Part shown: in pieces, positions 1 through 64,000 of the stretch
Position numbering within the stretch: position 1 is the first letter of the stretch
Layout of the letters: each line of letters opens with the position of its first letter
NCBI GenBank assembly: GCA_020161265.1
Contig: JAIUOC010000003.1
Span: 171,024 to 235,023 of the forward strand
Direction of reading: 5' to 3'
DNA: 64,000 nucleotides
Source: Chloroflexota bacterium
GTDB lineage: Bacteria > Chloroflexota > Chloroflexia > Chloroflexales > Herpetosiphonaceae
Translations under genes and position numbers: made by a program
The notes under the pieces: model-generated
The model's input: only the letters and a program-made list of their open reading frames with translations
Database searches by the model: none
Told to the model about the DNA's origin: nothing

Positions 1-561
1 TGCCAGCATAATGGCATAGTTGGCCGAAAGCACCGCCGCGCTATGATAAAGCACCTTATGCTCAGCTTGAATTGGGCGAGCAATGCCACCAACTGCTTGA
101 ACTAATTCCGCCAGCACGGTATATGACTGAGTTTCAGCTTCAATTGCCCAAGTAATTGCTTGGGGCAAAGGTGTTGTGCGGCTAGCAAAGGGAGCCAATG
201 GATGGCAACCAGCAACCTGCCAACCACGCTGCTGCAATGGTTGCAAAACGGCGCTAGTCAAGGCTCCTGAACAATGCACCACAATTCCAGCGCTATGGCC
301 GAGTGCATCAGCCAAGGCTTGGGCGGTAGTGGCTAAATGATCATCAGGAATCGTCAGAAAGATCAATTGAGCTTGAGCAAATAATTCGTTGGGTACGAGC
401 ACGGGGCATGCAAGGCTTTGGGCTAACGCCTGAGCCGAAGCAGTTGAACGGGAGCTAACGCCGACAATCGAATAATCGGCGCGTTGTAAGGCCAAGGCCA
501 AGGCAGTGCCAACCTTGCCTGCGCCAAAAATGCCGACTGTCGGTCGAGCGGAAAAAGCCAT
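1..561 (-). CDS. Rossmann-fold NAD(P)-binding protein (DUF2520/ProC-like), 5' part; C-terminus lies beyond the window start
   Basis: Reverse translation from CAT at 559-561 gives MAFSARPTVGIFGAGKVGTALALALQRADYSIVGV..., a GxGxxG dinucleotide-binding motif. The frame stays open to position 1. It is absent from the ORF track because it runs off the window edge. Confidence 0.6.
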   Translation of the reverse strand, partial: MAFSARPTVGIFGAGKVGTALALALQRADYSIVGVSSRSTASAQALAQSLACPVLVPNELFAQAQLIFLTIPDDHLATTAQALADALGHSAGIVVHCSGALTSAVLQPLQQRGWQVAGCHPLAPFASRTTPLPQAITWAIEAETQSYTVLAELVQAVGGIARPIQAEHKVLYHSAAVLSANYAIMLA

Positions 562-841
562 AAAAAAACCTCCGCAACGCCGAATCGCGTCAGCCGAGGA
601 CAACTAAGCACATCACTGTGTACTTACCATCTCGGTCGGGTGCGATCCAAGTGGTGTTTGAAACCAGAAAAACCATCGTTGCTTCCCGCCAAATTGGTCG
701 AGAGCATGATCATTGTAGCACGTTCTGCCAAATGTCAATTAGCGAAGAAGCCACAAGCCGCAATTGTGGCTTTGTCGTTTGTATTAGAACATTGGTTTCT
801 GATGCAGCCACCGATGGCTGTCTATCAAAAATTGTACTTTA

Positions 842-910
842 GGGGGTGCAGGGGGATGAAAACACCCTGCGTTCCCCGCCTTGAGGCGGGGCGGAGGGGT
901 GGTGATCAAT
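842..910. repeat. Twin-hairpin REP-like intergenic element, copy 1 (gcaggggg..ccctgc and cccgcc-ttga-ggcggg)
   Basis: The sequence is gggggtgcagggggatgaaaacaccctgcgttccccgccttgaggcggggcggaggggtggtgatcaa, near-identical to 46528-46596. It contains two adjacent stem-loops. It lies 3' of minus-strand gene 971-1669, in a terminator-like position. Confidence 0.7.
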
Positions 911-970
911 TAAAATCCCAGCATTGTTTGCCCTCCTACCTAGTAGCTAGATCATTAAAATCCTTGTTTG

Positions 971-1669
971 CTAGAGCAACCAAGCCATGCTATAGACAAT
1001 TAGGGCTTGAGCTGGGCCATAGGTAAACCAAACCACATCGCCAATCCCGTGCCAACGGGCATCATTAAACAACTGGGTTGCCAAAATTAAATCGCTGAGC
1101 AAAAATAAGGCTGCGCCAATCGCAAACGTCAACATTGGCAGTTGCTCCAAGGCTACACCAGTTGCAATGCCTGTCGTGCTCGCCAGCAACAACGCATAGG
1201 GCAAGGCCACTTGATGTAAACGACTGCGCGAGCTATCGTGCCAAACTACCACAAACCAGCCAAGCGCCCCCACGATCAGCCAAACCAACCAGCTCAGCAC
1301 ATTGAAGCTTTCGATGCGTAGGCCAGCCCAAATATAGGCTACATGGCCCAACCCAAAGGCACTCATGCCACCCAAGACATAATTTTTAAGCGGAAAGACT
1401 TGGGCCATACATAAATCGCCCACAAAGCCCAAGCTCATGCCCAGCGCGAGTAACAAGGCCGTCAGATTATGCTGCGCATGCAGTTGCCACCACCAACTCC
1501 AGGCTGCTACCACCAAAATTGCCGACGACCCCAAACGACCCCACAGCGTCATGCGGCGCGTGCCCTCAGCATTCGACTTGCCGAGCACAAATCCAGCAAG
1601 CAACACCAGTGCCCACGCGACCAATAACCCACCCAACCAAAGCTGCATCATTGCAGAGAGTGCGTCCAT
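971..1669 (-). CDS. YhhN-family (lysoplasmalogenase-like) polytopic membrane protein
   Basis: The protein is about 230 aa with 7-8 hydrophobic helices. The start was chosen at the internal Met (MDALSAMMQ...) because AGGAG lies 5 nt upstream. The longer ORF to 1708 lacks an RBS and would overlap the divergent gene. Confidence 0.5.
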   Translation of the reverse strand: MDALSAMMQLWLGGLLVAWALVLLAGFVLGKSNAEGTRRMTLWGRLGSSAILVVAAWSWWWQLHAQHNLTALLLALGMSLGFVGDLCMAQVFPLKNYVLGGMSAFGLGHVAYIWAGLRIESFNVLSWLVWLIVGALGWFVVVWHDSSRSRLHQVALPYALLLASTTGIATGVALEQLPMLTFAIGAALFLLSDLILATQLFNDARWHGIGDVVWFTYGPAQALIVYSMAWLL

Positions 1670-1785
1670 ACTGGCTCCTATAGTGGCTGCAAAATGTGAG
1701 TTTTGCACCCTTGTCGGGTCTTTTATGGCCTATTATACTAATTGCTGCGCTATCTGCGTATATTGCACGACCAAAGGAGGTCCGC

Positions 1786-2553
1786 ATGAGTAATTTGATT
1801 GTGCTTGGCTCTGGCACGGCACTTCCCGATGCTGAGCGTGAAAATAGTGGCTATGTTTGGCAAAGCGCGGCTGGCTTAGTGTTGCTCGATTGTGGCGGTA
1901 GCCCGTATCGCCGGATGCTCAAATATGGGCTTGATCCACGTCAACTCCGCGCAATCTTCATCTCGCACAATCACCCCGACCACTTGATGGGCTTGCCCAG
2001 TTTGTTGCTGCATTTGTGGCTGGCGCAACACAACAGTGAATTGCTCGTGTTTGGTAATTCGCGCACGATTGCTACAGCTGAGGCGGTTGTGCAAGCCGCC
2101 GATTTAGGCATTCATGCAATTAAGCCTCAATTTCAAACCCTCGATGATGCTGGTGGCAAGGTTGAATTACCGTTCGATCTCGGTGCGACACTCACTACAG
2201 CCCCAACCTACCATAGCCGCCCGACCCTCGCCTTGCGGATCGATCAATCAGGCCAAAGCAGTTTGGTTTATGGCGCTGATAGTGGGCCATGCACGGCACT
2301 GGTTGAATTAAGCGATCATGCGCATACCTTAATTCATGAATGTACTGTTTCAACGCCCTTCGATACCCACTCAACGCCTGAGCAAGCCGCTACCACCGCC
2401 CAAAATGCTGGGGTGCAACGCCTGATTCTGACCCACTACAGCCCGATCAATACCGCCCCCGAAGCTGAGGTGCTGGCACGAGTTGCCACAATTTTTAAGG
2501 GCGAAGTTTTGATCGCCTACGATGGTGCAGTTTTTGCATTGGATGCGGGCTAA
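1786..2553 (+). CDS. MBL-fold metallo-hydrolase, RNase Z/RNase BN-like
   Basis: HNHPDH (HxHxDH) motif in ISHNHPDHLMGL. Strong RBS aaaggagg precedes the ATG at 1786 (MSNLIVLGSG...). Confidence 0.75.
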   Translation: MSNLIVLGSGTALPDAERENSGYVWQSAAGLVLLDCGGSPYRRMLKYGLDPRQLRAIFISHNHPDHLMGLPSLLLHLWLAQHNSELLVFGNSRTIATAEAVVQAADLGIHAIKPQFQTLDDAGGKVELPFDLGATLTTAPTYHSRPTLALRIDQSGQSSLVYGADSGPCTALVELSDHAHTLIHECTVSTPFDTHSTPEQAATTAQNAGVQRLILTHYSPINTAPEAEVLARVATIFKGEVLIAYDGAVFALDAG

Positions 2554-2622
2554 GCATGCTAAGATAGCGTTGTGGTTACGGCCACCTCTTTTTGTGTCAA
2601 TTCCCAATAAGGAGCTACGCCA

Positions 2623-2979
2623 ATGGTTGTGCGCTTAGTTCGGTTAAAATTTGCACCCGAACATGTAGCAGAATTTCTCGCATTTTATGCTGAATGTGAG
2701 CCAACAATTCGCCATCAAGAAGGCTGTTTGGCCTTATCGCTTTTACGTGAAACTGGCGACCCAACCGCCTTTGCAACCTGGAGTACTTGGGAATCAGGCC
2801 GTGATTTGCAACGCTATCGCCGCTCGGAGTTTTTCCGTGGTTTTTGGCCACGGGTCAAATCGCTGTTGCGTGAGCCTGCCGATGCAGTTTCCTACGATGC
2901 CTTAACTGGCGATGCTATTCCCGATTTTCATCCGCAGCCAACACATGGTGCTCAGTTAACGCCGCTTGAAGTTGAGTGA
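2623..2979 (+). CDS. Antibiotic-biosynthesis-monooxygenase (ABM) domain protein
   Basis: 118 aa, MVVRLVRLKF..WSTWESGRDLQRY.., a ferredoxin-like ABM pattern. RBS aaggag lies upstream. Confidence 0.55.
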   Translation: MVVRLVRLKFAPEHVAEFLAFYAECEPTIRHQEGCLALSLLRETGDPTAFATWSTWESGRDLQRYRRSEFFRGFWPRVKSLLREPADAVSYDALTGDAIPDFHPQPTHGAQLTPLEVE

Positions 2980-3730
2980 TCAAACGCTCACGCACTGCCG
3001 GAGCCATACTGTAACGCGCCTTAACTTTTAATGTAATCGTGGTCGTGACTGCACCAATTTCGCCATCTTCGCTGATGATTTCGGGTGTTTCAATCACATC
3101 ATCACCTGGATCGCTGATAATTTGGTGTAGCACGATCATGGTTTCATCAAGTTTGGTGGTTGGCACGGTCAATTTGATGCTGGCTGGCGACCATTTGCCA
3201 CGGGTAAAATTGCGAATGGTGCGAATATCGCCATTGGGCACCAGCCACAGTTCGCCCGACTCGCCGCGAATATAGGTCATGCGCAAACTAATTCGTTCAA
3301 CACACCCCACCACTTGGCGATCGCCAATCTCCACTTTATCGCCCAAGGCAAATTGATCTTCAAACAGCAGCGTAATTCCGCCCAGAAAATCGCTGACATA
3401 AGGCCGCGCACTAAACCCCAAGCCCGCACTAAACAAGCCCAAAAAGGTAAATAAGGCACTTGGCTGAATAAACATGCCCATAATCAAAAACAGCGAGATC
3501 AAAATCGCCAAGCCATTGGTCAGCGACGAAACCAAGGAGCGCAAAGTTTTACGGCGGCGTTCGCTGAGGTTATGGCGGAGCAATTGGGCATTCGAAAGAA
3601 AGGCCCGTCGAATGATAATGCTAATCGCGCGGGCGGCGACTGCCACTAGCAAAAATGTCAGTGTGCCCCGCAAGATATAGTAAGAAATGCTATTGACAGG
3701 TGGTAAATATGGTTGAATCCAATCGAGCAT
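2915..3730 (-). CDS. Small-conductance mechanosensitive channel (MscS family)
   Basis: Three N-terminal TM helices, then the MscS beta-domain pattern (FxxGDxVxIGDxxGxVExIxLRxTxIR..G). The 3' end overlaps the convergent ABM gene by 65 bp. Confidence 0.7.
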   Translation of the reverse strand: MLDWIQPYLPPVNSISYYILRGTLTFLLVAVAARAISIIIRRAFLSNAQLLRHNLSERRRKTLRSLVSSLTNGLAILISLFLIMGMFIQPSALFTFLGLFSAGLGFSARPYVSDFLGGITLLFEDQFALGDKVEIGDRQVVGCVERISLRMTYIRGESGELWLVPNGDIRTIRNFTRGKWSPASIKLTVPTTKLDETMIVLHQIISDPGDDVIETPEIISEDGEIGAVTTTITLKVKARYSMAPAVRERLITQLQAALTEHHVLAADENRE

Positions 3731-3796
3731 AGAGTTCCTCTGCTAGCTGTTTTTCGCCAAACGCTGCGGCAATTCGCATGCCACAGAGTAGCATAG

Positions 3797-3851
3797 GAAA
3801 GGCAAAAGGCAGAAAGTAAAAGGCAAAAGGCAAAAGGCAAAAGGCAAAAGA
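3797..3851. repeat. Tandem hexamer repeat (aaaggc/aaaggca) x about 8
   Basis: Sequence aaaggcaaaaggcagaaagtaaaaggcaaaaggcaaaaggcaaaaggcaaaag. It generates spurious minus-strand ORFs 3658-4083 and 3690-4001. Confidence 0.8.
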
Positions 3852-3905
3852 AGGGCCAGCCAATGCTGAGGGAAGGTAGTATACACATTGGGGACGAGAA
3901 GCATA

Positions 3906-3996
3906 ATTCGTGCAATCCGTGCAATTCGTGGCTAAAATAATAATCCTTCGCGATCTTCGCGTTCTGCGTGGTTTCAATCCTTCGTGCGCTTCGTGG
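3906..3996. repeat. Clusters of 9-10 bp-periodic (c)ttcgtg/cttcgcg boxes (mosaic repeat module)
   Basis: attcgtgcaatccgtgcaattcgtgg at 3906-3932 and ccttcgcgatcttcgcgttctgcgtggtttcaatccttcgtgcgcttcgtgg at 3946-3996. The second is near-identical to the reverse complement of 31134-31190. Confidence 0.75.
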
Positions 3997-4039
3997 ATCA
4001 CAATGCAAACTTGCTTTTTTATAACGCTTCAAATATACT

Positions 4040-4057
4040 TCAAAATAATTTGAAGCA
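4040..4057. promoter_or_regulatory. Perfect palindrome cttcaaa-N4-tttgaag, putative ArsR operator
   Basis: Sequence cttcaaaataatttgaag lies 20 bp upstream of the ArsR-ArsC start codon. ArsR/SmtB repressors bind dyads overlapping their own promoters. Confidence 0.45.
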
Positions 4058-4077
4058 TTTTGATTTGGAGTATTGTT

Positions 4078-4851
4078 ATGCAAAGCCTTGGGCTTGAACC
4101 ACCTGCTGTGCTCAAATTGCTAGCGCACGATCTGCGTTGGCGTTTGTTACAACTTTTAGTCCATAGCGATTATCGGGTACATGAATGTGTGACGGCCTTG
4201 CAAGCGCCGATGAATGTGGTTTCCTATCATTTGCGACTACTCCGTGAAGCAGCCTTGGTGATCGAACGGCGTAGCGAAGCCGATGGTCGTGATGTCTATT
4301 ACCATCTCGATTTGCCTACCTTGCAAACGGCCTATCAAGCGAGTGCTCAAGCGCTCCACCCTGATCTTGATCCATTTGCTGGTAAATCAACTAGCCAAGC
4401 CTATCAACTTAGCAAACCAGTGCGGATTTTGTATTTGTGTACCCACAACAGTGCTCGCTCGCAATTAGCCGAGGCAATTACCCGCCATCTTGGCGGCTCC
4501 ATGCTCGATGTTGTGAGCGCCGGAACCCAACCTGCTGAGGTGCATCCTTTGGTTTTGGCAACCTTGGCCGAAAAAAAGATTGCCAGTGCTGGCCTGTATT
4601 CCAAGGAACTCCAGCCCTACCTTGAGCAAGATTTCGATTATGTGATTACGGTCTGCGATCGTGCGCGTGAACAATGCCCAACGCTGGCTGGACATCCCAC
4701 CAGCATGCACTGGAGTTTTGCCGACCCGTTGCGTGAAACCAGCGAGCTGGCTCAAGCCGCCGCAATTGAAACCACCGCCCAGCAACTGATGACCCGTATT
4801 CGTTTTTTGCTGACCACAATCGAACGTCAACAACGCGAAGGGAGCAAATAA
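4078..4851 (+). CDS. ArsR-family HTH regulator fused to LMW-PTP-type (thioredoxin-coupled) arsenate reductase ArsC
   Basis: N-terminal ArsR/SmtB wHTH ([34 protein letters not shown]). C-terminal [16 protein letters not shown]5R P-loop plus [10 protein letters not shown], with Cys spacing i/i+7 as in B. subtilis ArsC. GGAG RBS lies 8 nt upstream of ATG 4078. The stop overlaps the next start (TAATG). Confidence 0.75.
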
Positions 4852-5864
4852 TGGCCTTACGAATCGGTATTAATGGCTTTGGGCGCATGGGGCGGCTCGC
4901 ATTACGGGCTGGTTGGAATCGCCCAGGATTTGAATGGGTACATATCAACGAACTTAAGGGCGATGCTGCAACCGCTGCCCATTTGCTGGCTTTTGATTCA
5001 GTTCATGGCCGCTGGAGCCAAGCTGTGCAGGCCGAAGCCCAAGCCCTGATCATCGATCAACAACGCCTGAGTTATAGTAATCATGCGGCAATTGAAGCAA
5101 CCGATTGGGCTAGCCATGAGGTTGATCTGGTGCTGGAATGCTCAGGCAAATTTCGTAGCCCCGAACAACTAGCAGGCTATTTTGCGGCTGGAGTCAAAAC
5201 TGTGATCGTTGCAGCGCCCGTAAAACAGGGTGCACTCAACATTGTGATGGGCGTTAATGATCAGCTTTATGATCCGCAGCAGCATCGTTTATTAACTGCC
5301 GCCTCGTGCACCACCAATTGTTTAGCGCCAATTGTCAAAGTTGTGCATGAACAGTTTGGCATTAAGCATGGCATGATCACCACAATTCACGACATGACCA
5401 ACACCCAAAATTTGATCGATGCGCCGCACAAAGATTTACGCCGCGCCCGCGCCGCCAGCCAATCGCTGATTCCTACCAGCACAGGCTCAGCCAGCGCAAT
5501 TGGCATGATCTTTCCAGAATTGGCGGGTCGTTTGGATGGCGTGGCGATTCGCGTACCTTTGTTGAATGCCTCGCTGACCGATTGTGTCTTTGAATTGACC
5601 CGACCAACCACGAGCAAAGAGGTTAATCGGGCTTTGGCTGAGGCCAGTCGTGGAGTGCTCAAAGGCATTTTGGGCTATGAAGAACGCCCCTTAGTTTCAG
5701 TTGATTACAAGGGCGATCCACGTTCGGCGATTATTGATGCAGCGCTCACGACGGTTACCAACCAAACCCAATTGAAAATTATGGCTTGGTACGATAACGA
5801 AATTGGCTATGTGAATCGAATGTTGGAGCTAGCCGCTAAGGTCGCCCAACTTCAGGCGGGCTAG
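4851..5864 (+). CDS. gap: Glyceraldehyde-3-phosphate dehydrogenase (type I), ars-associated
   Basis: [12 protein letters not shown]-binding N-terminus and the catalytic [10 protein letters not shown] motif. Translationally coupled to the preceding arsRC gene. Confidence 0.85.
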
Positions 5865-5873
5865 GAGCCAACC

Positions 5874-7109
5874 ATGCAGCAACAATTCAAAGAGTATGCG
5901 ATTGTTACCGCCGCCTATTGGGCGTTTACCTTGACCGACGGCGCGTTGCGCATGTTGGTACTGTTTCATTTTCATCAACTTGGCTATAGTGCCTTGGCGG
6001 TGGCGGCGCTCTTTATTTTCTATGAAGTATTTGGGGTGATTACCAATTTGTTTGGTGGCTGGCTGGGCGCACGCTTTGGCCTGAATCGCACCTTACATGC
6101 TGGCTTGGTGTTACAAGTTATCGCTTTGGGCATGATGGTTGTGCCCAGTGCTTGGCTCAGCGTGCCATATGTGATGTTGGCACAAGCTGGCTCAGGTATC
6201 GCCAAAGATCTGACCAAAATGAGCGCCAAGAGCAGCATCAAAATGTTGGTGGCTCAAGATGCTCAATCAACCTTATTCAAATGGGTAGCCATTTTGACTG
6301 GCTCGAAAAATGCGCTCAAAGGCGTGGGCTTTTTCTTGGGCAGCCTATTGCTGAGCACAATTGGCTTTCGCAGTGCCTTCGCCGCGCTTGCGAGTTTGAT
6401 TGCCGTGGCAGCCATTGGCACCTGGATCTTTTTGCAACACGATTTGGGGCGTAGCAAAGCCAAGCCGAAGTGGCAGCAACTCTTTGCCAAAAGCCGCGCG
6501 ATCAATCTGCTTTCGGCGGCCCGCTGTTTTTTATTTGCAGCGCGGGATGTTTGGTTTGTGGTTGGCTTGCCAGTTTTTCTGAGTGAAGTGCTTGGTTGGT
6601 CGTTTTGGCAGGCTGGCGGTTATTTGGCCTTATGGGTGATTGGCTATGGCCTGATTCAAGCGCTTGCGCCACAGATAACCCGCCGCTGGCAAACCACGCC
6701 CAACGGCTGGGCGGCAACAATTTTGGCTGGCTTGTTGATGCTGATTATGGCCGCGATTGCCAGTGTTGTACAAATCAACCAACAATCGGCAGTTGTGGTT
6801 GTGGTCGGCTTAATTGGCTTTGGCTTTATTTTTGCACTGAATTCGGCGGTCCATTCCTACCTGATTTTAGCCTACACCGACCAAGCCGATGTGGCTTTGA
6901 ATGTGGGGTTTTACTATATGGCCAACGCCTTGGGCCGCCTGCTTGGCACAATTCTCTCAGGGCTGCTGTATCAAAGCTATGGGTTGGCGGGCTGTTTATG
7001 GGCAGCGGCCTTACTGAGCGCAATCACAGCCGTTATCTCGTTGAGCTTGCCGCGTGTGCCAAACCAACCATCGTTGGGCGAACAGCAGGCCAAAGCTAGC
7101 TCGATCTGA
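5874..7109 (+). CDS. arsJ: MFS permease ArsJ (organoarsenical 1-arseno-3-phosphoglycerate efflux)
   Basis: 411-aa 12-TM MFS protein 10 bp downstream of the ars-linked GAPDH. The gapdh-arsJ pair is the established signature of this pathway. Not checkable beyond context. Confidence 0.65.
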   Translation: MQQQFKEYAIVTAAYWAFTLTDGALRMLVLFHFHQLGYSALAVAALFIFYEVFGVITNLFGGWLGARFGLNRTLHAGLVLQVIALGMMVVPSAWLSVPYVMLAQAGSGIAKDLTKMSAKSSIKMLVAQDAQSTLFKWVAILTGSKNALKGVGFFLGSLLLSTIGFRSAFAALASLIAVAAIGTWIFLQHDLGRSKAKPKWQQLFAKSRAINLLSAARCFLFAARDVWFVVGLPVFLSEVLGWSFWQAGGYLALWVIGYGLIQALAPQITRRWQTTPNGWAATILAGLLMLIMAAIASVVQINQQSAVVVVVGLIGFGFIFALNSAVHSYLILAYTDQADVALNVGFYYMANALGRLLGTILSGLLYQSYGLAGCLWAAALLSAITAVISLSLPRVPNQPSLGEQQAKASSI

Positions 7110-7132
7110 GCAGAATGGAACCAAATTGCTAC

Positions 7133-7160
7133 TTGTAAGTTGGCCTGAATCTACTACAAT
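7133..7160 (+). promoter_or_regulatory. Sigma70-like promoter candidate (TTGTAA-N16-TACAAT)
   Basis: ttgtaa at 7133-7138, a 16-nt spacer, tacaat at 7155-7160. About 55 bp upstream of the 7215 gene. Confidence 0.3.
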
Positions 7161-7177
7161 AGAGCTAAGCAAGCGAT

Positions 7178-7193
7178 CGTGGTAGATACCACG
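7178..7193. promoter_or_regulatory. Perfect palindrome cgtggta-ga-taccacg in a 5'UTR (operator-like)
   Basis: The 7-2-7 dyad lies between the candidate -10 and the GGAGGA RBS of the 7215 gene. Confidence 0.3.
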
Positions 7194-7214
7194 TGGCATT
7201 TCGGAGGAAACCCC

Positions 7215-7454
7215 ATGACTGATAATGAACCAGGGTTTTTCGAAAATTTGGTTGATAAAGCCAAGGATGTCGCCGAGTCGGTTGGTGAATTTATCGGCGA
7301 TGCCGCTGAAAAAGCGGGCGATCTAGCCGAACAAGCTGCCGAAAAAATTAGTGATGTTGCCGAAGTCGTCGGCGATAAAGCCAGCGATGTGTATGAAGCT
7401 GCCAAAGATAAATTGGGCATCGACGGCGACGAAGCTCCTCCGCCAGCCGCCTAG
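7215..7454 (+). CDS. Small acidic hypothetical protein with A/D/E-rich amphipathic heptad repeats
   Basis: 79 aa, MTDNEPGFFENLVDKAKDVAESVGEFIGDAAEKAGDLAEQAAEKISDVAE... GGAGGA RBS 6 nt upstream. A rho-independent terminator follows. Confidence 0.6.
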   Translation: MTDNEPGFFENLVDKAKDVAESVGEFIGDAAEKAGDLAEQAAEKISDVAEVVGDKASDVYEAAKDKLGIDGDEAPPPAA

Positions 7455-7474
7455 TTGCACGAATTGCTAAAAAT

Positions 7475-7520
7475 CCAACACCCTCAGCATGGTTCGGTGC
7501 TGAGGGTGTTGAATTTTTAG
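7475..7520 (+). terminator. Rho-independent terminator (14-bp perfect stem, then TTTTT)
   Basis: ccaacaccctcagca-tggttcgg-tgctgagggtgttg followed by aatttttag. An A-tract on the other side makes it potentially bidirectional. Confidence 0.75.
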
Positions 7521-7700
7521 GGATCAGTTGTCAGGGGCTAGGGATCAGTTTGGAACTGCAAAGGATATGAGATATTGGGCTATAGGCTGTTGGCTATAGG
7601 GAAAGTATTATGGTATTTCAACGACTCTCCGATAGCCCATCGCCTAAAGCCTATAGCCTCATGCGCTCTGACCCCTGACAACTAGCCCCTGACCCCTACG
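7521..7700. repeat. Mosaic intergenic repeat instance (gtcaggggctagggatca, gctataggc, ccgatagcc and ctgacccctga modules, imperfect terminal inverted repeats)
   Basis: Shares modules with 25905-26117, 28623-28950, 31134-31300, 32766-32896 and 56987-57165. The left arm agttgtcaggggctag is mirrored by cccctgacaactagcccctgac on the right. Confidence 0.7.
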
Positions 7701-7702
7701 GA

Positions 7703-8632
7703 TTATTCAGCATCAAACAATGGCGTGCTCAGGTAGCGTTCGCCGTTGCTTGGCACAATAAAGACAATCGTTTTGCCAGCATTTTCGGGGCGGGCTGCTA
7801 CTTGCAAGGCGGCCCATGCGGCGGCCCCTGAGCTAATTCCCACCATCAAGCCTTCTTCGTGAGCCAATTTGCGTGCCCATTCAAAAGCATGTTCGTTGGT
7901 AACTTGAATAATTTCATCGATTACGCTGGTATCAAGCACATCGGGCACAAAACCAGCGCCGATTCCTTGGATTTTGTGTGGCCCCATTTTGCCCCCAGAA
8001 AGTACTGGCGAGGCAGTTGGCTCGACCGCAATTGCCTTAAAGCCTGGCTTGCGTTCTTTGAGCACCGAGGCAACCCCGGTGATTGTGCCACCAGTGCCAA
8101 CCCCAGCCACCAAAATATCGACAGCACCATCGGTATCGTTCCAAATTTCTTCGGCGGTAGTGCGCTGGTGAATTGCTGGGTTTGCTTTATTTTTGAATTG
8201 TTGGGGAATAAAACTGCCTGGATTTTCGGCGGCCAATTCTTCGGCGCGGCGAATTGCCCCGGGCATGCCTTCGGAGCCTGGCGTTAAAACTAATTCGGCT
8301 CCAAAGCCTTTGAGCAATTTGCGCCGTTCCAAGCTCATGGTTTCAGGCATGGTCAGCACAATGCGGTAGCCTTTCGCGGCAGCCACAAACGCTAGGCCAA
8401 TTCCGGTATTGCCACTGGTTGGCTCGATAATCGTGGTATCGTTTGGATTGATCAGACCGGCGGCCTCCGCTGCCTCGATCATCGCCAAGCCAATCCGATC
8501 TTTGACGCTGCTGGCTGGGTTGAAGAACTCAAGCTTAGCTAATACCGTCGCCCCCGTGGTATTAACCTTGCCCAAGCGCACCAGCGGCGTGTTGCCGATA
8601 AGTTGGGTAATGTTTTCGTAAATCCGCGCCAT
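7703..8632 (-). CDS. cysK: Cysteine synthase A (O-acetylserine sulfhydrylase)
   Basis: PLP-lysine motif [12 protein letters not shown], glycine loops GNTGIGLA and [10 protein letters not shown]. The start [20 protein letters not shown] is at the conserved position with an upstream AAGGA. Confidence 0.9.
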
Positions 8633-8737
8633 GGTTTGGGTCCTTTTGTTAACTAAGTTAAACGACAAACCTAACAATAATAGCATACCATAGCTTAGGT
8701 TTGTGTCAATGTGGCAAGGCGCACAGAAAGGAGTTGT

Positions 8738-10600
8738 ATGGATGCACATAGTTTGTTGTTGATGGCGGGGATGGTGATTTGTTTTGGGATCGCCACCTTC
8801 GTGCTGGCCGAACGGATTGGCATCCCATCGATTGTATTGTTGCTGTTGGTGGGAGTGCTGGTTGGCCCCGAAGTTTTTGGTTTGGTTGATCCATCGGCTT
8901 TAGGGGTTGGGCTGCGGGTGTTGATTCCGCTGTTTGTGGCGATTATTGTGTTTGAAGGTGGTTTGGTGCTCGATATCAACGATTTGCGCCGTTTATCCTA
9001 CCCATTGCAAATGTTGATGAGCGTTGGAGCCTTGGTGACATGGGGCAGTGCAACCTTGGTAGCGCATTTTGTGGCCGGCTTATCATGGCCACTGGCCACC
9101 TTGTTTGGAGCATTAATGAGCGTGACTGGGCCAACCGTGATCACGCCCTTGATGCGACGTAGCAATGCCAAAGAACGCTTAAAAGTGTTGTTACAGGCTG
9201 AAGGCGTATTGGTTGATGCGGTTGGGGCAATTTTGGCGGTAGTCGTGCTCGATGTTTTGCTTACCAGCGGCACAACGATTAGTGGAGCCTTCGATTGGGC
9301 CGAACGCTTGCTGATTGGCTCGTTGATTGGCTTGGTTGGCGGCATTGGTTTGGCCTATGCATTGCGCTTTATCGGCTCGAAACTCAATGCTGAAACGACG
9401 CGTTTGAGCGCGTTGGGTGGCGCAATCGCGATCTTTATTATTGCTGAAGCGATTTCGCATGAAGCTGGCATTGCGGCAGCAGCAGTTTCGGGGATTGTGG
9501 TTGGCAATATTGATTTTCCTCACGAAGAAGAAGTTGTTCTGTTCAAGGGCGACTTAACCATGCTGGCAATTACGATTATTTTTATCTTGCTGGCAGCTCG
9601 TTTGAAATTTGCCGATTTGGCAGCGCTTGGCTGGTGGGGTGTGTTGGCGGTTGTATTGATGATTGTGGTGGTGCGGCCACTGTGTGTCTTTGCTTCGACG
9701 CTTGGCTCAACCTTAACCTGGCGCGAACGAGCCTTTATTGCTGCGGTTTGCCCACGCGGAGTTGTCGCCGCTTCGGTCGCCACTTTTGCCGCGATCTCAT
9801 TGGAAGAAGCCGGATTTGCTGGGGGCAATTTGTTGATTGGCTTGGTCTTTATGACCGTGATTGGCACAGTTGTGTTGCAAAGCTTCACCACCCCATTGTT
9901 TGCCCGTTTGTTAGGAGTTGAACCGATGACCACTTTAGTTATTGGCGCGAATGATTTGGGCCAGCTGTTTGCCCGCCAACTGCATAGCCAACATCACGAT
10001 GTAGTCGTGATCGATACCGATCAGCAGTTGATCGATCGGGTGCGCCACCATGGTATTAGCACAATCACTGGCGATGCGACTGATCTGCAGGTATTGCGTA
10101 AAGCTGGCGTTGAACGGGCCAAAGCGGTTGTAGCCTTGACCCCGAGTGATAAACTCAATCTGTTGGTGAGTCAAGTGGTGCGTTCGCATTTCAAGGTTGC
10201 AACAATTGTGGCTCGGGCTGAAAATGAGAGTACCAGCAGTGTTTTGCGCGATCTTGGTATTACGGTTTTGAATCCCTTACAAGCATCGGTTGATGCTTTG
10301 ACCCAATTGGTTCAAGGCCCATCAGCCATGAGCATGCTCTTAAGTCATCAAGCCGACCAAAGTATTTACGAAGTTGAAGTATCCAATCCGCGGGTTGTGG
10401 GCAAGCCGTTGAAGCAGCTTAATTTGCCAAGTAATGTCCTGATTGTGGCAATTCGGCGGGCGGGCAACTTATTTGTGCCCGATGGCCAAACCCAATTGCA
10501 AGCAGCTGATCAATTAACCTTGATTGGCACAGCTAGCACAATTCAACAGGCTGATCAACAACTGCGTGAGGGAGCGAGCGAGGCAATGTATCAAGCATGA
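8738..10600 (+). CDS. Monovalent cation:proton antiporter (CPA family) with C-terminal RCK (TrkA-N/TrkA-C) domains, K+/H+ antiporter-like
   Basis: About 11 TM helices, then [17 protein letters not shown]...VVVIDTD (Rossmann RCK) and a TrkA-C segment. RBS aaaggag lies 5 nt before ATG 8738. Confidence 0.75.
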
Positions 10601-11676
10601 AACCAGCCAAAACCCCTAGTCGCAAAGCGCGTTGGCGAAGACTGATCGCGGCCTCGTTGCGCGATGGTTGGATTGTGTTTCGCGATTCGGGGATTTGGCT
10701 GGGCTTATGGCTCTTGTTGTGGTTGGGTTTTACCCTGGCAATTTGGGCAGGCACGCGCCCAGTTTTGGCTTTTAACCAAGCGCTGTATCAAGCATTTAGC
10801 CAAATGACGCTCAACCCCGTGCCACTACCAGAGCCATGGTGGCTGCAAGTGTTGTTTTATCTCGCGCCAGCCTTGAATATTATTTTGCTGGCGCGAGGTG
10901 CGCTCAATATGGGTATTTTGCTGTTCGATAAACGCAATCGGCGGGAGGCTTGGCAAATGGCGTTAGCATCAACCTATCGTGATCATATTATCGTCTGTGG
11001 TTTGGGCAAAATTGGCTATCGGGTGGTTGGGCAATTGCTGGCCAGCGGCTGCGATGTAGTGGTGATTGATGCTCATAACGATGGGCCGTTTCACGAATTG
11101 GTCATGGGCCAACATGTGCCAGTGATTATTGGTGATGCTCGTCAGCCAGAGTTGCTCCACGAAGCAGGCTTGCGCCATGCCACCTCGCTTACCGTAGTTA
11201 CTGGCGATGATTTGACCAACCTTGATATTGCCTTGACCGCCCGTGAGTTACACCCTGATATTCATATTGTGATGCGGGTTTTTAACGATTCATTGGCCAG
11301 CAAACTTAGCTCAGCCTTTCATATTCAGACCGCATTTAGCACCTCGGCACTGGCCGCCCCAACCTTGGCCGCTGCGGCTTTGGGTCGTGGCATTACCAAT
11401 GCTTTGTATGTGGCAGGCAAGTTGCTCTCGACGGTGGAAATTACGGTAGCCCGCGATGGCATTTTTGATGGACGCTTGATCCAGACGGTTGAAAATCAGC
11501 ACGATATTTCGGTGCTTTATCGGCGTGGGCGCAATGGCGAAGATTTACGCCCACGCGGCGATGAACGCTTGAGCAGCGGCGATCAATTGGTGATTATCGG
11601 GCCGCTAGCAGCGATTAATCAAATTCAAACGCTGAATAAACCGAATGCAGCGCCGCATGCGCCTTATCGACTCTGA
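10597..11676 (+). CDS. Membrane protein with RCK/TrkA-N and TrkA-C domains (putative K+ transport regulatory subunit)
   Basis: Two N-terminal TM helices, then IIVCGLGKIGYRVVGQLL..VVVID (GxGxxG RCK). No GYG selectivity filter was seen. Overlaps the upstream gene by 4 bp (ATGA). Confidence 0.65.
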   Translation: MKPAKTPSRKARWRRLIAASLRDGWIVFRDSGIWLGLWLLLWLGFTLAIWAGTRPVLAFNQALYQAFSQMTLNPVPLPEPWWLQVLFYLAPALNIILLARGALNMGILLFDKRNRREAWQMALASTYRDHIIVCGLGKIGYRVVGQLLASGCDVVVIDAHNDGPFHELVMGQHVPVIIGDARQPELLHEAGLRHATSLTVVTGDDLTNLDIALTARELHPDIHIVMRVFNDSLASKLSSAFHIQTAFSTSALAAPTLAAAALGRGITNALYVAGKLLSTVEITVARDGIFDGRLIQTVENQHDISVLYRRGRNGEDLRPRGDERLSSGDQLVIIGPLAAINQIQTLNKPNAAPHAPYRL

Positions 11677-12767
11677 GGTTCATCGTTGGGATCTTGCCAA
11701 CTTCCCAGCGAACGAGTTGGCGTGCGGCCACCAAATTCGCTCGGTGCTGAACCAAATGTGGTTGGCTGCTCGTAGCTATTGCTGGCTTGGACTGAGGTGG
11801 TTGGCGCTTGTTTTGGTGCATACGGCGAAACGCTATCGCTTGGTTGGTAGCTTTCAGGTTTAGGCTGATAGGCGGCAACCTGATCATTTGGTTGGTAGTT
11901 TTCAGGCTTGGGTTGATAGCTAGGTGTTGCTAAGGGAGTGGTTTGGCTGCCGGGTTGGTAGGTTGGGTAACCGCTGCTTGGGCCAGCAGGCACCAAATCA
12001 TAAGGCTGGGTGCTGGTTTTGCGCCGACTCAAAATAAAGCCGGTGCCGACCAAGATTAACCCAACCCCAATTAAACCGCCAACGCCCCACAAAGCCCATT
12101 GCGGCACGCCAGCGCTCAACGTCCCCACAATTTCAAGCTGATAATCGCGGCTCAAAGGATAGGGGAAATCATAGGTGATGCTGGTTTGCTGCTCGTTGAG
12201 CGTGGCAATTTCGCGCTCGTTCCAACTGCTAATCGATTCGGGGAAGCGAATTGTCCAGCTGGTGGTGGGGCTAGCAACCAAGCCTGAGCCAAACAGCTCG
12301 CCTGATTCTTGGCTGCCCAACATTGAATTTTCACCATTTTTGACCGTTGCCTTGAGCAAAACTTCATTGCCATTTTGCTCGATTGCCACATCCTCAAATC
12401 GCACCAAACTATAAAGTTCGTTTAATTCGCTGCTGGTCAATTGATCTTTGAGCATCGCCAGATCGCGAAATTGCATGCGAATTAATGTGCCCCGATATTG
12501 ACCATCTTCACTGGTCCAATTTTCGTTGCTGGCTTGCCATTCAGCAGGCAACAAATCGGCGATCGAGCCTAATTCGCTGAGCGCATCATCGAGCACATCG
12601 GTGCTTGAGCCACTCCCGCCCATTTCGGCAAAATCGAGAAATTGTTGCGAAAACCCTAGTCGGATTTCATAAACACCACTGGCATCGGCATTAAATTCAG
12701 TTTGTTGTTGCTGACTCACACAACCACTCAACAACACTAGCCCGAGAAGCAACAACCAATAACGCAT
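11664..12767 (-). CDS. Lipoprotein (LSGC lipobox) with C-terminal TM anchor and Pro/Tyr/Gln-rich tail, paralogue A
   Basis: Start MRYWLLLLGLVLLSGCV with GGAGG 8 nt upstream. A TM segment near residue 250 is followed by YQPKPENYQP-type repeats. Confidence 0.65.
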   Translation of the reverse strand: MRYWLLLLGLVLLSGCVSQQQQTEFNADASGVYEIRLGFSQQFLDFAEMGGSGSSTDVLDDALSELGSIADLLPAEWQASNENWTSEDGQYRGTLIRMQFRDLAMLKDQLTSSELNELYSLVRFEDVAIEQNGNEVLLKATVKNGENSMLGSQESGELFGSGLVASPTTSWTIRFPESISSWNEREIATLNEQQTSITYDFPYPLSRDYQLEIVGTLSAGVPQWALWGVGGLIGVGLILVGTGFILSRRKTSTQPYDLVPAGPSSGYPTYQPGSQTTPLATPSYQPKPENYQPNDQVAAYQPKPESYQPSDSVSPYAPKQAPTTSVQASNSYEQPTTFGSAPSEFGGRTPTRSLGSWQDPNDEPQSR

Positions 12768-12884
12768 ACAGTAGCCTCCGTTGATCAAAAATCGCTCACT
12801 ATCATCGTACCGCAATTTTGCTAGCTAAAACGCCAACACTCCGCCGTAAAGACGGAGTGTTGGCTCAAAAGGTTTCAAATTGAA

Positions 12885-13775
12885 TTATTGTTTGCGGTTA
12901 GGGTCGTTGTTTGGATCGTAATAACCTTGTTGTTGATTTTGTTGGGCATTGGGGTCGTAGGTTTGACCGCCATATTGTTGATAGCCAGCGGCAACTGGAG
13001 CAGCTTTGCGGCGGCTCATCACGAAGAATCCTACGCCAGCCAAGACTACCAACAAGCCAACGCCACCAAGGATCAATGGCAAATTACTGCCGCCAGCACC
13101 GCCGCCACTCTTGGTTGAAACTGCTTTGAGGGTATAGGTGGCAGTTTTATCAACCGGAATTTTCCAAGTAACCGTGCTGCCATTGACGGTTGCAATTTCG
13201 GCTGGCTCAACGCTGCTCACTTCACCAGGCAAAGTTACTTGCCAAACGATCACGGCCTTTTTCAACGAATCGCCCATGCCAGGCATGCCAGAGCTTTCGC
13301 TCTCGGCAGCAGCAGCCAAATCGGTGGCCACTGCATTGCCTGATACGGTGAAGGTTTCGCCATCATCGGTTACTTTAAGATTCGATAGTGCTTGACCAGT
13401 TGGGCTATCGCTGCTACCTGAGTCAGTCAAAAATTGGTTCAACTGCTCGTTCAAGGTTGCAAGATTAGCAAATTTCATGTTGACCTGTACGCCTTGGAAC
13501 TCAGTTTCACCAAGTTTTTCTTTCCAATCGCTGGTGGTTGCACTCCACTCAGCTGGATAACCTGAAACATCATCTTTAGTTTTTTTAAAGGGATCTTCGC
13601 CCTCGGTGCCACCCATGCTTGACATCATGGCCATTGTTTCGGCATCCATACCTACTTTAAACGTATTCGTGCCACTGCCATCACCGCTGATTGTGGTTTC
13701 GACTTGTGAGGCAACACAACCGCTCAAGGCAATTGCTAATACGCCCAACAACATCCGACTCATCCACTGTTTCAT
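12885..13775 (-). CDS. Lipoprotein (LSGC lipobox) with C-terminal TM anchor and Gln/Tyr-rich tail, paralogue B
   Basis: Start MKQWMSRMLLGVLAIALSGCV with AAGGAG RBS. Same architecture as the adjacent gene, with a shared YPAEWSATTSDW / LPAEWQASNENW block. Confidence 0.65.
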   Translation of the reverse strand: MKQWMSRMLLGVLAIALSGCVASQVETTISGDGSGTNTFKVGMDAETMAMMSSMGGTEGEDPFKKTKDDVSGYPAEWSATTSDWKEKLGETEFQGVQVNMKFANLATLNEQLNQFLTDSGSSDSPTGQALSNLKVTDDGETFTVSGNAVATDLAAAAESESSGMPGMGDSLKKAVIVWQVTLPGEVSSVEPAEIATVNGSTVTWKIPVDKTATYTLKAVSTKSGGGAGGSNLPLILGGVGLLVVLAGVGFFVMSRRKAAPVAAGYQQYGGQTYDPNAQQNQQQGYYDPNNDPNRKQ

Positions 13776-13896
13776 GGGCTTCGCTCCTTCAATAAACTGG
13801 CTAACGGAGGATACTGCGATTATAGATGGCAATATATGCCATGTCTACCAAGGTTCTGTGCTATCCTGATAGCAAAATTGCGATAAGGATAATGGT

Positions 13897-15759
13897 ATGT
13901 GTCGCTGGCGAATCTGCCTTTTGCTCTGGATGTTGGTGGGTTGTAGCGCAACCGCACCGGCAACCAGCACCCAAATTCCAATTCAACCAAGCTTGCCAAC
14001 TCCAGCTCAAACTCTCAGCCCGACTCAAGCATTGGCCACAAGCATCCCAATAATTGCCGACGAAGCGGCGGTGGAACGAGCCAGCCAACAAGGGCTTGAG
14101 CGCGATTTAGCCCAACTTGCCGTTGATTGGCGCTTGATTAGCGAAAAACCTCAACCATTGCGTTTGGAAATGCCCCCACCATACGAGCGCCGCAGCTTTT
14201 GGGTTACCGATTTAACCAGCAATCAACAGCGCAATATCAGTGCCACCCTTCAACTCAGCACCACCCACTTATTAATTTATGTCGCCGATGATTTGCCGGT
14301 TGAGCAACAAGCGCTGATTAATGCTGCTCAGCAATTCGAACAGGTTGGTTGGCCCTTACTAGCCAAATGGTATCCCCAACAAGCTTGGCCCCAAGTGCCC
14401 GTAACGGTCTTGAATGCTGCGGTCAGTGGGGCGGGCGGCTATTACGCCAGCGATAACGAATTGCCCCAAGCGATCAATCCATATTCCAACGAACGCGAAA
14501 TGTTGGTGATTAACGCTGCGGCCATGCCACCCAGCGATTTTGGCTATGTCGCCACGTTAATTCACGAAATGCAGCATCTGTTACATCGGAATGTGCTAAG
14601 CCACCCCGCCACTTGGCTCAACGAAGGCGCTTCGATGTTGAGCGAAGATCGTTCAGGCTATGGCAACGATAGCTTGGCACTCGATTTTCTGGCCTCACCG
14701 GATACCCAACTCAATGCATGGGCCAGCAGCCCTGGCACCGCGCTCAAACATTATGGCGCGGCTCAGCTGTTCCTCGGTTACCTTGATCAGCAACTCGACG
14801 GCTTGCCGATGGGAACCTTGGCGGCAGCTGATGCTGGCGATAATTTGACCAGCATTACCAGTTTGATGGCTACCCGCTACCCTGATTTAACCAGCTTTGA
14901 TCAGCTGTTTGCGGCATGGGCGGTTGCCAATTTGGTGAATGATCCAAATATGGCTGATGGCCGTTATGGCTATGATCTACCCCGCACTGTGTTGCCAGAG
15001 CCAGCTCAGGGCAGTGAGCAAAACCTGAGCATTCAGCAATTTGGTAGCGATTATTTGGCCTTTGATAGCTCTAGCAGCGAACGCACGCTCGAATGGCAGG
15101 GCAACAACACAGTGCCTATTTTCGCCGCCGATGTGACAAGTAGCGCCACATGGTGGAGCGGTCGCGGTGATGCGCGGGTCAGCACGCTCACCACAGCAAT
15201 TCAAGTGCCCAGCACGGGCAGCAGCCTAAGCTATCAACGGTGGTTTGATTTAGAGCAAGATTATGATTATGCCTATCTCAGCCTCTCGCAAGATAACGGC
15301 CAAACATGGCAAGCAATTGCGACCCAAGCCAGCACTGGAGCCAATCCGGTTGGCTTAAATATTGGGGCTGGCTGGACAGGCCAACAAGCCACCTGGCAAG
15401 CAGAAAGCGTTGATCTTGGGCCATGGGCGGGCCAACAAATTCAATTGCGATTTTGGGTTATCAACGATGAAGCGTATAATGCTGCTGGTTTAGCCTTGAG
15501 CGATCTGACAATCGATGGGGTAACGGCTGAATGGGTTGGGGCTGGTTTTGTGCCAGTTCGTAATCAATTGGCACAGCGTTGGGTGCTCACGGCGGTGCTC
15601 TATGATCAAGCTGGAGTTGCTGAAGTTGTCTCAATTCCAACCGATAATGGCCAGGCGCGTTGGCTGATTCCGGCCAATCGGCGAGCGGTTTTGGTGGTTA
15701 ATGCCACAACTCAAGGTACAACCGAAGCAGCCAATTACAGCTATAACGTCACACCGTAG
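13897..15759 (+). CDS. HExxH zinc-metallopeptidase-like lipoprotein
   Basis: Signal peptide/lipobox LLLWMLVGCSA; TLIHEMQHLLHRNV (HExxH) motif; 620 aa secreted protein. Confidence 0.55.
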   Translation: MCRWRICLLLWMLVGCSATAPATSTQIPIQPSLPTPAQTLSPTQALATSIPIIADEAAVERASQQGLERDLAQLAVDWRLISEKPQPLRLEMPPPYERRSFWVTDLTSNQQRNISATLQLSTTHLLIYVADDLPVEQQALINAAQQFEQVGWPLLAKWYPQQAWPQVPVTVLNAAVSGAGGYYASDNELPQAINPYSNEREMLVINAAAMPPSDFGYVATLIHEMQHLLHRNVLSHPATWLNEGASMLSEDRSGYGNDSLALDFLASPDTQLNAWASSPGTALKHYGAAQLFLGYLDQQLDGLPMGTLAAADAGDNLTSITSLMATRYPDLTSFDQLFAAWAVANLVNDPNMADGRYGYDLPRTVLPEPAQGSEQNLSIQQFGSDYLAFDSSSSERTLEWQGNNTVPIFAADVTSSATWWSGRGDARVSTLTTAIQVPSTGSSLSYQRWFDLEQDYDYAYLSLSQDNGQTWQAIATQASTGANPVGLNIGAGWTGQQATWQAESVDLGPWAGQQIQLRFWVINDEAYNAAGLALSDLTIDGVTAEWVGAGFVPVRNQLAQRWVLTAVLYDQAGVAEVVSIPTDNGQARWLIPANRRAVLVVNATTQGTTEAANYSYNVTP

Positions 15760-15802
15760 TATAATTGGGCAGCCCTAGCTTAGATGGATTGAGGATTGGC
15801 TC

Positions 15803-17476
15803 ATGACTGAAAGCGTCGCAATTACTGAGCAGCCTAGTCAAACAGCTGCAATAACTATCCCACGTTCGCCCTTAAGTCGGTTGTTGTTGCCAATTGCCTT
15901 GGTGGTGTTGGCGCTTGGTGCAGGGCTGGCAGCGTGGAGCGGACTTAATTTTGGCCCGCAAACGATGCTGATCGGGGCGATTGCCGGCGGAGTTGGCGCA
16001 CTGGCCGCCTTGGTTGGCCTAATTGCTGGCCTGCGTCGGCGCTTGCCCTTGAGTGGTTGGGCCTTAATCGTTGGCACGCTCAGCATTGCTTTGGGCGCAA
16101 CCATGGTCTTCCCTGAACAACGCGAATTGGCGATTATTAGCGCTGCCCTGCCGGTTTTGTGTGCCGCGCTGACCTTGCGCCCCTTGCACACTGCTATTGT
16201 TACGGTTGTTAGTTTAGCGAGTTTATGGGCCGCCGCCTATTTTGCCGCCGCCGAACCAAGCACCAACCAGTTAATTCAATGGAGCTTGCTCAGTGCCTTT
16301 GTGCTCGTGATCAGCATTTTTGCCTTGGTTTGTAGCGCAGCGCTCCGAGCGTTCGATCGCCAGCAAACTGTCGGTCATGAATCAACCACCCAACTCAACA
16401 AGCAACTTGGCGAAGAGCAAGAGCGGGTCGAACGCGCTGCCCAAATGTTGGTGCAAGAGCGCGATCGGCTGGCGGCAGTGCTGGGCGCAGCGAGCGATGG
16501 CGTGGTGTTGGCCGATAGCAATGGCATCATTTTGCAGGCCAATGCTGCTGCCCGCCAATTGTTGAATGAAGCGTTTGGCGGCACACTCGAAGGCCAAGCG
16601 CTCAACCAGTGGAGCCAAGAAAACACAGGCCGTTTGCGGGTGATCAGCAACGAACGTGAAGGCGAACGCCAACGCGTGGTTTTTGAGCAACAACAAGGCA
16701 CACGCAAACCCGTGATTGGTCTCAACCAAGTGCCAATTCGCAGTAGCGCAGGCAGTGTGTTGGGCTATGTTGGGGTTTTCCACGATAAAACCACCGAATT
16801 AGAAGTTGAAGAAATGCGTTCGCAATTGCTCGATTTCCTCGTGCAAGATATGCATGATCCGCTGAATTCGGTGTTGGCAGCCCAAGATACCTTGTTGGCT
16901 GGCGATTTGGGCGATGGCAATGAGCGGGTTTTATCGACCGCTCGCCGCACAACCTCGCGCTTGGTTGAGCTAACCAATACCCTGATGGAAATGAGCCGTT
17001 TGCATGGCGACCCCAACAGCCTGCATCGTTTGGCTAACCCATTGCGCCCATTGATCGAAGGCAGCATCGCCCAATCAACACCGCAAGCCCAACAACGGGC
17101 AATCAACTTGGTGTTGGAGTATGGCGCTGATAGTGGTGGCCTCGCCTTCGATGCCGATAAGATGCGGCGGGTGATGAGCCACTTGCTTGATAATGCTTTG
17201 CGTCGCAGCCCAGCGTATAGCACGGTGCGGGTGCAAGTCAGCAACACGGGCGGCAATGCCCAAGTACGGATCGCCGACCAAGGCCCAAGTATTCCGGTTG
17301 AACTAGCAGGCCGCATTTTTGATCGCTTCAGCAAGCAGGTTGGCGAACAACGCATCGGCGGGGTTGGCCTAGCCTATTGCAAACAGGTGATTGAGGCTCA
17401 TGGTGGCCGAATTTGGGTTGATAGCACGCCTGGCAAAGGCAGTACCTTTATCTTTAGCATGCCCTCAGCAGCATAA
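15803..17476 (+). CDS. Sensor histidine kinase (membrane, PAS, HisKA, HATPase_c), no cognate response regulator adjacent
   Basis: 4-5 N-terminal TM helices; a PAS-like segment (RDRLAAVLGAASDGVVLADSNGIIL); H-box MHDPLNSV; G-box GGVGLAYCKQVIEAHGGRIWVDSTPGKGSTF. Confidence 0.8.
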   Translation: MTESVAITEQPSQTAAITIPRSPLSRLLLPIALVVLALGAGLAAWSGLNFGPQTMLIGAIAGGVGALAALVGLIAGLRRRLPLSGWALIVGTLSIALGATMVFPEQRELAIISAALPVLCAALTLRPLHTAIVTVVSLASLWAAAYFAAAEPSTNQLIQWSLLSAFVLVISIFALVCSAALRAFDRQQTVGHESTTQLNKQLGEEQERVERAAQMLVQERDRLAAVLGAASDGVVLADSNGIILQANAAARQLLNEAFGGTLEGQALNQWSQENTGRLRVISNEREGERQRVVFEQQQGTRKPVIGLNQVPIRSSAGSVLGYVGVFHDKTTELEVEEMRSQLLDFLVQDMHDPLNSVLAAQDTLLAGDLGDGNERVLSTARRTTSRLVELTNTLMEMSRLHGDPNSLHRLANPLRPLIEGSIAQSTPQAQQRAINLVLEYGADSGGLAFDADKMRRVMSHLLDNALRRSPAYSTVRVQVSNTGGNAQVRIADQGPSIPVELAGRIFDRFSKQVGEQRIGGVGLAYCKQVIEAHGGRIWVDSTPGKGSTFIFSMPSAA

Positions 17477-17491
17477 TCTAGGAGTAGTTCC

Positions 17492-18493
17492 ATGGCAAAA
17501 GTAGGCCGCAACGACCCATGCCCATGTGGCAGTGGCAAAAAATATAAGCAATGTCATGAAGCAGCTGACCGTGCCCAGGAAGACCAGTTACGCTTATTAC
17601 GCCGTGCCCAAGATCGGTTGTTTCCTAAATTGATCGAGGCCACCCAAAGCGAAGAATTAGCTCCTAGCACGCCTACTCTGTTTGAGCAATATTGGGGCGG
17701 GCGCTACACTGCCGCCGATATGAGCGAGCTTGATGAGCTGGAAGATCGTGGCTCAGAGCGCTTTTTGACTTGGCTGGCCTTCGATGCCCAAAGTGGCGAC
17801 GATGGCTCAACCTTGGTCGAACGGATCGCCGCTAATCCGCCAGCTGAGCTTGAGCTTGACGAACATGAACTGAATTTATTACCAACTTGGGCTGGCATTC
17901 GCTTGCGCCCTTATCTGATTACAGAAATTATCAAGGGCAAAGGCGCGTTGATTCAAGAGGTTTTGACCAAAGAAACCTTTACCTTGCGTGACCATGCTGC
18001 CGCCAAGCGCTTGGAAGAAAATGAGCTGATTTTTGCCCACCTTGTGCCAGTTGGCGAAGAATACTACATTGCTGGCGCAGCGGCTCAAACCACGCCCGAC
18101 ACGGTAGAGAAACTTAGTGAATTCTTGGCAGTTAGCTTGGAAGATTGGCAATTGCGCAATCCTGAAGCTGATCTGAATCAGTTTGTGCGTGAAAATAGCT
18201 ACCTGTTCAATCATTTTATCTCAGTGTTGCCACGCGAAGAAAAAGAACCATCGAAGTTTGACGATTTGATGCTGCGTGGCCGCACCGCCTTGCTGATGAC
18301 CAAACAATCGCTTGGTTTGGGCGGAGCTGATGACGATGACGATGATGAAGATACTGATGACGATGATAGTGATGAATTTGACGACGATCAGGCTGATGAT
18401 GATCAAGTTGATGATGAATTTGATGACGCTGAGCAACCTGATGATGATCAAACCGAAGCGCTAACCGATTCAGACCAACAGCCAACCAAATAA
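17492..18493 (+). CDS. SEC-C motif protein with poly-acidic (D/E-rich) C-terminal tail
   Basis: N-terminal [18 protein letters not shown] (SEC-C metal-binding motif). The C-terminal 70 aa are over 60% Asp/Glu ([20 protein letters not shown]...). GGAG RBS. Confidence 0.7.
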
Positions 18494-18508
18494 CGCTGGC
18501 ACGTCATT

Positions 18509-18552
18509 TAATCAGGGGTAGGAATGAGCCTAGGCCGCATTCCACCCCTGAT
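18509..18552. other. Long imperfect hairpin (about 16-bp stem, palindromic loop gcctaggc) 3' of the SEC-C gene
   Basis: aatcaggggtaggaatg-agcctaggccg-cattccacccctgatt. No clean T-tract, so possibly an attenuator or processing site rather than a canonical terminator. Confidence 0.4.
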
Positions 18553-18631
18553 TGTTGATTAAACCTTTGACTTTGCTGCGGCGTTCAGCTACCATGCAAT
18601 GGATGGAGAATTGGCTCAGGAATTGAGGAAT

Positions 18632-20017
18632 ATGTCTGATCAATCACCACTCAGCGAGCGTGAAATCGAGGTCTTGCGCCAGCTCGCGCTGGGGGCAAGC
18701 AATAACGAAATTGCCAATACGCTGGTCATCAGCCCCAATACAGTCAAAGTGCATATTCGCAATATCTACGCCAAGCTGGGGGTGTTATCACGGGCTGAGG
18801 CGACACTTGAGGCTGTACGGCGCGGCCTGATCGAGGTTTTGAATACCCCAAATCCAGTGCCTGAGCCTGAGAGCATTCCTGAGAGCGAGCCGCTCGTCAG
18901 TATTCCAATTGATGAGCCAATCGCGCCTGAACCAATGCAGCTTCCCAGCACAACGCAGCCGATCACAACCTCAGTGCCCGATCCGATTACCCCAGTGATC
19001 ACCCAACCAACCAATCAAATTACAATTCCCCGAGCCTATGCTTTGGCGATTTTGGGTGTGCTATTTGGGCTGATTGTAGCGGTTGTGGCAATTGGCTGGT
19101 TTGTCGTGCGCGGCAACATCACGCCAACTACCCAGCCTGCGACAACGCTTGTGAGCAATGTGTGGCAACCACTGACCGCGCTGCCAGAGCCAACCTACCA
19201 ACATGCCGGGGTTTTTCTAGCCGATAGTTTGATTGTAATTGGCGGCAACACTGATACTGGCGTGGTGGCGCATACTCGTCAATTGAATTTGGCGACGGGG
19301 GCGTGGCGTGAGTTGGCGACCAAACCAACGGCGGTGGCCTCTAGTGGTGCAGTGCAGATTGCTGGCCAAATTTATGTAGCAGGTGGCCGCGATAAAAATG
19401 GTGCTGCTAGCAATATTTTAGAGATTTTTGACCTAGCCCAAAATCGTTGGCAAACAGGCCCAGCCATGCCTGCCCCACGCGCCAATGCCATGATTGCCGC
19501 GATCGATGGCAAAGTTTATGTGTTTGGCGGCGAGAACGAGGGGATCATCGCCGATACCAGCTTTATTTATAGCCCTGATACCCAAAGCTGGAGCCAAGGC
19601 CCAGCCATACCATTGGCCTTGCGTGATGCAGCTATCGCCCAAAGTGGCGGCGATGTTGTATTGATCGGCGGCCAAACCTCAACTGGCCCCAGCCTTGGAA
19701 CCTGGCGTTTGCAAACTGGCACATGGCAAAAATTAACCGATCTGCCAGCCCCACGGATTGACGCTGGCGCGGTTTATATCACCAATCAGATCTATTTGGT
19801 GGGTGGAGCTGAGGGCGACCAAGCTATTTTGGTATTGCAAAACAATATCTGGAATGCAACCGATTTGCGCACCGGCCATGCTGTCAGCGAACACCTCGTG
19901 CTTTCAAACGCTCGGGATATTTATAGCATTGGTGGCTGGAATGGCACGAATGCGCTCGCTGAAACCCGCAGTTGGACTCCGATTACCAATATCTTTTTGC
20001 CAAGTGTGGGCAAATAG
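18632..20017 (+). CDS. Membrane-tethered one-component regulator: N-terminal LuxR/GerE HTH, Pro-rich linker, TM helix, extracytoplasmic Kelch-repeat beta-propeller
   Basis: LSEREIEVLRQLALGASNNEIANTLVISPNTVKVHIRNIYAKLGV (LuxR HTH). TM segment AILGVLFGLIVAVVAIGWFVV. Four or more Kelch-like repeats (GxxYVxGG, W). The start is uncertain: an in-frame ATG at 18599 is the alternative, and 18632 has a GAGGAAT RBS. Confidence 0.7.
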   Translation: MSDQSPLSEREIEVLRQLALGASNNEIANTLVISPNTVKVHIRNIYAKLGVLSRAEATLEAVRRGLIEVLNTPNPVPEPESIPESEPLVSIPIDEPIAPEPMQLPSTTQPITTSVPDPITPVITQPTNQITIPRAYALAILGVLFGLIVAVVAIGWFVVRGNITPTTQPATTLVSNVWQPLTALPEPTYQHAGVFLADSLIVIGGNTDTGVVAHTRQLNLATGAWRELATKPTAVASSGAVQIAGQIYVAGGRDKNGAASNILEIFDLAQNRWQTGPAMPAPRANAMIAAIDGKVYVFGGENEGIIADTSFIYSPDTQSWSQGPAIPLALRDAAIAQSGGDVVLIGGQTSTGPSLGTWRLQTGTWQKLTDLPAPRIDAGAVYITNQIYLVGGAEGDQAILVLQNNIWNATDLRTGHAVSEHLVLSNARDIYSIGGWNGTNALAETRSWTPITNIFLPSVGK

Positions 20018-20752
20018 CTACATGCCAAAACTCAAACGGGCTGCCAAAATATTGGGCAAGCCATGTTCAAGCATCAAGGTTTGGGTACGCCGAATATTGT
20101 AAGTTGTGCGATGGAAGCTGACCGTTTGTTGCTCATCGTCATAAATTGCCCAACCAGAGCGAGCATCGCCATCGCGGGGTTGACCAACCCCACCAGCATT
20201 GATGATATAGCGTTTATCGGGTTGCAGCTTGAGCACCAATTGATCAGTCGGAATCGTCGCAGTGCAATGATCGCCAAGCATATCAGCAGTAAAAATTACT
20301 GGCTGATGAGTATGGCCCACAAAGCAAATCGGTGTGCTAAAATGATCAAACGAATAGGTTGCTCCCACGGTATCGAGTAAATATTCCCAAACCGGGTCGC
20401 GTGGGCTACCGTGTGCCAAGGTAACCATATCATTAACCTGTTGCATCGGGCTGAGGCTCAGCAAAAACTCGCGATGCTCCTCGGTTAATTGCAAGCCATT
20501 CCATTCGTTGGCAATCCGCGCATCACGATTAAAATTGGTCAAGGGAATAGTGCCAAGGCAACCAAGGTCGTGATTGCCGACCAACATCGCTTGCTGGCGT
20601 TCACGCATGAGCGCAACACATTCATTTGGTTGAGGCCCATAACCAACCGTATCACCCAAACACCAAACCGAATCGACCTCGCCTGCTGCTCCAAGAACAG
20701 CTTCCAGTGCGGCTAAGTTAGCATGAATATCAGCAAGAACCAGAACCCGCAT
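20018..20752 (-). CDS. Metallophosphoesterase (calcineurin-like, YfcE/MJ0936 family)
   Basis: MRVLVLADIHAN..GDTVGYGPQP..GNHD motifs (DxH, GDxxD/G, GNHD). Confidence 0.8.
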   Translation of the reverse strand: MRVLVLADIHANLAALEAVLGAAGEVDSVWCLGDTVGYGPQPNECVALMRERQQAMLVGNHDLGCLGTIPLTNFNRDARIANEWNGLQLTEEHREFLLSLSPMQQVNDMVTLAHGSPRDPVWEYLLDTVGATYSFDHFSTPICFVGHTHQPVIFTADMLGDHCTATIPTDQLVLKLQPDKRYIINAGGVGQPRDGDARSGWAIYDDEQQTVSFHRTTYNIRRTQTLMLEHGLPNILAARLSFGM

Positions 20753-20849
20753 GTGTTACCTTTCTGCAATCAAGCGCTGTTTCTGTGGCAAGGGTTGGTA
20801 GAGTATAATGGCGGTCAGAAGCCTTTGTTGAGCTTGAACGAGGAACGTC

Positions 20850-22496
20850 GTGGAACCAGTGCATCACTGCCCATATGTGGGCCTTAAACAAAATCGTGCG
20901 ATTCGTTTCGCGAGTCCTACGCCGGAGCACCGCTGCTACATGACCGGAGAGGCTCACGACATCCCAGTGCCCCAAGCCTCGTTTTGCCTAAGCAGCAACC
21001 ATGTGCGTTGCCCATTATATGCAGGTGAAGATCTGCCGATTGCGCAGGTTGTCAGCACGCCTACGCCAGTTGCGGTGGGTGGTTGGCGCGGCTGGCTGGC
21101 TGGTTTATCAACCCGCGATCGCCGCATTTATGCCACCTTGGTGGGCCTACTTGGCTTAATTATTGTGGCCTATGCGATTAGCGGCGTTGTTTTATTTAGC
21201 AACCCCGATACTCCAGCCATCCCTAGCGCTACCTCGCAAGTGCTTCAGCCAACATCCGATAGCCCAACATTAACGGTCTCACCATCGCCAAATGCCTTTG
21301 CCACAGCAGCGGTTCGTCAAACTCAAACAGCCGAAGTTATTGCTCAAACCACTACCGTTACTCCCTCGGTCTCTGCTACGCCATCGGCTTCTGCAACCAC
21401 TCAGGTGATTCTTGCATCGCCAACCTTTATTATTGTACCGCCAACTGAAGATGTGATTGTAGCCTCTGCTACTCCTAGCATTCCGTTTGCCACCGATCTG
21501 CCAACCTTCGAGCCAACCTTATCGCCAATTGCCACAACTGCCGTGCCAACCATTGAGCCAACCGTCGAACCGACAGTTGAGCCAACCGTTGAACCAACCA
21601 TTGAGCCAACCGTCGAACCGACAGTTGAGCCGACTGTCGAGCCAACGCCTGAACCGATCCCTGAGCCAACTGCTCAGCCGACGGAGGAAACTGGCGGTCG
21701 CGAGGTTAATCAATTAACCTTGTTTTTTGCCGATAGCACTGGCCAAGTGTTAGTGCCAGTCTCGCGCCAGATTGCCGCAACTCGTCAGCCACGGACTGCC
21801 GCAATCCAACAGTTAATTCAAGGTGCACGTAGCGATTTGCGTAGTTTGTTGCCCAGCGATACTCAATTACTTGGGCTACGCTTGAACAACGGTATTGCTA
21901 GCGCTAATTTTAACCGTATCCCGACGTTTGGCAATTCAAGCCTAGAAGATTTAGGCTTGCGTTCAATTGTGTTGGCCTTGACTGAGCAACCAGAGATTAC
22001 GCAGGTGCAAATTCAAGTCCAAGGCCAGAATTTGGGTGGCTTGCGCTATCGTCCCAATGTCAACCCCGATAATCCGCAGGGTTTAAGTGGTCAGTTTAAC
22101 ACAACTTCGTTCTTGCCGTTATATTTTCAGCAAAGTAGTGGCCGTTGGGTGCGGGTGATGCGGCTTGTGCCAAGCACCAAAACTGAGGCCCGTGCTACCG
22201 TTGATGAACTTATTCGCGGCGCTGGCCGCTATAGTCATGTTGTTAGTAGTGCCATTCCGAGCACCAGCCAAGTGCGACGTTTGGTGATTGTTGATGGGGT
22301 TGCCCAGCTTGATCTTAGCGCTGAATTCAGCCAAACCAGCAATCCGCGTGCGGCAGTTGATGCCTTAGTATTGGCATTAACTTCGTTCAGCAGTGTGCAA
22401 CAGGTGCAGATTACGGTCGAAGGCCAAGCGCTCAGCAATATTTGGGGCGTAACATTCAGCAATCCCTTCGTTCGCCCACAACTCAACCCTGAATAG
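20850..22496 (+). CDS. Bitopic membrane protein with Cys/His-rich cytoplasmic N-terminus, (EPTV)n linker and two GerMN-like (germane) extracytoplasmic domains
   Basis: GTG start after a GAGGAA RBS. TM segment LVGLLGLIIVAYAISGVVLF. The LTLFFADSTGQVLVPVSR and VSSAIPSTSQVRRLVIVDGVAQLDLS pattern is typical of GerMN domains. Confidence 0.55.
   Translation: MEPVHHCPYVGLKQNRAIRFASPTPEHRCYMTGEAHDIPVPQASFCLSSNHVRCPLYAGEDLPIAQVVSTPTPVAVGGWRGWLAGLSTRDRRIYATLVGLLGLIIVAYAISGVVLFSNPDTPAIPSATSQVLQPTSDSPTLTVSPSPNAFATAAVRQTQTAEVIAQTTTVTPSVSATPSASATTQVILASPTFIIVPPTEDVIVASATPSIPFATDLPTFEPTLSPIATTAVPTIEPTVEPTVEPTVEPTIEPTVEPTVEPTVEPTPEPIPEPTAQPTEETGGREVNQLTLFFADSTGQVLVPVSRQIAATRQPRTAAIQQLIQGARSDLRSLLPSDTQLLGLRLNNGIASANFNRIPTFGNSSLEDLGLRSIVLALTEQPEITQVQIQVQGQNLGGLRYRPNVNPDNPQGLSGQFNTTSFLPLYFQQSSGRWVRVMRLVPSTKTEARATVDELIRGAGRYSHVVSSAIPSTSQVRRLVIVDGVAQLDLSAEFSQTSNPRAAVDALVLALTSFSSVQQVQITVEGQALSNIWGVTFSNPFVRPQLNPE
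21543..21674 (+). repeat. Intragenic 12-bp tandem repeat (gagccaaccgtc/gaaccgacagtt) x about 10, encoding (EPTV)n
   Basis: Direct reading of 21543-21674; explains the overlapping spurious ORFs at 21401-21717 in other frames. Confidence 0.85.
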
Positions 22497-22503
22497 GATT
22501 AAT

Positions 22504-22683
22504 TGGGGATCGGTTGTTGGGGGTTGGGGATCGGGAGAAGGATGAAGGATGAGGGATGAGGGATGAAATTTAACCACAAGGAATCCCAAGTACACGAATT
22601 AAAATCGTTGAATGTTTGAATTGCCACTAAAATCGAATAGAACGATCAATCCCCACTTCGTGTTCTTCGTGCTCTTCGTGGTT
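22504..22683. repeat. Mosaic intergenic repeat instance (gggatcgg, degenerate (a/g)ggatga x4, gggatgaaatttaac junction, cttcgtg x3)
   Basis: The junction gggatgaaatttaac is shared with 28770-28784. The triplet ccacttcgtgttcttcgtgctcttcgtgg is at 22655-22682. Confidence 0.75.
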
Positions 22684-22720
22684 AAAACATTCGTTTAGTT
22701 TAGCTAGATTGAGAATTTCC

Positions 22721-24841
22721 ATGGATTATGCCTATTTAATTGCCAAAAGCTTGACGGTGCGTGCCGAGCAAGTTACCGCTGCGATTCAATTATTCGATGC
22801 AGGCAATACTTTGCCGTTCGTCGCCCGCTATCGCAAAGAGCAAACTGGTGGCTTGGATGAGGAACAATTACGCAGCATCCAAAGCCAAATTGCCCGTTTA
22901 CGCGAGCTTGATGAACGGCGCGAGGCAATTTTGAGTGCTCTGCGCGAGCAAGGCAATTTGAGCGATGAATTAGCTCAAGCCTTGGCCGCCGCTACTGATA
23001 AAACCACCCTCGAAGATTTGTATGCGCCTTTCAAGCCCAAACGGCGTACCCGCGCCAGCATTGCCCGCGAACGTGGCCTCGAAGGCTTGGCTGACATTAT
23101 CCAAATGCAGCCGAATGACCCGATTGATGCCACCGCTCGCCAGTTTCTCAACGAACAGGTTACCAGCATTGAAGAGGCCTTGGCGGGAGCACGCGATATT
23201 GTGGCCGAGCAGATCAGCGATCATCCTGAGGTGCGCCGTCAAACTCGCGAACGGGCTTTGCGTTGGGGCGTAGTTCGCAGCGAGTTAATCGCCGATGCCG
23301 AGGATAGCAAGGGCGTATATCAAACCTACTATCAATTTGAGAGCACGGCCAGCCGCCTCAAGCCCTACCAAGTGCTTGCGCTCAATCGCGGCGAAACCGA
23401 ACATATTTTGCGCTTCAAAATTCAGATGGATCAACGTGATTGGTTTGATGTAGTTGCCAAATATTTTCCGCTTGATCAGCGTTCAGCCTGGGCCGAGCAA
23501 CTGCGTTTGGCAATTCACGATGGTGCTGAGCGTTTGCTCTTGCCAGCCATCGAGCGCGATGTGCGCCGCGCCCTGACTGAGCAAGCCGAAAGCCATGCGA
23601 TCACCGTCTTTGCCAAGAATGTGCATTCGTTGTTGTTGCAAGCACCAATCGCCAACAATGTGGTGCTCGGGCTTGATCCAGGCTACCGCACTGGTTGCAA
23701 AGTAGCGATTATCGGCCAAACTGGCAATGTGCTCACGACTGCCACAATTTATCCCCATAGCGGCGCGGCAGCGCGTGAACGGGCTTTTCAAGAATTGCAA
23801 ACGTTGATCAAACGCTATACCGTTAGTTTGATTGCGATTGGCAATGGCACAGCCTCGCGCGAAACTGAGCAATTAGTCGCCGATGTGATTCGCCACCAAA
23901 CTGGCTTGCACTATTTGATTGTCAGCGAAGCTGGAGCCAGTGTTTATAGCGCCAGCAGCCTTGCCCGTAGCGAATTGCCTGATCTCGATGTCAGCTTGCG
24001 CGGCGCGGTTTCGATTGCGCGGCGGGTGCAAGACCCTTTGGCCGAGTTGGTCAAAATCGAGCCAAAAGCAATTGGCGTGGGCATGTATCAACATGATGTT
24101 GATCAATCGGCCTTGGGCAATGCGCTTGATGGGGTGGTTGAGAGCGCAGTTAATAATGTTGGGGTTGATGTCAACACCGCCTCGCCTGCACTTTTACGCT
24201 ATGTTGCGGGGATTGGCCCCAAACTTTCGGCTCAAATTGTCAGCCATCGCGAGGAAAATGGCCCATTTCGTTCACGCCAAGCACTCAAAAAGGTCAAAGG
24301 GCTTGGGCCAAAAGCCTTTGAACAAGCCGCTGGATTTTTGCGGATTCGCGATGGCGATGAAGCTTTGGATGCCAGTGCGATTCACCCCGAAAGTTATACG
24401 GTTACCCGTAATTTGCTGGCCAAGCTGAATATTAACGCCAAAACAGGCCGCAACGAACGGATCAAACGCTTGGAAGATTTGAAAAATCAGCCATTGCATA
24501 GCCTTGCGGCGGAATTGGGCACAGGCGTACCAACCCTGAGCGATATTATTGATCAACTGCTACGGCCAGGCCGCGACCCACGCGAGGATGTGCCAGCACC
24601 AATTTTGCGCAGCGATGTGCTGGCGTTTGAAGATTTGCAGCCAGGCATGCAGCTCAAAGGCACGGTGCGCAATGTCGTCGATTGGGGCGCATTTATCGAT
24701 TTGGGGGTTAAGCACGATGGCTTATTGCACCGTTCGCAAATTCCCCGTGGCCTGAGTCTGAGTGTTGGCGATATTGTTGATGTTAGCATTCAATCAATCG
24801 ACCCAGATCGCAAACGGATTGCCTTAGTTTTAGCGCAATAA
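22721..24841 (+). CDS. tex: Transcription accessory protein Tex (YqgF/HhH/S1 domains)
   Basis: N-terminus RAEQVTAAIQLFDAGNTLPFVARYRKEQTGGLDEEQL matches the conserved Tex start. The C-terminal S1 domain is GMQLKGTVRNVVDWGAFIDLGVKHDGLLH. Confidence 0.9.
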   Translation: MDYAYLIAKSLTVRAEQVTAAIQLFDAGNTLPFVARYRKEQTGGLDEEQLRSIQSQIARLRELDERREAILSALREQGNLSDELAQALAAATDKTTLEDLYAPFKPKRRTRASIARERGLEGLADIIQMQPNDPIDATARQFLNEQVTSIEEALAGARDIVAEQISDHPEVRRQTRERALRWGVVRSELIADAEDSKGVYQTYYQFESTASRLKPYQVLALNRGETEHILRFKIQMDQRDWFDVVAKYFPLDQRSAWAEQLRLAIHDGAERLLLPAIERDVRRALTEQAESHAITVFAKNVHSLLLQAPIANNVVLGLDPGYRTGCKVAIIGQTGNVLTTATIYPHSGAAARERAFQELQTLIKRYTVSLIAIGNGTASRETEQLVADVIRHQTGLHYLIVSEAGASVYSASSLARSELPDLDVSLRGAVSIARRVQDPLAELVKIEPKAIGVGMYQHDVDQSALGNALDGVVESAVNNVGVDVNTASPALLRYVAGIGPKLSAQIVSHREENGPFRSRQALKKVKGLGPKAFEQAAGFLRIRDGDEALDASAIHPESYTVTRNLLAKLNINAKTGRNERIKRLEDLKNQPLHSLAAELGTGVPTLSDIIDQLLRPGRDPREDVPAPILRSDVLAFEDLQPGMQLKGTVRNVVDWGAFIDLGVKHDGLLHRSQIPRGLSLSVGDIVDVSIQSIDPDRKRIALVLAQ

Positions 24842-24924
24842 GCCTCAGCCTGCGGTACAATAGACGGCGGCGCTGGCTTGATCTAGCGCCTTAAGATTTG
24901 CTTTATCAACAAAAGAGGTAGCTT

Positions 24925-25902
24925 GTGAGCACGACTCCTATTAGCGATTTTTTGCGCCATAACTTTCGCCACTTCAACGCGGCAGCCATGATCGATGCCA
25001 GCGATGCCTATGTGCGCCACCTTGAAAACAACGGCAAAATGATGATTACCCTTGCTGGCGCGATGAGCACCGCCGAATTGGGAATCTCGTTGGCCGAAAT
25101 GATTCGCCAAGATAAAGTGCAAATTATTTCGTGTACCGGAGCCAACCTCGAAGAAGATTTATTCAACTTAGTGGCTCACGATTACTACGAACGGGTGCCG
25201 CATTATCGCGATTTAACGCCCGATGATGAAGCTGCACTGTTGGCTCGCCATATGAATCGGGTCACCGACACCTGTATTCCCGAAGAAGAAGCCATGCGCC
25301 GCTTGGAACGCGCCTTGGTCGATGAATGGACAGCGGCTGATGCAGCAGGCGAGCGCTATTTCCCCCACGAATTTCTCTATCGAATTTTGCGCAAAGGCGT
25401 TTTAGAAGAATATTTCCAAATCGATATTAAAGATTCGTGGATGTACGCCGCGATGGAGAAAAACCTGCCAATCATCGTGCCAGGCTGGGAAGATTCAACG
25501 ACTGGCAATATGTATGCAGCTCACTGTATCCAAGGCGAAATCAAGAATATTCACACTGTGCGGACTGGGATCGAATATATGGCCTATTTGGCCGAATGGT
25601 ATATCGAAATCAGCAAAACTCATTCAATTGGCTTCTATCAAATTGGCGGCGGCATTGCTGGCGACTTCCCAATTTGTGTTGTGCCAATGTTGCACCAAGA
25701 TATGCAAATGGGCAACGTGCCAGTGTGGGGCTATTTTTGCCAAATCAGTGACTCAACGACCAGCTACGGCTCTTATTCAGGCGCAGTGCCCAACGAAAAA
25801 ATCACCTGGGGCAAATTAGAACCAACCACGCCTAAATTTATTGTCGAATCCGATGCTTCAATTGTTGCACCATTGATGTTTGCTTTGATTTTGGGGCAAT
25901 AA
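24925..25902 (+). CDS. Deoxyhypusine synthase-like protein (DHS family, bacterial short form)
   Basis: FLRHNFRHFNA...AGAMSTAELG...ISCTGANLEEDLFNL pattern, recalled as characteristic of DHS-like proteins. GTG start with an upstream agagg. Confidence 0.5.
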   Translation: MSTTPISDFLRHNFRHFNAAAMIDASDAYVRHLENNGKMMITLAGAMSTAELGISLAEMIRQDKVQIISCTGANLEEDLFNLVAHDYYERVPHYRDLTPDDEAALLARHMNRVTDTCIPEEEAMRRLERALVDEWTAADAAGERYFPHEFLYRILRKGVLEEYFQIDIKDSWMYAAMEKNLPIIVPGWEDSTTGNMYAAHCIQGEIKNIHTVRTGIEYMAYLAEWYIEISKTHSIGFYQIGGGIAGDFPICVVPMLHQDMQMGNVPVWGYFCQISDSTTSYGSYSGAVPNEKITWGKLEPTTPKFIVESDASIVAPLMFALILGQ

Positions 25903-25904
25903 AC

Positions 25905-26117
25905 AGAACATAGAGCATAGAGCATAGAACATACATTATTAACCGCGAAGAGGATATGGCTATAGGCTATGGGCTATTGGAAGATTGGTTGAAATTGCAA
26001 ATGATCCGATAGCCTATAGCCAACGTGCTCTGATCCTCTGTGTTAATGATGATCTCTGACCCCTGACCCTTAGCCCCTAACCTTACCTTCGTGCCTCTTT
26101 GTGCCCTTGGTGGATCA
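25905..26117. repeat. Mosaic intergenic repeat instance (catagag/catagaa run, gctataggc, ccgatagcc, ctgacccctga, cttcgtg-type triplet)
   Basis: acagaacatagagcatagagcatagaacata ... ctctgacccctgacccttagcccctaacc ... ccttcgtgcctctttgtgcccttggtgg. Confidence 0.75.
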
Positions 26118-26184
26118 AATTTGGCTCCTCACCCTAAATCCCCCTCATTAGTAGCCTAAAATTCCTACTCATATATACATAGCC

Positions 26185-26478
26185 ATGGATCGATATTTGC
26201 TTGCTTTGATCGAGGTGATAGCGATCGTTGGCAAGCTAACCATTATGCTTGGGGGCAAATCGTCGCTAGCGTGTTGGCAATCTCATACCGAAAGCTCTCA
26301 CCGTTGCCAACATTGTGCCAAGTGCCTGCAATGTGCGAGGCAGTGGTTGATCTGCCCCAAGAAAATAATTGGGAAAGTGCGGCATAGATTTATCCTTGGA
26401 ATGGTTGACGTTAGCCTAGACCAACCAGTAACTACTGTTAGCGCAATGTTAAAAAGTAGCATAAAGCATATTTTCTAG
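26185..26478 (+). CDS. Hypothetical Cys/His-rich small protein in a low-GC islet
   Basis: 97-aa ORF with no convincing RBS. It lies in an AT-richer segment and is kept as a low-confidence call. Confidence 0.25.
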   Translation: MDRYLLALIEVIAIVGKLTIMLGGKSSLACWQSHTESSHRCQHCAKCLQCARQWLICPKKIIGKVRHRFILGMVDVSLDQPVTTVSAMLKSSIKHIF

Positions 26479-26649
26479 GAACGTTGGCCATTATCAAAAC
26501 GTTCTACTTACAACGAAAGCACATTGGGTAAATTAGTTGGTTAACTTGAAATTGTACTCTAAAACCATAGTCCTTCTGGTTGAGAAAACGTTTCCAACCA
26601 TCAGGGGAGTAAAGGTGAATAGCACTCACGAAAGGGTAGTAGTAAACAA

Positions 26650-26874
26650 ATGAGCATGGTAATTGAAACTCAAACATATACAATCAAAATTTCGCCTAAT
26701 ACCGATGAGCATAGCATCTCGATTGTGCGCTCGGATGGAATTGAGGCTACCTGTTATCAACTAAACGAGGTTATTACGGTTGTCGAAGTGCTGGGTGGGC
26801 GTGGCTGGTGGCAGCAACATCAAACCCAAGTTCGTAGCCTCCTCGAAGCATGTTTTGGGGAAACAGTCTGTTAA
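26650..26874 (+). CDS. Hypothetical small protein (74 aa)
   Basis: The ORF is followed 20 bp later by a strong plus-strand rho-independent terminator, which argues for real transcription in this orientation. Confidence 0.4.
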   Translation: MSMVIETQTYTIKISPNTDEHSISIVRSDGIEATCYQLNEVITVVEVLGGRGWWQQHQTQVRSLLEACFGETVC

Positions 26875-26893
26875 ACCCCAACCAATAGATCAA

Positions 26894-26927
26894 CAGGGCG
26901 GATGTTGCATCCGCCCTGTTTTTGTTT
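26894..26927 (+). terminator. Rho-independent terminator (cagggcggatg-ttgc-atccgccctg, then TTTTTGTTT)
   Basis: A perfect 10-11 bp GC-rich stem followed by a T-tract on the plus strand only. Confidence 0.75.
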
Positions 26928-26929
26928 AA

Positions 26930-28558
<1,629 letters not shown>

Positions 28559-28622
28559 TGCAATGCCTCCTTGCACTCCAAAACGGGGGCTGGCTCTCAG
28601 CTATCGATTTGCGCCATCATAC

Positions 28623-28950
28623 CATAGAGCATAGAACATAGAGCATAGAACATATAAGGGATGAGGGATGAGGGATGAGGGATGAGGGATGAGGGATGAG
28701 GGATGAGGGATGAGGGATGAGGGATGAGGGATGAGGGATGAGGGATGAGGGATGAGGGATGAGGGATGAGGGATGAAATTTAACGCGGCGGAGCAAAGGG
28801 TGAGGCTATAGGCTAGCGGAGCGTGGTTAAAATCCTAACATTGGTTCCGCTAGCCAAACGTCAATAGCCAAGAGCCTCAGCTTCGTGAGCTTCGTGCCCT
28901 TCGTGGATCAAAAACAACATTCCAATAGCCCATAGCCCATAGCCTATTGC
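28623..28950. repeat. Mosaic intergenic repeat instance, most complete copy (catagag run, (gggatga)17, aaatttaac junction, gctataggc, ccgctagcc, cttcgtg x3, ccaatagcccatagcccatagcc)
   Basis: Direct reading. All modules also occur at the other listed instances, in varying order and orientation. Confidence 0.85.
28658..28776. repeat. Perfect heptanucleotide microsatellite (gggatga) x17
   Basis: 119 bp of uninterrupted gggatga units, counted from the sequence. Confidence 0.95.
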
Positions 28951-28972
28951 TACTGAACCTAGCTTAATCGCG

Positions 28973-37055: not shown

Positions 37056-38042
37056 TTATTGGGCCAGCACCTGGTGGCAAACATTGCAAACCAGTTGTTC
37101 TTTATGCGCCACCAAACTGGCTTGGCGGCCACAGGTTTGGCAATGGGGCAATTGAATCATTGGCTCAAATAAGGGCGAGATCGCAATCAAATGCGGTTGG
37201 TGTTTGCTGCCAATATGCAGCACTGGCGTTTGAATTGTGGCTACGCTGACAGTTTCGGCAGCCAACGACAAGGCATAGCGATATTCTTGCTCGTCGAGTA
37301 GGCGTTTACGCTCTTCTTCGAGGGCATATTGCTTGTTCGATTCGCCCTCTTTGGCTCCGAGCGCTAGGCCCGAATCTTCTTCGAGCGCATCGTAGAAGGC
37401 ATTGATCCGCGCTTTTTCAACTGCTAGCAATTGGGCCAGTTGGGCTTCGTGCAGGGCTTTTTGGGGGTAGAGCAAGCGCTCAAGCCAGCGGCGGGCATGG
37501 TGCAAGGCCACATTCACATGCTCATCGGTCAAGCCAGTCGAGGGCAACGGCGTGAGCTGATCGCGTAAATTGGTAATGTCGGTGATGGTTGGCCAAACCT
37601 GGCCAGTTTCATAATCGACACAACAGGCCACCATTTTTTCCTCAATCACCTCGCGTTCAAAGCGAATACGAAAGGTAATTCGCAACACAATGTGCTGTTG
37701 CAACCCGCTCAGTTGCAAGTTTGGGCCTTGAATTAATTGAGCTTCCTGCACATCGGCCAGCAATGCCGCTTGATCGGGATACCATTCCAAGCGAGCGCGA
37801 TGAGTTGGCCGCCCACGTGAGCGCAGTTGTTCGGCTAAACGCAAGGTCAACGATGAGTTGGGCGAAAGTAATTGAAGATCAGGGTCGAGCGCCGCCACCT
37901 GCTTATCGGTTGTTACCAAAACCGTTTCTTTACCAAAAACTCGCGCCAAACTACCAGGAATAGTTAGTGTCCAAGTGGTTGGGCTGGTTTGTTCAACCCC
38001 AATATGTAAATCCGCCGCTGCTCGGCGCAAAAAATCTTCCAT
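37056..38042 (-). CDS. Hypothetical protein with C-terminal CxxC-X13-CxxC zinc ribbon
   Basis: LPHCQTCGRQASLVAHKEQLVCNVCH at the C-terminus; an acidic coiled-coil middle region. Confidence 0.5.
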   Translation of the reverse strand: MEDFLRRAAADLHIGVEQTSPTTWTLTIPGSLARVFGKETVLVTTDKQVAALDPDLQLLSPNSSLTLRLAEQLRSRGRPTHRARLEWYPDQAALLADVQEAQLIQGPNLQLSGLQQHIVLRITFRIRFEREVIEEKMVACCVDYETGQVWPTITDITNLRDQLTPLPSTGLTDEHVNVALHHARRWLERLLYPQKALHEAQLAQLLAVEKARINAFYDALEEDSGLALGAKEGESNKQYALEEERKRLLDEQEYRYALSLAAETVSVATIQTPVLHIGSKHQPHLIAISPLFEPMIQLPHCQTCGRQASLVAHKEQLVCNVCHQVLAQ

Positions 38043-38155
38043 AAACTTCCATTCAGCGTATTGGGCAATCTATCAGCATCATGCTATTTTACCATGCCCA
38101 AAAGTTTGCTATACTTGCCTTCAACCTTAATATCTTTTACCTGTGTGGGGAGCCT

Positions 38156-40405
38156 ATGCGTCTGATCAAACCATTCATCCTCCTAATGGTGTTAGCAGGC
38201 TTTTGTCTGCCAAGCGCCTCCGCCAACACTCCCGACCGTCTCGCAAGCAAAGCCGATTCAGCCCTGCTGGCAAAGCTGAATGCTGGCCAACAAGTACCAA
38301 CGCTGGTGCTTTTGCAAGCCCAAGTTGATACCAACTTTGCTGATCGTTTGGCAAGCAAAGAGGCCAAAGGCGCTGCGGTCGTTGCTGCTCTTCGCCAACA
38401 AGCCCAACGCGATCAAACCCCGTTGCTCGCTGAACTCAGCAACCGCGGGATTCAATCCGAGGGTTTTCTCTCGGTTAACGCCTTGTATGCGACGCTTGAT
38501 TTAGCCAGTGCCCAATGGCTGGCCGAACAAGCCAGCGTCAAGCAATTGATCGAAGATTCAATTGTGGTCACGGTCGAAAAACCAGCTGCCGAAACCAATC
38601 CAGCACCCCAAGCAGTCAATACCACGACCTGGGGGGTTAACTATGTCAAAGCGCCCGAAGTGTGGGCTAAAGGCATTACTGGCCAAGGGATTGTGATTGC
38701 TGGCGAAGATACTGGGGTGCGCTGGACTCACGCTGCTTTGAAAAATAAGTATCGCGGTTGGGATGGTACAACTGCCAGCCACGATTACAACTGGTACGAC
38801 GGTATTCGTACCTCATTAGGCGGAACTAACCCCTGTGGGATTGCGATTAACGCACCTTGTGATGATCACTCGCACGGAACTCACACGGTTGGTACGGTGG
38901 TTGGCGATAACGGCACAGGTGAACAAATTGGGGTTGCGCCTGGCGCAAAATGGATCGCCTGCCGTAATATGGATGCTGGCAACGGTACGCCTGCAACCTA
39001 CATTCGCTGTATCGACTGGATGCTGGCTCCATTCCCTGCTGCTGGTACGAGTGCTCAAGGTGACCCCAGCAAAGCACCCCACGTTATCAACAACTCATGG
39101 GGCTGTCTAGCATCAGAAGGCTGTACCAATACTCCTTCTGATGGCATTCAAACCTCAGTTCAAAATGTGACCAATGCAGGGATTATGTTTGTCGCCTCGG
39201 CAGGGAACGATGGTAGCAGTTGTGCCACTATCACCACGCCAGTCGCGATCTATCCTGAAAGCTTTGTGGTTGGCTCACATACCTCAACTGGGGCAATTTC
39301 TGGGTTTAGCAGCCGTGGCCCAGCTACCAATAATGGTGCCAGCCGGATTGGCCCTGATATTGCTGCGCCTGGCTCATCTGTGCGTTCGGCCATCAATGGC
39401 AGTGATAGTGACTATGGTTCAAGTTCGGGCACGAGTATGGCTAGCCCGCATGTGGTTGGGGTTGTAGCCTTGTTGTGGTCGGCTCGCCCAGAACTGCAGG
39501 GCCAAGTTGATCTGACTCGCGCGATCTTGCAAGAAACCGCTACTGCTGCGCCTTCAACCCAAACTTGTGGTGGCGTTGCTGGCACAAGCATTCCAAACAA
39601 TACCTTTGGTCATGGCTATGTCAATGCCCTGAATGCGATTGCTCCAACCTTGCAAGGCAGCATCACGGTTAATGGCACGGCAGCAACCTCAGCGACAATT
39701 CGCTTGGAAAATAGCGTTGGCGTGGTTGAATTTGGCAAAACCACTGGTGTCTATAGCACTAGCTTGCCAGCAGGCCTTTACAGCGCAACCGTCACTGTGC
39801 CAAATGAAACACCGATTACTCGCCAAGTAACAATTGTCAAAGGCCAAGTTGCCACCGAAAACTTTGAATTTGGCGATGTGACTGGTACTGTTAGCGGTCA
39901 TGCAACGCTCAATGGCACTGCTCGCGCTGGTGTTAGCATTACCGCCAACCCCGGTAACTTCACCACCGAAACCAACGCTAACGGCGATTATAACTTAGCC
40001 TTAGCCCCGGGAACCTATACGATTTCTAGCGAATTTATGGCCTTGGAAACCCAAGTGGCAACGGTCACGGTGGTTCTCAATCAGACCGTCATCCAAGATT
40101 TTGATTTCGCGACCACTCAAACCGTCAATATTCAAAACTTCCGGTTTAGCCCTAGCCCAATTACGGTTACCTTGGGAACGAGCGTCTTGTGGCGTAACCT
40201 TGATGCTTCAACCCACACCACGACTCGTAGCCAAACACCGTTCATTTGGGATTCAGACAACCTCAGCCAGAACCAAGATTATGCAGTAACCTTCGATCAA
40301 GTTGGTACCTTCAGCTATGTTTGTAGCTTGCATGGCAGTATGCAAGGCATAGTTGTGGTAACGCCACCACAGCAAAAAACCTATCTGCCGTGGACAACTA
40401 AATAA
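38156..40405 (+). CDS. Secreted subtilisin-like serine protease (S8) with C-terminal beta-sandwich domains and a terminal amicyanin-like type-1 copper (cupredoxin) domain
   Basis: Signal peptide MRLIKPFILLMVLAGFCLPSASA with a GGGGAG RBS. Catalytic D (GEDTGV), H (HGTHTVGT) and S (GTSMASPHV). The last 90 aa are NLDASTHTT...YVCSLHGSMQGIVVV, with H and C-x2-H-x2-M ligands as in amicyanin. Confidence 0.75.
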   Translation: MRLIKPFILLMVLAGFCLPSASANTPDRLASKADSALLAKLNAGQQVPTLVLLQAQVDTNFADRLASKEAKGAAVVAALRQQAQRDQTPLLAELSNRGIQSEGFLSVNALYATLDLASAQWLAEQASVKQLIEDSIVVTVEKPAAETNPAPQAVNTTTWGVNYVKAPEVWAKGITGQGIVIAGEDTGVRWTHAALKNKYRGWDGTTASHDYNWYDGIRTSLGGTNPCGIAINAPCDDHSHGTHTVGTVVGDNGTGEQIGVAPGAKWIACRNMDAGNGTPATYIRCIDWMLAPFPAAGTSAQGDPSKAPHVINNSWGCLASEGCTNTPSDGIQTSVQNVTNAGIMFVASAGNDGSSCATITTPVAIYPESFVVGSHTSTGAISGFSSRGPATNNGASRIGPDIAAPGSSVRSAINGSDSDYGSSSGTSMASPHVVGVVALLWSARPELQGQVDLTRAILQETATAAPSTQTCGGVAGTSIPNNTFGHGYVNALNAIAPTLQGSITVNGTAATSATIRLENSVGVVEFGKTTGVYSTSLPAGLYSATVTVPNETPITRQVTIVKGQVATENFEFGDVTGTVSGHATLNGTARAGVSITANPGNFTTETNANGDYNLALAPGTYTISSEFMALETQVATVTVVLNQTVIQDFDFATTQTVNIQNFRFSPSPITVTLGTSVLWRNLDASTHTTTRSQTPFIWDSDNLSQNQDYAVTFDQVGTFSYVCSLHGSMQGIVVVTPPQQKTYLPWTTK

Positions 40406-40428
40406 CCTATCACCTATTCAATGGTACT

Positions 40429-40466
40429 ATGACACAGTCTGTACAACAGGCTGTGTCATTGTTTTA
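40429..40466 (+). terminator. Rho-independent terminator (atgacacag...ctgtgtcat, then TGTTTT)
   Basis: A 9-bp stem, a 13-nt loop and a T-rich tail directly after the S8 protease gene. Confidence 0.55.
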
Positions 40467-40486
40467 GCTCGCTTTTTGGAAGCCAC

Positions 40487-42394
40487 ATGCAGCAACATTC
40501 TCGATTAAAGCTTGGTTTAGCGTGGCTGAGCTTAATTGGGCTTTATAGCCTGACGCTCACCCAAATTCATACCTTCGATGCCTACTCCTACGCGACGGCG
40601 GTGCAAGCCAAGCCATGGCGTGAATCGTTTCATCCCCATCATTTGTTGTATGGGCCGCTTGGTGAGATTGTTTATTGGCTCAGCCAAGGTTTAGGCTATC
40701 GAGGTATGGCGTTTGGGCCGTTGCAAATGTTGAATGTATTAGCTGGAGCCAGCGGCGTGATCATTTGGTGGCGTTTGCTTCAGCGTTTGACCAACCAGCC
40801 TTGGCTGGCAACCAGCGGCAGTGTGCTGGTTGGCGGAGCCTACGCTTGGTGGTATTACGCAGTTGAAGTCGAGGTCTATACCTTGGCGGGTTTGTTTTTA
40901 ATTATTGCCACTGGTTTATTGATTCGACTCGCCGAAGCTCCCAAAACACTGAGCAATTGGCGCTGGCTTGGGCTAGCCCATAGCGCGGCAATCCTTTTTC
41001 ATCAAACCAATGTCCTTTGGCTTGTGCCGGTGCTGGCGGTTTGGCTGAGCGCTGCGTGGGGCACTACCGCTTGGCAACAACGCTGGCAGGCATTTTTGCA
41101 GTATGCCATGGTTGGGCTGCTGGTGGTTGGTGGCAGCTATGCCATCGTGATGTTTGGCTTGAGTGGCTTCCGCACATGGCCACAAGTGCAACAGTGGCTG
41201 TTTGAATATGCCAATACTGGTTTGTGGGGCACAACCAATGCCAATACGTTTGCCAATTTGCTTAATGGCTGGCAACATACCATCCATGGTTGGTTAGGTG
41301 GCGCGGTGTTACTGGCCAGCCTTGGCCTGATCGCTTGGCGTTGGCGTTTGATGTGGCGACAATCACGAATGTTAGTGGTGTTGGCCGCAACTTGGCTCAT
41401 TACCTATAGCCTCTTTTTTGGCTGGTGGGAGCCAGATAATATTGAATTTTGGATTGCTTGCTTGCCGCCGTGGGCTTTATTGATCACGCTTAGTTTACAT
41501 ACGATCAAGCTGCCGCAGCGCCGTTGGTGGCAGCCCGCCCTAAGTTTGGCCTTAGTTGGAATGAGTCTTAGCAATGGCTGGCAAATTTATGCCAATGGCG
41601 CTGCGGCCAACGATCAAGATCGCCAAATTGTTACTGAATTGGCCAAAACTGGTACGTCCAACGATTTTTATTTCGTGCCGAATGGCTTGCAAGCTTTGTA
41701 TGCCGAATATGAATTTGAGCGCCCAAACAGCTTACCACTCAGCGTTAGCCCTGGCGATTGGCAGCATGGTTGCTTGGAAATTAGCGCTAAAATCGTCGAT
41801 ACCACCAGTGCTGGCTATACGGTTTGGCTTGATCAACAGGCAGTCGAGCCTAGCCCAATTTTGCTCGAACGCTATGGGCTAGAGCAATCAGCAGTTGCCG
41901 CATGTTTTGCCCCATTTTTAGCCCAATCCCAGCCAATTACCCTGACCCATGCGCGTTATCTTAAGCTCGACCCGATTCCTCAAGGCTTGCCTGATTGGCA
42001 CTGGCAGAATTGGAGTTTGGGCTGGCGCGAGAATTTTATTACTGCTAGCACTTGGGGCGCTGGCTGGACATTTATCCCACAGCAAGACCCACATTTGCTT
42101 AGCCCACGGATTAATCTGGCGAGCAGTCAATGGCGTAGCCTAGAAATTACTATGGCCAGCACCTTGCCAAATCAACATGGCCAACTGTATTGGATGGCTC
42201 CAGGCGAGGGTGCAACCGAAGATCATTCGATCTCATGGGATGTGATTGGTGATGGAGCGCTGCATACCTACACCCTTGATCTTAGCCAAATCCCAACTTG
42301 GCAAGGCCCAATCGGCATGCTGCGGCTTGATCCGGTTGTGGCGGGTGCTGAGCAGCAAACCGTCACGATTCAGCGCCTACGCCTGCTGCCCTAA
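40487..42394 (+). CDS. Polytopic membrane protein (GT-C-fold glycosyltransferase-like N-terminal domain, large extracytoplasmic C-terminal domain)
   Basis: About 10 TM helices in the first 340 aa with aromatic-rich loops, then a soluble domain of about 290 aa. The family assignment is tentative. Confidence 0.4.
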   Translation: MQQHSRLKLGLAWLSLIGLYSLTLTQIHTFDAYSYATAVQAKPWRESFHPHHLLYGPLGEIVYWLSQGLGYRGMAFGPLQMLNVLAGASGVIIWWRLLQRLTNQPWLATSGSVLVGGAYAWWYYAVEVEVYTLAGLFLIIATGLLIRLAEAPKTLSNWRWLGLAHSAAILFHQTNVLWLVPVLAVWLSAAWGTTAWQQRWQAFLQYAMVGLLVVGGSYAIVMFGLSGFRTWPQVQQWLFEYANTGLWGTTNANTFANLLNGWQHTIHGWLGGAVLLASLGLIAWRWRLMWRQSRMLVVLAATWLITYSLFFGWWEPDNIEFWIACLPPWALLITLSLHTIKLPQRRWWQPALSLALVGMSLSNGWQIYANGAAANDQDRQIVTELAKTGTSNDFYFVPNGLQALYAEYEFERPNSLPLSVSPGDWQHGCLEISAKIVDTTSAGYTVWLDQQAVEPSPILLERYGLEQSAVAACFAPFLAQSQPITLTHARYLKLDPIPQGLPDWHWQNWSLGWRENFITASTWGAGWTFIPQQDPHLLSPRINLASSQWRSLEITMASTLPNQHGQLYWMAPGEGATEDHSISWDVIGDGALHTYTLDLSQIPTWQGPIGMLRLDPVVAGAEQQTVTIQRLRLLP

Positions 42395-42456
42395 GTTGCT
42401 TAGCGAGTGTGTTAAAATAAACTGAATTTTTTGCATGCTATGGCGAGGAACTAGCG

Positions 42457-42735
42457 ATGATCACCGCATTTGTGCATATTCAAACTGAACCAAGCGCTGC
42501 CAACGGCGTAGCGGCGGGATTAACCGCGATTGAAGGTGTGGCTGAAGTCTATTCGGTCACTGGCGAATGGGATATTATCGCGATTGTGCGCTTGGCCGAT
42601 TATGATCAGCTCGCCAAAACTGTGCCCGACCAAATTGGCAGCCTCAAAGGCATTGTGCGCACCTCAACCGTTTTGGCTTTTCGCTCGTTTACCAAAGAAG
42701 AAATCGCCGCCACGTGGGATATTGGCTTATCATAG
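42457..42735 (+). CDS. Stand-alone Lrp/AsnC ligand-binding (RAM) domain protein
   Basis: 92 aa, MITAFVHIQTEP...VAEVYSVTGEWDIIAIVRLADYDQLAKTV..., a ferredoxin-like AsnC_trans_reg pattern with no HTH. Confidence 0.7.
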   Translation: MITAFVHIQTEPSAANGVAAGLTAIEGVAEVYSVTGEWDIIAIVRLADYDQLAKTVPDQIGSLKGIVRTSTVLAFRSFTKEEIAATWDIGLS

Positions 42736-42747
42736 AAGGAACTAACG

Positions 42748-42903
42748 ATGAATCGTACACTGGTGCAAATTATTTTGGCTATTCTGGCCTTGTTGTTTGT
42801 TGGCATGCTGTTTAAGGGTCTTTTCAAGCTCTTAATTATTGGCTTCATTATTTATTTGGGCTTTACGGCATTTCGGTTACTCGGCAAACAGCGGGCAGGA
42901 TAA
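42748..42903 (+). CDS. Small hydrophobic peptide (51 aa, two predicted TM helices); absent from the ORF track
   Basis: MNRTLVQIILAILALLFVGMLFKGLFKLLIIGFIIYLGFTAFRLLGKQRAG. RBS GAAGGAA 6 nt upstream, in a context that mirrors the preceding gene's start (gaggaactagcgATG versus aaggaactaacgATG). Confidence 0.5.
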   Translation: MNRTLVQIILAILALLFVGMLFKGLFKLLIIGFIIYLGFTAFRLLGKQRAG

Positions 42904-42907
42904 AGCG

Positions 42908-43387
42908 ATGTCGCAAGCCTTAGCCCAAGCTGTGATTTCCGCCCTTGCGCAACGCCAATGGACGCTGGCGACCGCTGAATCGTGTACTGGCGGCTTGGTG
43001 GGCGATTGGCTGACCAATATTGCTGGTAGCTCAGTTGTCTATTTGGGCGGCATTATTGCCTATGCCAATAGCGCGAAGGAAACGTTGCTGCAGGTGCCAA
43101 CATCAACTTTGGCGACCGTTGGCGCGGTGAGTGCTGAAACTGCCTTGGCCATGGCGCAAGGAACGGCTCAAGCACTCGGCGCGACGGTTGGACTAAGCAC
43201 GACTGGCATTGCTGGCCCAGGCGGCGGTAGCCCTGAAAAGCCAGTCGGCTTAGTCTATTTGGGTTTGTACTTGCCCAATCAAGGCTTGGTCGAGCAGCAT
43301 ATTTGGCCCTACGATCGTTTGGGCAACAAACAAGCTTCGGCTAAACGGGCGCTCGAATGGCTGCTCGAACAACTTGGCTCAGCCTAA
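42908..43387 (+). CDS. CinA C-terminal domain protein / nicotinamide-nucleotide amidohydrolase PncC
   Basis: LATAESCTGGLVGDWLTNIAGSS and GIAGPGGGS motifs. Confidence 0.8.
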   Translation: MSQALAQAVISALAQRQWTLATAESCTGGLVGDWLTNIAGSSVVYLGGIIAYANSAKETLLQVPTSTLATVGAVSAETALAMAQGTAQALGATVGLSTTGIAGPGGGSPEKPVGLVYLGLYLPNQGLVEQHIWPYDRLGNKQASAKRALEWLLEQLGSA

Positions 43388-43771
43388 TTTCGGGCAATCG
43401 GCAGGAAATTGTTGGCAATGGGGTGTATCGCCTGGGATGCGATGGCGATATTTGACCACCAACTTGTAGACGCTATCCTGAATGTGGCGAATACCCCAAA
43501 GTTGATAAAAGCCTAAGGCCAAACGCTTGCCCGTGGCGATGCTCAGGGCTGCATTAACCGCACCTGCCCCACGCCATAATTTACCATCGCTGGTTTGCAG
43601 CCATGCCGCCTGCTCACATTGAGCGTAGGTCAAGCCAACCGATTCGGGCACGCCAGGTTTTTGAAATGGCTCAATCCGAATTCGTTGTTGACGATCGAGG
43701 TGTTTGATCCAACGGGCGGCGCGTGTGCAAAAATCGCAGGTTCCATCAAAAATTAACAAGGCTTGCGACAT
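43379..43771 (-). CDS. Thiol-disulfide oxidoreductase, DCC family (DUF393)
   Basis: LIFDGTCDFCTRAARW (DGxCxxC) at the N-terminus; 130 aa. Confidence 0.75.
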   Translation of the reverse strand: MSQALLIFDGTCDFCTRAARWIKHLDRQQRIRIEPFQKPGVPESVGLTYAQCEQAAWLQTSDGKLWRGAGAVNAALSIATGKRLALGFYQLWGIRHIQDSVYKLVVKYRHRIPGDTPHCQQFPADCPKLG

Positions 43772-43783
43772 AGGAGTCTCCTA

Positions 43784-44560
43784 ATGGCTTTTCGCTCGTT
43801 CTGGGGGCGGCGCTGGCATGCCTGGACACCCAATCGGGCCGAAATTCAGCCGATTGAGGCTGGCGTGCGGCTCACCCTGCATCAGCATGATCGCATGGTT
43901 TATAGCGATGCGCAATTGGATGATTATGTTGAAAACGGTTTGGGCTGGCATGCTCCAGTACGTTTGCAGCTCGAAGCGCGATTTTTAGGCGATCCTCAGG
44001 ATTTTGTGGGTACGGCAGGCTTTGGTTGGTGGAATGATCCGGCTGGCACAGGCCTGCGGCGTTTGCGCCTACCCCAAGCCTTGTGGTTTTTTTATGCGAG
44101 CGCCGCCAGCCAACTTGAATTAACTGCCAACGGCGTGAGCAATGGTTGGCTAGCAATGAGCTTTGTACCGCGCTTGGGCTGGTGTTTGAGCTTGTTAACG
44201 CTCGCTCCCTTGGCCTTGGTGCTGAGCCAAAACACGTGGTTACGCCAACGCTGTTGCTTGCCATTGTTGCAACTGGCCTTGGGCGTGCGCAGCCAGCCAA
44301 TCAAACTCAGTTGGAATACGTGGCAGCAGTATCAAATCGACTGGTACGCTGATCGGGTGGAATTTTGGCTTGATCAGCAATTAGTGCTCCAAACCGCCAA
44401 CGCGCCAACCAGCGATTTGGGTTTGATTCTATGGCTCGATAACCAATATGCCCAAGTTTCGCCCCGTGGAATTGTTCATAATGGTATACTTAATCATCAA
44501 AATCAAGGCTTAGAAATTCGGCATTTAATAATTTCTGACCTAACATCACCTGCACACTAG
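43784..44560 (+). CDS. Hypothetical protein (W-rich, possible beta-sandwich/lectin-like)
   Basis: ORF with GGAG 7 nt upstream of ATG 43784; no recognisable motif. Confidence 0.5.
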   Translation: MAFRSFWGRRWHAWTPNRAEIQPIEAGVRLTLHQHDRMVYSDAQLDDYVENGLGWHAPVRLQLEARFLGDPQDFVGTAGFGWWNDPAGTGLRRLRLPQALWFFYASAASQLELTANGVSNGWLAMSFVPRLGWCLSLLTLAPLALVLSQNTWLRQRCCLPLLQLALGVRSQPIKLSWNTWQQYQIDWYADRVEFWLDQQLVLQTANAPTSDLGLILWLDNQYAQVSPRGIVHNGILNHQNQGLEIRHLIISDLTSPAH

Positions 44561-44565
44561 CATGC

Positions 44566-44593
44566 TTGACAGCCTCAGGTGGACTTTTACAAT
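44566..44593 (+). promoter_or_regulatory. Near-consensus sigma70 promoter (TTGACA-N16-TACAAT)
   Basis: ttgaca 44566-44571, tacaat 44588-44593. 35 bp upstream of ATG 44629 with an intervening GGAGGA. Confidence 0.5.
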
Positions 44594-44628
44594 AGCCAGA
44601 TAGTGTTGTTGCACCTGGAGGAACCACA

Positions 44629-46410
44629 ATGAGGTCTTTTCGTTGGAGTTTACTAGCATTTCTAGTAGGCAGTGGTTGGTATTCTGCCCAAGCTCACACA
44701 AGCAGTCTTATTCCAACCAATCAGATTCAAGTTACCACGACGGTTGATGATACTAACCCCAGCAACCAAACCTGTTCACTACGCGAGGCAATTTTAGCGG
44801 CGACCAGCGATCAAGCGGTGGATGCCTGTACTGCTGGCGATGGCGCTGATCAGATTTTGCTGCCCGCTGGAGTCTATCGGTTAACCCAAACTGGCCGTGA
44901 CGACGATCAAGGCCTAACTGGCGATTTGGATCTGCGCGGATCGGTACAAATTACGGGAGTGAGTTCAGCGACCACAATCATCGATGGCAACGTGACTGAT
45001 CGCGTGTTGGATCTGCACGAAGGCCGATTGACCTTAGAGCATGTGGAAGTTCGCAATGGCTATATTTTGAATAATGATGATACAGCAACCTACTATGGGC
45101 ATGGTATTTTTCAACGCGATGGTAATTTAACCCTCAATCATGTTCGTGTGATTCACAATGGCATTATTACCTCGCCAATTTTATATGGTCTCGCCAATTA
45201 TGGTGGTGGGGTGGCCAGTTTGGCGGGCACGCTCAACATTCAAAACAGCTTTTTCAACGATAACGAGGTGCGCACCATTTTTATGGGTGGGGTTGGCATT
45301 GGCGGCGGTCTCTACATCAAACAAAGCACTGTCAACATTGCTCATACAATTTTTGAGGCCGATACGGCGGGCACAGGTATGGCGATAGCTAACGATGGCG
45401 GCAATTTAACCCTCAGCCAGAGCCAGATTCGTTTGGCAATTGGTCAAGGTGAGCAAGGCGCGGCAGTCGATACAATCAAAGGCATGACCCTGATCGAAGC
45501 TAGCGAATTTCAGCAAAATCAGCCACGCGCGGTCAAAATTAATCAAGGGGCTGAGGCCGAAATTATCAACAGCCTGTTTGGACAAAATGGTGGGGTTGGT
45601 AATTTTTATTGCGCTAGTGGTGGCGCAGTCGCTAATGCTGGGCGCGTGTTGATCAGCGATTCACGTTTTATTGAAAATTATGCCGATCAAGGCGGCGCAT
45701 TGCTGCAAAGCCACGGCAATAGCGAAATTTATCGCAGCGAGTTTAGCGCCAATCGTAGTAATGGAGTCAATCGGCTGCGTGAAACCTGCCATGCCTCAGG
45801 GGCAGCGATTAGCCAACAAGCCGGAACAATGCTACTCGATACCAGCACGCTGGCCTTCAACGATAGCCGTGGTTTGGGCGGAGCCTTGGATCAGCGTGGA
45901 GTTACCTCGGTCTTAACGTTGACTAATTCGACCGTGGTTTCAAATACCAATCGTTTTATTGGGGGTATTGGTGGGGCTGGCGTTTCAATCAGCGGCACAT
46001 TGGCATTGAGCAATAGCATGATCGCCAATAATTGGCACACACCCAGCCAAACTGCCAATGATTGTCTTGGTAACCTGACTAGCCATGGCCACAATTTATT
46101 GGAACAACCAACCAGCCAATGTCAATTGCTCAATCCGCAAGCCAGCGATCTGCTTAATCTTGACCCCTTGCTTGGTGAGTTTGCGCTGCATGGTGGCAGT
46201 TCACGCAGTTTTAATTTGACCGCTGCTAGTCCGGCGCTTGATGCTGGGCCTGCCGAATGTGGCTTAGTTGATCAACGGCTCTATCCACGGCCTGTCGATG
46301 GCAATAACGATCAAACCGTGCGTTGCGATATTGGGGCATTTGAGGCTGGCATGATTGCCCAAACCCAGTATTTTAGCTTTTTACCCTTTGCCATGGCTGG
46401 AGTTCGTTAA
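44629..46410 (+). CDS. Secreted right-handed parallel beta-helix repeat protein (CSLREAI-type N-terminal motif)
   Basis: Signal peptide, CSLREAILAA motif, repeated G..I.N(S/T) beta-helix rungs. Confidence 0.6.
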   Translation: MRSFRWSLLAFLVGSGWYSAQAHTSSLIPTNQIQVTTTVDDTNPSNQTCSLREAILAATSDQAVDACTAGDGADQILLPAGVYRLTQTGRDDDQGLTGDLDLRGSVQITGVSSATTIIDGNVTDRVLDLHEGRLTLEHVEVRNGYILNNDDTATYYGHGIFQRDGNLTLNHVRVIHNGIITSPILYGLANYGGGVASLAGTLNIQNSFFNDNEVRTIFMGGVGIGGGLYIKQSTVNIAHTIFEADTAGTGMAIANDGGNLTLSQSQIRLAIGQGEQGAAVDTIKGMTLIEASEFQQNQPRAVKINQGAEAEIINSLFGQNGGVGNFYCASGGAVANAGRVLISDSRFIENYADQGGALLQSHGNSEIYRSEFSANRSNGVNRLRETCHASGAAISQQAGTMLLDTSTLAFNDSRGLGGALDQRGVTSVLTLTNSTVVSNTNRFIGGIGGAGVSISGTLALSNSMIANNWHTPSQTANDCLGNLTSHGHNLLEQPTSQCQLLNPQASDLLNLDPLLGEFALHGGSSRSFNLTAASPALDAGPAECGLVDQRLYPRPVDGNNDQTVRCDIGAFEAGMIAQTQYFSFLPFAMAGVR

Positions 46411-46527
46411 AAGCAAAGCCCCTCGTCCACCGCAATGGGCGAGAGGCTTTTTATTCATCCCGTTCTATTACAAACCAATGATCCTATGGTTCATCAGTGG
46501 GTTTCTGCCCATCACTAATTGCCCTTG

Positions 46528-46596
46528 AGGGGGTGCAGGGGGATTAAAGCCCCCTGCGTCTCCCGCCTTGAGGCGGGACGGAAGGGTGGTGATCAG
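46528..46596. repeat. Twin-hairpin REP-like intergenic element, copy 2
   Basis: gggggtgcagggggattaaagccccctgcgtctcccgccttgaggcgggacggaagggtggtgatcagg; lies between convergent genes. Confidence 0.75.
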
Positions 46597-46663
46597 GAAT
46601 GAATATGTCCAATATTTAGCTAAAAACCTACCCTTGCAAGGAAAAGGTCATAAGGGAACGACT

Positions 46664-48466
46664 TTAGCTGTCGAGCTTCAAGACCGCCATAAAGGCATCT
46701 TGTGGAATCTCGACGTTACCAACCATCTTCATGCGCTTCTTGCCCTCTTTTTGTTTTTCCAAGAGCTTGCGCTTACGGGTGATGTCGCCACCATAACATT
46801 TCGACAACACGTCTTTGCGCATGGCCCGAATGGTTTCGCGAGCGATGACCCGTGAGCCAACCGCTGCCTGAATTGGTACTTCAAACATTTGGCGTGGAAT
46901 CAGCTTTTGCAGCTTTTCGACCAATTGGCGGCCTTGGCGATAGGCATTGTCGCGGTGGGTGATCATCGAAAGTGCATCAACTGCTGTGCCATTGACCAAC
47001 ACGTCAAGCTTGACCAAATCCGAGGCGCGATAGCTGCTCAGATGATAATCCAACGAAGCATAGCCTTGGGTACGCGATTTCAGCGAATCATAGAAATCGA
47101 CCACAATTTCTGAAAGTGGAATTTCGTATTTCAGCACGACCCGCTCTTTATCGAGATAATCCATGCTTTGGAAAATACCGCGTTTGCCTGTAACTAGCTC
47201 CATAACCACGCCAATGTAGCGAGTTGGCACGATAATGCTAATCGACATCATCGGCTCTTCGATCTGGCTGATTTGGCCAACATCGGGCAATTCCGAGGGA
47301 TTATCGATGATCAAAATTTCGCCAGCATTGGTCAGCACTTGGTATTCCACGCTTGGCGCTGTGACCAACAGATCGATGTTGTATTCACGTTCGAGCCGCT
47401 CTTGGACAATTTCCATGTGCAACAAGCCTAAGAAGCCCGCGCGGAAGCCAAAACCTAACGCAGCCGAAGTTTCTGGCTCAAACGAAAGCGCCGCATCATT
47501 CAAACGCAATTTTTCGAGTGCATCGCGCAGCAAGGTGTAATCGCCTGAATCGACGGGATACAAACCAGCAAACACCATTGGTTTGGCTGGCTCGTAAGGC
47601 GCAAGCGGTGCAGCCGCCGGATTCTCGACCAAGGTAATCGTATCGCCAACTTGGCAATCGCGCACCGATTTCAAGCCAGTTGCGATATAACCGACTTCGC
47701 CAGCGCTGAGTGATTGGCCTGCAACCATGCCTGGTCGGAAGAAGCCAATTTCCATGGCCTCGGTCAGCACTTCGGTCCCCATCAAGCGCAATTTATCGCC
47801 AGCGCGAATCGTACCATCGACGACCCGAATATAGGCAATTACGCCTTTGTAGGCGTTGTATTGCGAATCGAAAATCAAGGCGCGAGCAGGCGCTTCGTTG
47901 GTACCTTTGGGTGGTGGAATACGGGCAACAATTGCTTCAAGAATTTCGGGCACGCCTGTGCCTTCCTTTCCCGAAGCCAAAATAATCTCTTCGCGTGGCA
48001 AGCCCAGCACATGCTCGACTTCTTCGGAAACCCGCTCGACTTCAGCGCCAGGCAAGTCGATTTTATTTAAGATTGGAATAATTTCGAGGTTGTTTTCGAG
48101 TGCCAAGTAGACGTTGGCCAAGGTTTGGGCCTCGATCCCTTGGGAAGCATCAACGATCAACAATGCGCCTTCACAGGCTTGCAACGAGCGTGAAACTTCG
48201 TAGCTAAAGTCAACGTGGCCTGGGCAGTCGATCATATGCAAGGCATATTGTTGACCATCCTTGGCGGTATATTCTAGCCGGACGGGGTGCATCTTAATTG
48301 TGATGCCCTTTTCGCGTTCCAAATCCATGGCATCGAGGGTTTGTGCCCGCATCTCGCGTGAAGAAAGCGTTTGGGTCACTTCCAACAAGCGATCCGAAAG
48401 CGTGGTTTTGCCATGATCGACGTGGGCGATAATGCTAAAGTTGCGAATGTGCGTCTGTTCAGCCAT
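46664..48466 (-). CDS. lepA: Elongation factor 4 (LepA)
   Basis: [21 protein letters not shown]1 motif. 600 aa with a conserved LepA C-terminal domain. Confidence 0.95.
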
Positions 48467-48547
48467 TGTGTCCTTTATGTCCTATTGTGTGAGGGCTTGC
48501 AATGTCAATCTGTTGACAGTATATCATGAGGCACGAAATTGATTGAG

Positions 48548-49453
48548 CTAAGGCTGAATGGCGATTAACCCTGCCCGTTGCGCCATAGCTAATTTTTTGG
48601 CATGAACCCGCAAGCTTGCTGCATCGATCATCTGATCATCAATCGCAATTGCCCCTAAGCCTGCCTGTTGATCAGCAGCTTGGTAGGCGTTGATCAGGCG
48701 TTGAGCTTCGGCAATTTCGGCAGGGCTGGGCAAAAAGGCTTGGTTGATGATCGGCACTTGCGCCGGATGAATCGCCCATTTGCCATCGAAACCCATGGCA
48801 GCGGCGCGTTCTGCATCGCGTTGGCAGGCCTCGGCATCGCGGAAGGCAAAGGTCACATTATCGATCGCCTCTAAGCCAGCCGCTTTGGCCGCTACCAACA
48901 TTTTGTGTTTGGGGTAAGCGAACATGCTCCATTGATCATCTGTCGAGCGTGCTCCCAAATCACCTGCATAATCCGCCAAACCAAAAATCAAGCTTTCCAA
49001 ACGGGGCGAGGCGTTGGCAATCTGCTCAACCGCTTGCAAGGCGCGAGTGCCTTCAATTAATACTTCGAGCTTAATTGTGCCAACCTGCAAGCCAATATTG
49101 GCCTCGATTTGGCTGAGCAACCGATCAACGAAGCGCACATCGTCGGCACTTTCAATTTTGGGAATCACCAAAACATCAATTTTAGCGCCAGCCGCCTCGA
49201 CAATTTCAACGACATCGCGATAGTGATAATGAGTTTGCACCGCATTTGGGCGAACTGCCACAATTTTCTGGCCAAAATCTAAGCTTTGCAAGGCTTGAAT
49301 GACCGTAGCGCGGGCGGCAACTTTCTGCGAAACGGCGCAAGCATCTTCTAAATCGATAATCACTTCATCGGCCTCAGAGGCGGCGGCTTTGGTGATCATG
49401 GCGAGGCTATGGGCAGGGCAGGTCATTTCACTGCGGCGAATCCTTGACGACAT
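48548..49453 (-). CDS. HpcH/HpaI aldolase / citrate-lyase beta-subunit-like (CitE family) lyase
   Basis: N-terminal RRSEMTCPAHSLAM and LEDA/PKIE motifs typical of CitE/malyl-CoA lyases. AAAGGA RBS. Confidence 0.65.
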   Translation of the reverse strand: MSSRIRRSEMTCPAHSLAMITKAAASEADEVIIDLEDACAVSQKVAARATVIQALQSLDFGQKIVAVRPNAVQTHYHYRDVVEIVEAAGAKIDVLVIPKIESADDVRFVDRLLSQIEANIGLQVGTIKLEVLIEGTRALQAVEQIANASPRLESLIFGLADYAGDLGARSTDDQWSMFAYPKHKMLVAAKAAGLEAIDNVTFAFRDAEACQRDAERAAAMGFDGKWAIHPAQVPIINQAFLPSPAEIAEAQRLINAYQAADQQAGLGAIAIDDQMIDAASLRVHAKKLAMAQRAGLIAIQP

Positions 49454-49544
49454 GCAGGCATCCTTTGTGCTAAAAACGGCAAGCCGCCAAGACCCAAAGG
49501 CGCGTTGTCAGGAGGCTTTGGAACTGAGCGGCTTGATGCTAAAA

Positions 49545-50501
49545 TTAGGCTTGTTCGATTGAGCTAAATGCATAGGCAGCAGCGCCAAGCACCCCTAGGT
49601 TATCGCCCATCTTGGTTTGATGAATTGGCACATTGCGATAGCCAGGCAAGGCACGTTTGGTAATTTCGGCGCGAGCTGGGTTGAGCAACCGATCGCCTAA
49701 GTTAGAAACCCCGCCGCCCACGAAAATCGCCTCAGGGCTGAACATATGCAGCAAATTAACGAAAGCAATCCCACACCAAAAGCCAGCATTTTCGATTAAG
49801 CGAATTGCCAACTCATCGCCTTGTTGCGCCGCCAGATCTAAATGATGGGTGGTGACGGCATTGGGGGTGGTTAATTGATTAAGCACGGTGGCAGTGCCTG
49901 CTCGCATCGCTTCGGCAGCGTGGTAGGCCAAAAATGTGCCTGATGCGAGGGCTTCCCACGAGCCAGCTGGGGTTGCGGTGGCAGGGGCAAAGCCGTGTGG
50001 GTCGAGCACCATGTGGCCAACTTCGGCGGCAAAGCCATTGTGACCAAGCAGCAACCGACCATCGCAAATCACTCCACCACCAACACCTGTGCTGATTGTG
50101 ACGTAAATCATATTTTGCATGCCACGGCCACCGCCGAACAACCACTCGCCGACAGCAGCCAAATTGGCATCATTGCCGAGCACGACTGGAAACGGAACTT
50201 GGGCGGCGATCCGATCGCGGATGGGGAAGTTCTCCCAACCTGGCAAGTTGGGCATGGTAATAACCGTACCAGTAAAGGGGTTGAGTGGGCCAGGTGCGGC
50301 GATGCCAGCGCCGACAATTGGTGCACCATTCGCCGCAGCGATCATGGCGTTAATTAATTGAGTAATCCGACCAACAACTGCTTCAGCACCTTCATGCGCT
50401 TCGGTGCGAATCCGTTCATGAGCAAGAATTTCACCATCTCGGTCAACTAAGGCCGCACGTAAATGCGTGCCCCCGAGATCAATCCCGATTGCAAATGCCA
50501 T
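49545..50501 (-). CDS. ROK-family glucokinase/sugar kinase
   Basis: MAFAIGIDLGGTHLRAALV N-terminus with later Gly-rich and Zn-Cys regions. The start is ambiguous; a TTG at 50513 is the alternative. Confidence 0.75.
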   Translation of the reverse strand: MAFAIGIDLGGTHLRAALVDRDGEILAHERIRTEAHEGAEAVVGRITQLINAMIAAANGAPIVGAGIAAPGPLNPFTGTVITMPNLPGWENFPIRDRIAAQVPFPVVLGNDANLAAVGEWLFGGGRGMQNMIYVTISTGVGGGVICDGRLLLGHNGFAAEVGHMVLDPHGFAPATATPAGSWEALASGTFLAYHAAEAMRAGTATVLNQLTTPNAVTTHHLDLAAQQGDELAIRLIENAGFWCGIAFVNLLHMFSPEAIFVGGGVSNLGDRLLNPARAEITKRALPGYRNVPIHQTKMGDNLGVLGAAAYAFSSIEQA

Positions 50502-50728
50502 AGGAAAAACCAATACCTTTCATGCGGATCTTTTAATTGGGCAATTATAGCACAGGGCATTTTGGGCTTTCTGCCTATAGACATTCACCCAGATGATCAA
50601 TACAATAACAAAAATAAGCCAAAATTGAGCTAACAGCCGATTGTATTGTTGCTGCATAGTACGGCCTATGCTATACTCGCGCCGATACACTCACGATGTA
50701 AATCGTCCCGGGATTGACAGGAGTATCG

Positions 50729-51973
50729 ATGAAGCTACGCCACAGCGCACAAACCGACATTGGGCGTTCACGCGAAGTTAACCAAGATGCCTATGGCGTG
50801 GGCGACCCGCTACCAAACGGAATCCAACTTTTTGTTGTTTGCGATGGCATGGGCGGTCATTTAGCTGGCGAAGTTGCCAGTCAAACGGCTGTGCAAACCA
50901 TGTTGGCAACATTTCCGAACGTTGTTCAAAGCGATATTCCCAAAGCCCTCACTACTGCTATCGTGAGTGCCAATCAGGCTGTCTTCGATCGTGGCCGTGG
51001 CAATATGGGAACCACTTCGGTGGCCTTGCTGATCTTCAAAAATGTGGCGTTTCTGGCGAATGTTGGCGATAGCCGCGCATACTTGATTCGCAATAATGCA
51101 ATGCGCCAAATAACCGTGGATCACTCGTTTGTTGAGGAGCAAGTTCGGGCTGGCTTGATGACTCGCGAACAAGCATCACAATCGAAGATCAAAAACATCA
51201 TCACCCGCGCGGTTGGGCATCAACGCGAGGTCCAAGTTGATGTGTTTCGGGAGCCAGTTCAGGCTGGCGATCGCTTTTTGATCTCGTCCGATGGTCTGCA
51301 TGGCTTCGTCGATGAAGCAACCATCTTAAAAACCATCAATACGCTGCCATTTGAGCAAATTGTGCCCCGCTTGATCGATCTGGCGAATGGAGTCGGTGGT
51401 TACGATAATATCACCGCGTTGTTGGTGCAAGTCGATGAACTTGAGGTGATTGCCGATAATGATCCATTACTGGAAACATTATTGAATCAGCCGTTGACTG
51501 GGCCATTACGCAGCGCCGACCCAATCACTGAGGAATTTGAATTGCCAGTTGGGCCAACCGGCACTGCGCCAATGCCTGTGGCTGGCATGCGCGATGACGA
51601 AACCCAACAGCATGTACCAATTACTGCTTCGGGTCGTTTGAATCCGACAATGGCGGCGGCTCATGCTAGCCCTGCTCGGCCTGCGCCAACTGTGGCCAAA
51701 CCAGCAAGTGGTGGTTTATCAGGTTGGGGTATTTTAGGTTCGTTGGTGGTTTTAGCGGCTTTGGTTGGGGTGCTGTATATTTTTAAATTGCCCCCAGTCA
51801 GTTTGTTATTCCCCGATACGACGGCAACACCCAATCAAATTGTGGTGGCGGTTCCGTCGATGATGCCAACAACCCAACCAACCACAACTTTAGCGCCAAT
51901 TACCAACGCACCGTTGGCTACCGCAACTTCGGGCATTTCGCCCACCTTGCAACAACCAACCCCAACTCCTTAA
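50729..51973 (+). CDS. PP2C-family Ser/Thr phosphatase, membrane-anchored with Thr/Pro-rich extracytoplasmic tail
   Basis: QTDIGRSREVNQDAY..VVCDGMGGHLAGEVAS..DGLHG PP2C motifs. TM segment WGILGSLVVLAALVGVLYIF, then a T/P-rich tail. AGGAG RBS. Confidence 0.8.
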   Translation: MKLRHSAQTDIGRSREVNQDAYGVGDPLPNGIQLFVVCDGMGGHLAGEVASQTAVQTMLATFPNVVQSDIPKALTTAIVSANQAVFDRGRGNMGTTSVALLIFKNVAFLANVGDSRAYLIRNNAMRQITVDHSFVEEQVRAGLMTREQASQSKIKNIITRAVGHQREVQVDVFREPVQAGDRFLISSDGLHGFVDEATILKTINTLPFEQIVPRLIDLANGVGGYDNITALLVQVDELEVIADNDPLLETLLNQPLTGPLRSADPITEEFELPVGPTGTAPMPVAGMRDDETQQHVPITASGRLNPTMAAAHASPARPAPTVAKPASGGLSGWGILGSLVVLAALVGVLYIFKLPPVSLLFPDTTATPNQIVVAVPSMMPTTQPTTTLAPITNAPLATATSGISPTLQQPTPTP

Positions 51974-52028
51974 CCTTGGTCTTTTCTTAAATGCACCAAC
52001 CCCGTGCCTTTTGGCGCGGGGTTGGTGT

Positions 52029-53177
52029 TTAACGCTGTTTGCGGCTGCTGGCTCGTACAATTAGGGTTGGCTCAAGCACAATCTGTTGGCGGGCGATCGG
52101 CGTAGCTTCAATCTCACCAATTAATAGCTCAATCACTTTGGCTGCGACCATATCAATTGGCTGGCGCACCGAGGTTAGTTCCAGCAGTTCAGCAATCGGC
52201 GAATCATCATAGCCTGTCAAGGCTAAATCTACCCCAACTTGCAAGCCTGCCAAATCAAGATAGCGCTTGGCTCCAAAGGCCATCACATCGTTGGCGCAAG
52301 CCAGAGCCGTGATGCGTGGCTGTTGATTGAGCAGTTCTTGGGTGGCCGCAAAGGCTGCATCGACCGCATTGGGAATATGCCGAATGCTGCGGTGATCGAT
52401 GGTTAATCCAGCTGCCTCGAAGGCTGCATAATAGCCTTGTAAGCGCTCATCGCCGATGCGCATGCCTTCGGGCCAGCACAATAAGCCAATTTGCTCATGG
52501 CCCCGAGCAATTAAGTGCTCAACCGCCAATTTCATGCCGAGTTTGCTATCAACATCGACCGCTGGAAAATTCCAATCGCTGTTGGCGCGGCCAAAGCTCA
52601 CAAACGGCAAATCGGTTTTGAGCAGATAGTTAATTCGTGGATCGTTATAGCTAATGTCGCTCAGCACCAAGCCATCGATTCGCCCAATTTGCATCAGCTC
52701 GGCATAGGGTTTGGTGCTGGCAGGGTGCGGCTGGGCAAAGGTCAAAATATGGTAGCCCCATGCCTCAGCAGCCTGCGCCATCTCATATAAAAAGCGATCA
52801 AGCAGGGCATTGGGGCGGCTGGGATCTTCGGTTTTATGCCAACCATAGCCAATCAAGCGTGTATGGTTGGATTTCAGGCCACGCGCAATGCTGTTGGGTC
52901 GATAATTCAGCTCGGTGATTGCTTGCATAACCCGTTGGCGGGTGGTTGATTTGGTGCGGGTACTGCCATTGAGCACATGGGAAACCGTTCCAATCGAAAC
53001 CCCCGCCAGCGCCGCAACATCGCGAATCGTAATGTTGAGGCTATAGTTGAGCTTGGCCGCCGCCGCATACACTTGTTCACGGACTGCTGGCGTGATGTGA
53101 GCCACTCCATCGAGCGCCTGATAGACCGTTAACATCGGCAGTTCAGTTATTTCGGCAAGTTGTTTAAGATTCGACAT
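52029..53177 (-). CDS. LacI-family transcriptional regulator with a duplicated (degenerate) N-terminal HTH
   Basis: Canonical LacI HTH ITIRDVAALAGVSIGTVSHVLNG preceded by a 48-aa HTH-like segment. A periplasmic-binding-protein-like core follows. Confidence 0.8.
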   Translation of the reverse strand: MSNLKQLAEITELPMLTVYQALDGVAHITPAVREQVYAAAAKLNYSLNITIRDVAALAGVSIGTVSHVLNGSTRTKSTTRQRVMQAITELNYRPNSIARGLKSNHTRLIGYGWHKTEDPSRPNALLDRFLYEMAQAAEAWGYHILTFAQPHPASTKPYAELMQIGRIDGLVLSDISYNDPRINYLLKTDLPFVSFGRANSDWNFPAVDVDSKLGMKLAVEHLIARGHEQIGLLCWPEGMRIGDERLQGYYAAFEAAGLTIDHRSIRHIPNAVDAAFAATQELLNQQPRITALACANDVMAFGAKRYLDLAGLQVGVDLALTGYDDSPIAELLELTSVRQPIDMVAAKVIELLIGEIEATPIARQQIVLEPTLIVRASSRKQR

Positions 53178-53192
53178 AAACGCTTTCTAGCA

Positions 53193-54068
53193 CTAGCCTT
53201 TGCTACCGCCAATTGTCAAGCCACCTTTGATAAAGCGTTGCAGCAACAGCGCCGCGATCAACGGTGGTACCATCGCGGTGAACGAGGCCGCCATTTGCAA
53301 ATTCTTGGGAAAATCCTTGACCAAGGCGAACAGGCGTACCGTCACTGGTTGCAATTTGGCATCGCGTAACACCAACAATGGTAACAAGAAATCTTTCCAG
53401 AGGCTAATGAAGGTCAACACTGCCAAGGTCAGCAGAATTGGTCGGGCCAGTGGCAAGGTAATGCTCCAAAAAATCCTAATTGGTGAAGCGCCATCGACCA
53501 TCGCCGCATCATAAATATCTTGGGGAATTTGCTCGAAGAAGTTTTTGAGCACGATAATCGTGAAGGCATTGGCGGCATAAGGCAACCACAAACCCCAGTA
53601 GCTGTTCAACAAACTGATATTGAGCAAGGGCAATTTGACCAAGGTGGTATACAACGGAATGATATAGGCAATCGCTGGAATCGCCATACTCACAAACAAC
53701 ATTGTCATGATCACTTTTTGGCCAATTGGCTTGAGCCGTGAAAGGCTATAGGCCGCCATCGAGCAGACTGTCAGTTGACCAACCACTCCACCCAAGGTCA
53801 CGGCAAAGGTGTTGAGAAACATGCGCGGCATATTGAAACGAGTCCATGCCTCGCGATAATTCTCCCAGTGGGCCACATCAGGCCACAAATTCAGGCCTGG
53901 CTGGTAAATTTCGCTGCTGGTTTTCAATCCAGCGGTGAAGGTAAAAATAAATGGGAAGAGCAAGCCACAGCTAAATAGCGCCAGCATAATCCCTAAAACA
54001 ACCCGAATGATAGTGCCGCGCCGCGAACGCGACTCGACCTCGGACATAATGCCCATGCTTGAACTCAT
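53193..54068 (-). CDS. Carbohydrate ABC transporter permease (MalG-like)
   Basis: 6 TM helices and the EAA motif region. Confidence 0.8.
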   Translation of the reverse strand: MSSSMGIMSEVESRSRRGTIIRVVLGIMLALFSCGLLFPFIFTFTAGLKTSSEIYQPGLNLWPDVAHWENYREAWTRFNMPRMFLNTFAVTLGGVVGQLTVCSMAAYSLSRLKPIGQKVIMTMLFVSMAIPAIAYIIPLYTTLVKLPLLNISLLNSYWGLWLPYAANAFTIIVLKNFFEQIPQDIYDAAMVDGASPIRIFWSITLPLARPILLTLAVLTFISLWKDFLLPLLVLRDAKLQPVTVRLFALVKDFPKNLQMAASFTAMVPPLIAALLLQRFIKGGLTIGGSKG

Positions 54069-54095
54069 AGGATGCTCCTTGTTGGCTAGGTTTGA

Positions 54096-55028
54096 TTAAT
54101 CGGCATGTGTTGGTTGACGCATCGAGAGCCAAACATACACCACCGAAAAGAGCGAAAGCACGACCAACAGCGAAACGCTCCAAGCCGAGGCGAGGCCAAA
54201 ATCGTTGCGGGCAAAGGCGATGCGGTAGCTTTCAAGCACAGGCGTAACCGTGCTATTGGCAGGGCCTCCTTCGGTTAATAAAAATGGCTCGGAGAAAACC
54301 TGTACCACCGCAATCACTTGTAGCATCAGCAACATCAACATGCGCGAGGAAATCAAGGGCAAAGCGATGTACATAATTCGATCAAATAGCGAAAAACCAT
54401 CAAGCTGTGCCGCCTCATAGAGTTCTTGAGGAATTTCACGTAACGCCGCAAGGTAGATCAAGATTGTGCCACCAACCCCAGCCCAGGTCATAATTACAAT
54501 CATGGCAGGCTTAACCAGATCGGGATTTTGCAGCCAGAGTTGCGGCGCGATGCCAAATTTGGCGAGGATATTATTGAGAAAACCACCCTCTGGCGCGTAT
54601 AGCTGCCGCCAAACCAGCAAACCAACTGTGGCTGGAATTAGGGTTGGTAGATAGGCCAAAACACTATACAAACCACCCAAACGGCGTAGTTCGTTGATCA
54701 TCAGGGCGATGATAATTGGCACCACAAAGCCCATTAACAAACTCAAGATTGTAAAGTGAAACACATTGCGCCAAGCAGTATAAAACAGCGGATTGCTAAA
54801 CATCCGCTGGTAGTTATCAAAGCCGATCCAGGTTGAATTGCCGTTGAGCTTAACTTTTTGGAAGCTATACATCACCGCCGTAACCATTGGATACCACGTA
54901 AAGTAGAGGAAAATCAGCAGCGCAGGCAAGAGAAAAAGATAGGCATAAAATTGATTGCGCCACTGAATGCGTGGCCTTAACCGCCCAGTGCTTTTGGCTG
55001 CAATCAGCTTTGATTGGGCAACCTTCAT
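54096..55028 (-). CDS. Carbohydrate ABC transporter permease (MalF-like)
   Basis: 6 TM helices. Start MKVAQSK with AAGGAG 6 nt upstream. Confidence 0.8.
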   Translation of the reverse strand: MKVAQSKLIAAKSTGRLRPRIQWRNQFYAYLFLLPALLIFLYFTWYPMVTAVMYSFQKVKLNGNSTWIGFDNYQRMFSNPLFYTAWRNVFHFTILSLLMGFVVPIIIALMINELRRLGGLYSVLAYLPTLIPATVGLLVWRQLYAPEGGFLNNILAKFGIAPQLWLQNPDLVKPAMIVIMTWAGVGGTILIYLAALREIPQELYEAAQLDGFSLFDRIMYIALPLISSRMLMLLMLQVIAVVQVFSEPFLLTEGGPANSTVTPVLESYRIAFARNDFGLASAWSVSLLVVLSLFSVVYVWLSMRQPTHAD

Positions 55029-55099
55029 TGAAAACTCCTTCACGATGCTGCAACCACGCCTCGCTCTCAATGCACCGAGAGCGAGGCATGGCAAGCTGA

Positions 55100-56665
55100 T
55101 TATTTCAGTTGATCAAGTACGTTTTGTTGGAAGACGGTTGCTGCTTCAGTCACATTGGCCGCCGGATCAATTGCTTGATCAGTCAGAATGCTGCTGACAA
55201 CCGCGCCCATTGCGCCATAGTATTCTTGGCCGGCAATCGCTGGCTCAAGCTCCAAGGCAACCTTGCCTGAGGTTACGGCATCGCGGAAGAGTTGATAGTT
55301 TTCGACGGGTAGGTTGGCATATTTGGCTTGTAGCGTATCAAGCGCCGTTTGATAATCGCCAACATACAAAGGCAAGACTGGTGCGCCAATCACATATTGT
55401 GGATCTTTGGCGCTCAAATCGTAGCCAATTTGAATTTCGGCGGGGTCGAATTGCGTCCAGAGGCGGAAATAGGCCGCAGCTTCTTTTTGATCGTCATCGG
55501 CAGTTGCGTTGACCATGGCGATGTTGCCACCAACCAGCGAAACGCTCTTGGCATTGGGGCCAACTGGCAACGGAGCAAAGCCAAATTTATTCAGATCAAC
55601 ATCAGGGAAGGTAGTACGCATCCAATTAAATTGGTCGCCTGCCATCACTACCAAGGCAGCGCGGTCGGTTGCCAAAGCTTCGCCATTGCGTGCCCAGTCG
55701 AGGTTTTCGCGTGGCAACACATCGTAATTCCAGCGCAATTCTTTGATGTAGTTCAGGGTATCGACCGGAGCGCCGGTAGCAAAGCCGGCACTGTAGGTGC
55801 CATCACTGTTGGTTTTGACCAAATCGGCCTGTTTTGCGCCGAAGGTATAGGCCATGGTAGTTACTTGCCAGCCAGTGGCGTTACCGCCATCAGTGATAAA
55901 CGAGAAACCAGCTACGTTGGTATCGCGATTGGTCAAGGTTTTGGCCATGGTTGCCAATTCTTCCCAACTGGTTGGCGGGGCATCGAAGCCAGCAGCTTTG
56001 AGCATATCGATGTTATAGCCCAAACCCATCGCATAGGCAAAGCGTGGAATCCCATAAATTTTGCCATCTTTTGAGGCGATTGCCAAAATATTGGGGTTGA
56101 ACAACGCATCAAGTTTGCTCGCACTGAAGACGCTAGTCAAATCACTGGCAATTTCTTGTTCCACAACTTTGGTCACATCGGTCAAATAGACTTCAAATAG
56201 GGTTGGCACTTGATTGCCAGCAACCAAGGCAGCGAAGGTATCGGGGGCATAGGCATAATCGCTGCCAATAATCGTCACATTTGGGTAGACCTGTTGGAAT
56301 CGAGCAACTTGCTCTTTCCAGGTTGCCAAGGTGGTTGGCTGCGATTCGGGCGGCATACCAACGACGGTGATTTCAACTGGCCGACCGCCAGCAATTTGCT
56401 CAGGCATGGCGATTACTGCGGGCAAGCTGGCAGTGTTAGCAGCAGGAGCAGTCGTTGGTTGGCTTTCTGCGGTAGTTGCGGTTGCAGCGGCAGCCGCTTC
56501 AGGTGTGGCGGTAGCTAAAGTTTCAGCGGCTGTGGTTGCGGTTGGTGCAGCAGCAGGCGCATCGGTTGGGCTGGTTGTAGGGGTTGCTTCACCACCACAA
56601 GCCGTCAAGATCAACGCGATCAACAGGTTGAACACAAACAACACGCGAAATGATCGAAGTTTCAT
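55100..56665 (-). CDS. ABC transporter extracellular solute-binding lipoprotein (family 1, sugar)
   Basis: Lipobox LILTACGG, then an A/T/P-rich linker and an SBP fold. Heads a four-gene operon. Confidence 0.8.
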   Translation of the reverse strand: MKLRSFRVLFVFNLLIALILTACGGEATPTTSPTDAPAAAPTATTAAETLATATPEAAAAATATTAESQPTTAPAANTASLPAVIAMPEQIAGGRPVEITVVGMPPESQPTTLATWKEQVARFQQVYPNVTIIGSDYAYAPDTFAALVAGNQVPTLFEVYLTDVTKVVEQEIASDLTSVFSASKLDALFNPNILAIASKDGKIYGIPRFAYAMGLGYNIDMLKAAGFDAPPTSWEELATMAKTLTNRDTNVAGFSFITDGGNATGWQVTTMAYTFGAKQADLVKTNSDGTYSAGFATGAPVDTLNYIKELRWNYDVLPRENLDWARNGEALATDRAALVVMAGDQFNWMRTTFPDVDLNKFGFAPLPVGPNAKSVSLVGGNIAMVNATADDDQKEAAAYFRLWTQFDPAEIQIGYDLSAKDPQYVIGAPVLPLYVGDYQTALDTLQAKYANLPVENYQLFRDAVTSGKVALELEPAIAGQEYYGAMGAVVSSILTDQAIDPAANVTEAATVFQQNVLDQLK

Positions 56666-56986
56666 AGACTACATTGTCCTTCTGATAGTGGGCTTTCCAA
56701 GCCACAGGCATCAAGTCGTGTCTGCCATAACCATTCCTGATGCTGCATCAACGCTGGATTTGAACCGATTCAATAACCCCTATCAGAATGTTCAATAATT
56801 GATTGATTAAGCTGGCTTTATAAGGCTTATGTAGTGATATTGGCGGCTTTTTACTGCAAATTCACCAAACTCTAGCCCAAAACCGAGCCGTAAGCAGTCG
56901 CTGTATTGAACCGTTTCAAGCATAGCACATCGCTGAAAGAGTTGTCAATATTAATGTTTGGATGTCGGGGATAGGGAAGTTTTTAA

Positions 56987-57165
56987 CCGCGAAGGACACA
57001 AAGGATACGAAGCTGAGGTTATAGGCTTTTGATGCTCCAACGCATCCCCGATAGCCAAAAGTCTTCAGCCCATACCCTGAAAATCAACATTTATGCTTTT
57101 CGTAGTTGAAACCATTGGTTTTATGCTCTATGTTCTATGTTCTGTGCTCTATCGTTGTTCTATCT
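56987..57165. repeat. Mosaic intergenic repeat instance (reverse orientation: cttcgtg-type, ctataggc, ccgatagcc, catagag-type run)
   Basis: ccgcgaaggacacaaaggatacgaag ... gaggttataggc ... atgctctatgttctatgttctgtgctctatcg. Confidence 0.7.
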
Positions 57166-57331
57166 TTGAACGCTCTTTGAACGCTAATCTCCAAGCGCCT
57201 GTCTATACTCACAGTCAAGCCATAATCTTCCTGAACAGCTGCGGGATAGAATTGATCCAACAACCCCGTCAGCGTTTCCAATTGAGTAATGCTTCTAAGA
57301 AGCTCGATTCTGTGTTCGAGGAGGAACGCAT

Positions 57332-59149
57332 GTGAGCATCCTTACGAGGTTGCGCCAACAAAAGCTCCTGCTGATGCTCCTACTCCTTGGGATCATTGGT
57401 GTGCTGATCACGCGATCATGGCCTGTCATCGGCGATCAATCGCCCCTCGCAGTCAGCACTGCAGGTGTGCCAGCCCCAACCAATCAGCTGATTACTGCGA
57501 CCAGCGTTACGCCACCCCAACGTGGAGCTAACGTGCCATGGCAAGAATATGAGGCTGAACATGGCACAGGCAAGGCCACAATCCTTGGCCCCAGCCGTGA
57601 GTTTGGTAGTTTGGCAGCAGAATCATCGGGTCGGCAAAGCGTTGAACTGAAACAAACTGGTCAGTATATTCAAATTACCACGACCGCAGCGGCAAATTCA
57701 ATCGTGATGCGCTACGCAATTCCCGATGCGCCCCAAGGCGGCGGCATTAGTGCTACGTTGAGTTTGTACATTGATGATGTATTTCGCCAAAAATTGCCGT
57801 TGACATCGCGCTTTGCGTGGGTGTATGGCGGAGCGACTGCCACCGATAATCATCCCGAATCGGGTGGTGGGCATGCCTTTTTCGATGAAGTACGGGCTTT
57901 GGTTGGCGAAATTCCCGCTGGTTCACGCTTGAAATTACAAAAAGATCCTGATGACCAGGCCGATTTTTATGTGATCGATCTGATTGATCTTGAGTTGGTT
58001 GGCCCTGCGCTTAAGCAACCAGCTAGTTTTATCTCGCTAACCGACGATTGTGGCGCGATTGCCGATGATCAACGTGATGATCGCGCTGCCTTCGAGGCCT
58101 GTATTGGTCAAGCTCAAGCTGCTGGCCAAGGGCTATGGATTCCTGCTGGAAATTTTGATTTGCTTTCGCCAGCCAGCCAGCGCATGGGCATGCCCGTCGC
58201 CGATCTAACGATTCGCGGGGCTGGCATGTGGTATTCGCAGTTGCGTGGGCCATGGGCTAGGTTTTATTGCACTGGTGATCGTTGTCGCTTTCACGATTTG
58301 GCGATTATTGGTGAAACCCAAACCCGCCAAGATTCCAACCCTGAAAATGCCTTCAACGGTGGTGCGGGCAAAGATTCGCTGTTGGAAAACGTGTGGGTTG
58401 AGCATACCAAAGTTGGCTGGTGGGTTGGCGAGGGCGACAAAAACGTTACCGATGGGTTGGTGATTCGCAACAGTCGTTTTCGCAACCTCTTTGCCGATGG
58501 GGTCAACCTATGCAACGGCAGCAGCAACTCAGTGGTTGAGAACTCACATTTTCGCAATACTGGCGACGATGCCTTGGCCTCGTGGTCGCCAGCCTTCGAA
58601 GGCGGCCTCAATACCAACAACATTTTTCGTTTCAACACCATTCAACTGCCATGGCGAGCTAATTGTTTGGCAGTCTATGGTGGTAAAGATATTCAAATCG
58701 AAGATAACCTTTGTGCCGATGTGGTGACCTACCCTGGGATTTTGATTGCCCAGCAATTCAAGTCGCATCCATTTTCAGGCACAATCCAAATCGAACGTAA
58801 TTCATTAATTCGGGCTGGTGGATCGATGTGGAATCAAGAGCATGGCGCATTCAAACTGCACGCTGCTGAGGGTGTAGTGCAAGGTGTCGTCGTCAATGAT
58901 TTGCTGATTGATAGCCCAACCTATGCTGGCATTCATTTGCAGGGTTCGGCCAAACTTCAGGCGATCACCCTGCACAATATTACCATCACTAATCCTGCTA
59001 CTGCTGGAATTTTGTTGAGCACCAGTGCTCAAGGGCATGCCGAGTTTAGCAATGTAACGGTGGTCAATCCAGGCCAAACTGGGCTGATTTCCAACCCATT
59101 GCCTGGGCAATTCACCCTCACCAAAGGTACAGGCAATCGTGGCTGGTAG
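57332..59149 (+). CDS. Membrane-anchored glycoside hydrolase, GH87-like (alpha-1,3-glucanase/mycodextranase-like) beta-helix
   Basis: GTG start 5 nt after GAGGAGGAA. N-terminal TM segment. Beta-helix repeats (NSRFRNLFADGVNLCNGSSNSVVENSHFRNTGDDALASWS) recalled as typical of the GH87/pectin-lyase fold. Confidence 0.5.
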   Translation: MSILTRLRQQKLLLMLLLLGIIGVLITRSWPVIGDQSPLAVSTAGVPAPTNQLITATSVTPPQRGANVPWQEYEAEHGTGKATILGPSREFGSLAAESSGRQSVELKQTGQYIQITTTAAANSIVMRYAIPDAPQGGGISATLSLYIDDVFRQKLPLTSRFAWVYGGATATDNHPESGGGHAFFDEVRALVGEIPAGSRLKLQKDPDDQADFYVIDLIDLELVGPALKQPASFISLTDDCGAIADDQRDDRAAFEACIGQAQAAGQGLWIPAGNFDLLSPASQRMGMPVADLTIRGAGMWYSQLRGPWARFYCTGDRCRFHDLAIIGETQTRQDSNPENAFNGGAGKDSLLENVWVEHTKVGWWVGEGDKNVTDGLVIRNSRFRNLFADGVNLCNGSSNSVVENSHFRNTGDDALASWSPAFEGGLNTNNIFRFNTIQLPWRANCLAVYGGKDIQIEDNLCADVVTYPGILIAQQFKSHPFSGTIQIERNSLIRAGGSMWNQEHGAFKLHAAEGVVQGVVVNDLLIDSPTYAGIHLQGSAKLQAITLHNITITNPATAGILLSTSAQGHAEFSNVTVVNPGQTGLISNPLPGQFTLTKGTGNRGW

Positions 59150-59263
59150 GCTCAATTTGAGCAATGTAGCAAACTTCCATTACAGGAAGTGGGGCAATGC
59201 TCCATTTCCTGTCCTATTTTTGAGAACAATTGGCCTTGCCAACCCTTTGAGGAGCACAGTGAT

Positions 59264-61630
59264 ATGCCTATTTTTTCGCAATCGTTAAGTGTGTTGCAAT
59301 CGTATGATCACGGTGCGCAAAGCTTGATACTTGATTATGGTGGCGCAAAAGTCGCCATCAGCATGCTGACTGAAACGATTATTCGGGTGCGATTGGCTCC
59401 TGATGGTCGTTTTGCCAAGCGCCGTTCGTGGGCGGTGGTTACGCCCGATCACGCTTTTACTCCGGTTGATACCACGCTCAGCGAAACCGAGCATGGTTTG
59501 GTGCTGCGCACTGCCAAGTTGATGCTGAAAATTGAGCGCAATACAGGTCGCATTGCTTTTTATAGCAGCGCCGATCAGCCGTTTGGTGGCGATGCTGAAG
59601 GATTCAGCTGGTCGTCACAACATAGTTCAATCACTTGCCGTAAGCAATTGCACCCCCAAGAATATTTCTATGGTTTTGGCGAACGCTCAGGCCAGCTCAA
59701 CCAGCGTGGTCTAACCCGCACCAACTGGACGACCGATCAGCATCGTTATGGGCCTGGTACCGATCCCTTGTATATTGCAATTCCTAGTTTTCTGGCGTTG
59801 CGCCAAGGCTTAACCTATGGGGTATTTTTGAATAATACGTGGCATAGCCGTTTTGATCTTGGGGTAGAAGACCCTGCAACTTGGAGCATGACGGTTGATG
59901 GCGGCGAGTTGGATTATTACCTTTGTTTTGGACCAACTCCCGCCGAAGTTTTACAGAGCTTTGGGCGTTTGCTTGGCACAACTCCCTTGCCACCACGCTG
60001 GGCGCTAGGCTACCATCAAAGCCGTTGGGGCTACAACTCGGCTGAGCAAATTCGCCAAATTGCCCAAGCATTTCGCCAACGCCAACTCCCCTGCGATGTC
60101 ATTCACCTTGATATTGACCATATGGATGGCTATCGCGATTTTACCTGGAATCCTGAGCGTTTCGCTGATCCGGCGGCAATGGTGCAGGATTTAGCTGAAC
60201 AACAGCTTCGTTTGGTCAATATCGTCGATCCTGGCGTTAAAATCGACCCTGAGTATGCAGTTTATCAATCGGGGTTAGAGCACGACAGTTTTATTCGGCG
60301 GGCCAATGGCGAGATTTTTCATGGCTATGTTTGGCCCGATGATTCAGTCTTCCCTGATTTTAGCCGCCCTGAGGTACGCGCTTGGTGGGCAACTATGCAA
60401 CGCCGCCTAATCGACATTGGTATCAGTGGCATTTGGAATGATATGAACGAGCCGACGGTCTTTACCATGCCATTTAGCCAAGGTGGCAGCACGCCTCAGC
60501 CAATTGAGCTTGAGGCAATTCAAGGCCCAGCCGCCGAGCGTACAACCCACGCCGAAATGCATAATCTGTATGCTTTGGGCATGGCTCAAGCAGCCTATGC
60601 TGGCATTCGCGAGGTTACAGACCAACGCCCATTTGTACTCACTCGCTCGGGCTATGCCGGAATTCAACGCTGGAGCGCTTGCTGGATGGGCGATAATGCC
60701 TCGCGCTGGGAACATTTGGAGCTGGCAATTTCGCAATTAGTTAATATGGGACTTTCGGGTGTGCCATTTGTTGGCACCGATGTTGGCGGCTTTTTTGATA
60801 ACGCCAGCCCTGAATTATTTGCTCGCTGGATGCAATTTGGCATTTTGATGCCCTTCTGTCGCGGCCACTCGCACACTGACACCGCGCCGCATGAGCCCTG
60901 GCAATTCGGTGCTGAAGTCGAGGCAATTTGTCGCAACTATTTGCAGTTGCGCTATCAATTATTGCCCTATTTGTACACGCTCTTTTGGCAAAGTTCGCAG
61001 GATGGTGCGCCAATTCTGCGGCCATTATTCTATGAGTTTCCCAATGATCCTGCTACCTATCAATTGCATGATCAGGTAATGCTTGGTTCGGCGCTCTTGG
61101 CAGCTCCGATCTATCAGCCTGGTAAAACCCAACGCCATGTCTATTTGCCAGCTGGCCAGTGGTACGATTGGTGGACGAACGAACTGATCGAAGGCCCAAC
61201 GCATGTCTTGGCGCAAGCACCGCTTGAGCGCATGCCATTATACGTTCGGGCTGGCACAATCTTGCCGCTTGGCTCGGCCAGCAGTCAACACACGGGCCAA
61301 GTCGCCGAGAGCCTAAGCTTAGAATGCTATCCTGGCAATGGTTCGTTTAGCCTATACGAAGACGATGGCTTAAGTTTCGCTTATCAACAAGGCCAATCGG
61401 CGGTGATTAATTATCAAATTAGCCGCGAGCACCAAACGCTGACGATTCGTAGTTCTTGGCGTGAGGGTGATTTCACGCCTGCCCCGCGTAATATCCAGCT
61501 GCGGATTCATGGCATCAGCGCCGCCAGTGCTGCTACGCTTGCTGGCGCAAACTATGATTCAGCCCAGCGGGTAGCCACCCTGAGCCTCGCAACCGATGAG
61601 CATTTGCATTTACAAATTCAGCTTGATTAA
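59264..61630 (+). CDS. Glycoside hydrolase family 31 alpha-glucosidase
   Basis: GIWNDMNEP catalytic nucleophile motif, an acid/base region and N-terminal beta-sandwich. RBS GAGGAG 9 nt upstream. Confidence 0.85.
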   Translation: MPIFSQSLSVLQSYDHGAQSLILDYGGAKVAISMLTETIIRVRLAPDGRFAKRRSWAVVTPDHAFTPVDTTLSETEHGLVLRTAKLMLKIERNTGRIAFYSSADQPFGGDAEGFSWSSQHSSITCRKQLHPQEYFYGFGERSGQLNQRGLTRTNWTTDQHRYGPGTDPLYIAIPSFLALRQGLTYGVFLNNTWHSRFDLGVEDPATWSMTVDGGELDYYLCFGPTPAEVLQSFGRLLGTTPLPPRWALGYHQSRWGYNSAEQIRQIAQAFRQRQLPCDVIHLDIDHMDGYRDFTWNPERFADPAAMVQDLAEQQLRLVNIVDPGVKIDPEYAVYQSGLEHDSFIRRANGEIFHGYVWPDDSVFPDFSRPEVRAWWATMQRRLIDIGISGIWNDMNEPTVFTMPFSQGGSTPQPIELEAIQGPAAERTTHAEMHNLYALGMAQAAYAGIREVTDQRPFVLTRSGYAGIQRWSACWMGDNASRWEHLELAISQLVNMGLSGVPFVGTDVGGFFDNASPELFARWMQFGILMPFCRGHSHTDTAPHEPWQFGAEVEAICRNYLQLRYQLLPYLYTLFWQSSQDGAPILRPLFYEFPNDPATYQLHDQVMLGSALLAAPIYQPGKTQRHVYLPAGQWYDWWTNELIEGPTHVLAQAPLERMPLYVRAGTILPLGSASSQHTGQVAESLSLECYPGNGSFSLYEDDGLSFAYQQGQSAVINYQISREHQTLTIRSSWREGDFTPAPRNIQLRIHGISAASAATLAGANYDSAQRVATLSLATDEHLHLQIQLD

Positions 61631-61632
61631 AT

Positions 61633-61674
61633 GAAAAAACCACGGTGCGAGCCAACCCAGCTTGCACCGTGGTT
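61633..61674 (-). terminator. Rho-independent terminator for the minus-strand ABC-2 operon (11-bp stem aaccacggtgc/gcaccgtggtt with T-tract on the minus strand)
   Basis: Read from the sequence; the A-tract 61633-61639 on the plus strand is the U-tract on the minus strand. Confidence 0.65.
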
Positions 61675-61688
61675 GGATAATTAATTAG

Positions 61689-62783
61689 CTAAAACCACCA
61701 GCCAATCCAAGCACCAAGGCCAAGCAAACTCAACGAGGTTACCGAAAGCATCGCCAAATCGCCCCAAGTTGGCCACCAACGGCGGCGTGGTTTGACCGCA
61801 TGCAGCGCCATCCAGAAGAACACCAAACATGCCATAATCAAAATAATTAATGTTGTGCGCCAAACCGAACGTGGTTCGGCAATAATTGGCATGCCATCAG
61901 GCCCAAATTGATCAGCTACCGGGTAAATTCCAATCGAAAAAGTTTGCCAGCCTGGGAAATTTAAGCCACCACTAAACGAATTCATTCCAGGCCACCAACC
62001 GCCGCCACCAGCCGCCATTGGTACAGCTTCAAATGCTCGCATGGTGGTAATCATCCCGCCATTGCTTGGCCCCGACAAGGTGCCAATGCTTGAGGCCAAG
62101 GCGCTGATTGGGTTGGGGGCTAAGAGGCCAGTTGGCACAGGATCGCTGGTGCGATTGGTCCAGATTTCAGCTCCGGACAAAAATCCACCTAACACCAAGC
62201 CAATAATCACGTAACTTACCACTGCTGCGCGTCCGGTTTTACCAGTCATGGCCGAGGCCCAAATGCCAAGCATGGCGCTGGTGATCGCGCTTAACACAAT
62301 AATCGCTGCTGCTTGTAACACATGGCGCAGCGTAATTCCACCAAATAAAAAGACGATACTGCCCAGTGGAATTGCCGCCAGCAACAAGAGCGCAATATAC
62401 GAAAGCGCTGAGATCAATTTGCCCCACAGCAAGCGATGTGATGGCAGATTTGTGGCGATCAACATTTCATAGGTTAGGCGTTCGCGCTCGCTGCTGATGG
62501 CTCCAACTGTGACTGCTGGGGCAATTAAAATGACCAAAAACAGCAACATAAAGGCTAAACCTGCAAACAAGGTTTGGCCAATTTGGGCGCTGAAGATCGG
62601 CATGCCCGTTGCTTGGCCGCTGGTTGCCCGCAAAAACAAGCCATAGCCAACCAAGCCTAAGCCCATCAAAAAGCCGGTGAGCAAGATAAACGCTCGGCCA
62701 CCGCGCATGCGCGAACGCAACTCTTTGACCACGATAGGGTTGGGTTGTAAGCTCCAACGACGGCTGATTGCACGATTGCTCAT
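61689..62783 (-). CDS. ABC-2-type exporter permease
   Basis: 6-7 TM helices with a Gly-rich extracytoplasmic loop. Translationally coupled (ATGA) to the upstream ATPase. Confidence 0.7.
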   Translation of the reverse strand: MSNRAISRRWSLQPNPIVVKELRSRMRGGRAFILLTGFLMGLGLVGYGLFLRATSGQATGMPIFSAQIGQTLFAGLAFMLLFLVILIAPAVTVGAISSERERLTYEMLIATNLPSHRLLWGKLISALSYIALLLLAAIPLGSIVFLFGGITLRHVLQAAAIIVLSAITSAMLGIWASAMTGKTGRAAVVSYVIIGLVLGGFLSGAEIWTNRTSDPVPTGLLAPNPISALASSIGTLSGPSNGGMITTMRAFEAVPMAAGGGGWWPGMNSFSGGLNFPGWQTFSIGIYPVADQFGPDGMPIIAEPRSVWRTTLIILIMACLVFFWMALHAVKPRRRWWPTWGDLAMLSVTSLSLLGLGAWIGWWF

Positions 62784-63733
62784 ACTCGTTCCTCCAGACC
62801 ATGGTTGTTGACAAGCTGCAAAAACAGCCGTTCCAGCGAATCGTCTTCACGATGAAAATCGGCAATTGGTAGCTCGGCCCGCGCTAGATTGAGCAATAAT
62901 TGTGACGCTTGCTGCTCGTCACCATCAAATTCCACTTCGATCAGCATTGGCGTGGCTTCGGCTGGTTCGAGCACCCGCAAAACGCCCGATTGCGCAGCAA
63001 TCAAGCGCATCGCCCGCTCAAGATCGTCGAGCATTTTAATTTGCAGGGCCGGACGGCTACGTTGCCGTAAGGTTTCAAGCGACCCTTGCGCCAGCAACTG
63101 CCCACGGGCCATAATGCCAAAATCGGTACAAATATCTTCAAGCTCATTCAAAATATGCGAACTAAGAATGATTGTCTTGCCCATATCGCGCAGGGTGCGC
63201 AGCAATTCGCGCAACTCAACCCGCGCTTGAGGGTCGAGGCCGCTGGCCGGTTCGTCGAGCAATAAAATTTTGGGGTCGTGCACCAAGGCATGGGCCAAAC
63301 ATAAACGTTGTTGCATGCCACGGCTCAGATGTTGCACAAACGCATTGCGCTTTTCGCTGAGATCAACCAAATCGAGCAGGCCATCGACCGTGCTTTTGCG
63401 CTTGGCTGGCTCAATGCCATGGCAGCGGGCATAAAAATCGAGATATTCCCAGACCCGCAGATCATCGTAAACCCCAAAGAAATCGGGCATATAGCCGACG
63501 ATTGCCGCTGCTGTGCTGGTTTTTTGAATTAGCTGGCCATGCAAAAACACCTGACCGCTGCTGGGCTCAAGCAAGCCTGCTAGCATGCGCAAGGTTGTGG
63601 TTTTGCCTGCCCCATTGGGGCCGAGAAACCCAAAAATGCTGCCAGGTGTGATATTTAAATTAAGCTTGTTGACAGCAGTGTATTTGCCATAACGCCGCAA
63701 CAGATCAACAGTTTGGATGGCTAATTCGCTCAT
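62780..63733 (-). CDS. ABC transporter ATP-binding protein
   Basis: Walker A GPNGAGKTT, signature LSRGMQQRL, Walker B ILLLDEP. Start MSELAIQTVDL with GGGAG 7 nt upstream. Confidence 0.9.
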   Translation of the reverse strand: MSELAIQTVDLLRRYGKYTAVNKLNLNITPGSIFGFLGPNGAGKTTTLRMLAGLLEPSSGQVFLHGQLIQKTSTAAAIVGYMPDFFGVYDDLRVWEYLDFYARCHGIEPAKRKSTVDGLLDLVDLSEKRNAFVQHLSRGMQQRLCLAHALVHDPKILLLDEPASGLDPQARVELRELLRTLRDMGKTIILSSHILNELEDICTDFGIMARGQLLAQGSLETLRQRSRPALQIKMLDDLERAMRLIAAQSGVLRVLEPAEATPMLIEVEFDGDEQQASQLLLNLARAELPIADFHREDDSLERLFLQLVNNHGLEERV

Positions 63734-64000
63734 TTGACAACTCCCGAAAGCACTGGCCCAACCGAGAAGCAACCCCACAACCCTGCCGTGGTATCAACCG
63801 TTGGATCGAGGGTATAGCGGGTGCGCAGGTTGCCTTGCTGCAAATAGGTGCTGGGGCTGGTGGTCAGATCAATCGCTCCATTTTTGAATTCAACGACATC
63901 CCATTGACTGGTTGTCCAGTTATACAATTCGTACGTTAATTTATTGGGCGTGACCATGCCACCATCAATCGTTGGTAAGAGCCGTAGCGATTGAGCTTCG
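63730..64000 (-). CDS. Hypothetical protein, 3' part (N-terminus beyond window end)
   Basis: The frame stays open from 64000 down to the stop at 63730. Overlaps the ATPase start by 4 bp. Confidence 0.4.
   Translation of the reverse strand, partial: EAQSLRLLPTIDGGMVTPNKLTYELYNWTTSQWDVVEFKNGAIDLTTSPSTYLQQGNLRTRYTLDPTVDTTAGLWGCFSVGPVLSGVVK

Follow-up and report, generated by a model that had tools for sequence, protein, structure and literature searches.

An arsRC-gapdh-arsJ operon of Herpetosiphon and the probable sensing role of the ArsC domain in its fused regulator

Why does the repressor gene of an arsenate-export operon also encode an arsenate-reductase domain, and which half of the fusion receives the signal? 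These questions are raised by a locus in a Herpetosiphon bacterium, in a 64-kb stretch of DNA (64,000 nucleotides; hereafter the window), where arsRC (repressor plus arsenate-reductase domain), a dedicated gapdh and the exporter gene arsJ form a three-gene arsenate-resistance operon. The system is of a known, already annotated kind: a gapdh-arsJ arsenate-resistance module is known from Pseudomonas aeruginosa DK2 (PMC6205960, summarising Chen et al. 2016), the var operon of Vibrio cholerae is arsR-varG-varH-arsJ (PMC9601151), and the three exact window proteins are deposited at NCBI under matching names. Gene identities, domain architecture, catalytic-residue conservation, the conserved operator and translational coupling were computed.

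Genes of the operon

The operon consists of the following genes.
4078..4851, + strand: arsRC, 257-aa fusion, exact match to NCBI MCA0351928.1
4851..5864, + strand: gapdh, ArsJ-associated glyceraldehyde-3-phosphate dehydrogenase, 337 aa
5874..7109, + strand: arsJ, MFS permease of the ArsJ family, 411 aa

All features proposed by a sequence-only reading of this DNA were found at the positions it gave, and Pfam and NCBIfam searches bore out its gene assignments: ArsR-type wHTH and LMW-PTP-type ArsC in one chain, then an ArsJ-associated GAPDH, then ArsJ. The translational coupling that it read from a TAATG junction was also recovered: the last A of the arsRC TAA stop (4849-4851) belongs to the gapdh ATG (4851-4853), with GGGAG 6 nt upstream. 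The gap between gapdh and arsJ is 9 nt, and the AGGAG ribosome-binding site of arsJ overlaps the gapdh stop. The same three-gene operon was found in Oscillochloris and on plasmids of Aliiroseovarius (Paracoccaceae), in both of which the fusion gene overlaps gapdh as well.

The gapdh product scored 550.7 bits against NCBIfam G3PDH_Arsen (NF033735; curated cut-off 450) and matched Pfam Gp_dh_N and Gp_dh_C. It possesses Cys153 in SCTTNC, His180 and a GxGxxG motif within GINGFGRMG from residue 6, and its NCBI name agrees with an ArsJ-associated GAPDH. The permease matched NCBIfam MFS_ArsJ (NF033734, an equivalog model) with 579.5 bits (cut-off 400) over profile positions 1-392 of 392, while the next best NCBIfam MFS models had E > 8e-4; Pfam MFS_1 was matched, and the NCBI name is organoarsenical efflux MFS transporter ArsJ. 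This full-length match places the permease with ArsJ rather than with unrelated sugar or drug exporters. The earlier proposal that GAPDH makes 1-arseno-3-phosphoglycerate and ArsJ exports it thus stands for both gene identities, but the exported species, 1-arseno-3-phosphoglycerate or free arsenate, is disputed (PMC9601151).

The gapdh-arsJ pair is also present in H. aurantiacus, H. llansteffanensis, Oscillochloris and Aliiroseovarius. Two sister Herpetosiphon genomes that retain arsRC-arsJ have lost gapdh through two independent in-frame deletions. The linkage of arsJ to gapdh is therefore not obligatory, and these deletions are a new point here.

As in the P. aeruginosa DK2 and V. cholerae modules, a dedicated GAPDH and an ArsJ-family permease follow an ArsR-type regulator in one transcription unit; unlike in those modules, the regulator of the window has a fused ArsC and lacks As(III)-binding cysteines. 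In contrast to V. cholerae, no VarH/CDKN3-like phosphatase gene was found in the window, and in contrast to the Pseudomonas islands, neither an arsenite pump nor arsH nor any further ars gene lies nearby. Homologues of Acr3, ArsB, ArsH, MIP and ArsM were not found in the 64-kb window, in agreement with the earlier statement that it holds no arsB or acr3 (tblastn, E<=0.01, one reference each of Acr3 and ArsB).

Promoter and candidate operator

The following features were assigned upstream of and at the start of arsRC.
4011..4016, + strand: putative -35-like hexamer TTGCTT
4034..4039, + strand: putative -10-like hexamer TATACT, 17 nt after the -35
4039..4054, no strand: operator candidate TTCAAAATAATTTGAA, the conserved 16-mer core of the dyad 4038-4055, abutting the -10 box
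4067..4070, + strand: ribosome-binding site GGAG, 7 nt before the arsRC ATG

Although the mechanical ORF began at TTG 4060, arsRC starts at ATG 4078, as judged from the GGAG at 4067-4070, the exact match to MCA0351928.1 and the co-linearity with 105 homologues. In the alignment of Herpetosiphon loci TTTGGAG is invariant.

The dyad cttcaaaataatttgaag (4038-4055) has perfect 7-bp arms, CTTCAAA and TTTGAAG, and ends 22 nt before the arsRC ATG, not 20 bp as first read. The description of the whole dyad as perfect was not upheld: a 4-nt ATAA spacer separates the arms, and the conserved core is only the 16-mer, the outer C/G pair of the 18-mer not being conserved in relatives. An operator-like dyad as such was confirmed. 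Five Herpetosiphon loci share TTCAAA..AATTTGAA without variation, and in H. llansteffanensis the same site is a perfect 16-bp palindrome, TTCAAATTAATTTGAA. Core dyad and promoter hexamers are kept in these five loci with otherwise unrelated upstream flanks; similarity ends directly upstream of CTTGC, where the flanking genes differ. CTTGC and AATAT are invariant in all five and TATACT occurs in four (TATGAT in the fifth), while the -35-like hexamer was missed by a consensus promoter scan.

WTCAA-N6-TTGAW occurred twice in the window against 0.41 expected. Among 50 related fusion loci, 31 have TCAA-N6-TTGA at most 150 nt from the start of the gene (background, 0.008 per 300 nt), and the fusion genes bearing it span Chloroflexota, Actinomycetota, Acidobacteriota and Alphaproteobacteria; Oscillochloris, with the same operon, has no such site at its fusion gene. 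In the genus and throughout the family alike, the candidate operator is placed where an autoregulating ArsR/SmtB repressor would be expected to bind.

Domains and cysteines of ArsRC

The fusion is divided as follows.
Residues about 1-95, nt 4078-4362, + strand: ArsR/SmtB wHTH
Residues about 96-112: variable linker
Residues about 113-257, nt 4414-4848, + strand: thioredoxin-type ArsC / LMW-PTP domain
4438..4461, + strand: P-loop C121-T-H-N-S-A-R127-S128 (CX5R-S), in which CTHNSAR is residues 121-127, nt 4438-4458
4654..4677, + strand: redox pair C193-x6-C200 (C193-DRAREQ-C200)

Both domains predicted by the sequence-only reading passed their Pfam cut-offs, LMWPc clearly (53.1 bits; cut-off 23.2) and HTH_5 narrowly (23.8; cut-off 22); NCBIfam HTH_metalloreg was narrowly below its own (50.9; cut-off 55). 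The ArsR half matched ArsR 8qkf (2.7e-6), SmtB and PagR in the PDB. In the AlphaFold model of ArsRC (pLDDT 90.2, pTM 0.85), it forms an α1-α2-α3-αR-β-β-α5 wHTH (helices 18-29, 34-41 and 45-57, strands 61-65 and 73-77, helix 79-93). The best solved relative of the ArsC half is Deinococcus indicus ArsC2 (8p5n, E 5e-27; 8P5N/8P6M, PMC10483234), about 39% identical in the Foldseek alignment and with the same Cys triad. Foldseek gave TM 0.91-0.93 and rmsd 1.2-1.5 Å for 8p5n/8p6m (8p5n, TM 0.93 and 1.4 Å), and TM 0.84-0.88 for the pI258 and Bacillus subtilis ArsCs. Since this half scored below the pI258-type equivalog cut-off (TIGR02691, 73.4 bits against 174.3; likewise PRK13530, 65.1 against 215), it represents a divergent subfamily, nearest to D. 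indicus ArsC2.

The family alignment comprised 105 of the best 120 database matches, all fusions of roughly 240-285 aa; a second LMWPc domain is present in at least four of the remaining best-120 matches (406-431 aa). The CX5R loop and distal C-x6-C noted earlier were confirmed at residues 121-127 and 193-200. C121, T122, N124, S125, A126, R127, S128 and D216-P217 (the general-acid Asp in a DP motif) are invariant in all 105 fusions, as are C193 and C200, the equivalents of Cys82/Cys89 of pI258 ArsC and Cys87/Cys94 of D. indicus ArsC2. The catalytic residues align with those of 8p5n and 1lju; functions are assigned to the cysteines after PMC10483234.

That the fusion is unusual, as first supposed, was not sustained, given the 105 aligned relatives, the same operon elsewhere, the NCBI names and the ArsR-ArsC fusions published from Leptospirillum ferriphilum, Microbacterium, Sinorhizobium and many Actinobacteria (PMC6205960, PMC6514093). 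By their published descriptions, those of L. ferriphilum, Microbacterium sp. A33, Sinorhizobium and actinobacterial clusters C4/C7 likewise join ArsR and a thioredoxin-type ArsC in one polypeptide, but stand in operons with arsB or acr3 and not with gapdh-arsJ.

The ArsR half differs in its cysteines. None of the known As(III)-binding sites was found in it (type 1 CVC in α3, type 2 C-terminal CCx5C or the N-terminal Corynebacterium type), which answers in the negative a question left by the sequence-only reading. In 98 of the 105 relatives, Leu stands in place of its sole cysteine, C37, and 88 of the 105 fusions have no cysteine at all in ArsR half and linker. The CVC positions are R-V-H in the window protein, a conserved R-V-H/Q/N-E replacing the classical C-V-C of ArsR. 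By comparison, stand-alone ArsRs adjoining stand-alone ArsC relatives have two to eight cysteines. In Deinococcus arsR-arsC-arsB-arsC operons, adjacent arsR and arsC are co-linear with the window fusion, but they are separate genes, the ArsR keeps its arsenite site as HCVCDL and the ArsB pump is in the same operon. The Aliiroseovarius crassostreae plasmid shares with the window the ArsR-then-ArsC order, the arsRC-gapdh-arsJ operon and the fusion-gapdh overlap, and has an upstream inverted repeat, TTCAT-N6-ATGAA, with 5-bp arms and a 6-nt spacer. Its ArsRC, however, is only 33% identical, has C-x7-C instead of C-x6-C in ArsC, and contains between its domains a C-C-x5-C motif (DCCRGRPANC) that is missing from the window protein and its family. 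This motif corresponds to the kind of As(III) site that Acidithiobacillus ferrooxidans ArsR has.

An ArsR that simply answers to As(III) therefore does not describe the window protein, and the lack of As(III) cysteine sites points to the fused ArsC domain as the signal-receiving module. The cysteine-free ArsR half with an invariant ArsC triad (C121, C193 and C200 in 105/105 fusions) is a new point here and the one unusual trait of the operon. From these sequence comparisons, the ArsC domain probably does the sensing. In line with this, a Paracoccus ArsRC has been used in an As(V) biosensor, where it improves As(V) detection (PMC11672702), and the arsR-gapdh-arsJ operon of V. cholerae is induced by As(V), its ArsR being the suspected As(V) sensor (PMC9601151).

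The same residues could, however, belong to a fusion that merely combines two functions without coupling: the ArsR half would be an ordinary autorepressor (setting a steady level or answering a non-thiol signal), and the ArsC half a thioredoxin-dependent reductase co-expressed by fusion, with As(III) leaving via Acr3/ArsB or an aquaglyceroporin encoded elsewhere. The invariant thioredoxin-type catalytic residues, a fold that matches an active enzyme, the variable linker and the co-linearity with arsR and arsC in arsB-containing Deinococcus operons agree with it, as does the description of ArsRC as "working as ArsR and ArsC" (PMC4443643, PMC6205960). We nevertheless consider it somewhat unlikely: it leaves the loss of As(III) cysteines in 88/105 members unexplained while the fusion persists across phyla, arsenite pumps are neither in the window nor, among the neighbour classes annotated, recurrent within 4 kb of 50 fusion loci, and a reductase placed before an As(V) exporter would compete for its substrate. 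The earlier statement that no arsenite pump is needed holds as a property of the ArsJ route and does not follow for this operon, because the invariant triad, if catalytic, makes As(III), which would have to be disposed of elsewhere in the genome.

It is very improbable that the LMW-PTP-like domain does the work of VarH, as a CX5R cysteine hydrolase that would split 1-arseno-3-phosphoglycerate into 3-PG and As(V) next to ArsJ instead of reducing arsenate. V. cholerae is fully resistant to As(V) only with this enzyme, a phosphatase that depends on Cys and Arg and whose gene lies between gapdh and arsJ; when it is lost, 1As3PG rises (PMC9601151). A CDKN3/KAP-like phosphatase gene precedes gapdh on a Pseudomonas plasmid, and the CX5R chemistry recurs in the window protein. 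VarH, though, has a dual-specificity phosphatase fold and not an LMW-PTP fold, the invariant distal cysteines C193 and C200 are a hallmark of reductases and not of phosphatases, most fusion-family members have no gapdh or arsJ nearby, and the sister Herpetosiphon genomes lost gapdh yet kept the fusion.

Neighbours of the family and proposed mechanism

Sensing through the ArsC domain leaves the nature of the signal to be considered, and on this the neighbours of the family bear. We surveyed 50 fusion loci from representative genomes within 4 kb, with only some neighbour classes annotated. The gene directly downstream of the fusion encoded a VOC/glyoxalase protein in 15 (followed by ChrA in four of these), a metallophosphoesterase in five, ChrA in three and an aquaporin in two, and gapdh or arsJ in only three; arsenite pumps were not a recurrent class among those annotated. 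From this gene order, most relatives appear to regulate other genes (VOC, ChrA, phosphoesterase, aquaporin), a further new point. Since most members lie upstream of non-arsenic genes, the signal may be broader than arsenate.

Taken further, the family could be a general oxyanion or thiol-oxidation sensor (for chromate, arsenate, phosphate analogues or disulfide stress) that was merely recruited to the arsJ cassette in Herpetosiphon. The mostly non-arsJ downstream genes are compatible with this, and the LMW-PTP/ArsC P-loop binds tetrahedral oxyanions in general. We regard it as quite unlikely, in view of an ArsC domain closest to proven arsenate reductases, the arsenic-related aquaporin, methyltransferase and ArsC-paralogue neighbours, and regulated genes that in the window are arsenate-specific by curated profile.

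Here, we propose that arsRC-gapdh-arsJ of Herpetosiphon is an autoregulated, probably arsenate-inducible operon with the ArsC domain as the putative sensor (probability, roughly 0.7); its repression, inducer, sensing domain and exported species are what we infer. ArsRC (257 aa), presumably as a dimer, would bind the TTCAA-N6-TTGAA dyad and, since the dyad abuts the -10 box, repress transcription of its own operon. Exposure to arsenate would release the repressor, and the three translationally coupled genes would then be expressed. GAPDH would convert As(V) and glyceraldehyde-3-phosphate to 1-arseno-3-phosphoglycerate, and ArsJ would clear arsenate from the cell, either in this form or as free As(V). 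Within the ArsC domain, the Cys121/Cys193/Cys200 triad may carry the cascade of arsenate reduction through to its end point, a Cys193-Cys200 disulfide with a looped-out segment, or may act as an As(III) trap, and the change would be relayed to the DNA-binding half. For a chain of two domains, the pTM suggests that they pack against each other in a defined way, whereas the linker, variable in length and sequence and of low pLDDT, argues against rigid allosteric coupling. The ArsC domain may also be a true reductase; if so, it would yield As(III) with no pump in the window, a point against this mechanism, and rapid re-reduction of the ArsC switch by thioredoxin would be another point against a sensor.

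A bolder version can be offered only tentatively, at somewhat less than even odds: Herpetosiphon-type ArsRC proteins may constitute a class of transcription factors in which arsenate, or oxyanions in general, are sensed directly, with the ArsC domain as the receptor. Attack of arsenate on Cys121 would start a cascade of disulfides along Cys121-Cys193-Cys200, and the loop movement that follows would release the protein from TCAA-N6-TTGA.

The operon as such adds little, as gapdh-arsJ modules and ArsR-ArsC fusions have both been described and the genes are already named in public annotation. The gapdh deletions provide a natural experiment on whether ArsJ needs a dedicated GAPDH, which bears on export of 1-arseno-3-phosphoglycerate versus free arsenate. 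The cysteine-free ArsR half, the invariant triad and the family-wide operator together describe a large, phylum-spanning family of regulators in which the signal would have to enter via the enzyme domain. The family bears on As(V) versus As(III) sensing in bacteria, a matter left open by the V. cholerae work, and ArsRC is a candidate part for arsenate-specific biosensors. If ArsRC is a redox switch coupled to enzyme turnover, the As(V)-export pathway would be inducible without prior build-up of As(III).

Gene layout and identity of the three proteins

The region is made up of three open reading frames in one direction.

4078..4851, + strand: arsRC, encoding a 257-aa ArsR-ArsC fusion
4849-4851: stop codon TAA of arsRC, whose last A is shared with the ATG of gapdh
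4851..5864, + strand: gapdh, 337 aa
5874..7109, + strand: arsJ, 411 aa, starting 9 nt past the end of gapdh, with an AGGAG that overlaps the gapdh stop codon

The mechanical ORF of arsRC opens at TTG 4060. ATG 4078 was identified as the real start, because it is preceded by GGAG (4067-4070, 7 nt upstream) and the 257-aa product is exactly NCBI MCA0351928.1 and aligns end to end with 257-aa homologues. The shared A at 4851 bears out the TAATG overlap proposed in the sequence-only reading. The promoter/terminator scan found no convincing terminator after arsJ. The source of the window is a Herpetosiphon species: a protein in the H. aurantiacus record ABX05966 shares 95.7% identity with the fusion, and the fusions of H. 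llansteffanensis and one further Herpetosiphon genome share 86-88%.

The MFS protein scored 579.5 bits against the NCBIfam equivalog MFS_ArsJ (cut-off 400) over all 392 profile positions, and the next MFS models were at E around 1e-3. Hence, it was identified as ArsJ and not as a sugar or drug exporter. The dehydrogenase scored 550.7 bits against the 'ArsJ-associated GAPDH' profile (cut-off 450); its catalytic residues Cys153 (SCTTNC) and His180 are present, as is the GxGxxG for NAD binding. The N-terminal half of the fusion was determined to be an ArsR-type HTH from its score against Pfam HTH_5 (23.8 bits, cut-off 22), its PDB sequence matches, which include ArsR 8qkf, SmtB, and PagR, and the a1-a2-a3-aR-b1-b2-a5 topology of the AlphaFold model; its score against NCBIfam HTH_metalloreg was 50.9, slightly below the cut-off of 55. 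The C-terminal half is an LMW-PTP-type ArsC (53 bits against Pfam LMWPc). Among solved structures, Deinococcus indicus ArsC2 (8p5n, E 5e-27) came closest, and the AlphaFold model superposed on it with a TM of 0.93 and an rmsd of 1.4 A. In the alignment, C121-THNSA-R127-S128, C193-x6-C200, and D216-P217 fall on the catalytic positions of thioredoxin-coupled reductases; the catalytic cysteines of DiArsC2 are Cys15, Cys87, and Cys94 (PMC10483234). The score against the pI258-family equivalog (73.4 bits) was under the cut-off of 174.3, and the ArsC half therefore represents a divergent branch of the thioredoxin-coupled kind. No full-length ArsR-ArsC structure is present in the PDB, and the Foldseek matches span the ArsC half only.

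The sequence-only observation thus holds, with small corrections; its interpretation identified all three genes correctly but misjudged their rarity. The fused reductase domain had been called unusual. ArsR-ArsC fusions have been published from L. ferriphilum, Microbacterium, and Sinorhizobium and make up two clusters of actinobacterial ArsCs (PMC6205960, PMC6514093), and 105 of the best 120 database matches aligned as fusions of about 240-285 aa. The operon also recurs: fusion, gapdh, and arsJ are found in Oscillochloris sp. ZM17-4, where the fusion gene overlaps gapdh, and the same operon, annotated as HTH protein, ArsJ-associated GAPDH, and ArsJ, is carried by plasmids of Aliiroseovarius crassostreae (Paracoccaceae). 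The GAPDH and MFS proteins of the window are already specifically named at NCBI. The operon belongs to an already known kind of system.

At least four of the remaining matches have a second LMWPc domain (406-431 aa). These three-domain variants join ArsR to two LMWPc/ArsC domains (proteins P0018, P0023, P0010, and P0022; loci L006, L012, L013, L023, and L027), and in P0022 the HTH is flanked by one ArsC domain on each side. The Oscillochloris locus (L046) has a second fusion gene on the minus strand (L046:5918-6673), whose transcription diverges from that of the three-gene operon. In the fusion copy linked to the operon, the recognition helix has diverged; this copy lacks the TCAA-N6-TTGA site described below and is preceded by a near-consensus TTGACA-N17-TATAAT promoter.

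A putative operator upstream of arsRC

The upstream flank of the operon (window 3731-4010) was compared with those of three Herpetosiphon loci (L084:7828-8000, L083:6742-7160, and L002). The upstream neighbour is an MscS-like gene in the window; H. aurantiacus has an SDR gene there, and H. llansteffanensis has a 120-aa gene and then recG. The downstream flank, with a 79-aa YtxH-like gene, cysteine synthase, and TrkA genes, is common to the Herpetosiphon lineages. Alignment of five Herpetosiphon loci with unrelated upstream neighbours indicated that similarity starts sharply at CTTGC (4010-4014) and extends over AATAT and the core TTCAAA-NN-AATTTGAA as far as the ribosome-binding site. The promoter may consist of TTGCTT (4011-4016), a 17-nt spacer, and TATACT (4034-4039); it was assigned solely by conservation, the consensus promoter scan not having flagged it. 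The synteny break coincides exactly with this proposed -35 box.

The dyad had been described as perfect. The 18-mer at 4038-4055 is not a perfect palindrome, as ATAA (4 nt) interrupts its 7-bp arms. The core of H. llansteffanensis is a perfect 16-bp palindrome, TTCAAATTAATTTGAA, and in the window core, TTCAAAATAATTTGAA (4039-4054), symmetry is broken by one central base. On the promoter assignment given here, the first base of the dyad would coincide with the final base of the -10 box, a position usual for operators of the ArsR/SmtB family. An extra upstream CTTCAAA copy (4027-4033) and an alternative dyad (I1) were rejected as operator parts, since neither is conserved in relatives.

Backing for the putative operator is strongest beyond Herpetosiphon. 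Of 50 fusion loci taken from representative genomes (Chloroflexota, Actinomycetota, Acidobacteriota, and Alphaproteobacteria), 31 have TCAA-N6-TTGA within 150 nt of the fusion gene start, mostly as ATCAA-N6-TTGAT and mostly 10-50 nt upstream. The background was 0.008 per 300 nt, and 34 of the 48 occurrences in 642 kb sit at a fusion gene start. The motif is therefore a conserved cis element that the fusion family has at its own genes, as autoregulation would predict.

In many actinobacterial loci (operator sites of L035-L050), the operator ends in TTGATG; translation may start at this ATG, in which case the operator would lie at the extreme 5' end of a leaderless transcript. The window has a second exact WTCAA-N6-TTGAW match, ATCAATTAACCTTGAT (10509-10524), within the 3' end of the Na+/H+ exchanger-TrkA gene and 73 nt before the start of a TrkA-domain gene (10597). 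This match may be due to chance, because 5 of 100 shuffles reach two matches (2 observed, 0.41 expected).

Intergenic heptanucleotide tandem repeats, which recall the short heptamers that filamentous cyanobacteria carry in tandem arrays, were observed at 3798-3850, 22537-22567, 25905-25933, 28623-28654, 28657-28776, 28925-28944, and 57118-57152; they include AAAGGCA x7.6 shortly upstream of the operon and a perfect AGGGATG x17 at 28657-28776. A CTTCGTG-based 9-mer family (AATTCGTGC, CTTCGTGCT, and AGCTTCGTG) is likewise intergenic (3905-3930, 3942-3995, 22656-22680, and 28879-28905); the 348-bp spacer upstream of the operon is among the regions that contain it.

Cysteine residues and the route of sensing

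As(III)-binding cysteines were searched for in the ArsR half, and no type 1, 2, or 3 site was found there. Its sole cysteine, C37, is leucine in 98 of the 105 relatives, and in 88 of the 105 no cysteine precedes the ArsC domain; all 105 have C121, C193, and C200. Judging from the alignment, an SmtB/CzrA-type metal site in helix a5 is unlikely, as H94 is the one His conserved in this helix. In Deinococcus ars operons, arsR and arsC are neighbouring genes, with which the fusion is co-linear. The Deinococcus ArsR has the classical HCVCDL; at these positions, D-Y/H-R-V-H/Q/N-E is conserved in the fusion family. Stand-alone ArsRs beside stand-alone relatives of the window-type ArsC domain contain 2-8 cysteines. 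Unlike the Herpetosiphon protein, the Aliiroseovarius fusion retains an interdomain C-C-x5-C (DCCRGRPANC), an As(III) site of the kind seen in A. ferrooxidans ArsR. This fits a review in which the Paracoccus protein is described as a reductase fused to an ArsR that senses As(III); a Paracoccus ArsRC has reportedly been used to make whole-cell biosensing of As(V) more effective (PMC11672702).

Since the ArsR half has no As(III) site, the only thiols available for arsenic chemistry in Herpetosiphon-type fusions are the three ArsC cysteines. Their location, together with the pTM of 0.85 predicted for the two-domain chain (AlphaFold), suggests that the ArsC domain receives the signal. Either an arsenate-driven disulfide cascade in this domain would rearrange the segment equivalent to Cys82-Cys89, a rearrangement established for pI258 ArsC, or As(III) would be trapped on the cysteine triad. 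Against this, the interdomain linker is variable in the alignment and of low confidence in the AlphaFold model. We give a probability of roughly 0.35 to a cysteine-free ArsR that senses arsenate through its enzyme domain.

It is somewhat doubtful that the protein is bifunctional and uncoupled, the ArsR half only autoregulating and the ArsC half only reducing. This is the default view in the literature, but it leaves the loss of ArsR thiols unexplained, and no arsenite pump emerged as a recurrent class among the neighbours annotated within 4 kb of the 50 fusion loci, or in the window. tblastn on the window with Acr3, ArsB, ArsH, CDKN3/VarH-like phosphatase, MIP, and ArsM-like methyltransferase gave no match at E<=0.01, in agreement with the earlier statement that arsB and acr3 are absent; ArsC queries alone matched (4411-4728). 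The accompanying claim that no arsenite pump is needed holds for the published ArsJ route; for the organism it is unsupported, because the ArsC domain, if turning over, makes As(III).

Downstream partners of the fusion and loss of gapdh

In the 50 loci, gapdh or arsJ directly follows the fusion gene in only three. The commonest direct downstream gene was a small VOC/glyoxalase (15 loci, with ChrA next in four), and others were metallophosphoesterase (5), ArsC paralogue (4), ChrA (3), and aquaporin (2). Such partners favour a broader oxyanion or thiol-stress sensor, a role that we consider unlikely. In the VOC loci (L018, L020, L021, L024, L025, L032, L033, L035, L036, L038, L039, L043, L044, L048, and L049; from Actinomycetota and several further phyla), the gene that the fusion gene abuts or overlaps encodes a cysteine-free VOC/glyoxalase protein of about 128 aa and is followed in four by the ChrA chromate transporter gene. 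An arsenic-related role for this conserved arsRC-VOC(-chrA) cassette is not obvious.

Full resistance in V. cholerae requires a CX5R phosphatase encoded in the arsR-gapdh-varH-arsJ operon (PMC9601151), and a 'cyclin-dependent kinase inhibitor 3 family' phosphatase gene lies between arsH and the ArsJ-associated gapdh on a Pseudomonas shirazica plasmid (L088:8056-8556). The latter product is likely a homologue of VarH; the phosphatase-gapdh pairing is therefore not confined to Vibrionaceae, contrary to PMC9601151. Despite these precedents, it is very improbable that the fused domain splits 1-arseno-3-phosphoglycerate as VarH does: the fold of VarH differs, the invariant distal cysteines are a reductase trait, gapdh and arsJ are absent from the loci of most family members, and the fusion is retained in genomes without gapdh.

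Two Herpetosiphon genomes (L001 and L002) have arsJ directly after the fusion gene, with no gapdh between. All three genes stand at this locus in a second H. llansteffanensis genome, which is complete (L083); there the fusion and ArsJ share 98.4% and 97.8% identity with their L002 counterparts. Comparison with L083:8001-9026 defined the deletion scars.

L001:8774-8806: gapdh deletion scar; ATG and about five terminal codons kept, giving a 6-codon mini-ORF
L002:8774-8830: gapdh deletion scar; first 13 gapdh codons and stop region kept, giving a 14-codon mini-ORF

Because their endpoints differ, the scars indicate two independent losses. An assembly artefact was rejected, as the scars differ, both are in frame, and the scar codons of L002 have diverged. 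The TAATG overlap and the AGGAG before arsJ are intact at both, and translational coupling of arsRC to arsJ was kept in each loss. The main determinant in V. cholerae is ArsJ, and its dedicated GAPDH makes a difference only when As(V) is high (PMC9601151), a result with which the Herpetosiphon losses agree. The two losses show that gapdh is dispensable in nature.

Follow-up and report, generated by a model that had tools for sequence, protein, structure and literature searches.

Polar foldback elements built from short tandem arrays in intergenic regions of Herpetosiphon, with a 9-mer arm shared with nuclease loci of other phyla

Background

Bacterial tandem heptamers such as the STRR, long simple-sequence repeats (SSRs), GGGNATC and TAACTGA have been on record since 1990, and to our knowledge these repeats have no accepted origin or function. 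Extragenic palindromic REPs are species-specific. In fold-back elements like the 23S rRNA intervening sequences (IVS) and those of insertion sequences (IS), the stem can occlude the ribosome-binding site of the ORF in read-through transcripts.

Cyanobacterial STRR and the GGGNATC and GGGGAYT repeats of Xanthomonas and Nostoc are intergenic heptamers of variable copy number (Rehm et al. 2015, PMC4692102). GGGNATC repeats fold into G-quadruplexes (G4) in vitro, and their G-rich strand is sense after stop codons and antisense before start codons (PMC4692102). Arrays of TAACTGA heptamers, common to Beggiatoaceae, Cyanobacteria and Bacteroidetes, frequently lie against start codons; their transfer between lineages is suspected to be horizontal, but no vehicle was found (MacGregor 2015, PMC4679880). 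The account of repeated sites in the Geobacter metallireducens genome lists "putative global regulator binding sites" of classes 1-3, read as IHF/HU sites, with paired sites of 3 x TCTCCGTS[Y], 4 x GTTGCTYN and 5 x MTYCTGA (Aklujkar et al. 2009, PMC2700814). In the IVS of Coxiella, tandem heptamers stand upstream of the ORF (PMC4990558).

Here we describe repeats in a 64-kb window, the whole stretch of DNA analysed, and compare them with 226 kb of Herpetosiphon loci (each 8-22 kb) and with arrays in other phyla.

Repeat modules in the window

A sequence-only reading had assigned modules of one repeat family to eight intergenic regions, and all eight carry them where it placed them. The modules are tandem 7-mers (CATAGAR, GGGATGA, GGCTATR, GTCAGGG/GGGGATC and AAAGGCA) and 9-mers (CTTCGTGNN x3). 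Each type of tandem module is 20 to 60 times more frequent in the window than expected by chance: CTTCGTGNNCTTCGTG occurs 13 times at up to two mismatches (0.29 expected), GGCTATAGGCTATA nine times (0.16), CCCTGACCCCTGAC five times (0.25) and CATAGAGCATAGAA 11 times (0.24). According to TRF, 7- and 9-nt arrays are confined to the eight regions of the window, and the units of (GGGATGA)17 at 28657-28776 are 100% identical. The junction proposed as a conserved end of the heptamer arrays, GATGAAATTTAAC, was found twice, at 22562 and 28772. The modules recur in the 226 kb of relatives, in five or more Herpetosiphon genomes, which bears out a non-coding family rather than isolated low complexity; the genome-wide extent proposed in that reading is an extrapolation from the window and the loci of 8-22 kb. 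Spurious ORF calls were likewise correctly suspected: ORFs 3658..4083 and 3690..4001 overlie element 1, and the ADH ORF 30034..31188 runs too far, into element 6, the true start being 31068 as judged from the gene called in L001.

Other parts of that reading need correction. The inventory of module types and regions is sound as far as it goes, but it missed the sixth array type, AAAGGCA (3798-3850), and a further small member, the hairpin AATCAGGGG..CCCCTGATT at about 18510-18555. The segments 3946-3996 and the reverse complement of 31134-31190, described as nearly identical, are 86% complementary over 36 nt. The modules were thought to form different assortments; their order proves to be non-arbitrary and the elements polar. 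This strict polarity, the presence of the 9-mer and GGCTATN modules across phyla, and the connection between the 9-mer arm and GxxExxY nuclease minigenes are additions of the present analysis.

Polarity and layout of the elements

The eight regions can be described as nests of small elements that fold back into hairpins and have short tandem arrays for arms. Purine- and G-rich arrays (AAAGGCA, CATAGAR, GGGATGA, GGGGATC/GTCAGGG, GGCTATR) lie 5', the purine arm leads in the central hairpin, and past the loop follow pyrimidine-rich arrays, complementary or otherwise (YATAGCC, CCCTGAC), with one or two blocks of (CTTCGYGNN)3-G as the 3' terminus. All eight window elements are polar in this sense: purines make up 69% of the 5' half (G 296 vs C 89), and pyrimidines 59% of the 3' half. 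Across the Herpetosiphon loci 106 of 110 array relations conform to the order, and GGCTATR..YATAGCC hairpins have the purine arm first in 16 cases against none. The same holds for inverted 9-mer pairs (e..E) of other phyla, at 102:9. Hairpin z scores range from -2.3 to -3.6 in five of seven folded Herpetosiphon segments, and from -7 to -12 in cross-phylum array pairs.

Element 1 (3797..3996, plus strand) lies between divergent genes. The purine-rich array (AAAGGCA)7 at 3798-3850 is followed on the same strand by three 9-mer arrays, namely AATTCGTGC x3 (3905-3930), CTTCGCGNN x3 with GGTTTCAAT (3946-3975), and CTTCGTGCGCTTCGTG with GATCA (3980-4000). After the element a promoter-like TTGCTT-17-TATACT can be read by eye. 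Element 2 (7519..7700, plus strand, z -2.85) is a nested foldback between convergent genes, immediately 3' of a canonical terminator hairpin (7483-7513). It opens with GGGATCAG..GTCAGGGG..CTAGGGATCAG, continues with GGCTATA/GGCTGTT/GGCTATA, a loop and GATAGCC..TATAGCC, and closes with CTGACCC CTGACAA CTAGCCC CTGACCC. The small member at 18510..18555 (plus strand, z -3.6) is a minimal D-type hairpin, AATCAGGGGTAGGAATG..CATTCCACCCCTGATT, 3' of a gene ending at 18493.

Element 3 (22504..22683, plus strand) is situated 33 nt 5' of the Tex start codon (22721). G-rich arrays of the GGGGATC type (22504-22535) precede (RGGATGA)4 with the junction AAATTTAAC (22539-22575), a unique spacer, and (CTTCGTGNN)3 with GGTTAAAA (22656-22687), all on the plus strand. 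In element 4 (25905..26117, plus strand, hairpin z -3.3) the order is (CATAGAR)3-4, (GGCTATR)3, a loop and (YATAGCC)2, which form the hairpin, then CTGACCC CTGACCC TTAGCCC and degenerate 9-mers with GGATCAAA.

Element 5 lies on the plus strand. Four to five copies of CATAGAG/CATAGAA (A array, 28623..28657) lead into the perfect (GGGATGA)17, a G3N4 unit (B array, 28658..28776), within which a metagenome contig from the same strain terminates. The junction module AATTTAACGCGGCGGAGCAAAG (28777..28798) is kept at the orthologous site of the relative L126 and in other Herpetosiphon copies. The predicted hairpin (C..c) that follows at 28804..28876 consists of GGCTATAGGCTAGCGGAGC, a loop, GTTCCGCTAGCC and then AATAGCCAAGAGCC; its z of -1.4 for the whole 146 nt is not significant. 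The 9-mer array (E) at 28881..28914, CTTCGTGAG CTTCGTGCC CTTCGTG with GATCAAAAA, matches the arm beside GxxExxY genes of other phyla in unit, unit number and following G. A distal (ATAGCCC)3 array (28925..28944) comes next, 28 nt from the stop codon of a DUF4938 gene (28973..29977, minus strand).

Elements 6 and 8 lie on the minus strand. Element 6 (31134..31300, z -2.3) adjoins the conserved ADH promoter region; it starts with CATAGAG, continues with a hairpin of GGATTCAGGGGCC..GATCAGGGGTCAGG, loop and TGATCCCTAGCCCCTGAATCC, and ends in CTTCGTGTC CTTCGCGTT CTTCGTG GTTTCA and CTTCGTGGCTCAAAAA. Its last unit and tail are kept in H. geysericola and L123, but the modules upstream of them are not. 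Element 7 (32766..32896, plus strand, z -2.9), between two minus-strand genes, consists of RGGATGA units and a hairpin of TTAGGGGTCAGAGG, loop and CCCTGAC CCCTGAC CCC. Element 8 (56987..57165), between divergent genes, has (CATAGAR)4-5, a weak hairpin GGCTATCGGGG..CCTATAACC, and degenerate CTTCGTATC CTTTGTGTC CTTCGCG with GTTAAAAA.

Comparison with Herpetosiphon relatives

The 95%-identical relative L126 is colinear with the window over 12782-28631 except at 22537-22651 and 25952-26070, both of which are the middles of elements (3 and 4); in place of the former it has unrelated modules. The GGGATGA array of element 5 has 17 units in the window vs two at the L126 ortholog, CATAGAR is present in about four copies vs one, and colinearity stops at 28631, inside the A array of element 5. 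The pair of ADH and DUF4938 genes, bounded by elements 5 and 6, has another neighbourhood in three relatives. Arrays thus lengthen and shorten in place by slippage, entire middle modules swap between copies, and the elements coincide with synteny breakpoints. The earlier suggestion of a recombining family is borne out by this comparison, in which differences are limited to the elements, middle modules are exchanged, and synteny ends within an array.

The same cannot be said for the suggested mobilisation. Target-site duplications (TSDs), proposed as its test, are absent, as no flanking direct repeat occurs at 41 array pairs; there is no conserved internal sequence and no neighbouring transposase family. 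[quoted passage not shown] Like REPs and BIMEs, the elements are extragenic, multi-copy, stereotyped mosaics of units in both orientations; the arm consensus, made of tandem 7- and 9-mers, contains no REP-type palindrome of 20-40 nt with a GTAG-type head, and no RAYT (Y1 transposase) genes were seen among neighbours in the loci retrieved. As in STRR and long heptanucleotide SSRs, the heptamers are intergenic and vary in copy number between relatives. GGGATGA (x17 and x4) and the GGGGATC runs agree with G4-type repeats in unit (a G3-4 tract plus 3-4 nt), in number (at least four units) and in orientation, and the strand rule of Rehm et al. holds in all eight window elements. A search of the window and eight loci with pairs against Rfam 15 gave no match at gathering score and chance-level matches at E<=1, and a scan for tRNA and tmRNA gave none.

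The 9-mer array and a nuclease gene in other phyla

The 9-mer module is not confined to Herpetosiphon but present in many phyla, as are GGCTATN modules. Among the matches listed it forms arrays in more than 120 genome stretches, against about 0.3 expected by our own calculation, and in a further 96 stretches in IMG/VR. Exactly three units are found in 156 of 163 arrays; the next base is G in 94% and the one after it T in 91%, the tail of three-unit arrays across phyla being almost always GT[G/T]AA. CTCCGTG and CTCTGTG variants of the CTTCGTG unit also occur. The arrays are commonly inverted pairs with unrelated spacers, which are homologous at orthologous loci only. As coding sequence the 9-mers were rejected, since tail variants place stops in differing frames and both orientations occur. 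By-eye comparison of the consensus with the DnaA box, IHF site, integron attC core, Chi and anti-Shine-Dalgarno motifs gave no likeness that was consistent across variants.

The recurrent gene at array pairs is that of a GxxExxY nuclease; otherwise only orthologous phage-like contigs recur. The cross-phylum unit reads [TCAC-(CACGAAGrr)3]-ATG...GxxExxY PD-(D/E)XK nuclease gene...stop-[(CTTCGTGyy)3-GT(G/T)AA]. At four loci with the 9-mer pattern and this gene, the latter starts 0-3 nt past the purine arm in three and about 11 nt past it in the other (L100). We further chose 80 GxxExxY loci (TIGR04256, PF13366) by protein motifs alone, independent of arrays. A purine array lies upstream of the gene in 61/79 and a pyrimidine array downstream in 67/77; both arms are present at 55 loci, and their unit types are complementary in 50 of these, across three classes. 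Within the arms 93% of cells are paired, compensatory changes occur in 8 of 16 pairs, and double changes number 29 against 12.5, a value reached in none of 500 shuffles. The two arms covary and therefore pair. The same architecture is seen in Bacteroides, Bernardetia and Sphingomonas replicons. D67, E77 and K79 of the nuclease are invariant in alignment A3, and copies of the protein from Gammaproteobacteria, Desantisbacteria and Bipolaricaulota share 80-95% identity; it has no PDB relative by sequence, and a structure model was discarded as too poor for use (pLDDT 48). Unit number differs between the arrays of L267 and L273 (3 vs 2). Several genomes hold the minigene at one selA-selB-like site (genes named by eye from the flanks), which looks like vertical inheritance, and no filled versus empty orthologous sites of the ORF were seen in the loci compared.

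In the window, two to three CTTCGTG-type units followed by G(T) occur at 22656-22683, 28881-28906, 3980-3996 and 31141-31189 (reverse complement). They are solo arms, the complementary CACGAAG-type 5' arm being absent from the window arrays, and the 226 kb of Herpetosiphon contain one e..E pair plus one recognised by eye (L122, 3985-4100). Tblastn detected no GxxExxY gene or remnant in the window or the 226 kb, and the plasmid collection yielded no GxxExxY match from Herpetosiphon. Literature searches for the 9-mer motif strings, or for GxxExxY with repeats, returned nothing relevant.

Discussion

We interpret the elements as BIME- or STRR-like foldback nests that evolve by slippage and recombination, and whose 9-mer arm comes from a hairpin-flanked nuclease minigene distributed across phyla; we put the probability of this reading at roughly 55%. 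The 9-mer is the sequence that flanks the nuclease gene in many phyla, which suggests leftovers of a widespread, undescribed selfish element. The ORF-less inverted pairs of many phyla and the stacked solo arms of Herpetosiphon would then be derivatives or remnants of such minigenes. The arms may act as recognition and homology sites for a homing-like copying driven by the nuclease, and in transcripts they might cover the ribosome-binding region by folding back. The remaining array types probably belong, as arms, to analogous families of elements. RNA hairpins, G-quadruplex-prone tracts and recombination hot spots would be by-products for the host. Several observations count against this reading: the Herpetosiphon 9-mer arrays are nearly all solo, no GxxExxY gene was found in the window or the 226 kb, and target-site duplications are lacking; spacers are unrelated, no presence/absence polymorphism of the ORF was found and the selA-selB-like site looks vertical; and the 7-mer modules have no known associated gene and could be plain slippage-prone repeats.

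A more far-reaching interpretation, which we hold tentatively and at clearly less than even odds, takes (CTTCGTGNN)3 arms as the mark of an undescribed, horizontally spreading selfish class, in which a gene for a GxxExxY nuclease of ~120 aa sits in a 9-mer stem loop. The far commoner ORF-less hairpins would be its homing sites or decay products, and the heptamer hairpins of Herpetosiphon, Geobacter, Xanthomonas and cyanobacteria (STRR) the arms of sister families.

It is unlikely, although several features would fit, that the elements are regulatory or architectural sites of the host, bound cooperatively by nucleoid proteins or regulators, or that they punctuate gene borders through G-quadruplexes and hairpins, insulating or ending transcription there. 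The paired tandem sites of G. metallireducens are read as IHF/HU sites in that genome's account of them (PMC2700814), and GGGATGA and GGGGATC, as G3-4N3-4 units, resemble the GGGNATC repeats that fold into G4 in vitro and share their strand preference with respect to genes (PMC4692102). Outside Herpetosiphon, 9-mer arrays mostly adjoin the 3' ends of genes (33% convergent, 56% co-directional, 10% divergent settings), and three species keep the last 9-mer unit with GGATCAAAAA immediately 5' of the ADH promoter region. However, the elements lack the T-run of a terminator, and promoter and terminator matches are not enriched in them; the only candidate for an intrinsic terminator that a scan finds within them is a marginal 5-bp stem (31172-31158, element 6), such sites do not exceed shuffles, and canonical terminators stand alongside (7483-7513 and 26892-26920). 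Conserved regulatory sites would not be expected to turn over between 95%-identical genomes as these modules do. Each of the unit sequences, at least six and mutually unrelated, would require a protein of its own, and arrays without a partner favour neither strand with respect to transcription.

Somewhat less credible again is that we merely see heptamers and nonamers grown by slippage in slack intergenic DNA, like cyanobacterial STRR and the long SSRs of prokaryotes, with neither element identity nor mobility nor function. Orthologous copy numbers do differ (17 vs 2, 4 vs 1, and 3 vs 2 in L267/L273), the 17 GGGATGA units are perfect, and heptamers are given as the commonest class of long SSR in prokaryotes (Mrazek 2007, as cited in the treatments of SSRs in PMC4679880 and PMC4692102). 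Slippage alone, however, yields neither a fixed module order nor a purine-to-pyrimidine polarity, and leaves unexplained the conserved non-repeat junctions, the exactly three 9-mers with a GT[G/T]AA tail across phyla, and the covarying arms around one specific gene. A spread as REP/BIME by RAYT (REP-associated tyrosine transposase), or as MITEs of a conventional insertion sequence, is very improbable: the elements are extragenic, mosaic, hairpin-forming and in both orientations, palindromic units form tandem clusters (e.g. in L051), and in relatives the element loops hold a nested MITE that is distinct from them (about 150 nt, terminal inverted repeat TTCCCTCACCCC), but the elements have no GTAG-type REP unit, no TSD and no conserved internal sequence, and the sole gene recurring at array pairs in more than 200 loci is the GxxExxY nuclease, not a transposase.

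What is new here is that the arrays are assembled around hairpins under a strict polarity rule, that they are the sites where closely related genomes differ and rearrange, and that one array type is tied across phyla, gut Bacteroides included, to a conserved nuclease gene, a concrete protein for testing. A practical nuisance is also accounted for, as the arrays interrupt assemblies and generate false ORFs. If the selfish-class reading were true, a class of bacterial repeats that has gone unexplained for 35 years would gain a mechanistic origin.

Relation to known repeat systems

The GxxExxY minigenes share with 23S rRNA IVS and IS fold-back elements a small ORF in the loop of a long inverted-repeat stem, but their location is not in rRNA, and the ORF is a PD-(D/E)XK nuclease rather than S23p or a transposase. 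TAACTGA arrays are likewise an intergenic short tandem unit common to distant phyla; they differ in the unit, are direct repeats almost never found as inverted pairs, and had no associated gene identified.

The Geobacter sites, as far as their published consensus and description go, are closer: inverted pairs of three to five tandem 7-, 8- or 9-mers at variable distance. By consensus, class 2 (three 9-mers TCTCCGTS[Y]) is one base from CTTCGTG and resembles its CTCCGTG/CTCTGTG variants, and class 3 (CTCCTGA/ATTCTGA) resembles CCCTGAC. That account concerns a single genome and, in its treatment of the sites, reports no GxxExxY link or cross-phylum spread.

The BIMEs and REPs of enterobacteria are extragenic mosaics of palindromic units and linkers in both orientations too, enriched past gene ends and occasionally in tandem clusters. 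Unlike the single 35-nt GTAG palindromes of REP, the Herpetosiphon units are tandem 7- or 9-mers, the elements are strictly polar from purine to pyrimidine and have no known RAYT, and one arm type is common to several phyla. With STRR and GGGNATC repeats they share variable tandem heptamers between genes, some as inverted pairs, and by sequence likeness the GGGGATC/GGGGATT units of Herpetosiphon match the GGGNATC / GGGGAYT consensus of Xanthomonas and Nostoc. In Herpetosiphon (Chloroflexota), by contrast, such arrays are one layer within multi-module elements of hairpins and 9-mers.

Results

The modules described in the sequence-only reading are present in all eight of the intergenic regions that it named (elements 1-8: 3797-3996, 7519-7700, 22504-22683, 25905-26117, 28623-28950, 31134-31300, 32766-32896 and 56987-57165), and their excess over base composition is confirmed, with tandem forms of each occurring 5-13 times vs 0.16-0.29 expected from shuffles. 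Period-7 and period-9 arrays in the window are confined to these regions (Tandem Repeats Finder), among them a perfect (GGGATGA)17 at 28657-28776, and module bases make up 9% of the intergenic vs 1.8% of the coding sequence. The window has a G+C content of ~51% and its proteins match Herpetosiphon (for Tex, identities of 99% to one match and 92% to H. llansteffanensis; for the DUF4938 protein, 87% to H. geysericola). Segments 3946-3996 and the reverse complement of 31134-31190 had been called nearly identical; their complementarity amounts to 86% over 36 nt. Scans for Rfam families and tRNAs found none in the window.

Several other features are separate from this family. Two coding repeats are unrelated to it, a 12/24/48-nt PT-type tandem repeat of a Germane-domain protein (21545-21646) and GATGAC-type acidic repeats (18327-18426) at the end of ORF 17492..18493. 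A 91-nt GC-rich repeat with the hairpin CCCCGCCTTGAGGCGGGG occurs at 818-908 and 46505-46595 (copies 85% identical) and matches H. llansteffanensis at 94% (L028 5069-5129); its Rfam score for Whalefall-1 is at chance level (E 0.33). The protein at 31305-32732 (-), with Band_7/SPFH and major-vault-protein shoulder matches and a weak Vault_3 match, is possibly a bacterial SPFH protein that resembles the vault shoulder.

The modules had been read as different assortments, and indeed they vary and any may be absent; once the elements are oriented, however, their arrangement is ordered. The 5' layer holds AAAGGCA, CATAGAR, and GGGATGA with the junction AAATTTAACGCRGCGG. The middle holds GGGGATC or GTCAGGG, a GGCTATR array, a loop, a YATAGCC array and CCCTGAC, and the 3' end consists of three CTTCGCGNN with GGTTTCA, then three CTTCGTGNN with G-ATCAA or G-TTAAA. 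Purines prevail in the 5' half of all eight elements (69%; G 296 vs C 89), and pyrimidines in the 3' half (59%). Across the window and 13 further Herpetosiphon loci (226 kb), purine/G-rich arrays of three types (A, CATAGAR; B, GGGATGA; and F) lie upstream of the terminal 9-mer arrays in 87 cases and downstream in 4 when both are on the same strand, and downstream in 19 and upstream in none when on opposite strands, while GGCTATR..YATAGCC hairpins have the purine arm first by 16:0. Hairpin energies are modestly better than those of shuffles (z -2.3 to -3.6 in five segments; two not significant). The strand rule reported for GGGNATC repeats, whose G-rich strand is sense after stops and antisense before starts (PMC4692102), follows automatically from this polarity. 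A conserved non-repeat junction of ~20 nt, TTTAACGCRGCGGMGCARAG, comes after GGGATGA arrays or 9-mer tails (window 28777-28798; first 9 nt only at 22567-22575; loci L083, L089 and L129; reversed in L028, L121 and L122) and acts as a linker between stacked elements.

Comparison with close relatives shows how the elements change. At 95% identity, the contig of one relative (L126) runs colinear with window 12782-28631, save for two blocks inside elements 3 and 4; colinearity stops at 28631, partway through the CATAGAR units of element 5. In element 3, both contigs have the flanking G-rich arrays and the 9-mer block; the middle is four GGGATGA plus junction in the window vs three GGCTATN, a 150-nt MITE-like insert and two YATAGCC in the relative. 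At the element 5 site, the relative has one CATAGAG and two RGGATGA before the same junction, where the window has 4-5 and 17. The ADH and DUF4938 genes of the window are bordered by elements 5 and 6 in a neighbourhood unlike that of relatives, in three of which ferredoxin, aldo-keto reductase and dNK genes come after DUF4938, and in two of which (those with the upstream region available) ADH is preceded by an ABC transporter gene. Upstream of ADH, conservation among three species is limited to the last 9-mer unit with GGATCAAAAA and to the promoter region; the modules farther upstream differ in each. These differences show slippage, module exchange and rearrangement at the elements, and support the description of the family as recombining; its proposed mobilisation is not supported, and target-site duplications, a conserved internal sequence and a neighbouring transposase family were each looked for and not found.

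The window lacks the MITE-like element (~150 nt; terminal inverted repeats TTCCCTCACCCC...GGGGTGAGGGAA), which in relatives is nested in GGCTATR hairpin loops or lies beside the junction module (L126 ~9765-9905 and ~15915-16015; L123 ~8505-8650; L129 ~9555-9690). A same-strain metagenome contig (L001, JGI Ga0056911_1000255) matches the window at 100% identity and ends within (GGGATGA)n at 28695; short-read assemblies break at this repeat.

The 9-mer pattern CTTCGTGNNCTTCGTGNNCTTCGTG reaches far beyond Herpetosiphon. Contigs with one genome per species hold >120 stretches vs ~0.3 expected by chance (our own calculation), with abundance per genome and taxonomic range being lower bounds, and IMG/VR contigs hold 96 more. 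Among the matches listed are Acidobacteriota, Desulfobacterota, Planctomycetota, Verrucomicrobiota, Chloroflexota, Nitrospirota, Gemmatimonadota and Alpha-, Beta- and Gammaproteobacteria, including the isolates Desulfobacter vibrioformis, Methylobacter luteus, Thioalkalivibrio denitrificans and Phenylobacterium terrae. Exactly three units are present in 156 of 163 arrays, the two spacer bases are mostly pyrimidines, and the bases after the array, left free in the search pattern, are G (94%), T (91%), G/T, A, A. About half of the arrays have an inverted partner 12-260 nt upstream; such pairs have the purine arm first (102 vs 9) and fold at z -7 to -12, with neither target-site duplications nor homology between the spacers of different pairs detected. 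Most arrays neighbour the 3' end of a gene (convergent 33%, co-directional 56%, divergent 10%), and unpaired ones are more often directed towards the closer of their two genes (37/58, p = 0.05), contexts that stem from a crude ORF caller unreliable at >60% G+C. The variant units CTCTGTG, CTCCGTG, CTTTGCG and CTTCATG form the same architecture. Arrays of 3-7 GGCTATN also occur in unrelated IMG/VR contigs (L313-L341, GC 35-70%), forming purine-first hairpins in L320, L336 and L339 and ending exactly at the start codon in L329 and L340. In a Vicinamibacterales MAG (L051 6440-7700), a 155-bp unit that joins a CCACGAAG..CTTCGTG palindrome to a conserved tail is present in at least seven copies, arranged head to tail like BIME-2 clusters.

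A search for ORFs between distant inverted 9-mer arrays uncovered a locus (L036) in which a 123-aa gene begins 3 nt past TCACCACGAAGAGCACGAAGGGACACGAAGG, and CTTCGTGCTCTTCGTGCTCTTCGTGGTGAA begins 3 nt past its stop. The product is a GxxExxY protein (TIGR04256, Pfam PDDEXK_3), and three more pattern-derived loci repeat the arrangement. In an unbiased test, 80 GxxExxY relatives were fetched from metagenomes by two peptide motifs alone. A purine-type 9-periodic array lies ≤75 nt upstream of the gene in 61 of 79, abutting the start codon (gap 0-1 nt) in 28, and a pyrimidine-type array lies downstream in 67 of 77. Both arms are present at 55 loci, with complementary unit types in 50: CACGAAG/CTTCGTG (41), CACAGAG/CTCTGTG (6) and CATGAAG/CTTCATG (3). 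In 38 distinct arm pairs 93% of cells pair, compensatory changes occur in 8 of 16 pairs, and double changes number 29 vs 12.5 +/- 4.1 in shuffles, of which 0/500 reached the observed value. The same architecture occurs on Bacteroides finegoldii, Bernardetia and Sphingomonas replicons, the last with arms CGCGAAG/CTTCGCG, the second Herpetosiphon variant. Residues D67, E77 and K79 of the PD-(D/E)XK motif are invariant in our alignment, and the protein is 80-95% identical between distant phyla; a superfamily survey lists GxxExxY as of unknown function with "multiple transfers" (PMC3424549).

Two pairs of near-identical metagenome loci (L267 and L273, L270 and L271) differ by one 9-mer in the 3' arm (3 vs 2), which shows slippage within arms. 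The flanking-array theme has other geometries: on a Prevotella nigrescens plasmid, 9-periodic ACAAATMGN units that are direct, not inverted, lie on both sides (L312 100-155 and 582-680) of a GxxExxY gene that is only distantly related (39% identity).

Discussion

The intergenic repeats form a polar family that changes through slippage and exchange and coincides with rearrangement. In Herpetosiphon, the terminal 9-mer block shares the unit, the unit number and the following G with the arms that flank GxxExxY genes. We infer that hairpin-flanked minigenes of this type gave rise both to the ORF-less pairs, of which the sampled loci hold ~100 vs 4 filled ones, and to the solo arms that are stacked in Herpetosiphon. 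The arms may provide recognition and homology for nuclease-driven copying, and when folded would cover the SD-like GAAGGA within the 5' arm. Against this origin, no GxxExxY gene was found in the available Herpetosiphon sequence and no filled/empty polymorphism in the fetched loci, and the minigene stays at a single site in some lineages, a pattern resembling vertical descent. Analogous families probably account for the heptamer hairpins. Any ORF placed in the loop of a hairpin with its purine arm first receives a purine-rich leader, in either orientation, and we speculate that this is why the polarity is universal.

Closest to this family among described repeats are BIME/REP elements, the cyanobacterial STRR and GGGNATC repeats (PMC4692102), TAACTGA arrays (PMC4679880) and, in Geobacter metallireducens, "putative global regulator binding sites", where inverted pairs are formed, among others, by three 9-mers of consensus TCTCCGTS[Y] and by five CTCCTGA/ATTCTGA heptamers (PMC2700814). 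In the literature searched, nothing relevant turned up for the motif strings or for GxxExxY. The feature of the window belongs with mosaic extragenic repeats, a known kind. None of these descriptions mentions a grammar of polarity, a 9-mer arm shared across phyla or an association with a nuclease, and the link to nuclease minigenes may be the part that is new in kind.

Follow-up and report, generated by a model that had tools for sequence, protein, structure and literature searches.

Does a perfect run of heptamers in front of a fatty-acid-CoA ligase gene act as a switch for that gene, or does it belong to a more general feature of the genome that carries it? The array lies in a 64,000-nt stretch of DNA (here, the window is this whole stretch at its full length) from a Herpetosiphon MAG labelled ‘Chloroflexi bacterium’ (proteins MCA0351946, MCA0351947). 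Compared with H. aurantiacus DSM 785, the window is ~95% identical across the ligase side, and the alignment stops at 28631. The array and its two neighbouring genes are arranged as follows:

26930..28558, minus strand: downstream gene, long-chain fatty-acid-CoA ligase (fadD-like), 542 aa, ATG at 28558
28657..28776, minus strand: heptamer array, (TCATCCC)17 as read on the minus strand, the sense strand for the two genes, or (GGGATGA)17 as read on the plus strand (template)
28973..29977, minus strand: upstream gene, DUF4938 protein, 334 aa (Pfam PF16292, E = 1.4e-35)

Both flanking genes are encoded on the minus strand, on which the array is C-rich and reads in their sense; its G-rich complement is the plus strand. 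The ligase contains the Pfam domains AMP-binding and AMP-binding_C, reaches 624 bits against NCBIfam PRK06187 (cut-off 476) and is identical at the protein level in H. aurantiacus DSM 785. Its gene is one of housekeeping-type metabolism, not of surface structures, host interaction or restriction-modification. The upstream gene had been taken for CphA-like in a preliminary description of the locus, yet it encodes a DUF4938 protein whose local match to cyanophycin synthetase is weak and sub-threshold (E = 8e-8, 31 bits vs a cut-off of 877) and is thus not CphA. The array begins 196 nt beyond the stop codon of this gene. Its distance from the ligase ATG at 28558 ranges from 99 nt at the proximal edge to 218 nt, where 60–100 bp had been given before.

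Tandem Repeats Finder (TRF) identified positions 28657-28776 as a perfect period-7 array of 17.1 copies (100% matches, 0 indels), and its score of 240 is the highest of all repeats in the 64-kb window. The raw sequence agrees with this call, corroborating the perfect 17-copy heptanucleotide repeat reported initially. Altogether, the window contains six perfect arrays of period 7 with 2.5 copies or more (five of them intergenic) vs 0.05 expected from shuffled windows. Period 7 is the enriched class, as a comparable excess was absent at the other periods from 5 to 12. Seventeen identical units cannot have arisen by chance. A scan of the whole window against Rfam matched no family. An ORF of 59 aa that runs across the array (28617-28796, minus strand, SSLIPHP repeats) was rejected as coding, because the unit simply happens to be stop-free on the minus strand, each unit shifts the frame and relatives possess 1-5 units.

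Two contigs of the JGI metagenome 3300003765 match the window at 100% identity, one over 4.3 kb and one over 4.8 kb. Both stop within the array, after 82 nt of repeat in one case and 100 nt in the other, and they show independently that each flank runs into the repeat, for at least 11.7 units on one side and at least 14.3 on the other. Since the window is a MAG contig and the identical JGI contigs break in the array, at least 14.3 copies are certain, whereas a count of 17 is subject to how the MAG was assembled. The array itself explains the breaks of short-read assemblies at this locus. An allele with identical flanks is present in a second assembly (JGI 3300003765), so a one-off artefact of the reads can be dismissed, although both assemblies may stem from the same strain or sample.

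Unit number in relatives and the repeat mosaic of the spacers

Alleles of the same site were compared from five named species and from several metagenome and Logan contigs, together with two alleles that have the exact gene order of the window. Units were counted as TCATCCY downstream of the junction GCGTTAAATT:

H. giganteus: 1 unit
ERZ27251240: 1 unit
H. aurantiacus DSM 785: 2 units
Five Logan contigs: 2 units
H. geysericola: 3 units
SRR30202055: 3 units
Herpetosiphon sp. NSE202: 4 units
ERZ28654241: 4 units
H. gulosus: 5 units, perfect TCATCCT
Window allele: 17 units, perfect TCATCCC

H. llansteffanensis has 0 units at the proximal position and 2 farther upstream. The DUF4938-fadD order seen in the window is found in the isolate genome of H. 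gulosus and in SRR30202055, and a synteny breakpoint lies at most 22 nt from the array. The Logan contigs L008 and L213-L216 end in the adjacent (TGTTCTATGCTCTA)2 repeat, ~100 nt from the ATG, and are therefore uninformative on the array.

Hence, 10 other alleles carry 1-5 units at this site vs 17 in the window (11 alleles). In the evolutionary sense, this bears out the preliminary description of the array as prone to slippage. An invariant copy number had been named there as the outcome that would speak against it; the number of units differs among the 11 alleles. The locus is a length-variable repeat, and the 17 units are a lineage-specific expansion of a short seed. As the array is wholly homogeneous, with no interruption, this expansion is probably recent or still continuing. 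That the 17 units lie far beyond the 1-5 units of the other alleles could reflect selection rather than drift. With a range of 1-17 units, the locus constitutes a highly discriminating marker for the typing of Herpetosiphon strains.

The array is not the only repeat of its kind. Further modules lie on both sides of it, and two sister arrays occur elsewhere in the window:

28623..28654, minus strand: adjacent heptamer module (TGTTCTA TGCTCTA)x2 (TRF period 14, 2.3 copies, 100%)
28777..28972, minus strand: distal spacer of other repeat modules (TRF rows 28879-28905 and 28925-28944)
22537..22567, plus strand: sister array (GAAGGAT)2(GAGGGAT)2 (TRF 4.4 copies) with the same AAATTTAAC junction
~32767..32797, plus strand: degenerate sister array (AGGATGA GGGATGA ...), 2-3 copies

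The (TGTTCTA TGCTCTA)x2 module separates the array from the predicted -10 element and takes up the place at which a -35 element would be expected. Its copy number is variable, and in other alleles CCCCGAT units are found instead. As the neighbouring heptamer modules vary equally, variability is not locus-specific. The distal spacer consists of the GCGTTAAATT junction, an imperfect long hairpin around GGCTAGCGGA...TCCGCTAGCC, (CACGAAGnn)x3 and (GGCTATG)x3; its RNA fold has an energy of -66.8 kcal/mol (z = -2.2), and its modules, with their order kept, also exist in L210, L211 and L011. Degenerate short copies had been noted elsewhere in the window, and both are indeed present. The one with 4.4 copies lies 42 nt downstream of the stop codon that ends the preceding plus-strand gene, with the G-rich strand as the coding strand, and the one with 2-3 copies lies 34 nt upstream of the start of a minus-strand Band_7/vault-like gene.

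Nearly the entire spacer is made of short tandem modules, such as (TGTTCTA/TGCTCTA)n, (TCATCCY)n, (CCCCRAT)n and (TTTTGAC/TTCTGAC)n; further modules are (GGCTATR)n, (AAAGGCA)n, the nonamers (CACGAAGnn)n and the motif CTCTGCGCCGCTGCGTTAAA. In four other Herpetosiphon species (~21 kb each), TRF detected dozens of intergenic period-7 and period-9 arrays of these units with 2-10 copies. Arrays of these Herpetosiphon units were not found by TRF in the more distant Herpetosiphonaceae MAGs L014 and L015. Focusing on TCATCCY, 27 arrays with at least 2 units were counted in the window and eight related loci, all of them outside long ORFs (~190 kb sampled); apart from the 17-unit array, these arrays have 2-5 units. 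The 17-unit array is the extreme tail of a genus-wide phenomenon, not a locus-specific device.

Beyond the genus, (TCATCCC)4 occurs in at least 120 metagenome contigs with 37-70% GC. No Herpetosiphon-like sequence was among the metagenome matches listed, some of whose arrays have 11-16 units, and several of which are located at contig ends. Inverted pairs of the type (AGGGATG)4-loop-(TCATCCC)4 stand just past stop codons in at least 16 metagenome contigs. Among the matches listed (603 kb), 306 TRF rows were of period 7, far above any other period, and many of the period-7 rows represent other units, often in inverted pairs. In the viral_contigs collection, TCATCCC formed four-unit arrays 9 times, and control heptamers of the same composition did so 21 and 5 times (CCC tract) or 1, 1 and 8 times (no CCC). 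As the controls range from 1 to 21 vs 9, the unit TCATCCC does not appear exceptional. Its recurrence fits a generic bacterial tendency to heptamer arrays rather than a horizontally spread element.

Predicted promoter and structure-forming potential

Whether unit number could matter for the ligase gene depends on where its promoter lies. We predict the following elements between the array and the ATG:

28616..28624, minus strand: predicted extended -10 element TGgTATGAT, upstream limit of the block that is invariant in 9 alleles
28559..28609, minus strand: predicted 5′ UTR of ~51 nt, Shine-Dalgarno AAGGAGG at 28566-28572, start inferred from the -10 element

In the alignment of nine alleles, an essentially invariant block (five variable columns) extends from TATGGTATGATGG to the ATG. 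Upstream of this block all alleles differ, even those of strains with an identical ligase protein; the conserved upstream DNA begins at the extended -10-like TGGTATGAT. The element TGgTATGAT matches the extended -10 consensus TGnTATAAT. A scan of 28400-29100 yielded no consensus sigma-70 -35/-10 pair, which fits a promoter type that is independent of a -35 element. From the position of the -10, transcription would start at ~28609, ~7 nt past it, and the array would then span roughly -48 to -167, clear of the predicted core promoter. On this placement, with the array starting 36 nt upstream of the -10-like hexamer, gain or loss of units cannot alter a -10/-35 spacing. The mechanism envisaged originally, phase variation via promoter spacing, finds no support in this arrangement, as the array stands upstream of the predicted extended -10 and outside any -10/-35 spacer. 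The predicted 5′ UTR itself has no significant structure and folds no better than shuffled sequence (z = 0.13). If the true promoter were distal to the array, the repeat would become part of the 5′ UTR, as in Haemophilus influenzae hmw.

The preliminary description had further pointed out that the G-rich strand fits a G-quadruplex (G4) pattern. A G4 prediction confirmed this: the plus strand contains four non-overlapping canonical G3N4G3N4G3N4G3 motifs in tandem, with a G4Hunter score of 1.42, and the array thereby holds 4 of the 5 canonical G4 motifs of the 64-kb window. The relatives have AGGATGA units with no G3 tract (G4Hunter 0.71), and their arrays do not exceed 35 nt. On the opposite strand, the sense RNA of the array would comprise 119 nt with 57% C and 0% G and would be unstructured (MFE -0.9 kcal/mol). 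Given read-through from the DUF4938 gene, this RNA would resemble a Rho-utilisation (rut) site. Between the DUF4938 stop and the array no intrinsic terminator was detected; the sole terminator-like site, at 28998-28982, overlaps the coding end of DUF4938. Since the G4 motifs and the rut-like potential exist only in the window allele, neither represents a conserved function of the locus.

Two further candidates were considered and discarded. A hairpin in the 5′ UTR like that of hmw was rejected, as the C-rich strand is partnerless (MFE -0.9) and the UTR has z = 0.13. A CsrA sponge, suggested by the A-N-GGA contained in GGGAUGA, was dropped, as the G-rich strand runs antisense to the two genes, with neither a promoter nor a terminator framing it.

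Origin of the array and its possible roles

The reading that we favour, with a probability of roughly 0.65, is that the array is a slippage-expanded module of a genus-wide mosaic similar to the short tandemly repeated repetitive (STRR) sequences of cyanobacteria, located upstream of the core promoter and acting not as a dedicated switch, with at most a mild effect of distance. The seed would have been a stretch of 1-5 TCATCCY units, i.e., one module of the intergenic mosaic of heptamers and nonamers. In one lineage, this seed would have gained the variant TCATCCC and would then have been extended by slipped-strand mispairing to at least 14 (17 assembled) identical units. Gained or lost units would only shift the distal spacer, which carries the hairpin and further modules, towards the ligase promoter or away from it, and the consequence for expression would be mild tuning at most. 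The potential for G-quadruplexes on the template strand and for an i-motif opposite would be a by-product of the T-to-C variant of the unit. The array alone does not reveal a new regulatory mechanism. Nature has also provided an allele series (1, 2, 3, 4, 5 and 17 units; GG vs GGG) before one conserved predicted promoter, and this series could show whether repeats or G-quadruplex potential affect transcription.

Four alternatives to the slippage-expanded mosaic module were weighed, together with a broader scenario. The locus could be a contingency or rheostat locus, at which slippage changes expression of the ligase, either via promoter geometry or via a transcribed repeat in the 5′ UTR as in hmw. 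We regard this as unlikely. The copy number does differ from 1 to 17 between strains, but the neighbouring repeat modules vary equally; the array is immediately upstream of the ligase gene, but at -48 to -167 it falls outside the predicted core promoter, and the gene belongs to housekeeping metabolism. In hmw, a 7-nt repeat ahead of a gene does have a function (PMC12721329, PMC8262952); here, however, the C-rich RNA offers no partner for a hairpin of that kind (MFE -0.9; UTR z = 0.13), and for the analogous repeats of Xanthomonas and Nostoc phase variation has been judged unlikely (PMC4692102).

Alternatively, the array could be a structural insulator, in which G-quadruplexes forming on the template strand, together with an i-motif on the other strand, or else a rut-like RNA would stop or impede read-through before it reaches the promoter of the fadD-like gene. 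The four tandem canonical G4 motifs (G4Hunter 1.42, 4 of 5 in 64 kb), the predicted unstructured 119-nt sense transcript with 57% C and 0% G, the lack of a detected intrinsic terminator between the DUF4938 stop and the array, and the formation of G4 and i-motif by GGGAATC-type repeats in vitro (PMC4692102) are all consistent with such a role. These properties are allele-specific, however: the relatives with the same gene order have (AGGATGA)3-5, with no G3 tract and too short for rut, so that insulation cannot be a conserved function of the locus. We consider an insulator improbable.

We give equally little credence to a dispersed mobile or protein-bound mosaic of the form (CACGAAG)x3 - hairpin - GCGTTAAATT - (TCATCCY)n - (TGYTCTA or CCCCRAT)n, which a specific factor would spread or maintain and within which the array would be a multi-site binding platform. 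This order of modules recurs at several Herpetosiphon loci, and a synteny breakpoint lies within 22 nt of the array, but the modules also appear in many combinations, not as one unit, and nothing was seen of a transposase, a target-site duplication or a terminal repeat. Arrays of at least four GGGATGA units are present in at least 120 metagenome contigs, often as 4+4 inverted pairs; the unit appears unexceptional, though (controls 1-21 vs 9, viral_contigs), and the listed metagenome contigs carry many other heptamers. Binding as such has a precedent in cold-shock proteins, reported on heptamer direct repeats with one protein per heptamer (PMC4679880).

Still less probable is a broader scenario, in which an active process or factor specific for period 7 makes, spreads or maintains heptamer arrays in Herpetosiphon and in the many soil bacteria with (AGGGATG)4-loop-(TCATCCC)4 hairpins just past stop codons, in place of passive slippage, the 17-unit allele being a tunable G4- or rut-like insulator between the two co-oriented genes and the mosaic a substrate for rearrangement at most 22 nt from the array. 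Finally, creation or collapse of the array or its junction by the MAG assembly is very improbable: the window is a MAG contig, identical short-read contigs break inside the array and its 120 nt are close to common maximum k-mer sizes, but each flank independently continues into the repeat (at least 11.7 units and at least 14.3 units, respectively), which leaves only the exact count doubtful, and the isolate genome of H. gulosus and SRR30202055 both show the DUF4938-fadD order.

Comparison with known heptamer repeats

In the searchable literature, we found no paper that links Herpetosiphon with heptamer repeats, none containing GGGATGAGGGATGA and no description of intergenic heptamer repeats in Chloroflexota. 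Several systems from other phyla allow comparison. The one well-studied case with a known function is the (ATCTTTC)n repeat of H. influenzae hmw1A/hmw2A, where expression is inversely proportional to the number of repeats (PMC12721329, PMC8262952). The hmw1A repeat belongs to the transcribed 5′ UTR, where it base-pairs with a G-rich arm; the resulting hairpin is cut by RNase III and controls the adhesin (PMC12721329). The window array resembles hmw in that a tandem repeat with a 7-nt unit, more than 10 units long and variable between strains, precedes a gene. In contrast to hmw, its predicted place is upstream of the promoter, there is no complementary sequence for it to pair with, and the gene that follows is metabolic. 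It also departs from contingency loci in general: these have the repeat in the -10/-35 spacer, a regulator site or the leader, and here it begins 36 nt upstream of the predicted -10 element; they also serve genes for surface structures, host interaction or restriction-modification, and here the gene encodes a fatty-acid-CoA ligase.

TAACTGA heptamers were described by MacGregor in 2015 as intergenic direct repeats in Beggiatoaceae, cyanobacteria and some Bacteroidetes (PMC4679880). A role in rearrangement was suggested for them where gene order differs at repeat-bearing spacers (PMC4679880). Like the Herpetosiphon arrays, they are intergenic and mixed with other heptamers, and contigs end within the repeats. 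The TAACTGA sets of the Beggiatoaceae genome abut start codons and overlap the ribosome-binding site, whereas the Shine-Dalgarno and 5′ UTR in the window are repeat-free and conserved.

The STRR sequences of Mazel et al. (1990) reportedly consist of several families of tandem heptanucleotides that are spread across the intergenic DNA of filamentous bacteria in variable copy number. They are also said to serve as strain markers. STRR and the Herpetosiphon repeats have only their architecture in common: units and phylum differ, the Herpetosiphon units are not STRR units and the host is not a heterocystous cyanobacterium, and there is no sign of common descent. Cyanobacterial STRR heptanucleotides, with a Calothrix example, are cited in PMC4692102.

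The most extensive parallel is provided by the repeats that Rehm et al. reported in 2015, namely GGGAATC in Xanthomonas, with ~185 repeats in each genome and 2-26 units in a repeat, and GGGGA(C/T)T in Nostoc PCC 7120, where one perfect array reaches 26 units (PMC4692102). These repeats are intergenic, lie between aligned ORFs, sometimes as inverted pairs, and vary in length among close relatives; their G-rich strand is the non-coding strand upstream of an ORF or the coding strand just past a stop (PMC4692102). In vitro, repeats of the GGGAATC type fold into G4 and i-motif structures (PMC4692102). A regulatory role was not found for the Xanthomonas and Nostoc repeats, and phase variation was judged unlikely because their neighbours are ordinary metabolism genes; a hypothesis relayed in the same paper regards the heptamer excess as a footprint of the replicative polymerase (PMC4692102).

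Several differences set the Herpetosiphon repeats apart. The consensus of Rehm et al. covers positions 1-4 and 6, of which GGGATGA shares GGGA and has G vs T at position 6. The window array is 99 nt from the start codon vs the 0-50 nt preferred by the Rehm repeats. Unlike these, most copies in Herpetosiphon are AGGATGA without a G3 tract and are mixed with unrelated heptamers and nonamers. Nonetheless, the similarities are numerous. Like the Rehm repeats with at least 4 units, (GGGATGA)17 yields G3+N1-7 x4, judged by motif and score. Both have a 7-nt unit with a G3-4 tract followed by A, both are intergenic and dispersed between co-oriented ORFs with the G-rich sequence on the non-coding strand, and both occur usually with few units and rarely as long perfect arrays (26 vs 17). 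Both vary in length and sequence between relatives, and both have metabolism genes alongside. Thus, the excess of intergenic heptamers known from cyanobacteria, Xanthomonas and Beggiatoaceae extends to the Chloroflexota.

Gene order beside the array

Two types of gene order were found upstream of the long-chain fatty-acid-CoA ligase gene (fadD-like; 26930-28558, minus strand). HSP70-MFS occupies this position in DSM 785, H. giganteus, H. llansteffanensis, H. geysericola and NSE202, and vault-like/ADH/DUF4938 in the MAG studied here, H. gulosus and SRR30202055. Compared with two related-locus sequences (L010, 9880-9925; L210, 2860-2925), synteny breaks at window positions 28777-28800, at most about 22 nt from the perfect (TCATCCC)17 array. 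Because the two types have only CTCTGCGCCGCTGCGTTAAATT(TCATCCY)n in common (TCATCCY, the unit with its variants), their sequences suggest that the break may have arisen by recombination between dispersed repeat modules.

Two genes in the window have annotations that look odd for a bacterium, and both are kept in H. gulosus and/or DSM 785:

31305-32732, minus strand: 475-aa protein with Band_7/SPFH and Major Vault Protein shoulder and repeat matches
24925-25902, plus strand: deoxyhypusine synthase homologue

Flanking modules and other repeats of the window

Beside the array lie a heptamer module and a hairpin, and repeats recur elsewhere in the window, both between and within genes:

28623-28654: (TGTTCTA/TGCTCTA)n module, adjoining the predicted extended -10 element of the ligase gene; also at equivalent positions in the related-locus sequences L013, L211 and L214-L216
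28806-28860, minus strand: 10-bp perfect stem GGCTAGCGGA...TCCGCTAGCC, part of an imperfect, longer hairpin whose fold has z = -2.2
3798-3850, 7578-7697, 25905-25977, 32878-32895, 57118-57185: further intergenic heptamer arrays
3905-3965, 22656-22680, 28879-28905, 31159-31184: nonamer CTTCGTGnn arrays
21545-21646: in-frame coding tandem repeat GCCAACCGTTGA (period 12/24/48, 8.5 copies) inside ORF 20850-22496 (plus strand)
18327-18426: in-frame coding tandem repeat, GAT/GAC-rich, period 9-15

Every unit of the (TGTTCTA/TGCTCTA)n module creates a TAnnnT hexamer (TATGTT or TATGCT), i.e., a row of -10-like sites, and Logan contigs (k = 31) end in this module. The stem is kept in L210 and L211, with a related version in L011; no U-run follows the hairpin on the minus strand. 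The further heptamer arrays have the units AAAGGCA (x7.6), GGCTATA, CTGACCC, AGAACAT and GTTCTAT.

Heptamer arrays in metagenome contigs

Among the matches listed, at least 120 metagenome contigs picked for a (TCATCCC)4 match (L090-L209, 603 kb in total) gave 306 period-7 TRF rows, with no other period exceeding 65. Many of these rows represent units other than GGGATGA, and many form inverted pairs, TGCGGAA/TCCGCAT and GTGACAG/TGTCACC among them. The heptamer excess seems widespread in soil bacteria.

L092, L106, L107, L111, L118, L132, L143, L145, L152, L164, L166, L169, L188, L192, L194, L199: inverted pairs, (AGGGATG)4 and (TCATCCC)4 around a 10-110 nt loop
L170, 3484-3693: compound array of GGGATAA and GGGATGA units, about 30 copies

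The inverted pairs, found in at least 16 contigs (GC 55-68%) among the matches listed, lie straight after stop codons and shortly ahead of the next gene; composed of the same heptamer as the array, they are potential hairpins with 28-bp stems. Two further contigs, L203 and L205 (GC about 42%), carry many arrays of diverse heptamers in 13-23 copies; these arrays resemble cyanobacterial STRR.

What the first reader, a model, noticed from the sequence alone, without database searches (positions are those of the whole stretch)
38156..40405. Subtilase fused to a C-terminal amicyanin-like blue-copper domain
After the S8 catalytic domain and two beta-sandwich (carboxypeptidase-regulatory-like) domains, the last 90 residues carry a type-1 copper ligand set. 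This is a His in STHTT and C-x2-H-x2-M in YVCSLHGSMQG, identical in spacing to amicyanin. A redox copper centre on a secreted protease is unusual. It could target the enzyme to a redox partner or an electron-transfer surface, or be a domain co-opted for binding.
Basis: partly seen in the sequence, partly recalled or inferred. Interest (0 to 1): 0.5.

Follow-up and report, generated by a model that had tools for sequence, protein, structure and literature searches.

The report
Secreted subtilase carrying a blue-copper domain
A secreted protease of the predatory soil bacterium Herpetosiphon really does end in a small blue-copper (cupredoxin) domain with all four copper-binding residues; this fusion is rare, conserved and confined to one lineage, and its purpose is unknown.

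Summary
Window 38156-40405 (+) is one monocistronic gene for a 749-aa secreted protein. Its parts in order are: signal peptide, propeptide, S8 catalytic domain (Asp185/His240/Ser427), two transthyretin-like beta-sandwiches, an 85-residue cupredoxin, and a conserved tail YLPWTTK.

The cupredoxin passes both Pfam cupredoxin thresholds. It models as an 8-strand barrel closest to amicyanin (TM 0.72). It carries His687, Cys723, His726 and Met729 with amicyanin spacing.

The ligands are invariant in every S8-cupredoxin homologue found, down to about 40% identity, and the domain is under purifying selection (dN/dS about 0.1). The fusion was found only in Herpetosiphon species, Herpetosiphonaceae metagenome fragments and one other Chloroflexia protein. 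It is not amicyanin proper: the family score is far below cutoff.

The domain belongs to a very large pool of mobile extracellular cupredoxin modules: stand-alone copies, tandem arrays, and fusions to redox and non-redox enzymes. In sister subtilases the same C-terminal slot holds anchoring or binding modules.

My best reading is a copper-loaded accessory module for stability, docking or retention that plays no part in proteolysis. Copper binding and function are inferred, not shown. The architecture is already machine-annotated in public databases but has not been studied. Interest is moderate.

The parts
38088..38115 (+). Promoter-like site (TTTACC-16-TATACT with TG extension), inside a roughly 90-nt ultra-conserved non-coding leader
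   Evidence: Consensus scan. The region is nearly 100% identical in 7 Herpetosiphon genomes with frame-breaking indels. No Rfam match.
38156..38224 (+). Sec signal peptide, residues 1-23 (MRLIKPFILLMVLAGFCLPSASA)
   Evidence: Read from the sequence. Helix 5-16 in the AF2 model. GGGGAG at 38147-38152. The cleavage site is inferred.
38225..38650 (+). N-terminal propeptide (folded about 27-135) plus a disordered linker (140-155), up to the mature N-terminus
   Evidence: AF2 alpha/beta unit with pLDDT above 93, then pLDDT below 50 at 140-155. The pro-subtilisin E entry 3whi aligns from query residue 100. No Pfam hit when scanned alone.
38651..39646 (+). S8 subtilase catalytic domain, residues 166-497: Asp185 (38708-38710), His240 (38873-38875), oxyanion Asn351, Ser427 (39434-39436)
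   Evidence: Pfam PF00082 E 4e-39. The triad residues are invariant in a 47-sequence alignment. PDB subtilisins match at E down to 2.6e-23. AF2 pLDDT about 90-98.
39650..39880 (+). Beta-sandwich domain 1, residues 499-575 (transthyretin-like)
   Evidence: Seven predicted strands, pLDDT about 85-88. Weak repeat similarity to domain 2, E 0.002. Only a sub-threshold PEGA hit.
39881..40108 (+). Beta-sandwich domain 2, residues 576-651 (CarboxypepD_reg)
   Evidence: PF13620 39.6 bits against a cutoff of 32.3 when scanned alone. Seven or eight predicted strands.
40109..40363 (+). Cupredoxin (type-1 copper) domain, residues 652-736, with ligands His687 (40214-40216), Cys723 (40322-40324), His726 (40331-40333) and Met729 (40340-40342)
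   Evidence: PF13473 and PF00127 above cutoffs. Amicyanin and the NirK C-terminal cupredoxin are the best PDB matches. The AF2 domain model has 8 strands, pLDDT 74.6. Ligands are invariant. dN/dS is 0.08-0.14.
40364..40405 (+). C-terminal tail, residues 737-749, ending YLPWTTK (40382-40402), plus the stop codon
   Evidence: YLPWTTK is invariant in the six Herpetosiphon genome orthologues. Related [YF][LFI]P[LIMW]..[RK] tails occur in about 14% of sister S8 clusters against 1 of about 1075 control ORFs.
40429..40469 (+). Intrinsic-terminator-like hairpin (14-bp stem) with a T-rich tail
   Evidence: It separates this gene from the downstream membrane-protein gene at 40487.

Best explanation
The gene encodes a secreted modular subtilisin-family protease of a Herpetosiphon strain (96% identical to H. 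aurantiacus DSM 785 ABX05834/A9B6W6).

Shown:
- The architecture is signal peptide, propeptide, catalytic domain with an intact Asp/His/Ser triad, two transthyretin-like beta-sandwiches, a cupredoxin with a complete type-1 copper ligand set (His687, Cys723, His726, Met729), and a conserved YLPWTTK tail.
- The cupredoxin is kept under purifying selection, and its ligands are invariant in every fused homologue.
- The domain belongs to a very large pool of mobile extracellular cupredoxin modules.
- Sister subtilases fill the same C-terminal slot with anchoring or binding modules.

Inferred:
- The domain binds copper.
- It acts as a metal-rigidified, protease-resistant accessory module that stabilises the enzyme or docks and retains it on a surface or partner (the producer's envelope or prey material).
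- It takes no part in peptide-bond hydrolysis, which needs no electrons.
For: Identity and architecture.

Conservation:
- Orthologues with the same architecture occur in H. aurantiacus, giganteus, geysericola, llansteffanensis, NSE202 and a MAG.
- Cupredoxin dN/dS is 0.08-0.14 at dS about 1, similar to the beta-sandwich domains.
- His/Cys/His/Met are invariant in P0004, P0020, P0281 and P0282, at about 37-42% identity to the window domain where measured (P0004, P0020).
- By contrast, 4 cupredoxin repeats in SLH-anchored tandem arrays have lost the ligands. Loss therefore does happen where copper is not needed.

Slot analogy: sister S8 proteins carry SLH, dockerin, a T9SS tail, GH9 plus CelD_N, CAP, DUF11 or extra CarboxypepD_reg domains at the C-terminus. 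P0020 has the order S8, cupredoxin, SLH.

Module mobility: 47,940 cluster representatives match the domain profile. Relatives are stand-alone, tandem with SLH or PKD, or fused to GSDH, beta-propeller, BNR-dockerin or RTX units.

No redox context: none of the ten neighbouring ORFs scanned in the window (31305-44560) has a copper or electron-transfer family, and the genes called around P0020 show none either. The gene has its own promoter-like site and terminator.
Against: - No partner, substrate or localisation is known, so the docking or stability role rests on analogy only.
- A pure spacer would not need its copper ligands. Their strict retention may instead point to a real redox or copper-dependent function.
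- The cupredoxin is poorly modelled in the full-length prediction (pLDDT 45-75), and the domain-only model is moderate (74.6). Neither surface features nor ligand geometry could be examined.
- Herpetosiphon orthologues have no SLH or other recognised anchor. If retention occurs, its mechanism is unidentified.
Confidence: 0.5

Rival explanations
1. Tethered electron carrier. The cupredoxin is a working electron-transfer protein displayed outside the cell. It either stays attached to the protease or is released by autoprocessing, so that the gene acts as a two-function precursor. It serves an extracellular or envelope redox chain unrelated to proteolysis.
For: - The complete, invariant type-1 ligand set is under purifying selection.
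- The closest solved relatives are true electron carriers or tethered donors: amicyanin, and the C-terminal cupredoxin of the NirK/multicopper-oxidase entries 6hbe and 9cck.
- Relatives are fused to a PQQ-type sugar dehydrogenase, where a redox role is logical (L051).
- Wall-anchored tandem arrays exist in Chloroflexia.
Against: - S8 proteases have no redox cofactor.
- No redox or copper genes lie nearby in the window or next to P0020.
- The junction between sandwich 2 and the cupredoxin is short (…FDFATTQTVNIQNF…), with no long linker that would suggest release.
- Among the best 80 of 553 genome hits, the Herpetosiphon genomes contribute only this protein.
Confidence: 0.2
2. Relic or purely structural spacer. 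The domain is only another beta-sandwich spacer taken from the local module pool. It does not bind copper in vivo, and its ligand residues persist for fold reasons or by chance.
For: - It sits in series with two other beta-sandwich spacers.
- Cupredoxin repeats without ligands exist elsewhere, so the fold tolerates ligand loss.
- In the window protein the Asn that usually follows the first His ligand is Thr (HTTT), whereas other Herpetosiphon species have HN or HD.
Against: - All four ligands are invariant across seven Herpetosiphon sequences at dS about 1, and in four more distant fused clusters at about 37-42% identity.
- Chance retention of four specific residues over that distance is unlikely.
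Confidence: 0.12
3. Copper or redox control of the protease. Copper loading or the oxidation state of the domain gates maturation, activity or release, for example by coupling proteolysis to oxic or copper-rich conditions during predation.
For: - The only support is the conserved pairing of a metal site with a protease that also carries a conserved C-terminal tail.
- The S8 clade has eight invariant or near-invariant cysteines, consistent with redox-sensitive disulfides.
Against: - No precedent was found in the searched literature.
- Type-1 sites are coordinatively saturated electron-transfer centres, not sensors.
- The model predicts no contact between the cupredoxin and the catalytic domain at useful confidence.
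Confidence: 0.08

Closest known systems
Amicyanin (Paracoccus denitrificans / P. versutus; PDB 1aac, 1id2)
   Same: - The 8-strand cupredoxin fold: best Foldseek hits, TM 0.72 and rmsd about 2.5 A over 85 residues.
- The ligand pattern: His in the ...W.N....H.. strand, and C-x2-H-x2-M in the C-terminal loop.
   Different: - Only 25-28% identical, and TIGR02657 scores 33-38 bits against a cutoff of 110.
- Amicyanin is a free periplasmic carrier encoded in the methylamine dehydrogenase (mau) cluster (established knowledge). Here the domain is the C-terminus of a protease, and nothing methylamine-related appears among the ten neighbouring ORFs scanned.
C-terminal cupredoxin of three-domain copper nitrite reductase / multicopper oxidase (Thermus scotoductus 6hbe; Nitrosopumilus maritimus 9cck)
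   Same: - An amicyanin-type cupredoxin covalently tethered to the C-terminus of an extracytoplasmic enzyme.
- These are the best sequence hits in the PDB (E 2e-8 and 4e-8), and the fold matches.
   Different: The host enzyme there is itself a copper redox enzyme, and the tethered domain is understood as its electron donor (my own knowledge). An S8 protease has nothing to reduce or oxidise.
Modular secreted subtilases with C-terminal accessory beta-domains (bacillopeptidase F-like clade; Tk-SP 3afg; deseasin MCP-01 3vv3)
   Same: - The same catalytic family and overall layout: signal peptide, propeptide, S8 domain, then C-terminal beta-sandwich modules.
- Some sources name orthologues 'Bacillopeptidase F'.
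- From my own knowledge, the Tk-SP beta-jelly-roll binds Ca2+ and adds stability, and the deseasin PKD domain binds substrate. Both are precedents for a metal-binding or binding accessory module.
   Different: None of these carries a cupredoxin or a transition-metal redox site.
Extracellular cupredoxin modules of Chloroflexia, CPR bacteria, actinomycetes and archaea (halocyanin-like; tandem cupredoxin arrays with SLH or PKD)
   Same: - The same domain family, 40-51% identical to the window domain.
- Mostly C-x2-H-x2-M.
- Extracytoplasmic, and often attached to wall anchors.
   Different: - These are stand-alone proteins or arrays of 3-12 copies. None of the 150 top representatives contains an S8 domain.
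- TIGR03102 (halocyanin) scores 32-36 bits against a cutoff of 93.8.

Membership tests
Peptidase S8 (subtilase) | Profile match above the curated threshold | tested here: met
   PF00082 135 bits against a cutoff of 21.8, full-length match 1-288/288. PDB subtilisins at E down to 2.6e-23.
Peptidase S8 (subtilase) | Catalytic triad in the order Asp-His-Ser, plus the oxyanion Asn | tested here: met
   Asp185 (GEDTG), His240 (HGTH), Asn351 and Ser427 (GTSMASPH) are invariant in a 47-sequence alignment.
Peptidase S8 (subtilase) | Proteolytic activity | not testable with these tools
   Needs an enzyme assay.
Cupredoxin / type-1 blue copper protein (PF00127, PF13473) | Profile match above the curated threshold | tested here: met
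   PF13473 34.2 bits (cutoff 27) and PF00127 28.7 bits (cutoff 21.2) in the whole protein; 33.3 and 33.7 bits for the domain alone.
Cupredoxin / type-1 blue copper protein (PF00127, PF13473) | Eight-strand Greek-key beta-barrel | tested here: met
   The AF2 domain model has 8 strands, pLDDT 74.6. Foldseek against the PDB gives 245 hits at E<=1e-3, and the 50 best shown are cupredoxin-fold proteins or domains; amicyanin scores TM 0.72. Model confidence is moderate.
Cupredoxin / type-1 blue copper protein (PF00127, PF13473) | His, Cys, His and Met ligands at the homologous positions | tested here: met
   His687, Cys723, His726 and Met729 align with the amicyanin ligands and are invariant in all fused homologues.
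Cupredoxin / type-1 blue copper protein (PF00127, PF13473) | Trigonal His2Cys geometry with an axial Met in three dimensions | not testable with these tools
   Model coordinates are not exposed, and AF2 does not place metals.
Cupredoxin / type-1 blue copper protein (PF00127, PF13473) | Copper binding, an LMCT band near 600 nm and a small A-parallel EPR signal | not testable with these tools
   Needs recombinant protein.
Amicyanin proper (TIGR02657 equivalog) | Score above the equivalog cutoff | tested here: not met
   33.4 bits (whole protein) and 38.4 bits (domain) against a cutoff of 110.2.
Amicyanin proper (TIGR02657 equivalog) | Genomic association with methylamine dehydrogenase (mau) genes | tested here: not met
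   The ten neighbouring ORFs scanned are an SPFH/vault-like protein, Leu/Phe-tRNA-protein transferase, an epimerase, TetR, an MpaB-like oxygenase, AsnC, CinA and three without a Pfam hit, including the downstream polytopic membrane protein. No mau genes.
Halocyanin (TIGR03102) | Score above the subfamily cutoff | tested here: not met
   32.2 and 36.2 bits against a cutoff of 93.8.
CarboxypepD_reg / transthyretin-like beta-sandwich (two copies claimed) | Profile match above threshold for each copy | tested here: inconclusive
   Copy 2 (576-651) is met: PF13620 39.6 bits against a cutoff of 32.3. Copy 1 (499-575) has no significant hit. It is supported only by a 7-strand AF2 sandwich and weak similarity to copy 2, E 0.002.

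The most novel reading that the evidence does not exclude
The copper site is functionally coupled to the protease or to predation. One form of this reading is a redox- or copper-gated extracellular protease. Another is a protease that plugs into a cell-surface cupredoxin network or delivers copper or electrons at the prey interface. In either form, a type-1 copper centre would have a role outside classical electron-transport chains. A separate possibility is that the conserved [YF]-L-P-[LW]-x-x-[RK] C-terminal tail is an undescribed Chloroflexota sorting signal or cis-inhibitory signal on secreted subtilases.
Probability: 0.12. Interest if true: 0.7.

Novelty: new variant of a known kind. Interest (0 to 1): 0.38.

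Why it matters
Type-1 copper domains are textbook electron carriers, and finding one conserved on a hydrolase raises the question of what else the fold and its metal are used for. If the copper only stabilises or docks the enzyme, this is a clean natural example of a redox module recruited as a structural or targeting module in the secretome of a predatory bacterium. It could also serve as a coloured, very stable fusion tag for extracellular enzymes. If the copper has a redox or regulatory role, it would link extracellular proteolysis to copper or oxygen status, which has no precedent that I could find. The wider context is itself barely studied: tens of thousands of extracellular cupredoxin modules, including arrays of 3-12 copies on wall anchors.

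Tried and rejected
- A homology search with the 108-aa domain alone returned nothing because of the word index. It was replaced by a profile search of cluster representatives and a genome scan.
- A third homology search, with the C-terminal 285 aa of P0004, returned mostly short fragments. It did add two more fused clusters, P0281 and P0282.
- A Foldseek search of afdb50, meant to census UniProt architectures, was unavailable.
- Ligand geometry could not be measured because model coordinates are not exposed to scripts.
- Full-length AF2 modelled the cupredoxin and tail poorly, because only 6 sequences cover that region. No domain-domain or tail-to-active-site contact can be claimed.
- Four literature searches found no paper on a subtilase-cupredoxin fusion or on the tail motif. 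The Herpetosiphon predation genome paper mentions serine protease only generically and copper not at all.
- The neighbourhood gave no copper or redox link, either in the window or around P0020.
- Rfam and a folding test on the ultra-conserved 5' region were negative. A riboswitch or other structured leader is rejected.
- Membership in amicyanin proper or halocyanin is rejected on curated cutoffs.
- A lipoprotein signal is rejected on reading the sequence: Phe at position -1 of 'LAGFC' does not fit a lipobox.
- The longer ORF start at 38081 is rejected because of frame-breaking indels in orthologues.
Full report
**1. What is at the coordinates**

The ORF list shows one long + strand ORF, 38081-40405. 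Three observations make it the true start.
- A GGGGAG Shine-Dalgarno lies at 38147-38152.
- A promoter-like TTTACC-16-TATACT site lies at 38088-38115, inside the nominal ORF extension.
- The 90 nt upstream are almost invariant in seven Herpetosiphon genomes yet carry 1-nt indels that break the frame.

A 14-bp hairpin with a T-rich tail follows the stop codon (40429-40459). The gene is therefore monocistronic, and the product is 749 aa.

**2. Domain anatomy**

Pfam on the whole protein gives:
- Peptidase_S8, residues 176-487, E 4e-39.
- Cupredoxin_1, residues 652-735, 34.2 bits against a cutoff of 27.
- Copper-bind, residues 655-735, 28.7 bits against a cutoff of 21.2.
- A sub-threshold CarboxypepD_reg-like hit at 586-650.

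A full-length AlphaFold2 model built on 47 homologues (mean pLDDT 83.9) shows:
- a signal helix;
- a confidently folded alpha/beta propeptide (27-135);
- a disordered linker (140-155);
- the S8 domain (166-497, pLDDT about 90-98);
- two 7-strand beta-sandwiches (499-572 and 577-651, pLDDT about 85-88);
- a poorly resolved C-terminal domain, because only six sequences cover it.

Scanned alone, sandwich 2 passes CarboxypepD_reg (39.6 bits against 32.3). Sandwich 1 has no significant hit but is weakly similar to sandwich 2 (E 0.002).

Asp185, His240, Asn351 and Ser427 are invariant across the alignment. The PDB sequence search returns ordinary subtilisins.

**3. The cupredoxin**

- Sequence: for the last 108 aa the best PDB sequence matches are the C-terminal cupredoxin of the entries 6hbe and 9cck, then amicyanins (E 2e-8 to 1e-5). 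His687 aligns with the N-terminal His ligand, and C723-S-L-H726-G-S-M729 aligns with C-T-P-H-P-F-M.
- Fold: a domain-only AF2 model (pLDDT 74.6) has eight strands. Foldseek against the PDB returns amicyanin first (TM 0.72, rmsd about 2.5 A, probability 1.00), then NirK C-terminal domains, the N. maritimus cupredoxin 5fc9, plastocyanins and pseudoazurins.
- NCBIfam places the domain nearest amicyanin and halocyanin, but far below their cutoffs. 'Amicyanin-like' describes fold and loop spacing, not membership.

**4. Organism and conservation**

The protein is 96% identical to H. aurantiacus DSM 785 ABX05834 / UniProt A9B6W6, annotated 'Peptidase S8 and S53...' or 'S8 family serine peptidase'.

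A genome scan with the domain profile finds the same fusion in H. aurantiacus, H. giganteus, H. geysericola, H. llansteffanensis, strain NSE202 and a Chloroflexia MAG (L001-L006).

Codon-level comparison with these orthologues gives:

| Region | dN/dS | Note |
|---|---|---|
| Cupredoxin | 0.08-0.14 | dS about 1 |
| Beta-sandwiches | 0.02-0.20 | comparable to the cupredoxin |
| S8 domain | 0.05-0.11 | somewhat tighter |

The four ligands never change.

More distant fused proteins also keep His, Cys, His and Met, at about 37-42% domain identity where measured (P0004, P0020). They are:
- P0004, P0281 and P0282. These are metagenome clusters (two fragmentary); P0281, the only one carrying a taxon name, is Herpetosiphonaceae. 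Layout: S8, one sandwich, cupredoxin, tail.
- P0020, from Chloroflexia. Layout: S8, cupredoxin, three SLH repeats.

In contrast, 4 repeats in SLH-anchored tandem cupredoxin proteins have lost the ligands. I take this as evidence that the copper site is selected for in the protease fusions.

**5. How unusual is it**

Among the roughly 240 S8 relatives listed in two searches, only the clusters above carry a cupredoxin. The other members of this S8 clade fill the C-terminal position with different modules:
- extra CarboxypepD_reg domains;
- CAP;
- GH9 plus CelD_N;
- SLH;
- dockerin;
- T9SS sorting tails;
- DUF11;
- Kelch or FG-GAP.

These are mostly anchoring, targeting or binding modules.

The cupredoxin profile itself matches 47,940 cluster representatives. 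The top 150 are all tandem arrays of 3-12 copies, and none holds an S8 domain. Some of these arrays carry PKD domains.

The 74 closest genomic relatives outside Herpetosiphon are mostly small stand-alone cupredoxins from Chloroflexia, CPR bacteria, actinomycetes and archaea. Longer ones are fused to:
- SLH;
- a PQQ-type sugar dehydrogenase plus CHRD;
- a beta-propeller;
- BNR plus dockerin;
- RTX repeats;
- Lipoprotein_15 repeats.

The domain is thus a promiscuous extracellular module. Its attachment to a protease is rare and lineage-restricted.

No paper on such a fusion was found.

**6. Mechanism**

Shown: the architecture, the intact catalytic and copper-ligand residues, purifying selection, lineage restriction, absence of copper or redox neighbours, and the nature of the modules in the equivalent slot of sister enzymes.

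Inferred:
- The domain binds copper.
- Because proteolysis needs no electrons, the domain serves as a rigid, metal-stabilised accessory module that stabilises the enzyme or docks and retains it.

I put about 0.95 on the identity claims, about 0.7 on copper binding in vivo, and about 0.5 on the accessory-module reading.

Rivals are a genuinely redox-active tethered or released carrier (0.2), a copper-free relic spacer (0.12) and copper or redox gating of the protease (0.08).

**7. Side finding: the tail**

- YLPWTTK at the extreme C-terminus is invariant in the six Herpetosiphon genome orthologues.
- Sister S8 proteins end in related tails within the last nine or so residues, whatever their last folded domain. 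Examples are YLPLVLR, FMPLLRR, FLPLVQR, FLPLVWR, YLPLVVK and YLPLLMR.
- Counts are 16 of 120 and 17 of 120 listed clusters, against 1 of about 1075 long ORFs in control loci (Fisher p about 5e-13).
- Where taxon names exist, the bearers are Chloroflexota: Herpetosiphonaceae, Anaerolineae, Thermoflexales.
- No transmembrane segment follows, so this is not a sortase-type or PEP-CTERM-type signal.
- The motif resembles the [LVI]-[IFLV]-P-[YFH] 'LIPY/F' motif of intracellular subtilisin propeptides, which lies across the active site and inhibits it (PMC6220982). That is a lead, not a test.
- No paper containing these strings in a relevant context was found.

**8. Verdict**

The structural interpretation is supported, and the functional interpretation remains open.

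Both domains are well known. The architecture is already machine-annotated in public databases, and JGI even names one fragment 'plastocyanin'. It has not been studied.

I rate it a new variant of a known kind, of moderate interest.

Noticed in passing
window 40382-40402; also the C-termini of P0004, P0005, P0007, P0011, P0012, P0028, P0033, P0051, P0071, P0091, P0093, P0094, P0281, P0282, P0315, P0317, P0319, P0325 and others: A short C-terminal tail, [YF]-[LFI]-P-[LIMW]-x-x-[RK], ends about 14% of the listed subtilase clusters of this clade, whatever their last domain. It occurs in 1 of about 1075 control ORFs (Fisher p about 5e-13). Named bearers are Chloroflexota. No transmembrane segment follows. 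It could be a sorting or processing signal, or a cis-inhibitory peptide like the ISP LIPY/F motif.
   Followed up: partly
window 38066-38155: The 5' region of the subtilase gene is almost 100% identical across seven Herpetosiphon genomes in which synonymous sites are near saturation, and it carries frame-breaking indels. It holds a promoter-like site and a leader, has no Rfam hit and no stable fold. It is probably a conserved regulatory region with an unknown regulator.
   Followed up: partly
P0121-P0270; L011, L026 and L055 (Chloroflexia): Proteins made of 3-12 tandem amicyanin-type cupredoxin domains are widespread: all of the top 150 cluster representatives are arrays. Some carry SLH wall anchors or PKD domains. 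479 of 726 repeats keep C-x2-H-x2-M, and 4 repeats in the SLH-anchored arrays have lost the ligands. I know of no described function for them.
   Followed up: partly
L051:3611-7603 (Ca. Methanoperedens); L044:2717-4237; L020:797-5545; L036:3314-4258: The same cupredoxin type is fused to a PQQ-type glucose/sorbosone dehydrogenase plus CHRD and SdrD_B domains, to an NHL/SGL beta-propeller, to BNR plus dockerin, and to RTX repeats. This shows how mobile the module is.
   Followed up: no
window 40214-40219 (His687-Thr688): The residue after the first His ligand is Thr in this strain, in H. aurantiacus and in MAG MFD03066 (L002). It is Asn or Asp in the other four Herpetosiphon genomes, and Asn is usual in cupredoxins. 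This second-sphere position is known (my own knowledge) to tune reduction potential.
   Followed up: no
window 31305-32732 (-): A 475-aa protein has Band_7/SPFH and major-vault-protein 'shoulder' matches and a weak Vault_3 repeat hit. That combination is unusual for a bacterium.
   Followed up: no
window 40487-42394 (+) and 37056-38042 (-): Both immediate neighbours lack any Pfam match. Downstream is a 635-aa protein that reads as polytopic (hydrophobic N-terminal two-thirds, soluble C-terminal part). Upstream and divergent is a 328-aa protein ending in a CxxC...CxxC zinc-ribbon-like motif.
   Followed up: no
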